A DNA stretch of 26,641 bases. It comes from Gammaproteobacteria bacterium. Its GTDB lineage: Bacteria; Pseudomonadota; Gammaproteobacteria; Natronospirales; DASSBR01. The stretch lies in NCBI GenBank assembly GCA_035700455.1, contig DASSOO010000236.1, positions 1-26,641 on the forward strand, read 5' to 3'. Within the stretch, counting starts at the first letter, position 1, and every line of letters begins with the position of its first letter. Position numbers and translations under genes: made by a program. Positions 1 through 26,641 of the stretch are shown piece by piece. The notes below the pieces were generated by a model. The model was not told where the DNA came from and made no database searches. It saw only the letters and a list, made by a program, of their open reading frames with translations.

Positions 1-322
1 GCCATTCGATCGCGTCGCCGATGGAAAGGCCGAGCAGCGCGCTGCCGACCGGCGCGAGGATCGAAATCGTACCGTCGGTGCCGGCGTCCTTCGGGTAGAC
101 CAGCGTCAGCGAAAACTCCTGGCCGGACGACTCGATCGCGAAGCGCACCGTCGAATTCATTGTCACGACTGTCGGCGGCACTTCTTCCGGCGCGACGACA
201 TCGGCGCGGTCGAGTTCAGCCAGCAGCTCGGCCTTGCCCGGAAACGCGTTTGCCGGCAATTTTTCCAGCAATTCTTCGAGCCGGTCGTAATCCAGCGACG
301 AAACGGTGAGGCGAGGTTTCAT
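1..322 (-). CDS. rnk: Nucleoside diphosphate kinase regulator Rnk (GreA/GreB-like); 3' end runs off the window
   Basis: Not in the ORF track; translated by hand from ATG at 322: MKPRLTVSSLDYDRLEELLEKLPANAFPGKAELLAELDRADVVAPEEVPPTVVTMNSTVRF...TLVYP...ISILAPVGSALLGLSIGDAIEW. It has the Rnk motifs ELDRA, VVTMNS and APVGxALLGL. Confidence 0.9.
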   Translation of the reverse strand, partial: MKPRLTVSSLDYDRLEELLEKLPANAFPGKAELLAELDRADVVAPEEVPPTVVTMNSTVRFAIESSGQEFSLTLVYPKDAGTDGTISILAPVGSALLGLSIGDAIEW

Positions 323-354
323 CCTTGTGAGTCCGGTTCAACCCTGATGGTGCC

Positions 355-363
355 AGTATATCA
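355..363 (-). promoter_or_regulatory. Extended -10 promoter (TGnTATACT) upstream of rnk
   Basis: Minus strand reads TGaTATACT about 33 nt upstream of the rnk ATG; no recognisable -35. Confidence 0.5.
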
Positions 364-393
364 GCGCGGCTCCGCCGGGCGGCTCCGCCGCGG

Positions 394-481
394 GGTCAGT
401 GGTCAGTGGTCAGTGGTTAGTGGTGAAGAATAAGATGGAAGACCCGCTTCCTCTAACCTCTTACCACTAACCACTAACCAC
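394..481. repeat. Heptamer inverted-repeat element 1
   Basis: GGT(C/T)AGT x4 plus GGT (394-424), then a purine-rich arm with inner stem GGAAG/CTTCC (437-441/447-451), then ACCACTA x2 plus ACCAC (463-481), the reverse complement of the left unit. Confidence 0.85.
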
Positions 482-503
482 GTACCGGCGGCCGTCAGGC
501 CGC

Positions 504-3500
504 CTAGTCAATATCGTCCGGCATTGCCGGCGCGTGATCCGGCGGCGGAATCGTCAGGTCCGTAATTGGCTTAAGACCGCCCTGGCGAAGCTGCGCGTTA
601 AGGTGCGCAAGCTCGCTGCTCTTGAATCGGCGCCATTCGGCGAGCGTGTGATCGAGGTAACCGAGATAGAGTTTCACCGCTTCGCGTTGCGGCGCGGTTG
701 GCGCGCGATCGGCGGCGCCGATGGCGCCGTAGAACGAGGTAAGCCGGCCGTTGAGGCCACTCAAGTCATGGCTATCGTGTGGGGCTTTGTTCAGCAGTTT
801 CTCCGTCGCGACATCGGCACGTTCAACCGCCTGCACGACGTCGCCATGAGCCTGTGACTTGCGCCGATCGAGTTGCGCGCGCAATGAGCGTACCTGCTGA
901 TACGCCGTGTAATCTTTCGCCAGCGCGGCCTCGATCTTCTGTTCCAGGGCAAGCTGTTCCTGCAGCGCGTTCTTGCTCACGTGCACGCGCGGGTCCATTT
1001 CGACGGTGAGCGGCTGCTTGTAGGTGTGGCCGTCGACCGTCAGCTTCACTTCGTATCGGCCCGGCAGCACCAGTGCGCCCTGCGGTTCGAGCGGCGTGTT
1101 TTCGCCGGCTACGGCGGCGATGGTGTAGCCGAAGCGGATTGCGTCGGGCAGGGGGTAGCGCAGGTTCCAGACAAAGCGATGTTCGCCCGCGTCAATGCCC
1201 GGCCGCGGTGCGGGCTTGATCCAGCTCTTCGCAAAATAGCGGAAGGCGTTGCGCTTTTGCGGCGGTTGGTTGCTTGCATAGCGGCGCACGAGCTTGCCGT
1301 GGCCGTCGTAGATCGCGAGCGAGACTGTGCGTGCGCCGCTCTTGAGGTAGTAGTCGATGATCGCGCCGGCGGGCGGGTTCTGGCCGGCGGGCTCTTCCGG
1401 CGGCAGCGGCGTATCGCGGTTTTCGTCGCGGCGTATGCGGATCGCCGTCGCCGGCTTGAACAAATAGGCGGACTTGTTATCCAGTTCGCCGGCGGCGATC
1501 TGGCGCAGCGGGCTTAAGTCGTCGAGCACCCAGAACGCACGGCCGAGCGTCGCGGCGACGAGGTCGCCGGCGTGAATCGTCAGGTCGCGCACCGAGGTCG
1601 CCGGCAGGTTCAGCGACAGTGGCTGCCAGTGGCCGCCGTCGTCGAACGAGACGTAGGCGCCCGTGTTCGTACCGGCATAGAGCAGGCCTTTCTGCTGCGG
1701 ATCGGCACGCACGACGTTGATGAATCCGTTATGCGGCAGGCCGGCGGTGATCGACGTCCAGGTACGGCCGTAATCGTGCGTGCGATAGACGTGCGGCGTA
1801 AAGTCGCCGACGCGGTGGCGGTCGACGGCAATGTAGGCGGCGGCGGGGTAGAGCGCGGAAGCGTCGACCGACGCAATCTTGCTCCAGTCGCGCACCGCTT
1901 TCGGCGTGACGTCGTGCCAGGTCTTGCCATTGTCGCGCGTCAGTTGCACGCGGCCGTTGTCGGTGCCGATCCAGATTTCGTTACCGTCGGCCGGTGACGG
2001 TTCAATGCTGTAGATCACACCGAAGCCGCAGGCAGTCGCCTCCGATATCGGCACGTGCGGCGCGTTGCAGCCTTTGGCACCCTGGCGCGCGCCCGTGAGG
2101 TCGGGGCTGATCTTTTCCCAGTGTTCGCCTTCGTCGGTGGTCGCGAACAAGTGCTGCGCGCCGACGTAGAGCGTGTACGGCGGCTTGTGGCGGATCGCCA
2201 TCGGCGTGAACCACGTGTAGCGGTTTTTGACGGTGTTCGGACGCGCGGCATAGGTCGAAATCGGCCACGGCGAAATGTTCTGCGATTGGCCGGTGCGCGC
2301 GTCGAAGCGGTTCACGTGGCCGCCCAAGCCGCTTGCGTAAACAATGTTCGCGTCGCGCGGGTCGGGAATATCGAAGTCGCGCTCGTCGCCGCCGACCGAG
2401 TACCAGTCGCGATAGGTGATCTCGCCGTAATCACTGCGGTTCTTGATCGCGACTGTGCCGCTGTCCTGCTGACCGCCGTAAATCCAATACGGGAAGCGGT
2501 TGTCGGTTTCGACGTGGTAGAACTGCCCGGTCGGCTGGTTGTACCAGCTCGACCAGGTTTTCGCAGCGTTGACGGTGACGACGGCGCCCTGGTCGGCGCC
2601 GGTGATCATGCGTTCGGGATGATCCGGGCTGATCCACAGCGTGTGGTAATCGTCGCCGCCAGGCGCACCCTTGATGATCGTGAACGTCTTGCCGCCGTCG
2701 GTCGAACGATGGATCGACTGGATCGGAATATAGATGGTGTTCGGGTCGTTGGGCGCGACGCGGATGTGACCGAAGTAGGAGCTTGCGAGCGCCGTACTGT
2801 CGTTGACGCGGGTCCAGTGCGCGCCGGCATCGTCGGAACGATAAACGCCGCCGGCGGTGTCGCTCTGAATCGCCGCATAGACGATGCGCCCATGACTGCC
2901 GCGCGCGACCGCGACGCCGATGCGCCCGAGCGCGCCGCCGGGCAAGCCGTTGCCGGAGAGCCGCTGCCAGGTGCGGCCTTCGTCGGTGCTCTTGTAAATG
3001 CCGCTGTGCGCTCCGACCGGCGCCTCGAAATAATCGAGCCACGGGCGTATGCGATCCTGCCATGCAGCGGCGTAGACGATGGACGGATCTTCGGAGTCGA
3101 ACGCGAGATCGACGATGCCGGTGTCGGCATTGACGTACAACGTCTTTTCCCATGTCTTGCCGCCGTCGTCCGAGCGGTAAACGCCGCGGTCGCTGCTCGG
3201 GCCGAACACCCGGCCGAGCGCTGCGACCAGCACGGTGTCGGGATGATGCGGGTCGACGAGGATGCGACCGATGTGACGTGTCGCGGCAAGGCCCATATGC
3301 TGCCAGGTCTTGCCGCCGTCCGTCGATTTATACACGCCGTTGCCGGATGCGATGTCGTAGCGTGTCGCGACCTGGCCCGTGCCGACATAGATCGTATTCG
3401 CGTCGGAAGGCGCGACCGCGAGCGCGCCGATCGACGAGCCGCCGGCGGCATCGAAGATCGATTGCCAGGTAACGCCGTCGTCGCTGCTTTTCCAGACGCC

Positions 3501-3689
3501 GCCGTCGGCGCTGCCGAACAGCCACACATCCGGATTGCCGGGCACGCCCGAAACCGCCGTCGCCCAGCCGGCACGGAACGGCCCGACGAGGCGCCATTGC
3601 ATGGACTGATAAGCGGATTGCGGGACGGTTGCCGCGAAGGCGCTCAGGGGCAGCAGGGCGCCCAAAAGTAACAGTAGCTTCTTGTGCAT
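504..3689 (-). CDS. Secreted BNR/Asp-box (VPS10/sortilin-like, GH74-like fold) beta-propeller protein, putative glycosyl hydrolase
   Basis: Signal peptide MHKKLLLLLGALLPLSAFA. It has many Asp-box repeats (SSDDGVTW, STDGGKTW, SDDGGKTW, TRDNGKTW, THDYGRTW). Start set at ATG 3689 because SD GGAGA lies upstream (3695-3700); the ORF track starts at 3704. Confidence 0.85.
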   Translation of the reverse strand: MHKKLLLLLGALLPLSAFAATVPQSAYQSMQWRLVGPFRAGWATAVSGVPGNPDVWLFGSADGGVWKSSDDGVTWQSIFDAAGGSSIGALAVAPSDANTIYVGTGQVATRYDIASGNGVYKSTDGGKTWQHMGLAATRHIGRILVDPHHPDTVLVAALGRVFGPSSDRGVYRSDDGGKTWEKTLYVNADTGIVDLAFDSEDPSIVYAAAWQDRIRPWLDYFEAPVGAHSGIYKSTDEGRTWQRLSGNGLPGGALGRIGVAVARGSHGRIVYAAIQSDTAGGVYRSDDAGAHWTRVNDSTALASSYFGHIRVAPNDPNTIYIPIQSIHRSTDGGKTFTIIKGAPGGDDYHTLWISPDHPERMITGADQGAVVTVNAAKTWSSWYNQPTGQFYHVETDNRFPYWIYGGQQDSGTVAIKNRSDYGEITYRDWYSVGGDERDFDIPDPRDANIVYASGLGGHVNRFDARTGQSQNISPWPISTYAARPNTVKNRYTWFTPMAIRHKPPYTLYVGAQHLFATTDEGEHWEKISPDLTGARQGAKGCNAPHVPISEATACGFGVIYSIEPSPADGNEIWIGTDNGRVQLTRDNGKTWHDVTPKAVRDWSKIASVDASALYPAAAYIAVDRHRVGDFTPHVYRTHDYGRTWTSITAGLPHNGFINVVRADPQQKGLLYAGTNTGAYVSFDDGGHWQPLSLNLPATSVRDLTIHAGDLVAATLGRAFWVLDDLSPLRQIAAGELDNKSAYLFKPATAIRIRRDENRDTPLPPEEPAGQNPPAGAIIDYYLKSGARTVSLAIYDGHGKLVRRYASNQPPQKRNAFRYFAKSWIKPAPRPGIDAGEHRFVWNLRYPLPDAIRFGYTIAAVAGENTPLEPQGALVLPGRYEVKLTVDGHTYKQPLTVEMDPRVHVSKNALQEQLALEQKIEAALAKDYTAYQQVRSLRAQLDRRKSQAHGDVVQAVERADVATEKLLNKAPHDSHDLSGLNGRLTSFYGAIGAADRAPTAPQREAVKLYLGYLDHTLAEWRRFKSSELAHLNAQLRQGGLKPITDLTIPPPDHAPAMPDDID

Positions 3690-3705
3690 TTTGTTCTCCC
3701 GCAAT

Positions 3706-3868
3706 AGTGCCTAGGACTAAGTGCCTAGGACTAAGTTAAGAGAAGAGTCCGCATCCTCTTGACGCATCCATTTGACAATGGCGGCTTCTCACGTAGCTCC
3801 GAAGAGAAGATTAGAGTAGGCGTACCACTCTTTTCCCACTCAGTCCCAGGCACTTAGTCCTGGGCACT
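3706..3868. repeat. 14-mer (2x7) inverted-repeat element 2
   Basis: AGTGCCTAGGACTA x2 plus AGT (3706-3736) is the reverse complement of 3838-3868 at 28/31 positions. An inner AAGAGT/ACTCTT pair is at 3743-3748/3827-3832. Confidence 0.9.
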
Positions 3869-3871
3869 TTC

Positions 3872-5965
3872 TTACGCCAGACCCCACTCCGCACTCAGCC
3901 CCGGATCGCGTATCTGCCACACGCCGCGGTGCAGCGCGTTCAGGCTGTCGATGTCCTGGAGCAAGTCGGACTTGTCGAGTTCGGTCAGCTTGTTTGGACC
4001 GAGCGTCAGCGCCTTGGTTCGCAGGCGTTGCAGGCGCTTGGCCTTTTCGGGCGGCATGCTGGTCTTCAGACGCAGCATCGCGATGTGGATCGCGTTGGTG
4101 TGCGGGTCGACGATGGTGTGCCGGAATACATCGGCCTGGCGTGCGTCGAGCGGCGCGAGATGCTCGTTCAATGCCGCGAGTTCCGGCGGCGGCACGATTT
4201 CTTCCGGAATCGAAAAGAGTTTCAGGTGGCGCGTCAGGCGGCCGAGCCGCACCCGGCTGAAGTAAACCGACAACGGCACCGAAAACACCAGCGCGATAAC
4301 AATCGGCGCGAGCCACCAGAAGAACGACGGGTTGAGCCAGTAGACGCCGGCCGCCCAGGCGATCGCGATGATCGTCGCGCCGCCGTGGTAGCGGATCGCC
4401 GTGAGCCAGTCGGTCTCGGCGTCCTCGCGCACCTGGCTGCCCCATTTGACCTGGCGGCCGAGCAGCGTCGTCAGCACGAACTTGGTGTGGAACAGCATGC
4501 GGATCGGCGCGAGCAGGCTGGCGACGACGGTTTCGAAGACGACGCTGACGCTGAGCGCAAAAAAGCCGCCGAACAGGCGCACCGGCGGGTTGCGCTTGAC
4601 GAGCAACAGCAGCCATGACAACAGCTTTGGCAGGAACAGCAGCGCCGCGGTCGAGGCGACCAGCGCCAGCGCCCAGTCCGGATGCCATTCGGGCCAGATC
4701 GGAAACAGACTGGGCTTGGACGAAAAATACTGCGTCGGCACCAGCGCCTGCACCGCGACTTCGGCGGTCGACAGCACCAGGAACAGCAGCCAGATCATCG
4801 CCGAGGTGTAGGCCATGACGCCGTTGATGAACATTGCGCGGTGCGCCGAGGCGAGGCCCTTCATGCCCATCAGCCGCAGGTGTTGGAGGTTGCCCTGGCA
4901 CCAGCGGCGGTCGCGCTTGAGTTCGTCGAGCAGCGTCGGCGGCGTTTCCTCGTAACTGCCGCCGAGGTCGTAGGCGACCCACACTTCCCAGCCGGCGCGG
5001 CGCATCAGCGCGGCTTCGACGAAGTCGTGGCTGAGAATCTCGCCGCCGAGCGGCGGTTCGCCCGGCAGCCGCGACAGCGCGCAGTGCTCGACGAACGGCT
5101 TGATGCGGATGATCGCGTTGTGGCCCCAGTAATAGGCTTCGCCGAGCTGCCAGAAATGAATGCCGGCGGTGAACATTGGCCCGTAGACGCGGTTCGCGAA
5201 CTGCTGAATGCGCGCGAACAGCGAAATGCGATTTGCGGTGACCGGCGGCGTCTGGATGATGCCGGCCTCGGGGCGCACTTCCATCATCTGTACCATGCGC
5301 ACCAGCGTGGTGCCGGCCATGACGCTGTCGGCGTCAAAGATAATCATGTAGCGGAACTGGCTGCCCCAGCGGCGGCAGAAATCCGCGATGTTGCCGCTCT
5401 TGCGTTTGATGTGCGTGCGCCGGCGCCGGTAGTGTACGCGGCCGAACGCGCCGAGCTCGCGGCACATCGCCGCCCATTCGAGTTCTTCCTCGACGCCGCG
5501 CACGGCGTCCGTCGTGTCGCTCAATACGAAGAAGTGGAAGTGATCGAGCTGGCCGGTCGCCTGCAAAGACAGGTACGTCGTGCGCAGGCCCGCGAACACG
5601 CGGCGCGCGTCCTCGTTGTAAACCGGCATCAGGATTGCCGTCGGCGCGAGCGCCGCCGAGTCGCTGCCACGGGCCTTGCAGATGCGCGTAATTGCGTGCC
5701 AGCGCGCGTTGAACAGCAGCGTGAAAAAACCGGCGAGTGCGGTCCAGAAGCCGACCGAAATCCACGCGAACAGCGCGATGAAAGTGGCGATGATCGCGAT
5801 TTCGAGCCAGGTCTGGCCGTGGTAGGGCAGGATCTGGATCATGTATTCGCCGGCGATCGTCGTCTGGATCGCGAGCAGCACGAACAGCACCAGGTGGCGC
5901 AGCGTCGCCGCGCGGCGCCAGTGCGGGTTGGCGGCGCGCAGTTGCTTGCGCGACAGCGGCGCCAT
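3872..5965 (-). CDS. opgH: Periplasmic glucan biosynthesis glucosyltransferase OpgH/MdoH (GT2 core plus TM helices), lacking the N-terminal cytoplasmic domain
   Basis: Motifs ILMPVYNED, KSGNIADFCRRWG, DADS, YWGHNAIIR, LSHDFVEAALMRRAGW and RDRRWCQGN. Start set at ATG 5965, with SD GGGGAG 7 nt upstream and a TGATG overlap with the upstream ORF. Confidence 0.95.
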   Translation of the reverse strand: MAPLSRKQLRAANPHWRRAATLRHLVLFVLLAIQTTIAGEYMIQILPYHGQTWLEIAIIATFIALFAWISVGFWTALAGFFTLLFNARWHAITRICKARGSDSAALAPTAILMPVYNEDARRVFAGLRTTYLSLQATGQLDHFHFFVLSDTTDAVRGVEEELEWAAMCRELGAFGRVHYRRRRTHIKRKSGNIADFCRRWGSQFRYMIIFDADSVMAGTTLVRMVQMMEVRPEAGIIQTPPVTANRISLFARIQQFANRVYGPMFTAGIHFWQLGEAYYWGHNAIIRIKPFVEHCALSRLPGEPPLGGEILSHDFVEAALMRRAGWEVWVAYDLGGSYEETPPTLLDELKRDRRWCQGNLQHLRLMGMKGLASAHRAMFINGVMAYTSAMIWLLFLVLSTAEVAVQALVPTQYFSSKPSLFPIWPEWHPDWALALVASTAALLFLPKLLSWLLLLVKRNPPVRLFGGFFALSVSVVFETVVASLLAPIRMLFHTKFVLTTLLGRQVKWGSQVREDAETDWLTAIRYHGGATIIAIAWAAGVYWLNPSFFWWLAPIVIALVFSVPLSVYFSRVRLGRLTRHLKLFSIPEEIVPPPELAALNEHLAPLDARQADVFRHTIVDPHTNAIHIAMLRLKTSMPPEKAKRLQRLRTKALTLGPNKLTELDKSDLLQDIDSLNALHRGVWQIRDPGLSAEWGLA

Positions 5966-6507
5966 CAGCCGGCTCCCCACAGGCGCCCGAGCCAGCGCCA
6001 CGGCGCCGGCCGGCGATCGATCTTGACCGGCGCCATGTTGATGCGCCGAATCGGCGGCATCGCCGCAAAGCGCAGATGGCCGGCGGCGTCGGTTTCCAGC
6101 GCGGTCTCCGGTACCGGGTGCTTGCCCGCGGCAAGCCAGTTGCGCAGGCGCCAGATCGCCGAGGCGGCCGTGGGGGTCGCGGCGCCTGTCGGCGTCGGCT
6201 CCGCGCGCCGCGCAAGCATGGCGGTAAGCGCGTCCATTACCAGCGTTACCGCACCTTCGCCGGAGGCCCAGGCCGGCTCGCGTGCGGCCGCGGCAATGGC
6301 CGCTTCGGCCAACTCGCGGACCTCACCGGGATCGAGGTCGAGGCGCGCGAGGTAGGCGCGCACGCGCTCGCTGGCGAGGCGCCAGTCGTCCAGCGGCGCG
6401 ACCGTCGCCGCCTCGCAGCACCGCACCGGCAGACGCCGACCGGCATCGTCGGAATCCGCCGGGGCGGGTGGCGGACTCAGGGTGGCGGCGGCAGCAGGAA
6501 GCTCCAT
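5965..6507 (-). CDS. Stand-alone ORF resembling the N-terminal domain of enterobacterial/pseudomonad OpgH; start uncertain
   Basis: C-terminal ETDAAGHLRFAAMPPIRRINMAP...WRWLGRLWG resembles the recalled E. coli MdoH segment KDDEGRDQLKAMPEAKRSSMFP...GRFWDRLRG. It lies between opgG and opgH, and its stop overlaps the opgH ATG. Confidence 0.65.
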   Translation of the reverse strand: MELPAAAATLSPPPAPADSDDAGRRLPVRCCEAATVAPLDDWRLASERVRAYLARLDLDPGEVRELAEAAIAAAAREPAWASGEGAVTLVMDALTAMLARRAEPTPTGAATPTAASAIWRLRNWLAAGKHPVPETALETDAAGHLRFAAMPPIRRINMAPVKIDRRPAPWRWLGRLWGAG

Positions 6508-8018
6508 GTCTCCGATACCGTATCGTTGCCGTTTTTCAGGAAGGCCCGTAATTCGAGCGGCTTGTTCGGCGGCTTGATCTGGAACACCAGCCGCCAGCCG
6601 CCGGTCACGGGGTTGCGCTCGATATTGTTCTGCAGCAATTTACCGCCGTCGCCGACGGTGATCACGCCGTGACCATCGGCATTGTCCGGCAAGCCCGACA
6701 GTTCCTTGCTGTCGAAGTCGAGCACGATGCGTTTGCTGCCGGGCGTATCGCCATCGCCGATGTAGGTGCCGGTCACCTTGCCCGACGGCGGCTCGGGCGC
6801 GTAGTCCGTCCAGTTGAGCGTATAGGCGATGTTAATCGGATCGCCGACCTTCGGCACCGTCTTCGGCACCCAGAACGCGACGATGTTGTCGTTCACTTCC
6901 TTGTCGCTTGGGATTTCGACCAGCGTGACGGCGCCATCGCCCCAATCGCCTTTCGGTTCGATCCAGGCGCTTGGGCGCGTGTCGTAGCGCGCTTCGAGAT
7001 CTTCATAGTCGTAGAAGTGCCGGTCGCGCTGCATCAGGCCGAAGCCGCGCGGATTGGTCAACTGGAACGAACTGATAACGAGCTGCGACGGGTTGATCAG
7101 CGGCCGCCAGATCCATTCGCCGGTGCTCGAATGCACCAGCAGGCCGTCGGAATCGTGGACCTCCGGGCGCCAGTAGCCTTTCGGCCGATCGGAATCCTCG
7201 CCGTAAAAGAACATGCTGGTGAGCGGCGCGATACCGAGCTCGTCGATCTTGGCGCGCTCGAACAGCGTTGCCTTGACATCGACCGTGGTCGTGTCGCCCG
7301 GCTTGATCAGGAACTGGTAGGCACCTGTCACGCGCTTGCTGTCGAGCAGCGCATAAACCATCATCTGGTCGGCATCCGGCGCCGGGCGCACCAGCCAGAA
7401 TTCCTTGAAGAACGGGAACTCCTCGCCGGTCTGCAAACCAGTGTCGACGGCAAGGCCGCGGGCCGACAGGCCGAAGTTTTCGTCGGCGCCGACCGCGCGA
7501 AAATAACTTGCGCCGGCGAACACGATGAACTGGTTCTGTACGTCCTTGGTGTGCAGCGGGTAAGTAAGCTTGAATCCGGCAAAGCCCAGGTCGGCGGGAA
7601 TCTTGTCGACGAACTTGTTGTGCCCGTAGTCAAAATACGTCGTCGAATACTGCACCTGGTGAACGCCCGCCGCGTCGATAATGTTGATCGCCACCGAGTG
7701 GTCGTAATACAGCCCCGGATGAATCAGCATGACCTGAAATTTCGTATTCGACTGGTGCCACAACGCCTGCTCGGGCTTGAAGCGGATATCGCGGAACGCG
7801 TCGTAGCTGATGTTCTTGAGAAAATCCGGGATCGGTTTCGGCGGCTGAAACGGCTTGGCGGCGAGCTCCTTCGCTTGCTGCACGACATTGTCGAAACCGA
7901 ACGGCGCAGCGCCGGCGGGCATCGAGACGGCGGTCATGGCGGCGGCAAAGGCAAAAATGAACGAACCGGGGCGGGGGCTTTTAGGCGTTTTGATTCTCGC
8001 GGCGGCCTTCATTGTCAC
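6477..8018 (-). CDS. opgG: Periplasmic glucan biosynthesis protein OpgG/MdoG
   Basis: Motifs FAGASYFRAVG, FGLSARGLA, RPEVHDSDGL, FGLMQRDR and DNIVAFW; signal peptide; GTG start with SD AGGAGA. Confidence 0.95.
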   Translation of the reverse strand: MTMKAAARIKTPKSPRPGSFIFAFAAAMTAVSMPAGAAPFGFDNVVQQAKELAAKPFQPPKPIPDFLKNISYDAFRDIRFKPEQALWHQSNTKFQVMLIHPGLYYDHSVAINIIDAAGVHQVQYSTTYFDYGHNKFVDKIPADLGFAGFKLTYPLHTKDVQNQFIVFAGASYFRAVGADENFGLSARGLAVDTGLQTGEEFPFFKEFWLVRPAPDADQMMVYALLDSKRVTGAYQFLIKPGDTTTVDVKATLFERAKIDELGIAPLTSMFFYGEDSDRPKGYWRPEVHDSDGLLVHSSTGEWIWRPLINPSQLVISSFQLTNPRGFGLMQRDRHFYDYEDLEARYDTRPSAWIEPKGDWGDGAVTLVEIPSDKEVNDNIVAFWVPKTVPKVGDPINIAYTLNWTDYAPEPPSGKVTGTYIGDGDTPGSKRIVLDFDSKELSGLPDNADGHGVITVGDGGKLLQNNIERNPVTGGWRLVFQIKPPNKPLELRAFLKNGNDTVSETWSFLLPPPP

Positions 8019-8073
8019 GGCCTGTTCTCCTTCCTGCTGCGGGCCTTGTCGAAATAATGATCTGGAACATGCA

Positions 8074-8102
8074 AGTATACTGCCGCCGCCCGGCCTCCGC
8101 AG
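8074..8102 (-). promoter_or_regulatory. Possible opgG promoter (CTGCGG-N17-TATACT)
   Basis: Good -10 TATACT at 8079..8074; the -35 position is non-canonical. Confidence 0.35.
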
Positions 8103-8138
8103 CCGGGGCGATACCTCCCACTGCCAATCGTCATCAAC

Positions 8139-8167
8139 CTGCGGTCCGCCGAAGGCTGAACTATACT
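8139..8167 (+). promoter_or_regulatory. Possible promoter of the paralogue array (CTGCGG-N17-TATACT; CTATACT is sigmaS-like)
   Basis: CTATACT at 8161-8167, followed directly by hairpin GGCCTA-ggaccg-TAGGCC (8169-8186). Confidence 0.4.
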
Positions 8168-8216
8168 TGGCCTAGGACCGTAGGCCCATGAGGCGCGGGG
8201 CGAGCGCCAGAATAAG

Positions 8217-8423
8217 AACCGGCAATGGTGGCGCCGCGAAGAAGCCCAGGCGGTCCAGCTGGATGTTTGCAGGTCTGCGGGTGCGGCGGGCGGCCTTGTA
8301 GCCGAGTTGCAGGCACTCAAAGGCCGCTATGTTGCGTTTTAACTGCCGATCGCTTACGGCAAGTTTCGTGCACTGATGAAGGCGCTGCCGGCAGCGCAGA
8401 AGGAGGCGAGTAATGAACAATAA
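8217..8423 (+). pseudogene. 5'-truncated, nonsense-mutated copy of the downstream secreted protein family
   Basis: Hand translation NRQWWRREEAQAVQLDVCRSAGAAGGLVAELQALKGRYVAF*LPIAYGKFRALMKALPAAQKEASNEQ*. TAA at 8340-8342 sits where the 8900 paralogue has GAA. No in-frame start codon after the TAG at 8181. Confidence 0.85.
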
Positions 8424-8604
8424 ATTTCTGATAGCCGCACTTCTCGGTATTGTCGCACTGCCGGCACTTTCGCTGGCTGCACAGTCGCAGCCGGCAGCGC
8501 AGCCGGTTCAAAAAAAGGTTCAGTTGCAGGGCAGCTCGCTCGGTACCATCACCGTCACCAGCAGCCAGATTCAGGCGTTGCAGGCGATCAAGGCGGCGCT
8601 GCAT
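8373..8604 (+). repeat. 232-bp direct repeat copy 1, spanning a gene junction
   Basis: Matches 8860-9091 at offset 487 with 13 mismatches by hand count and no indels. Confidence 0.9.
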
Positions 8605-8910
8605 AGAGAATATTCGACGGATGCCGCCGATGCCGACAAGCTGGTATGTCACATTTCAAAGATCGGCGGCACGCATATCAACAAGACGTTGCGTTGTGAG
8701 ACTAATCGGCAGTGGTGGCGCCGCGAAGAGGTGCAAGCCGTGCAAATGATGCTATCAAACATGGCCGGGCGAACCGGCGGCCTCGTCGCCGCGTTGCAGA
8801 CCCTGCATGGTCGGAACGCCGCATTCGCGATTCCGATCGACTACGGTCGGTTTCACGCCCTGATGAAGGCGCTGCCGGCAGGGCAGAAGGAGGTGAATAA
8901 TGAGCAATAA
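8413..8910 (+). CDS. Hypothetical secreted protein A (165 aa; signal peptide, C-x15-C motif)
   Basis: SD AAGGAGG; signal peptide MNNKFLIAALLGIVALPALSLA; motif DADKLVC-x15-CETNRQWW; conserved with three paralogues. Confidence 0.85.
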   Translation: MNNKFLIAALLGIVALPALSLAAQSQPAAQPVQKKVQLQGSSLGTITVTSSQIQALQAIKAALHREYSTDAADADKLVCHISKIGGTHINKTLRCETNRQWWRREEVQAVQMMLSNMAGRTGGLVAALQTLHGRNAAFAIPIDYGRFHALMKALPAGQKEVNNEQ

Positions 8911-9091
8911 ATTTCTGATAGCCGCACTTCTCGGTATTCTCGCACTGCCGGCACTTTCACTGGCCGCACAGTCGCAGCCGGCAGCGCAGCCGGTTCAAAA
9001 AAGGATTCAGTTGCAGGGCAGCTCGCTCGGCGCCATCACCGTCACCAGCAGCCAGATGCAGGCGTTGCAGGCGATCAAGGCGGCGTTGCAT
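8860..9091 (+). repeat. 232-bp direct repeat copy 2
   Basis: Partner of the 8373-8604 copy. Confidence 0.9.
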
Positions 9092-9403
9092 CGCGATTAC
9101 TCCATGAGTGGCAGGGATGCCGACAAACTGGTATGCCATATTTCCACGATCGGCAGTTCACACGTGAACAAGACGCTGACTTGCGAAACGAATCGGCAGT
9201 GGTGGCGGCGGGAAGAAGTCCAGGCGGTGCAGCTGAACATTTCCCGTATGGAAAGCAGAGAGTCGTCGCACCCTGTGCTACTGGCGCTCCAGGCTCTCAG
9301 GGGCCGCAACGTAGCATTCGAACTGCCTATCAACTACAGCCGATTTCACGCATTAATGAAAGCCGTACCGGAACCTGCAAGCGGCAAAGCCGGAGACCAA
9401 TAA
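8900..9403 (+). CDS. Hypothetical secreted protein B (167 aa), tandem paralogue of A
   Basis: SD AAGGAGG and a near-identical N-terminus. The C-terminal half keeps its amino-acid motifs despite many synonymous changes, which indicates purifying selection. Confidence 0.85.
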   Translation: MSNKFLIAALLGILALPALSLAAQSQPAAQPVQKRIQLQGSSLGAITVTSSQMQALQAIKAALHRDYSMSGRDADKLVCHISTIGSSHVNKTLTCETNRQWWRREEVQAVQLNISRMESRESSHPVLLALQALRGRNVAFELPINYSRFHALMKAVPEPASGKAGDQ

Positions 9404-9409
9404 ACAGGC

Positions 9410-9943
9410 TTACAGGCACTTCGCCAGCGGCTCGTGCGGCAGCTTGGCCATCAGCGCCTTGATCTTCGACGAATTGACTTCGGGCAGATTCGCCGCAAGC
9501 AGCGAAGCTGACGCCACGCCGTGGCTGCTGCGCAGCATCGACCCGATGCCGGGGCGCGGCGCTGTCCTGGCGTTCTCGTACTGGGCCGTGATCTGCGCAT
9601 TGGTAGCGCACCAAAGATGATTCGCAAGATGGCTGCCGGTGACCTTGACGAACCGGCACACGAGCAGGTCGGCGTCGGCCGGGCTGGTCGAATAAGCGCG
9701 GTCCAGCGCGAACTTGATCGTGTCGAGAATGCAGATCGGCGTGAGCTTGCGGCCGTTGACCGTGATCTGCCCCAGGTTTTCGCTGTGCCGCGCGGCGCCC
9801 GCCCCGGCGGGGGCGGGCACTACTTGCGTCGTTGGAATATCGGCAGCGCCGGCGAACGCGGCCTCCGGCGCGATGAACAGCGGGCCCAGCACAAGCGGGA
9901 GCGCCAAGCTTTTGATTACATGGAACTTGCTGAAACGGGCCAT
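9410..9943 (-). CDS. Hypothetical secreted protein D (177 aa), divergent inverted paralogue
   Basis: LGQITVNG...IKFALDRAYSTSPADADLLVC-x15-CATN...KIKALMAKLP aligns with A/B LGTITVTS...IKAALHREYSTDAADADKLVC-x15-CETN...RFHALMKALP. It has an AGGA SD and a signal-peptide-like N-terminus. Confidence 0.8.
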   Translation of the reverse strand: MARFSKFHVIKSLALPLVLGPLFIAPEAAFAGAADIPTTQVVPAPAGAGAARHSENLGQITVNGRKLTPICILDTIKFALDRAYSTSPADADLLVCRFVKVTGSHLANHLWCATNAQITAQYENARTAPRPGIGSMLRSSHGVASASLLAANLPEVNSSKIKALMAKLPHEPLAKCL

Positions 9944-9978
9944 CGGTTGCGTCCTGCTGTTTTGGGATTCCGTTACTG

Positions 9979-10007
9979 AATATGTGACCCCTGAATGGCC
10001 TTGTCAA
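9979..10007 (-). promoter_or_regulatory. Sigma70-like promoter for protein D (TTGACA-N17-CATATT)
   Basis: TTGACA at 10007..10002, 17-nt spacer, CATATT at 9984..9979. Confidence 0.55.
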
Positions 10008-10015
10008 ATCCTGTG

Positions 10016-10044
10016 TTGACACTCGGGGCGCGATTTCCCATACT
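10016..10044 (+). promoter_or_regulatory. Sigma70 promoter of the metF-metH leader (TTGACA-N17-CATACT)
   Basis: Consensus -35, 17-nt spacer and CATACT; predicted TSS near 10051. Confidence 0.75.
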
Positions 10045-10063
10045 TAAACCGTCCTTCAGGGAC

Positions 10064-10113
10064 CGCGCCGATTTGATGATCAGCTTGCGGGCGCGCTAAA
10101 AGTACCGCTAAAG
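10064..10113 (+). ncRNA. SAM-II (SAM_alpha-type) riboswitch aptamer 1
   Basis: P1 CGCGCC/GGCGCG, with GATTT, TTGC, TAAA and GCTAAAG in SAM-II order; upstream of methionine genes. Confidence 0.85.
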
Positions 10114-10120
10114 AGGTGCC

Positions 10121-10154
10121 ACCCGCTTTAGCTCAAGCTGAATGCGGGTTTTTT
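10121..10154 (+). terminator. Intrinsic terminator forming the expression platform of aptamer 1
   Basis: ACCCGC-TTTAGC-tcaa-GCTGAA-T-GCGGGT followed by a T run (10149-10154). Its 5' arm CTTTAGC is complementary to aptamer GCTAAAG. Confidence 0.8.
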
Positions 10155-10164
10155 GTTGCCCGCG

Positions 10165-10224
10165 CTCGCCGAGTTTCGTGACGCGTTTGCGGGGCGAGAT
10201 AGAAATACTGCTAAAGGCGCGTCA
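10165..10224 (+). ncRNA. SAM-II-like riboswitch aptamer 2 (tandem)
   Basis: P1 CTCGCC/GGCGAG (10165-70/10193-98), GAGTTT, TTGC and GCTAAA (10210-15). A perfect 7-bp pseudoknot pairing TGACGCG/CGCGTCA lies at 10179-85/10218-24. Confidence 0.75.
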
Positions 10225-10237
10225 AAGGCGCTTGAAA

Positions 10238-11190
10238 ATGACAGATGCGAAGGATTGCGCGCCGCGCTCCGGCTCCGGCCGGGTGCGGGTTTCATTCGAA
10301 TTCTTTCCACCAAAGACCCGCGACATGGAGACGGCACTGTGGGGTGCGATTCAGCATCTCGCACCGCTCGCGCCGGATTTCGTCTCGGTGACCTACGGCG
10401 CCGGCGGTTCGACGCGCGAACGCACGCATGCGACTGTTGAACGCCTCCGCCGCGAGACTGAACTCGAACCGGCGGCGCATCTGACTTGCGTCGGCGCAAC
10501 GCGCGCTGAGATCGACGCGGTCGCCGAGCGTTACTGGGAGGCGGGCATCCGCCACGTGGTCGCGCTGCGCGGCGACCCTCCGGCCGGCGCAACGCGCTTC
10601 GTGCCGCATCCGGGCGGTTATACGCGCGCTGCCGAACTGGTCGCCGGCCTGAAGCGCATCGGCGACTTCGAAGTCAGCGTCGGCGCGCATCCGGAAACGC
10701 ACCCCGATGCAGCTTCGCCGGAAGCCGACCTGGACAATCTCAAGGCGAAGATCGACGCCGGTGCGAGCCGCGCGATTACACAATACTTTTTCGATGCCGA
10801 CGTATACTTGCGGTTTCGCGACCGCGTACGTGCGGCCGGCATCGATGCGCCGTTGGTGCCGGGAATTCTGCCGGTAACGAATTTCACACAGGTGCTCAAG
10901 TTCAGTGCCGCCTGCGGCGCCAGCGTGCCGAAGTGGCTCGCGAAGCTGTTCGACGGGCTCGACGACGAGCCGGAAACGCGTCAACTGGTCGCCGCGAGCG
11001 TCGCCGCGGAGCAGTGCCGGCGCCTCAAGGCCGAAGGCGTACACGAGTTTCACTTCTATACTCTCAACCGCGCGGCGCTGACGGTCGCAATCTGTCGCGT
11101 GCTGGGGCTCAAACCGCGTGAAAGCGGCGTCAGCCGCGAATCCGCCGTGCCGGCCATTGCAGCGGAAGCTACTCCTACCGGATCGTTCTG

Positions 11191-11191
<1 letters not shown>
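10238..11191 (+). CDS. metF: 5,10-methylenetetrahydrofolate reductase MetF
   Basis: [40 protein letters not shown] and FHFYTLNR. The ORF-track start at 10142 lies in the terminator/riboswitch, so ATG 10238 is preferred. Confidence 0.97.
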
Positions 11192-14895
<3,704 letters not shown>

Positions 14896-14914
14896 CGCAC
14901 GCCGGAACGCGGCG

Positions 14915-15379
14915 TCAGCCGAGCGCTTTTGCCGCCTCCAGCACTTCCGCCGCGTGGCCCGGCGCCTTGACCTTGCGCCATTCCTGGCGCAGTACGCCGT
15001 TTCCGTCGATCAGGAAGGTGCTGCGCTCGATGCCCATTACCTTCTTGCCGTACATGTTCTTTTCCTTGATGACGTCGAACATGCCGCACAGCGTTTCGTC
15101 GGTATCTGAAATCAGGTCGAACGGAAAGTTCTGCTTGGCCTTGAAGTTTTCGTGCGACTTGACGCTGTCGCGCGAGACGCCGACGACGACGGTGTTGAGC
15201 TTTTTGAACTTGTCGTGCAGGTCGCGGAACTCCTGGCCCTCGATCGTGCAACCGGGCGTCGCATCTTTTGGATAGAAGTACAGCACGACATTCTTGCCGG
15301 CAAAATCTTTGAGGCCTAGCGTTTTCTCGCCGGTGGCCGGCAGTTTGAATTGCGAAACTTTTTTACCCACGCTTACCAT
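14915..15379 (-). CDS. bcp: Peroxiredoxin Bcp/PrxQ
   Basis: YFYPKDATPGCTIE, GVSRD and ERSTFLID; SD AAGGAGA. Confidence 0.95.
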   Translation of the reverse strand: MVSVGKKVSQFKLPATGEKTLGLKDFAGKNVVLYFYPKDATPGCTIEGQEFRDLHDKFKKLNTVVVGVSRDSVKSHENFKAKQNFPFDLISDTDETLCGMFDVIKEKNMYGKKVMGIERSTFLIDGNGVLRQEWRKVKAPGHAAEVLEAAKALG

Positions 15380-15472
15380 GACGATCTCCTTGAACGTGTA
15401 ATAACTTTTACGCCGCTCCCGCAGGAGCGGTCTGCAGATTGCGATTCCCTGAAATCCTCCAGGACCAGGGCC

Positions 15473-16003
15473 TTAGTTTTTCATCGGCTCGATAATCGCG
15501 TCCAGATTGATCCGGTCGCAGAGGTCCATAAATTCTTCGCGCAAGGCGGCGATGGCGGTGTCGGTCGGAATTGCGACGACCATCTGGATCGCGAACAGCG
15601 GCGCGCCGGTCTGCGGTGCCGGATAGGCGCGCGTGCTCATTTCCGAAATCTGAATTTCGCGCTCGATGAAAAAATCGGCCAGGTGATGCACGATGCCGGC
15701 GCGGTCCGCGGCGATCGCGTCTATGGCGTATGGAATGAGTTCCTGGCGCGACGGGCGTTCGTGGCTGCGGTGCGCGGTAATTTCGAGTTCGAGCGTTTCT
15801 TCGAGGCGTGGCAGCATGGCTTCGAGCCGCGCGATATTGTTCCAGCTTCCGCCGGCGAGCAGTTGCAGCGCGAATTCCTCGCCGAGCAGCGTCATGCGGC
15901 TGTCCTTGACCTGGCAGCCGCTGTCGAGCACCGCGCGGGTGACTTCGCGCAGCAGGCCGGGACGCTCCTTCCCGAGCACGGAAATAGCCAGGTACTGTTT
16001 CAT
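15473..16003 (-). CDS. gcvR: GcvR-like double ACT-domain regulator
   Basis: MKQYLAISVLGKERPGLL...SRMTLLGEEFA...ADRAGIVHHLADFF; canonical bcp-gcvR / dapA synteny. Start set at ATG 16003. Confidence 0.85.
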   Translation of the reverse strand: MKQYLAISVLGKERPGLLREVTRAVLDSGCQVKDSRMTLLGEEFALQLLAGGSWNNIARLEAMLPRLEETLELEITAHRSHERPSRQELIPYAIDAIAADRAGIVHHLADFFIEREIQISEMSTRAYPAPQTGAPLFAIQMVVAIPTDTAIAALREEFMDLCDRINLDAIIEPMKN

Positions 16004-16036
16004 TTTGTTTGTGGGATTGAGAAACCGCACAGTTTA

Positions 16037-16064
16037 GCCGGTGGCGGCTGCCGCCGCCACCGGC
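16037..16064. repeat. Perfect 12-bp palindrome with a 4-nt loop
   Basis: GCCGGTGGCGGC-TGCC-GCCGCCACCGGC. Confidence 0.8.
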
Positions 16065-16066
16065 GA

Positions 16067-16185
16067 CAGGTAATGGGTAATAGGTTGTGGGTTATAGGAA
16101 GAGTTAAGACGGGCAGGCTGACGAGCACCATTTTTCTTGTCTGACTCTTCTTACCTGTGACCTATAACCTGTAACCCATTACCTG
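16067..16185. repeat. Heptamer inverted-repeat element 3 in the gcvR/dapA divergent spacer
   Basis: CAGGTAA TGGGTAA TAGGTTG TGGGTTA TAGG on the left and ACCTGTG ACCTATA ACCTGTA ACCCATT ACCTG on the right. The outer 12 bp pair perfectly, and an inner GAAGAGT/ACTCTTC pair is present. Confidence 0.85.
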
Positions 16186-16204
16186 CGGCCCCCTCACGCC
16201 ACCC

Positions 16205-16233
16205 TTGCGACCCGCGCGCTCGGGCCTTACCAT
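16205..16233 (+). promoter_or_regulatory. Sigma70 promoter of dapA (TTGCGA-N17-TACCAT)
   Basis: Near-consensus hexamers with a 17-nt spacer, 30 nt upstream of the ATG. Confidence 0.6.
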
Positions 16234-16263
16234 GCGAACCTTTCATCTCCGGATACAGGCCGC

Positions 16264-17139
16264 ATGTTCCACGGCAGCATGGTCGCGCTGGTGACGCCGA
16301 TGACGGCCGGCAGCGACGTCGACATGGAGGCGTTGGAGCGCCTGATCGAATTTCATGTCGAGAACGGCACCGACGCGCTGGTGCCGGCCGGCACGACCGG
16401 CGAGTCGGCGACGTTGATGACACCCGAACATATCAACTACCTGCGCGCGGTCGTGAAGCTGGTGCGGGGCCGGTTGCCGGTAATCGCGGGTACCGGTTCC
16501 AATTCGACCGCCCAGACGCTCCACCTGACGCGTGAAGTCGCAAAAATCGGTGTCGATGCCTGTCTGCTCGTGGTGCCGTATTACAACAAGCCGCCGCAGG
16601 AAGGCTTGTATCAGCACTTTCATACGATCGCTAACGCGGTCGACATACCTCTGGTTCTGTACAATGTGCCGAGCCGTACCGCCTGCGACCTCTTGCCGGA
16701 AACGGTGGAGCGGCTGGCACGCGTCGTAAATATCGTCGGCATCAAGGAAGCTACCGGCGACATCGGCCGGGTCCGCGAACTGCGGACGCGCTGCGGCGAG
16801 GAGTTCGAACTCTACAGCGGCGACGACGCGACGGCGATGGAGTTTGTGCTGGCCGGCGGTGACGGCGTCGTATCGGTTACTGCCAACGTCGCGCCGCGCC
16901 TGATGCATGAAATGATCGCCGCGGCGCGCGCGGGCGAGCGCGAGCGTGCCGAGGAACTCGACGCGAAGTTGCGGCCGCTGCACCGGGCGTTGTTTACCGA
17001 AACCAATCCGATTCCGGCAAAATGGGCGCTTGCCGAGATGGGTCTCATCGGTAGCGGCATTCGCCTGCCGCTTGTGCCGCTGTCGGGTTCGCACCAGCCG
17101 GCGGTGCGCGCCGCACTCACCGCGGCCGGCTGCGTATGA
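16264..17139 (+). CDS. dapA: 4-hydroxy-tetrahydrodipicolinate synthase
   Basis: GTTGES, VIAGTGSNST, PYYNKP, LYNVPSRT, GIKEATG, SGDD and NPIPAK. Confidence 0.97.
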   Translation: MFHGSMVALVTPMTAGSDVDMEALERLIEFHVENGTDALVPAGTTGESATLMTPEHINYLRAVVKLVRGRLPVIAGTGSNSTAQTLHLTREVAKIGVDACLLVVPYYNKPPQEGLYQHFHTIANAVDIPLVLYNVPSRTACDLLPETVERLARVVNIVGIKEATGDIGRVRELRTRCGEEFELYSGDDATAMEFVLAGGDGVVSVTANVAPRLMHEMIAAARAGERERAEELDAKLRPLHRALFTETNPIPAKWALAEMGLIGSGIRLPLVPLSGSHQPAVRAALTAAGCV

Positions 17140-17164
17140 GTTGCGTTTTCTGCAAAGGTTGCCA

Positions 17165-17461
17165 ATGAAAAACTGGATTCTTCCGGCCGCCGCTCTCGCG
17201 GCCGCCGCCGTTTTGGCCGGCTGCGCTTCGTCGCCTTGCCGCGACGTACTCGATTATCGGAGCGCGCGTCAGGCCGCACCGCCGACGATTCCGCAAGGAA
17301 TGGCGCCGCTTGCACCCGATGTCGCCTATGACATTCCGTCCGGCAAGTTTGCTACCGAAAACCCGAAAACGAAGGCGCAGTGCATCGCTTACCCACCGCA
17401 GGTGGTGAAGCCGGGCGAGAAGGCGGAGCCGGCGGAGCCGGCGGAGCCAGTGAAAGAATAG
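17165..17461 (+). CDS. 98-aa outer-membrane lipoprotein resembling the BamC/NlpB N-terminus
   Basis: Lipobox LAGC; DYRSA...PPTIPQGM.P....YDIP resembles the BamC N-terminal loop; located directly after dapA, as bamC is in enterobacteria. Confidence 0.7.
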   Translation: MKNWILPAAALAAAAVLAGCASSPCRDVLDYRSARQAAPPTIPQGMAPLAPDVAYDIPSGKFATENPKTKAQCIAYPPQVVKPGEKAEPAEPAEPVKE

Positions 17462-17484
17462 CGGCGTGTGGCGGCGGCTGTGCT

Positions 17485-17581
17485 GCGGGTTCGGGCTTAG
17501 TGGTTCGAGGTTAGCGGAAGAAGAAGAGCGAGCGACAGCGTGAATTCGGCTCGGTCCACCACTAACCACTAACCACTAACC
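17485..17581. repeat. Heptamer inverted-repeat element 4 between convergent genes, overlapping the lipB 3' end
   Basis: Degenerate left units GCGGGTT CGGGCTT AGTGGTT CGAGGTT, a GAA-rich arm, and ACCACTA x3 plus ACC on the right (17558-17581). Confidence 0.8.
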
Positions 17582-18212
17582 TTTCTTCCGTTTCATATCC
17601 CAGCCTTTCCAACAGGTGCGGCTTGAGGTCCGCGGCGACGCGGGCGACGTCGGCGGGGCCGCCGAGGTCCGCGACCTGCGTCACTTCCAGGCCGGCGTAG
17701 CCACAGGGATTGATGCGTGTGAACGGCGAAAGGTCCATAGCGATGTTGAACGCGAGGCCGTGATAGCTCCAGCCGCGGCGGATGCGCAGGCCCAGTGCCG
17801 CAATCTTGCGACCATCGACGTAGACGCCGGGTGCGTCGCGGCGTGAGACAGCCACGATGCCGTAACCCGCGAGGGTGTCGATCACCGATTGCTCCAGCGC
17901 CATCACCATTTGGCGTACGCCGAGCTTGAGACGCCGCAGGTCGAGAATCGGGTAGACAACGAGCTGGCCCGGGCCGTGGTACGTGACCTGGCCGCCGCGG
18001 TCAATGTTGACGACCGGGATATCGCCTGGCGCGAGCACATGCTCGGATTTGCCGTTAAGCCCGAGCGTGTAAACCGGCGGGTGTTCGAGGAACCAGATTT
18101 CGTCCGGCGCACCGGCTTCGTGCGCAGCATTTTCGGCCTGCATGCGCCGCCACAGCGGCACGTAGTCCTGCAGGCCGAAGTCGCGGAGGATCGGCGGCGC
18201 GAGTGCGTTCAC
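17562..18212 (-). CDS. lipB: Octanoyltransferase LipB
   Basis: [40 protein letters not shown] and INPCG. Confidence 0.96.
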
Positions 18213-18481
18213 AAGACGACCAGTATACGCTCGTCGGCACTGAGCGCCCGGTACAGATCGTCGAGCTGCGCGCGGCTGGAGGCACGAATGGTGACGGTCA
18301 GCGAGATGTAGCGGCCCTGCTGCGACGCGCGCGGTACGAAGGCGAGCTGGTCTTGGGGCGGCACATGGCGGTCGACGATAGTGCGCACGTGCGTATCGAA
18401 CCCTGGCAGCGCGCGACCCATGATCTTGAGCGGGAATTCGCAGGGAAATTCCAGCAGCTCGTCGCCGGAATCAGAAGTCAC
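18209..18481 (-). CDS. ybeD: YbeD/DUF493 family protein
   Basis: [13 protein letters not shown]...[13 protein letters not shown]; GTG 18481 overlaps the dat stop (GTGA). Confidence 0.9.
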
Positions 18482-19347
18482 GCGGCGATCAGCGTTTGCT
18501 TGTAATCCTGGAACAGGTGCCATACGCGGCGCCACATTGTTCCCGGCCTGCCGTCGCCGACCGGCTGGTTGTCCAGGCTCGTGACTGCAACCACTTCGCG
18601 CGTCGAGCTCGCGAGCCAGATTTCTCCGGCGCCGCGCAGCTCCGTTTCGCGGATTTCGCGCTCCGCAACCGCGAGGCCGCCGTCGCGCGCAAGCTCAAGT
18701 ACGAGATCGCGGGTGATACCGGGCAGGAGCCGTTTATCCTTAGGCGGTGTGCAGACAGTGCCGGCAGCATCGACGATGAACAGTGTGCTGGCGGAGCCTT
18801 CGGTGGCGCAGCCGCCCATGAGCAGAATCGTTTCGGCGGCACCGGCGTCTTCAGCCTGCTGACGCAGCAGCACGTTGCCGAGAAGCGAAATCGTCTTGAT
18901 GTCGCACCGCCGCCAGCGAATGTCTTCGCATGTGATGCAGGTAACGCCTTCATCGAGCACTTGTTGCGGCATTGGCGCGAGTGGCGAGGCCATCGCAAAA
19001 ACGGTCGGCGAGACGCCGGAAGGAAAGCGGTGATCGCGCATGTCTGCCGCTCCGCGCGTGACCTGCAAGTACACGCTCAGGTTGCCGCCGCCGTTCCTGT
19101 CGGCGACGCCTTGCAGAACTTCGCGCCACTGTGCCGGTGAATACGGATCGTCGAGGCGTGCCTCGCCGAGGCTGTAGCGCAGCCGCGCGAGGTGCGCGTC
19201 GAATCGGAACAAGCGGCCGCCGTAAGCGGGGATCACCTCGTAGATGCCGTCGCCGAACAGGAAGCCGCGGTCGAGCGGCGACACGCTGATGTCGCCCAGC
19301 GGCAGAAAACGGCCGTTAAACCAGGCTGTCGGCAGCGGGTTCGGCAT
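18478..19347 (-). CDS. dat: D-amino acid aminotransferase (PLP class IV)
   Basis: DRGFLFGDGIYE, DIKTISLL, EGSASTLF, LPGITR and SSTREV; ATG 19347 overlaps the dacA stop (TGATG). Confidence 0.88.
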   Translation of the reverse strand: MPNPLPTAWFNGRFLPLGDISVSPLDRGFLFGDGIYEVIPAYGGRLFRFDAHLARLRYSLGEARLDDPYSPAQWREVLQGVADRNGGGNLSVYLQVTRGAADMRDHRFPSGVSPTVFAMASPLAPMPQQVLDEGVTCITCEDIRWRRCDIKTISLLGNVLLRQQAEDAGAAETILLMGGCATEGSASTLFIVDAAGTVCTPPKDKRLLPGITRDLVLELARDGGLAVAEREIRETELRGAGEIWLASSTREVVAVTSLDNQPVGDGRPGTMWRRVWHLFQDYKQTLIAA

Positions 19348-20489
19348 CAGTGAAACAGCAGCGCGATGCTGTCGACCATGCGCCGCCACAGGCCGCCTTC
19401 GTCGACGGACTTGAGCGCGTACAGCGGCGCGCTGGCAACCATCTTGTCCCCGAGCATGACTTTCACCTCACCGATCGGTTTGTCGGCATCGACCGGGGCG
19501 ATAATCGTTTTCGGCAATTGCATCTTGGCTTCGAGTTTGTTGACTTCCCCTTTCGGTACGACGACGTAGAGATCGGATTTGAGTCCGATTGCCACCTGTT
19601 CAGCATCGCCCTTCCAGACTTTTGCCTCGGTCAGCTTGCTGCCGGCGGCATACAGCGTACGGCCCTCGAAGAAGTGATAGCCGTAGTTCAGCAACGCTTC
19701 GCTTTCGTCGGCGCGCGCCTTTTCGCTTGGTGTGTTCATGACCACCGAGATCAACCGCATATCGCCCCGCTTGGCCGAGATGACCATGCAGTAGCCGGCG
19801 GCGTCGGTGTGGCCGGTCTTGAGGCCGTCCACCGACGGGTCGCGCCACAGCAGCAGGTTGCGGTTCGTCTGGTGGATATTGTTCCAGGTGAGGTCCTTGT
19901 CTGCGAAAAATTCCTTGTAGTAATCGGGGAATTCTTTGACGATAGCGCGCGCGAGCGTGGCAAGGTCGCGGGCGCTGGTGTAATGGTCGGGATGCGGCAG
20001 ACCGCTGGCGTCGGTGTAATGCGTGTTCTTCAAGCCTAGTTGCTTGACGTATGCATTCATCATGTTGACGAAGCCCGCCTCCGTGCCGCCTACATATTCC
20101 GAGAGCGCAACCGTGGCGTCGTTGCCGGAATCAATGATGATGCCCTTGATCAGATCCTGCACCGACACCTTGCTGCCGAGCTTGAGGAACATGCGCGAGC
20201 CGCCCATGCGCCAGGCTTTTTCGCTGACCGTCGCCTTGTCGTCGAGATGGATAGCCCCGGATTTCAGGGCGTGAAAAGTGACGTAGAGACTCATCAGCTT
20301 GGTAAGGCTCGCCGGCGGCAGGCGCTCGTCGGCATTCTTCTGGGCGATGACCGTGCCGGTTTTGAAATCTTCGAGAATGTAACTCTTGGCCGACAGGACC
20401 GGCGCCGATGGAATGGGCAGGGGCGCGGCCTGGATGGGCGCGAGCGCACTGCCGACGAGCAGCACGACGAACAGGGGCAGGATTTTCAC
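19347..20489 (-). CDS. dacA: D-alanyl-D-alanine carboxypeptidase (PBP5/6 family; dacA/dacC-like)
   Basis: SxxK (ASLTK), SGN and KTG motifs; signal peptide; C-terminal amphipathic helix. Confidence 0.93.
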   Translation of the reverse strand: MKILPLFVVLLVGSALAPIQAAPLPIPSAPVLSAKSYILEDFKTGTVIAQKNADERLPPASLTKLMSLYVTFHALKSGAIHLDDKATVSEKAWRMGGSRMFLKLGSKVSVQDLIKGIIIDSGNDATVALSEYVGGTEAGFVNMMNAYVKQLGLKNTHYTDASGLPHPDHYTSARDLATLARAIVKEFPDYYKEFFADKDLTWNNIHQTNRNLLLWRDPSVDGLKTGHTDAAGYCMVISAKRGDMRLISVVMNTPSEKARADESEALLNYGYHFFEGRTLYAAGSKLTEAKVWKGDAEQVAIGLKSDLYVVVPKGEVNKLEAKMQLPKTIIAPVDADKPIGEVKVMLGDKMVASAPLYALKSVDEGGLWRRMVDSIALLFH

Positions 20490-20530
20490 GCTGGACGGTC
20501 TCCATTCAGGTGCGGCGGCAAAACGCAGCT

Positions 20531-20559
20531 ATTGTGCCTAAAAATCAGGTACCTAGCAA
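20531..20559 (-). promoter_or_regulatory. Possible internal promoter for dacA (TTGCTA-N17-CACAAT)
   Basis: Found in the 107-bp rlpA-dacA gap with a correct spacer. Confidence 0.45.
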
Positions 20560-20596
20560 AGGGTAAACGACGAAAGCACGAGTAAAAGCCCGACAT

Positions 20597-21445
20597 TTAC
20601 GGGATGACCACCTGGGCATCGTGGATGCCGAGTTTGTCGAGACGCGCTGTCGTCGCGTCGACAGCATCGACATTGGCCAGGGGACCGATACGCACGCGAT
20701 AGAGGCTCATACCTTCGCGGATGATGGTTGTAATGGCCACCGGTCCCACCGCTTCGAGCTCCAGACGCGCCTTCATGCGCTCGGCATTTGCATTGTCGGC
20801 ATAGGCTCCTACCTGCAGGTAGAGCTTGGGCGGTTGCGCGAATTCGGATCGCGGCGGCTGCGATGCCGCAATCTCGTCCGGCGACGGCGGGGCGCCGACG
20901 GTGATTGCCTTGACATCGACGAGCGCGGTGCCTTTTTTCAGCATGCCGAGCCTGGCAGCCGCGGCATATGACAAATCGATGATGCGGTTTTCATGGAACG
21001 GCCCGCGATCATTGATCTTGACGACCACGCTTTTGCCGTTTTCGAGGTTGGTAACGCGCGCGTAGGTCGGCAGCGGCAGCACCTTGTTGGCCGCGGTCAT
21101 CTTGTACATATCGTAAACTTCGCCGCTCGAGGTGCGCCGGCCGTCGAAGCCGGTGCCGTACCACGAGGCGATGCCGCGCTTGTCGTAGCCGTCGGCACTA
21201 TCGAGAACGACATAGCGCTTGCCGGCGACGACGTAGGAAGCGGGATTGCCGTAGCGGCTTGGGGTGACTGGTCGCGGCACGGCGTCGGGCACGTTCGAGA
21301 CGTCGACGGGATGCCGCGGTGCGCCGTCGCGCGGACCGAAGGAGCAGCCGGCAAGCGCCGTCAAGACGACAATTGAAATCAGCTGCAGGAGCAATGCGCG
21401 GGTCGCGAACATCGCGACCTGTGGGCTGCTCCTAATTGCCGCCAT
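20597..21445 (-). CDS. rlpA: Septal ring lytic transglycosylase RlpA (DPBB plus SPOR); alternative start 21412
   Basis: Lipobox LAGC, GIASWYG, VKINDRGPF, RIIDLSYAA and SPOR LQVGAY. Confidence 0.95.
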   Translation of the reverse strand: MAAIRSSPQVAMFATRALLLQLISIVVLTALAGCSFGPRDGAPRHPVDVSNVPDAVPRPVTPSRYGNPASYVVAGKRYVVLDSADGYDKRGIASWYGTGFDGRRTSSGEVYDMYKMTAANKVLPLPTYARVTNLENGKSVVVKINDRGPFHENRIIDLSYAAAARLGMLKKGTALVDVKAITVGAPPSPDEIAASQPPRSEFAQPPKLYLQVGAYADNANAERMKARLELEAVGPVAITTIIREGMSLYRVRIGPLANVDAVDATTARLDKLGIHDAQVVIP

Positions 21446-22466
21446 TGGCCTTGCTGATTGCCTGGCTTAGCTGGTACACCGCCATCGCGTACAGCGGGCT
21501 GCGGTTGTAGCGGGTAATGACGACGAAGTTATGCAGGCCCACCCAATATTCTGTTTTGCCGCTGCCATCGTCGAGCGCGACCAGCACCGCGTCCGCGTCG
21601 TCGGCCACCGGGTCGGCGAACGTGAAGCCGGCGGTGCGGAGCGCGCCAACAGTTGTCGGTTTCATCGGATCGGGCAATTTGGCCGCAGCCGGATGCGCCG
21701 GCGGCGTCGCACGCACCGCGACCGCGCCGCCGCGCTGCCATCCGTTTTCGGCAAAGTAGTTGGCGACGCTGCCGATGATGTCGTCCCAATCGGTCCACAG
21801 GTCGCTTCTGCCGTCGCCGTCGAAATCCACCGCATACTGGCGGTAACTGCTGGAAATGAACTGCGGAGCCCCGAGCGCACCGGCATAGGAACCCTGCATC
21901 TTTGCCGGGTCGAAATGTTGCTCGCGGGCAAGCAGCAAGTATTGATGCAGCTCTTTGCGGAAGAACGTCGCGCGCGGCGGGTAGTCGAAACCGAGCGTCG
22001 CGAGTGCATCGATGACCGGATAGCGGCCTGCAATCAGGCCGTAGTTGCTTTCTACGCCGATAATTGCGGTTACGATACGCGGCGGTACGCCATAGACTTT
22101 TTGGGCGCGGTCGAGCGCCGCACGATGCGCTGCAAGAAAGCGCGCGCCGCCGGTCGCACGTGCATCAGTCAGAAAGATGCCGCGATAGCGGTACCAGGGC
22201 AGCGATTCGGCCGGTTTGGTAATGCGCGCGATGACATCGTCGCTGTGACGGGCGCTGGAAAACAGCTTTTCAAGCTGCGCGCGCTGAAAGTGGTCTTCGT
22301 TCACCAGCTTGTCGATGAATGCCTGCACTTCCGGACGTGCGAGATAGCCGTCAACTTCCGCCGGTGCGGCAGGAGTTGCCGTTTTCGCTGGTGTGGCGCA
22401 CGCAGTTAACGCGAGCGCGGTGAAAAAAGCGGTGAACTTCAACGTTTTTGCGAGGCGTAATTTCAC
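21432..22466 (-). CDS. mltB: Lytic murein transglycosylase B
   Basis: Lipobox [30 protein letters not shown] and FVVITRYN; GTG 22466 overlaps the rodA stop. Confidence 0.93.
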
Positions 22467-23599
22467 GATGGCATCAGTTTCCTGTGGGCATGAATGCTCA
22501 TGAGGATACCGAAGCCGCCCATCAGGGTCACCATCGAAGTGCCGCCGTAGCTGACCAGTGGCAGCGGCACACCGACCACGGGCAGCAGTCCGCTGACCAT
22601 GCCGGTATTCACAAACACGTAAACGAAAAAGGTCAGCGTTATGCCGCCGGCGAGCAGGCGCGAGAATGTGTCCTGCGCCTTGATCGCGATGTACAGGCCG
22701 CGCGCGATGATGAAGCCGTAGATGATCAGCAGGCCTAGCGCTCCGAGCAGGCCAAATTCCTCGCCGACGACTGCAAAAATAAAATCGGTCGAGCGCTCCG
22801 GCAGAAAATCGAGCTGTGCCTGGGTGCCGTTCAGCCAGCCCTTGCCGAACAGGCCGCCGGAGCCGATCGCGATCTTCGACTGGATGATGTGGTAGCCGGC
22901 ACCGAGCGGATCGCGTTCCGGGTCGAGAAACGTCAGCACGCGCTCGCGTTGGTAGCCGTGCAGGAAGAAGAACCACAGGATTGGCGCAGCGATCGCGGCG
23001 AGCAGCAGCACAATCAGGATTGTCCGCCAACGCATGCCGGCGAGAAATACCGCGAAGCAGCCGGCCGAGAGCACCAGCAATGCCGTGCCGAGGTCGGGCT
23101 GGTGCGCGATCAGCGCGGCCGGCAGGAAAATCAGCGCGAACGCGACGACGAGTTCCCACCATCGCGGTGGCAGCGGCTTCGCGTGCAGGTAGCGCGCGAC
23201 CATCATCGGCAACGCGAGTTTCATGATTTCCGACGGCTCGAAGCGGATGAAGCCGAGGTCGAGCCAGCGCTCGGCGCCCTTGCCGATGTCGCCCGCGTGC
23301 AGCACCACGATCAAAAGCAGCAGCCCCGCGCCGTATAGCCAGGGTGCCCACAGGCGGAAAAATTGCGGCCGGATCTGCGCGGCGACGAGCAGCACGATGA
23401 AGGCGAGCCCGATGCGTACCGCCTGGCGCATCACAACGTCGATGCTCGGCCCGCTCGCACTGTACAGGATCGCGAGGCCGGTGGCGCTCAGAATCACCAG
23501 GCCGGCAAACAGCGGCAGGTCGATCTTGAGCGCGCGCGCAAGCCATTGGCCGAGCGTCAGGTCGCCGGTGTCGTAGCGGTTGAGGTCGAGCGTGTTCAA
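22463..23599 (-). CDS. rodA: Rod shape-determining protein RodA (SEDS)
   Basis: [49 protein letters not shown] and SYGGTS. Start inferred as TTG 23599, overlapping the mrdA stop. Confidence 0.94.
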
Positions 23600-25473
23600 T
23601 GGTTTGCCTTGGCTATTCCCGGAGCCGGTTGGTCCGGCGCCAGATAAGCATCCATCACTGCACGCGCGATCGGTGCAGCGGTCGAGCCGCCGTGGCCGCC
23701 GTGCTCGACGACCACGGCGACCGCGATGCGCGGATGGTCGACCGGCGCGAAGCCAATAAACAACGCGTGGTTGCGCAGCGCTTCCGGAATCTTGCTCTCG
23801 TCGCTGCCTTCTTCCGGATCGGAACTGTACACCTGCGCGGTGCCGGTTTTGCCGGCGATTGTATACTTCGCGCCGCGCTTGATGATATGCGCGGTGCCGT
23901 GAATGCTGTTGACGACGTTCTCCATGTCGTGCGCCATCAGCGTCCAGTTCGATGGATTGTGCAGCACGACCGGCGGCAGCGGCTGCGGGTCGGCATCGAG
24001 CGTGACGCCGGTGAGCGGGTTGCGAATCGCGTGCAGCACGCGCGGCCGGAAACGTTCGCCATGCGCGGCGAGCACGCCGTCCGCCATCGCGAGTTGCAGC
24101 GGCGTCACCAGCAGATAGCCTTGGCCAATGCCAACGATAACGGTTTCGCCCGGAAACCAGACGTGCCCGGTGGTGCGCTTCTTCCATTGCGGCGACGGCA
24201 CCAGGCCGTCGAGTTCGCCCATCATGTCGATGCCGGTCGGCTTGCCCAGTCCGAAACGGCTGAGGAAGTCGTGAATGTGGTCGATGCCGAGCTTGACCGC
24301 TATGCTGTAGAAATACACGTCGCACGATTCGGTGATCGCGTCGCGCAGGTCGACCGAGCCGTGGCCCCAGCGCTTCCAGCCGTGGTAGATGTGCGGGTCG
24401 TTGGGCAGCTTGAACTCGCCGGGGCAGAACACGTGCGTCGACGGCGTTGCAACGCCGTAGTAGAGCGCGGCGAGGCCCATGAACGGCTTGATCGTCGAAC
24501 CCGGCGGGTACTGGCCGCGCAGTACGCGGTTGAACAGCGGCTGCTTTGGATCCGTTTGCAGCCGCTCGTAGCTTGCCTGGTCGATGCCGCCGACGAAAAG
24601 GTTCGGGTCGTAGCCGGGCTTGCTGACCATCGCCAGCACTTCGCCGGTATGCGGATCGAGCGCGACCACGGCGCCCGCGTGCGTGCCAAGCGCTTCGTAT
24701 GCCACGCGCTGCAAACGTGCGTCAATACTGAGATAGAGATCGCTGCCCGGTACCGGCGAATGTTCGCCGACGACGCGCACGATGCGTCCCTGTGCGTTCA
24801 CTTCCACCTGGCGTTCGCCGACCGAGCCGTGCAGCAGGCTTTCGTAGGCGCGCTCGACGCCGATCTTGCCGATCTGCGAGGTGCCGCTGTACTGGCTCGG
24901 GTCGATGGCGGCGAGGTCGGCCTGGCTGATCGCGCCGACGTAGCCGATGACGTGCGACGCAATCGCGCCGAGCGGATACTGGCGTTGCAGCCGCGCGCGA
25001 ATGTCCACACCCGGAAAGCGCTGGCGGTTGACCGCAAAACGCGCGACTTCTTCATCGCTCAAGTCGCTGCGCAGCACTACCGACTGGAAAGAGCGGCCGC
25101 TCGCGAGCAGATCATGGAAGCGGCGCAGGTCCGACGGGCGCAAGTTGATGATCTTGCCGAGCGCCGCCAGTGTTTTCTTCATGTCCGGCACTTGCTCGGG
25201 CGTCACTTCGAGCGCATAGCTCGGCACGTTGCGCGCGAGCACGACACCGTTGCGGTCGTAGATCAGGCCGCGTGTCGGCGTCACCGGATCGAGCCGCAGC
25301 CGATTATTTTCCGACAGCGTCACGAAGTGGCTGCCGTTGACGATCTGCAGGTAAATCAGCCGGCCGACGACCGCCAGCAGCGCGAGCGTTGCAAACAGCC
25401 CGGCGATCAGCCCGCGCGCCAGGAATTGCCGATACTCGGCTTCCTGGTTCTTGATTCGCGAGCGGGCTTTCAT
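23596..25473 (-). CDS. mrdA: Penicillin-binding protein 2
   Basis: [17 protein letters not shown] (SxxK), SCD and KTGTAQ. Confidence 0.96.
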
Positions 25474-25543
25474 CGCGCGCGGCTCCGCTCCCTCTGCTTC
25501 CAGGCGGGCGAGGTGAGAGGATCGGCCGATTGCAGCGAAATCC

Positions 25544-26029
25544 TCATCGGACCTGGTAGTGGCGTCGCAGATGCCTGAGGAAACTCATCAGCCACGGCCA
25601 GATCAACAGGCTGGTTGCAACCGGCATCCAGCGCAGCAGCGGGCGCGCCGGATAGCCGAGTGCGCCGTCCACCCAGAACAGCACGAACTCGTACAGCACC
25701 ACCAGCAAGGCGACCGTCAGCGTCTGCTGCCAGAGCGGAAATACGCGTACCTGCAAATGGATTTTGACTACGAAAAAGGCTACCAGCGCGAGTGCAAGCG
25801 CGTGCTCACCGAGCAAGGTGCCGGAGAGCACGTCAAGCAGCAGACCGAGCGTCCACGCGAGGCCGATGCCGACCCGGTGCGGCAGCGCCAGGCACCAGTA
25901 AATGACCACCAGTACCACCCAGTGCGGCCAGAACGGCTGCGCGCCGCCGGGCAGATGCCAGATACTCAGCACCAGCGCCGCGATCAGCGTGAGCACGACC
26001 AGCCAGCCACCGTGAGTATGTTCGCTCAT
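25544..26029 (-). CDS. mreD: Rod shape-determining protein MreD
   Basis: Hydrophobic; PHWVVLVVIYW, GLLLDVLSGTLLGEHAL; ATG 26029 overlaps the mreC stop (ATGA). Confidence 0.93.
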   Translation of the reverse strand: MSEHTHGGWLVVLTLIAALVLSIWHLPGGAQPFWPHWVVLVVIYWCLALPHRVGIGLAWTLGLLLDVLSGTLLGEHALALALVAFFVVKIHLQVRVFPLWQQTLTVALLVVLYEFVLFWVDGALGYPARPLLRWMPVATSLLIWPWLMSFLRHLRRHYQVR

Positions 26030-26641
26030 TGCGGCGTACCCGGTTGAGACGCGGCGGCATTGCCTTTCTTCGCCGGTATCTGCTTCGCGGCGGGTGCATG
26101 CTTGTCGTTCGGCGGCCACAGCAGCAGCACTTCATGGCTGCGGTCAATTTCGGCGGCGGGACGCGCATCGACCTCCGCAAACGGCGCCCCCGGATTTTGT
26201 ACGACCCTGGTTACGGTACCGACGGGGTAGCCGCGCGGGAAGCGGCCGCCGAGGCCGGAGGTGACGAAGGTGTCGCCGACCTTGATATCGGCGTTGTTCG
26301 GCAGGTACGGCAATTCGAGCCGGCTTGCATCGCCGGTGCCGACGGCGATCGTGCGCAGGCCGTTGCGGCCGATTTCGACGGGGATGGCGGTGTTCGGATC
26401 CGTAATCAGGATCGCGACGGACGAAAACGCGTCGGTGTGCGTGATCTGGCCCATGACGCCGTGCGCGCCGAGCAGCGGCTGACCTCGATAGACGCCGTCG
26501 AGGCTGCCCTTGTTGATAACGAGCTGCTGGCGGAACGGGTCGAGGTTAATCGACATGACTTCGCCCACGCGCACCTCGCCGCGCGCTTTCGGCGCCGCTT
26601 CCATCAGCGCGCGCAATTCGGCATTTTCGCGCTCCAGCGCC
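26026..26641 (-). CDS. mreC: Rod shape-determining protein MreC; 5' end beyond the window
   Basis: ALERENAELRALM, INKGSLDGV, LITDPNTAIPV and VTSGLGGRFPRGYPVG. Confidence 0.95.
   Translation of the reverse strand, partial: ALERENAELRALMEAAPKARGEVRVGEVMSINLDPFRQQLVINKGSLDGVYRGQPLLGAHGVMGQITHTDAFSSVAILITDPNTAIPVEIGRNGLRTIAVGTGDASRLELPYLPNNADIKVGDTFVTSGLGGRFPRGYPVGTVTRVVQNPGAPFAEVDARPAAEIDRSHEVLLLWPPNDKHAPAAKQIPAKKGNAAASQPGTPQ

Follow-up and report, generated by a model that had tools for sequence, protein, structure and literature searches.

Heptanucleotide-periodic intergenic hairpins in a soil gammaproteobacterium: possible gene-less relatives of intervening-sequence cassettes

Heptamer repeats, described as STRR sequences in 1990 and as G-rich repeats of Xanthomonas and Nostoc in 2015, are abundant in several phyla, and to our knowledge they have no accepted origin or function. 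In Xanthomonas, GGGAATC repeats form 70-75 convergent pairs of plus and minus orientation (PMC4692102). The 23S rRNA intervening sequence (IVS) of Coxiella combines a 28-bp terminal stem that is cut by RNase III with an SD-like AGAAGA box and with heptamers whose number varies between strains (PMC4990558). Here, we compare these systems with four intergenic hairpin elements in a window of 26,641 nucleotides from a soil gammaproteobacterial MAG (G000; 2.3 Mb assembled, 71% complete), and we consider it somewhat likely that they belong, as miniature members that lack a gene, to a family of palindromic insertion cassettes and are relatives of the IVS-type cassettes.

The sequence of the four elements (Table 1) is as the original prediction had described it. 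TRF detected arrays of period 7 or 14 (394-424/453-481 in element 1, 3706-3736/3837-3869 in element 2, 16153-16185 in element 3 and 17488-17514/17558-17581 in element 4), and the inverted arms are 24-37 nt long and 78-90% complementary; the end of element 1, previously placed at 481, extends to 486. Element 1 is located between co-directional genes, and the lipB reading frame (minus strand) ends inside the C-rich arm of element 4. The GGCGGCTCCGCCGCG motif was found directly 5' of the G-rich arm in eight of 12 intergenic copies (seven of class A, one of class D). RNA folding, expressed as z-scores against dinucleotide shuffles, was pronounced for element 3 (z = -10.5/-5.6), element 2 (z = -9.4) and element 1 (z = -5.2 on the plus and -7.5 on the minus strand), and weakest for element 4 (only -2.8/-2.9).

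Table 1. Positions of the repeat arms, boxes and adjoining features of the four elements in the window.
Feature	Position	Strand	Description
GC-rich mini-palindrome GGCGGCTCCGCCGCG	378..392	.	abuts element 1 arm
Element 1 G-rich arm	394..424	+	GGTCAGT x3, GGTTAGT, GGT; class A, 31 nt
Element 1 purine box GAAGAATAAGATGGAAGA	425..442	+	box general across the family
Element 1 C-rich arm	452..486	+	inner two units degenerate, pyrimidine-rich; then ACCACTA units
Element 2 left arm	3706..3736	+	14-mer AGTGCCTAGGACTA x2 + AGT; class D, 31 nt
Element 2 purine box TAAGAGAAGAG	3737..3747	+	
Element 2 unique core	3748..3827	.	no similarity to cores of other copies
Element 2 pyrimidine box CTCTTTTCCC	3828..3837	+	
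Element 2 right arm	3838..3868	+	reverse complement of class D arm, 31 nt; then TTCTTA
GC-rich hairpin adjoining element 3	16038..16063	.	within ~150 nt that sister genomes lack in the orthologous spacer
Element 3 G-rich arm	16066..16098	+	class E: GGTAATG / GGTAATA / GGTTGTG / GGTTATA units
Element 3 purine box AAGAGTTAAGA	16099..16109	+	
Element 3 pyrimidine box ACTCTTCTT	16144..16152	+	
Element 3 C-rich arm	16153..16185	+	
Element 4 G-rich arm	17488..17517	+	degenerate class A units
Element 4 purine box AAGAAGAAGAG	17518..17528	+	
Element 4 C-rich arm	17558..17581	+	ACCACTA x3.4; then TTTCTTCC

As had been predicted, the elements belong to a dispersed hairpin family with one plan that is enriched throughout the genome, with at least 60 complete elements and about 70 further arrays in the MAG. 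Near-perfect runs of at least three units numbered 45 at period 7, compared to 1, 0, 0 and 0 at the control periods 8, 10, 11 and 13, respectively, and none in a Markov-shuffled genome, while 128 of 217 TRF rows of period 7 and 76 of 103 of period 14 were intergenic versus 15 of 97 of period 8. The 7-nt periodic pattern is thus beyond chance genome-wide. However, the expected density of one element per 6-7 kb does not extend beyond the window, since complete elements occur only about once per 35-40 kb of assembled sequence. The ground plan is strict. In 5' to 3' direction, a G-rich arm is followed by a purine box (AAGAR) and, after a core of 12-172 nt, by a pyrimidine box and the arm complementary to the first; a short purine run 5' of the first arm opens the whole cassette. 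Arms are built of 7- or 14-nt units and measure about 31 nt, and some arrays are as long as 20 units. The polarity is uniform: in all 60 elements with complementary arms, the left arm is G-rich and the right arm C-rich, and purines make up 78% of the first but 23% of the last 10 nt of the core. Of 59 G arrays, 31 had a partner on the right and none on the left, and C arrays showed the mirror image. Whole elements folded with a mean of -58 kcal/mol versus -32 kcal/mol in shuffles, and sense and antisense folds were equally stable (p = 0.33), which gives no indication that one of the two RNA strands is under selection.

The view that this family is conserved in architecture and not in sequence proved only half right, because arm classes are shared between loci. 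While the common plan holds strictly, the arm units fall into about five classes, GGTNAGT (class A), AGTGCCTAGGACTR (class D), GGGRCTG (class B), GGGRTTC (class C) and GGGTAAT/AGGTTAT (class E), which recur at more than 100 loci and have a genome-specific consensus. Class A arms mostly read (GGTNAGT)4+GGT and class D arms, in 65 half-elements, consist of two 14-mers plus 3 nt, both amounting to 31 nt. The 14-mer of class D forms an imperfect palindrome by itself, in contrast to single units of classes A, B, C and E, and at least eight elements carry a left and a right arm of different class. The two arms of an element matched each other no better than arms drawn from other elements of the same class (permutation p = 0.45-0.84), which indicates that pairing is a property of the class and not the result of element-specific covariation. 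No similarity was found between the cores of different copies, which are unique in sequence and length; this is unexplained by any simple copy-and-paste model and, like the elements with arms of two classes, is a point against the explanation favored here. The elements also differ from MITEs, with which they share terminal inverted repeats, in that their outer flanks are inverted (AAGAA / TTCTT) and not direct and that they have no internal sequence in common.

Comparison of orthologous spacers indicates that the elements are inserts. The orthologous ACT/dapA spacer of five sister genomes and of three other relatives lacks element 3 together with about 150 nt, and the spacer of element 2 is empty in the sister genomes G002 and G003; since sister species lack them at the orthologous sites, the elements are evidently dispensable. 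All copies seen are located between protein-coding genes, with a median distance of 4 nt between the stop codon and the arm compared to 32 nt between the arm and the next start, and seven of 53 lie in divergent spacers. Different species also carry elements in the same spacer, each species with a variant of its own, and elements 1 and 4 are located at synteny breaks. The dominant arm variant differs by genome, with one such variant in each: the GGTTAGT pattern had 72 matches in G000 versus 0-5 in sister genomes, G004 contained 66 matches of its own class D variant AGTCGCYAGGACT, and G005 contained 127 matches of GGGRTTC.

Judged from gene neighborhoods, the best candidate for a partner of these arms appears to be the gene for a PF05635 protein rather than for a RAYT. 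PF05635 denotes the 23S rRNA intervening-sequence protein, an Avd-like four-helix bundle. Three PF05635 genes of sister genomes lie exactly between arms of class C or D, with the purine box acting as SD, and in 41 genomes of the order 12 out of 15 PF05635 genes were bracketed by inverted 7-nt-periodic arms of the same polarity. The cargo gene between the arms in these relatives is intact and has its own SD. Its presence in the core of the full form in sister genomes and the order suggests that the cassettes are of the same kind as the ORF-bearing IVSs of 23S rRNA. Neither the window nor the 71% complete G000 yielded a PF05635 gene, and since tblastn recognised no PF05635 remnants in the cores, we infer the descent of gene-less from gene-bearing copies only from their shared arms and boxes.

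Stems of 31-37 bp have the size of an RNase III substrate, and RNase III excises IVSs in Coxiella, Salmonella and Leptospira. By analogy, the inserts are probably tolerated because their RNA stem of about 31 bp is such a substrate, and the role of RNA processing signal, one of those originally proposed, is plausible on the same grounds. The cassette, observed as an insert directly 3' of a stop codon that fills the spacer, would be transcribed with its neighbors from either side, and its arms and boxes are predicted to fold into an RNA stem of 31-37 bp, cleavage of which by RNase III would release the insert from the host transcript and render the insertion nearly harmless. The RNase III gene is present in G000, the assembly of which does not include a 23S rRNA gene. 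Finally, arms are copied or homogenised within each genome, and different classes have bloomed in different species; the obvious candidate for this step would be the PF05635 protein acting in trans, and neither a RAYT nor a reverse transcriptase was found in G000.

It appears unlikely that the elements are instead regulatory structures selected by the host, be it bidirectional terminators or mRNA 3'-end stabilisers, G-quadruplex (G4) switches, or arrays of sites for single-strand binders (cold-shock protein, S1) that control translation of the next gene. Their position tight behind stop codons, their strong hairpins and a slightly elevated T content after the stem (3.3 of 10 nt versus a background of 1.9) would be consistent with such functions, as would the in vitro formation of G4 by GGGAATC and GGGGAYT repeats (PMC4692102) and the translational roles proposed for TAACTGA repeats (PMC4679880) and Nostoc heptamers (bioRxiv 10.1101/2022.06.06.494920). 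However, five or more T within 10 nt after the stem were found in only 29% of the elements, with no difference from sides without an incoming gene (p = 0.2), so that the elements do not fit the pattern of intrinsic terminators, a stem directly followed by a U-tract on the incoming-gene side. Moreover, promoters were not enriched in the cores, and the elements are absent from sister orthologous sites and present also in divergent spacers. The four G-tracts of the G4-forming repeats of Rehm et al. occur only in classes B, C and E, while GGG runs are lacking from arms of class A (GGTNAGT) and class D (14-mer), to which elements 1, 2 and 4, three of the four in the window, belong. Since these two classes retain the same arm of about four units or 31 nt, G4 formation cannot explain the arm length, which argues against a G4 explanation.

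Quite improbable is a movement of the elements as REP/REPIN/BIME-type sequences by a RAYT, a Y1 tyrosine transposase that reads the hairpin as single-stranded DNA. The suggestion of a REP-like mobile hairpin was borne out with respect to insertion, given the empty sister sites, but not to the enzyme, since no RAYT/TnpA was found in G000. Extragenic inverted pairs that form hairpins with a genome-specific consensus resemble REPs, which are likewise reported to recur at the same spacer across species with their own variants, and the palindromic class D 14-mer and RAYT-like genes in two sister genomes also favor this possibility. In contrast, no Y1 transposase was found in G000 (71% complete) or G004, the genomes of the class A and D blooms, and the only RAYT-like gene whose surroundings were inspected, that of G005, is bordered by another inverted repeat and not by heptamers. 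In addition, single units of classes A, B, C and E are not palindromes, the elements have no GTAG or CGTC tag, and the cores are unique, as opposed to the conserved spacers of REPINs.

An origin as microsatellites grown in place by slippage, with pairing as a by-product and no insertion, is very improbable. Although long arrays, the variable copy number of published heptamer repeats and a total of 7 gap letters (a sum that carries no gap positions) in contigs of two other samples spanning element 1 would fit, growth in place is largely refuted by an arm length and phase fixed at both ends, by the recurrence of few unit classes under strict polarity, by empty orthologous sites that lack the whole element including core and boxes, and by arms that bracket a cargo gene in relatives. 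Healing of breaks by a templated, telomerase-like activity adding G-rich heptamers to both 3' ends is barely conceivable, since the universal inward polarity of the G strand, the two-class arms and the synteny breaks at elements 1 and 4 are outweighed by fixed arm length and ends, which are hard to reconcile with variable additions, by the lack of a detectable reverse transcriptase in G000 and by the intact cargo gene with its own SD.

Returning to the insertion cassettes, our best reading is that they represent the same phenomenon as the STRR of cyanobacteria and the GGGAATC repeats that form convergent pairs in Xanthomonas. A further-reaching proposal, which we regard as speculative and rather unlikely as a whole, is a distinct class of mobile elements encoding neither transposase nor reverse transcriptase, in which the small PF05635 (Avd-like) protein would recognise the 7-nt-periodic arms and drive copying or homogenisation of arm modules in trans while RNase III would remove the insert from host RNA, so that one mechanism would underlie the excess of heptanucleotide repeats long noted in bacterial genomes, cyanobacterial STRR and the origin of rRNA IVSs. 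The genus offers a clean natural experiment in this respect, with a different bloomed arm class in each sister species and both empty and filled orthologous sites. The arms enclosing an intact, conserved PF05635 gene tie heptamer repeats to selfish IVS-type inserts and suggest that rRNA IVSs are the visible tip of a much larger insert family. Bacterial heptamer repeats thereby gain a testable frame, namely cutting of the stems by RNase III and binding of the arms by the PF05635 protein.

Among the known systems, REP, BIME and REPIN sequences (PMC3116915, PMC3733652) are likewise short extragenic inverted pairs that form hairpins, with an own consensus per genome and several coexisting families, but differ by their RAYT, of which no cognate was found in G000 (71% complete), by their GTAG or CGTC tag, and by arms and cores that are here mostly not self-palindromic and unique in sequence and length, respectively. 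The TAACTGA repeats of Beggiatoaceae, cyanobacteria and Bacteroidetes (MacGregor, 2015; PMC4679880) are similar as heptamer arrays in spacers close to start codons, with a G-poor sense strand upstream of genes and a patchy phylogenetic distribution suggestive of transfer. In contrast to our elements, they comprise one word only and are almost all direct without an inverted partner (169 direct sets versus one indirect).

Closer are the GGGAATC repeats of Xanthomonas, the GGGGAYT repeats of Nostoc (Rehm et al., 2015; PMC4692102) and STRR, for which the comparison made at the outset was apt: all are intergenic tandem 7-nt units, about four of which are preferred, with the same polarity and convergent pairs. 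In the Xanthomonas and Nostoc repeats, as here, it is the G-rich strand that adjoins the ORF on its 5' side, irrespective of ORF orientation. Many of the repeats overlap or follow a stop codon, fewer occur between divergent genes, and their length differs between close species; classes B (GGGRCTG) and C (GGGRTTC) use almost the same words. Most copies here, including three of four in the window, nevertheless use units unable to form G4, and the published account of those repeats (PMC4692102) describes no 14-mer class, no AAGAR boxes, no arm fixed at 31 nt and no association with a cargo gene.

The ORF-bearing IVSs of 23S rRNA (Coxiella burnetii S23p; Leptospira; PMC4990558) are inserted into helix 9, 25 or 45 of the rRNA, while the copies described here lie between protein-coding genes, are gene-less in the window, number dozens per genome in several arm classes and would be cut by RNase III only by inference. 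Both, however, have terminal inverted repeats (a stem of 28 bp in Coxiella and about 31 bp here), an SD-like purine box just inside the stem (AGAAGA there, AAGAR here), heptamer repeats of variable number between strains and a sporadic, selfish-looking distribution, and both carry PF05635 cargo, here in the sister-genome copies of the same arm classes.

The original prediction described four intergenic hairpins in the window, and reading the sequence confirmed all of them: arm length ranges from 24 to 37 nt and complementarity between arms from 78 to 90%, and TRF reported arrays of period 7 or 14 at the two arms of elements 1, 2 and 4 and at the right arm of element 3. The proposed dispersed heptamer family was also found to be enriched throughout the genome that holds the window (G000, a MAG of 2.29 Mb in 427 contigs with 63.6% G+C and 71% completeness), in which clean runs of at least three units numbered 45 for period 7, 0-1 for periods 8-13 and 0 in the Markov-shuffled genome. 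Likewise, 128 of the 217 TRF rows of period 7 and 76 of the 103 rows of period 14 were intergenic, compared with only 15 of the 97 rows of period 8. A partner search yielded 60 complete elements with complementary arms (total length 78-274 nt, cores 12-172 nt), and about 70 additional skewed arrays were either single or had a degenerate partner. All 60 elements have the same polarity, with a G-rich left arm and a C-rich right arm, and G arrays have partners only to their right and C arrays only to their left. The core opens with a purine box, its first 10 nt being 78% purine, and closes with a pyrimidine box, where purines make up 23% of the final 10 nt.

Locations of the elements, associated repeats and neighboring features in the window, in other contigs of G000 and in loci of relatives (L-numbers)
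Feature	Location	Remark
Element 1	394-486	window
Element 2	3706-3868	window
Element 3	16066-16185	window
Element 4	17488-17581	window
Mini-palindrome GGCGGCTGCGCCGCC	378-392	window
Other copies of GGCGGCTGCGCCGCC in G000, including	C227:10042, C27:3726, C425:2404, C427:94
Synteny breaks	1-500, 17140-17600	window, elements 1 and 4
Logan joints	3737-3837	window
Copy supplying a joint insert	C226:4763	G000
98-aa ORF	17165-17461 (+)	window
SAM-II riboswitch (SAM_alpha, RF00521)	10055-10132	window
349-aa ORF	10142-11191	window
MetH-domain ORF	11191-14895	window
REP-like palindrome	L198 2460-2500, L199 3430-3465	relatives
RAYT-like gene	L111 1417-2410	G005:C50
RAYT-like gene	L112	G003:C19
Reverse transcriptase locus	L113	G004:C73:6067-9627

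The earlier claim that architecture and not sequence is conserved held for the common plan, which is stricter than first seen, but not for the arms, which are not free in sequence and fall into about five classes, mixed within at least eight elements. The class D arm is a fixed 31 nt, consisting of two copies of a 14-mer followed by AGT, with aAGAA on its 5' side and nAAGAr on its 3' side (65 half-elements), and its variation is limited to four A/G positions. The class A arm mostly comprises four GGTNAGT units and a final GGT, also 31 nt, immediately followed by AAGA. A preference for about four units has been ascribed to G-quadruplex formation by Rehm et al. (PMC4692102); in G000 it extends to units incapable of forming quadruplexes. 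The GC-rich mini-palindrome GGCGGCTGCGCCGCC lies immediately 5' of a G-rich arm in eight of its 12 intergenic copies (seven class A, one class D), and in contig C227 the motif also forms a 14-nt tandem array on the opposite side of the element. Arrays were rejected as a cause of assembly breaks, with 14 of 854 contig ends near an array, about the expected number.

Predicted RNA folds are far stronger than those of dinucleotide shuffles, with z scores between -5 and -10 in elements 1-3 and near -2.8 in element 4. The mean fold energy was -58 kcal/mol; it was -32 in shuffles and -39 after reversal of the right arm. No element-specific arm covariation was found, and since the arms of an element paired no better with each other than with other arms of the same class (permutation p = 0.45-0.84), arm pairing is a property of the class. 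This goes part of the way towards the refutation named in the original prediction (arm pairing no better than that of shuffled heptamer arrays), but the hairpins are real despite this class-level pairing. Discordance between the two arms at position 28 of class D exceeded expectation (Fisher p = 0.009, uncorrected). The energy difference between sense and antisense RNA, as a sign of strand selection, was not significant.

Comparison with related genomes demonstrated insertion of the elements. A stretch of about 150 nt comprising element 3 and a GC hairpin does not occur in the ACT/dapA spacer in five sister genomes and three further relatives, in which the promoter-like motifs on either side of the missing stretch can still be aligned. 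The spacer of element 2 is empty in sister genomes G002 and G003 and contains a different repeat in G001; in G004 it is occupied by a shorter element, which has an arm variant of its own and whose core is unrelated. Immediately 3' of lipB an element occurs in four of six genomes, with differing classes. The median distance from the stop codon of the preceding gene to the element is 4 nt, and that from the element to the next start is 32 nt; 15 reading frames terminate within an arm. Co-directional genes flank the element in 35 cases, convergent genes in 11 and divergent genes in 7.

Elements 1 and 4 are located at synteny breaks. In the window element 4 lies between the convergent genes dapA and lipB; in sister genomes the gene after lipB has a product starting MQKFQL...PMYNKGTVF, presumably malic-enzyme-like, and dapA and a small ORF are followed by tRNA-like and SRP-RNA-like sequence and dnaX. 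The 98-aa ORF immediately 3' of dapA, which is a conserved gene of 91-92 aa in relatives, has a lipoprotein-like N-terminal hydrophobic stretch with a Cys and a PAEPAEP repeat tail; a longer ORF overlapping it had no Pfam match. A different REP-like palindrome (CCCTCTCCC ... GGGAGAGGG) is found in spacers of relatives, including the BNR/GT2 spacer of G001 (L105), and has only three copies in G000.

Each species has its own arm-class bloom. Class A, counted with the pattern GGTTAGT, has 72 matches in G000, 0-5 in sister genomes and essentially none in the rest of the order, a private class D variant has 66 matches in G004, and class C (GGGRTTC) has 127 in G005 and 37 in G002, with 135 in G000 for the combined pattern of classes B (GGGRCTG) and C. 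Compared with a 99.3%-identical contig of another sample (L194), element 3 shows 6 differences in 112 nt and its flanks 4 in 1386 (Fisher p = 2.5e-5), a per-base difference about 18 times that of the flanks, pointing to hypermutability at this site or to conversion by other copies. In contigs of two other samples that cross element 1, alignment to the window gave 7 gapped letters altogether, tabulated without gap positions. Logan contigs aligned to the window mainly break at arms; the joints are probably other class D copies, and one sequence inserted there is the core of such a copy.

By dapA, the closest relatives are MAGs of uncultured soil organisms labelled "Gammaproteobacteria bacterium", and several independent soil metagenomes contain sequence near-identical to the window. 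No relatives of intermediate divergence were found, with metagenome contigs reaching at most 67% identity and the protein search returning only matches of ~100% or <=81%. Four "gill metagenome" runs of one study also contain 75-81% of the words sampled for this soil-type organism, the best soil run being only slightly higher, and the organism could be a water/sediment passenger or a contaminant there. The sole Rfam match in the window is a SAM-II riboswitch upstream of the 349-aa and MetH-domain ORFs; it initially pointed to an alphaproteobacterium, but the protein relatives are gammaproteobacterial.

As to the origin of the elements, the cognate RAYT/TnpA suggested in the original prediction did not materialize: neither a Y1 transposase/RAYT nor a reverse transcriptase was found in G000 (71% complete). 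RAYT-like tyrosine transposase genes do occur in sister genomes G005 and G003, but the inverted repeat of 16 nt on the flanks of the G005 gene, GGGGTCAGAGCTTGAC, is unrelated to the heptamers, and this repeat system is absent from G000. The reverse transcriptase of G004 had its best NCBIfam match, below cut-off, to group II intron RT. Because it adjoins a weak match to the Avd-like family PF05635 and a baseplate hub gene of phage/GTA type, it probably belongs to a prophage-borne diversity-generating retroelement unrelated to the heptamer elements. Genes located between two elements offered no enzyme candidate and are housekeeping genes (prfC, glyA, nrdR, ssb, rpsU and others). Canonical terminators were rejected, as the T-tract is weak and independent of the incoming gene, and so were pre-existing terminator hairpins as the source of the cores, with a median fold z of -0.56, only 8% below -2, and empty orthologous sites devoid of cores. 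A promoter role of the cores was dismissed on sigma-70-like scores not above shuffles, and their origin as copies of other DNA on BLAST searches, all-against-all and against the genome, that gave self matches only.

A different candidate is the 23S-rRNA intervening-sequence (IVS) protein family PF05635, which was not found in G000 (71% complete). Three PF05635 genes of sister genomes lie exactly between arms of classes present in G000, namely class C at one orthologous site in G002 and G005 and class D in G002, and in the G005 cassette the purine box is the Shine-Dalgarno sequence of the gene. The two class C cargo proteins, judged by eye, appear about 80% identical, similar to housekeeping genes at the same divergence. 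Across 41 genomes of the order, inverted 7-nt-periodic arms bracket 12 of 15 PF05635 genes, with at least six different words and the G-rich arm always upstream in the sense of the gene. In another genus of the order, a cassette stands in five genomes (L204, L206, L207, L208, L209) 5' of a conserved sequence that, read by eye, we take to be the start of an adenosylhomocysteinase-like gene, and its arms have differing heptamers (GTGCTGC versus GGGGTGA). Architecture, enrichment, polarity, insertion, species-specific blooms and the association of arms with PF05635 are direct observations, and we lean towards the view that the window elements belong to a family of IVS-type cassettes as miniature members without a gene. 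Such elements would be transcribed and cut by RNase III, the gene for which is present in G000, and the PF05635 protein may have a role in their spread.

Similar arrangements have been reported elsewhere. In the Coxiella IVS the terminal stem, 28 bp long, is cut by RNase III in mid-stem, an AGAAGA box resembles a Shine-Dalgarno sequence, and the heptamer repeats differ from strain to strain (PMC4990558). In Beggiatoaceae TAACTGA arrays are located upstream of start codons (PMC4679880). Three consecutive GGGAATC units had no match among 300 Gammaproteobacteria, a sample evidently without Xanthomonas; in that genus 70-75 convergent GGGAATC pairs have been described, and their polarity relative to neighboring ORFs is the same as that of the G000 elements (PMC4692102).

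Follow-up and report, generated by a model that had tools for sequence, protein, structure and literature searches.

A probable two-stage tandem SAM riboswitch with two SAM-II-type aptamers upstream of metF–metH in an uncultured gammaproteobacterial order

The leader of metF–metH in a member of an uncultured gammaproteobacterial order is probably a two-stage (bi-mechanism) tandem SAM riboswitch, in which two paralogous SAM-II-type pseudoknot aptamers precede the genes; based on sequence and modelling, we assign this reading a probability of about 0.7. The window analyzed here comprises positions 1–26,641 of contig DASSOO010000236.1 (GCA_035700455.1; Gammaproteobacteria; Natronospirales; DASSBR01), and features lie on its forward (+) strand unless marked (−). 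The layout fits a bi-mechanism switch in that aptamer 1 is combined with a competing terminator, and aptamer 2 has no terminator and abuts the ribosome binding site (RBS). The leader would clearly illustrate two-stage SAM control of the folate-to-methionine step (metF–metH) in an uncultured order of Gammaproteobacteria.

Transcription of the leader can be assigned to a sigma-70-type promoter (TTGACA–17 nt–CATACT, 10016..10044), which the first-pass annotation had recorded as a consensus promoter and which matches the consensus at 10 of 12 positions. A promoter scan found two promoter-like sites in the region against 0.2 expected, and both hexamers are invariant across six species of the genus, with a spacer that varies freely. 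Transcription would start near 10051. A 5′-terminal hairpin (GUCCU-UCA-GGGAC, 10051..10063), predicted by folding, lies directly 5′ of aptamer 1; its counterpart in the genus relatives is GUCCC-UUCG-GGGAC, and the stem survives the indel and substitutions. The predicted transcript begins with this hairpin, which may serve as a 5′ stabiliser. Back-to-back with the met promoter is another consensus-like promoter (TTGACA-17-CATATT, 9979–10007, (−)) directed toward an unannotated ORF of 177 aa (9410–9943, (−)). Downstream of the leader, metF (10238..11191, ATG at 10238) encodes methylenetetrahydrofolate reductase (Pfam PF02219 MTHFR, E 6.1e-96), and metH (11191..14895) encodes a B12-dependent methionine synthase with five Pfam domains (S-methyl_trans, Pterin_bind, B12-binding_2, B12-binding and Met_synt_B12). 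The start of metH and the end of the metF ORF overlap by one base. The genes downstream of the tandem belong to methionine and SAM metabolism, as expected for SAM-II or SAM-V.

The first-pass annotation had placed two aptamers with the same order of elements before the metF ATG, and every element was found in its place; the P1 stems, which had been said to differ, do so by one base pair (G-C in aptamer 1, U-A in aptamer 2). The pattern TTGC-N1-2-GGCG-N12-16-GCTAAAG occurs at exactly two sites in the 26.6-kb window, which are the two aptamers, and is absent from all of 100 shuffles. Aptamer 1 (10064..10113) has a P1 stem formed by CGCGCC (10064–10069) and GGCGCG (10090–10095), a third strand GAUUUG (10070–10075), and a P2 formed by CUUGCG (10084–89) and CGCUAAAG (10106–13), the latter containing GCUAAAG (10107–10113). 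It matches Rfam RF00521 (SAM_alpha) over the full length of the model (positions 1–79) with 42.4 bits, above the cut-off of 36, and scores 74.2 bits with R3, a model that we built from 21 canonical first aptamers only. Within the genus it is nearly invariant. Judged by its sequence, aptamer 1 is a bona fide SAM-II riboswitch. The SAM-II (SAM_alpha) class is said to go back to Corbino et al. in 2005, and its crystal structure to Gilbert et al. in 2008. The 21 first aptamers, which come from several orders, are unusually alike for sequences drawn from across the class: of the six P1 pairs, only the outermost varies, and it covaries (C-G, A-U, U-A, U-G), while the loops are invariant at most positions.

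The intrinsic terminator that had been proposed to separate the aptamers (10122..10154) was recovered as a stem of 10122–32 with 10137–48 carrying one bulged U, a UCAA loop and a U6 tract (10149–54). It folds at about −17 kcal/mol within a local structure of −23.9 kcal/mol, and a simple terminator scan missed it because of the bulged stem. CUUUAGC (10126–32), which forms the terminator’s inner 5′ arm, is also the complement of GCUAAAG (10107–13) in aptamer 1 and can thus form an antiterminator. When transcripts of growing length were folded, the GCUAAAG:CUUUAGC hairpin (−11.1 kcal/mol) was the minimum-energy fold for those ending at 10132–10140, and the terminator replaced it from transcript end 10148. 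This complementarity is kept in most of the order, and the terminator is almost invariant within the genus. If SAM were bound as aptamer 1 emerges from the polymerase, GCUAAAG would be locked into the P2 triplex, CUUUAGC would be freed, and the completed terminator would end the transcript at U6. Conversely, GCUAAAG would pair with CUUUAGC when SAM is scarce, and the polymerase would read on. The terminator is thermodynamically stronger than the antiterminator, so that stage 1 depends on kinetics. The layout of this stage, which is the usual transcriptional design of SAM-II, is well supported by sequence, folding and conservation, and the response to the ligand is its predicted part. A separate observation concerns the opposite strand: Rfam Bp2_287, a Burkholderia sRNA candidate from SIPHT, gives sub-threshold matches (14–35 bits) opposite the SAM-II aptamer and terminator, both in the window (10064–10166, (−)) and in other leaders (L012, L010, L013, L142 and others). 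What this family describes as an ‘sRNA’ may be SAM-II leaders read in antisense.

Aptamer 2 (10165..10223), delimited with covariance models and pair counts, is a variant of the same type. Its P1 is formed by CUCGCC (10165–10170) and GGCGAG (10193–10198) and is followed by the third strand GAGUUU (10171–10176). The 5′ strand of P2 is UUUGCGG (10186–92, with UUUGC at 10186–10190); the 3′ strand, CUGC-U-AAA (10208–15), has U10212 bulged and overlaps GCUAAAG (10210–10216). L3 is AUAGAAAUA (10199–10207), and an additional helix, P2a, joins GACGCG (10180–85) to CGCGUC (10218–23). The Rfam search proposed to verify the two aptamers succeeded for aptamer 1 but failed for aptamer 2, for which clade-specific models were needed. 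With RF00521, aptamer 2 reaches 10.9 bits, below the cut-off of 36 (E 1.9 over 4227 families with 96 nt searched alone, or about 4.5e-4 if a single family is tested). R3 finds it with 27.9 bits (E 6.4e-6, 81 kb searched) and gives 12–58 bits for the second aptamers of relatives; therefore, the failure of Rfam reflects a narrow Rfam seed. Canonical SAM-II copies in other orders are also scored low by Rfam, with only 24–29 bits. The reverse test gave the corresponding result: R1, built from nine second aptamers and no first aptamers, recovers the canonical first aptamer at 24–38 bits in 59 of the 66 genomes of the order. Aptamer 2 itself scores 76.1 bits with R1 and 55.5 bits with R2, a model of 18 second aptamers, both of which contain it in their seed alignments. 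SAM_V (RF01826) does not match aptamer 2 (10150–10245, E<=10), and permissive Rfam thresholds gave no SAM-II long-loop or SAM-V match to aptamer 2, to a relative bearing the additional helix P3 or to the copies found at class level. The earlier assignment of both elements as SAM-II-type pseudoknots is upheld by the RF00521 score of aptamer 1, the R3 score of aptamer 2 and the reverse test with R1, and the classification of aptamer 2 as a putative SAM-II-type pseudoknot aptamer is thus supported.

Comparison with relatives supports P1 and P2 of this pseudoknot. In a MAFFT alignment of 18 second aptamers, the P1/P2/P2a structure is 88.3% paired, against 27–44% in slid controls; P1 is 95% and P2 88% paired, and the 74% of P2a is an underestimate because the MAFFT alignment displaces this helix from group to group by one or two columns. 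Changes on both sides of a pair occur in the first P1 pair (AU/CG/GU), the second P1 pair (UA/CG/GC) and one P2 pair (AU/GC/GU). The observed covariation score was reached by 0 of 500 shuffles and is support rather than proof, since the sequences are kin to each other. Within the genus, aptamer 2 is almost invariant, the adjoining promoter spacer is free to vary, and the whole leader is kept in all five sister species. In SAM-V, and identically in SAM-II, the adenine of SAM pairs with a bulged U, the sulfonium lies in a U:A.U triple, and the AAA run holds the amino-acid end through its third A, with a U-rich third strand (Huang and Lilley, PMC6061858). The equivalents in aptamer 2 are U10212, A10213–15, U10187–88 and U10174–76, and these columns are invariant in 18/18 second aptamers except for U10174, whose position is variable.

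The tandem extends well beyond the genus. Two R2 matches 100–330 nt apart on one strand were found in 35 of the 66 genomes of the order, distributed over five of its nine families, so that the search of related genomes suggested earlier did recover the layout; the canonical copy was the upstream one in each tandem checked. Genomes from other families of the order likewise have a second pseudoknot element, placed directly 5′ of the metF Shine–Dalgarno (SD) sequence, in three flavours: UUGC(G/A)G...CUGCUAAA with no insert in L3, UUCAG...CUGUAAA, or with a hairpin inserted in L3. Many members of the order’s largest family have aptamer 1 and the terminator only. Four leaders of one family (L019, L025, L026 and L028) have a canonical first aptamer with neither a U-tract terminator nor a second aptamer; another conserved segment (cggcgcc...gggag) 5′ of their start codon suggests another expression platform. 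One leader (L102, about 430 nt before metF) carries a roughly 200-nt A/T-rich insert that splits its second aptamer in the loop, 3′ of the third strand and 5′ of UUGC; a mobile element or a very large added stem may account for it. In the class, sampled as one genome for each of 151 families, a SAM-II-like match was present in 68 genomes; RF00521 matched 65 of the families (about 43%) at E<=0.01, 14 of them above the cut-off. Both tallies include a single-copy match from one genome flagged as unpublished (G104), on which none of the conclusions rests. Thus, SAM-II is common well beyond Alphaproteobacteria, and the initial impression that a double SAM-II is unusual in a gammaproteobacterium did not hold, given these counts and the tandems already published (PMC9481103). 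Elsewhere in the class, three families have clear tandems (G182, G095 and G195) and a fourth probably does (G140, at a contig start); in each of these Rfam detects only the first unit. In other orders, a tandem pair was also seen before a gene for an AAA_5/MoxR-like ATPase (L163, G095:C37:37900-43869; L165/L143, G140:C5), which in G095 is followed by a DUF2201_N/VWA protein and a divergent MetK-like ORF, an operon context that is unexpected for a SAM riboswitch. The subtype of the second aptamer is also used alone in other families, before metK (G213) and before the gene of a metY-like PLP enzyme (Cys_Met_Meta_PP, G214), which points to SAM sensing by the subtype on its own.

The history of the leader was also considered with respect to its first gene. 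Outside the genus, the closest MetF homologues come from Alphaproteobacteria (Stellaceae and others; 70–74% identity), ahead of those from gammaproteobacterial order mates (65–72%). The metF loci of these Alphaproteobacteria have no SAM-II-like match within 1.2 kb upstream; thus, the leader was not simply co-transferred from them with metF, and this origin was set aside.

Whether aptamer 2 controls translation depends on its position relative to the SD sequence of metF (AAAGG, 10224..10228), 9 nt 5′ of the ATG. The last base of P2a is C10223, unless A10224 pairs with U10179 and extends the helix by one base, and only the first SD base is in reach of the helix. In 18 relatives the SD sequence (AGGAG or GGGAG) directly follows the GUC of P2a, and neither the sequence nor a terminator scan revealed a U-tract or terminator from 10223 to the ATG. 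For SAM-V and for the translational metX SAM-II, the published model is that P2/P2a, once stabilised by the ligand, occludes the SD (PMC6061858). In the window, the SD lies outside the helix and only its first A can pair, so that occlusion would have to be steric. Aptamer 2 would fold on transcripts that have read through the terminator, and SAM would stabilise the P2 triplex together with the GC-rich P2a (10180–85/10218–23), which ends at the first SD base. Binding of the 30S subunit would be hindered, lowering the translation of metF and probably that of the overlapping metH. Together, the two stages would give a steeper response to SAM and would shut off mRNAs that have already been made. 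The division of labor proposed in the first-pass annotation is therefore retained in part: transcriptional control by aptamer 1 agrees with the conserved terminator/antiterminator and with the folds, and translational control by aptamer 2 is what we infer from a layout with no terminator and a helix end at the SD, which fits it.

Three other explanations for aptamer 2 bear on this second stage. It is unlikely, to our judgment, that aptamer 2 binds SAM but acts on mRNA stability, on Rho access or as a second folding chance instead of on translation initiation. Such a role would account for an SD that lies outside the helices, for the failure to find an anti-SD in the sequence or by nested folding, and for P2 and P2a in the genus, which are so stable in nested folds that they may form when no ligand is present. 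It fits poorly with the SD lying directly 3′ of the P2a strand in all relatives, and with two tandems from other orders (L142 and L145) that have an explicit SD-sequestering hairpin 3′ of the second aptamer. Nested folding of eight aptamer 2 platforms with ViennaRNA, which cannot model the pseudoknot, gave no consistent SD-paired or SD-unpaired state. An alternative local hairpin (about 10214–20 with 10228–33) puts the SD in a loop; it excludes P2b and P2a and thus may represent the ligand-free state.

The two remaining explanations concern what aptamer 2 senses, if anything. The aptamer of the genus could have changed in affinity or ligand (weaker SAM binding, SAH or another SAM-related metabolite), with the leader integrating two thresholds or signals. 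This possibility, which we regard as decidedly improbable, is raised by U10186, which partners the final A of the AAA run. The base is U in the genus and C in canonical SAM-II, and an A stands there in SAM-V, in the genome G008 and in a metK leader. U10186 could form a Watson–Crick pair with A10215, the adenine that binds the amino-acid end in SAM-V. The third strand is moreover GAGUUU rather than GAUUUG, P2a is 6–7 bp long, and riboswitch variants with new ligands are known, namely SAM-I variants sensing spermidine (PMC10853860). However, the residues in direct contact with SAM are conserved, GAGUU is also present in the metK leader L148, in L143 and in the canonical first aptamer L146, and the gene context is purely methionine and SAM metabolism. 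The spermidine riboswitch was itself set aside as a lead, as it concerns SAM-I variants and not SAM-II. Loss of sensing altogether, with aptamer 2 a decaying duplicate of aptamer 1 that persists only as leader structure, appears highly improbable. A low Rfam score, the absence of the second aptamer from many genomes of the order’s largest family, its degenerate look in two relatives (L020 and L092) and the large insertion in L102 could be read in this way, but the element is kept in five of the order’s nine families, where its pairs covary and its binding core is invariant; it also changes little in the genus beside a freely varying promoter spacer, and belongs to a subtype that is used alone before metK and the metY-like gene. 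Thus, the two-stage tandem SAM riboswitch remains the preferred reading of the leader.

The tandem architecture has already been published (PMC9481103), and the leader does not introduce a new regulatory principle. What may be new is the metF–metH context of the tandem in an uncultured order, a second unit of a subtype invisible to Rfam, and the gradation from SAM-II to SAM-V among homologous second units. Since Rfam misses this second, translational type of aptamer, tandem SAM-II systems may be under-counted, and the tandems of this clade may have been overlooked in Rfam-based surveys. A further proposal, possible but doubtful, is that the downstream aptamer represents an uncatalogued translational subclass bridging SAM-II and SAM-V, and that U10186 lowers the affinity for SAM in the genus so that the two stages switch at different SAM levels. 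Such a subclass may be recognised by a lower P2 of 4 bp, a GAC/GUC P2a that abuts the SD and an optional P3 in L3, and may occur widely in Gammaproteobacteria, both as a lone aptamer and as the second unit of a tandem, while escaping the Rfam models.

Compared with SAM-II as described by RF00521, both aptamers share the H-type pseudoknot, the U-rich third strand, the UUGC/GCUAAAG P2, the A-rich L3 and the methionine genes. Aptamer 2 differs in having two bases (GG) rather than one to join UUGC to the P1 3′ strand, U for C before UU, and GAGUUU for GAUUUG; SAM-II is also mostly transcriptional, whereas aptamer 2 is in a translational setting. The comparison with SAM-V depends on the relative. 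In nine relatives, L3 carries a hairpin whose sequence is unrelated between genomes (z about −3 to −4) and which corresponds to P3, the helix that separates SAM-V from SAM-II (PMC6061858). The P3-bearing relatives are also like SAM-V in their 4-bp lower P2 and in a P2a of 3–4 bp (GAC/GUC) ending at the SD AGGAG. In contrast, aptamer 2 of the window lacks P3, its L3 being an A-rich linker of about 11 nt, and has a GC-rich P2a of 6–7 bp, both of which are SAM-II traits (PMC6061858). RF01826 did not match the P3-bearing relative L091 (E<=10), and a phylum-level search with this model found nothing in 151 genomes and nothing in the controls either, which makes it uninformative. At the level of sequence, the order spans SAM-II-like (no P3, long P2a) to SAM-V-like (P3, short P2a) forms of one homologous element, which makes its second aptamers useful for understanding the relationship between the two classes.

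Among tandem systems, 44 tandem SAM-II riboswitches have been described, in some of which the first aptamer has a terminator and the second apparently regulates access to the RBS, together with 149 SAM-II/SAM-V tandems following the same logic (Sherlock et al. 2022, RNA Biol 19:1059, PMC9481103). The leader resembles the SAM-II doublets in having two SAM-II aptamers and a terminator-plus-RBS arrangement, although its second aptamer is invisible to the public Rfam models. It resembles the SAM-II/SAM-V tandem (2009; PMC9481103, PMC11508383) in the succession of a SAM-II aptamer with terminator and a translational aptamer, a pseudoknot with its 3′ helix in contact with the Shine–Dalgarno sequence; the operon there is bhmT, whereas here it is metF–metH in a GC-rich gammaproteobacterial host. 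In Sinorhizobium meliloti, a SAM-II with a terminator (metZ) and a SAM-II linked to translation (metA) control separate genes (PMC9373788), whereas in the window both aptamers are stacked in one leader.
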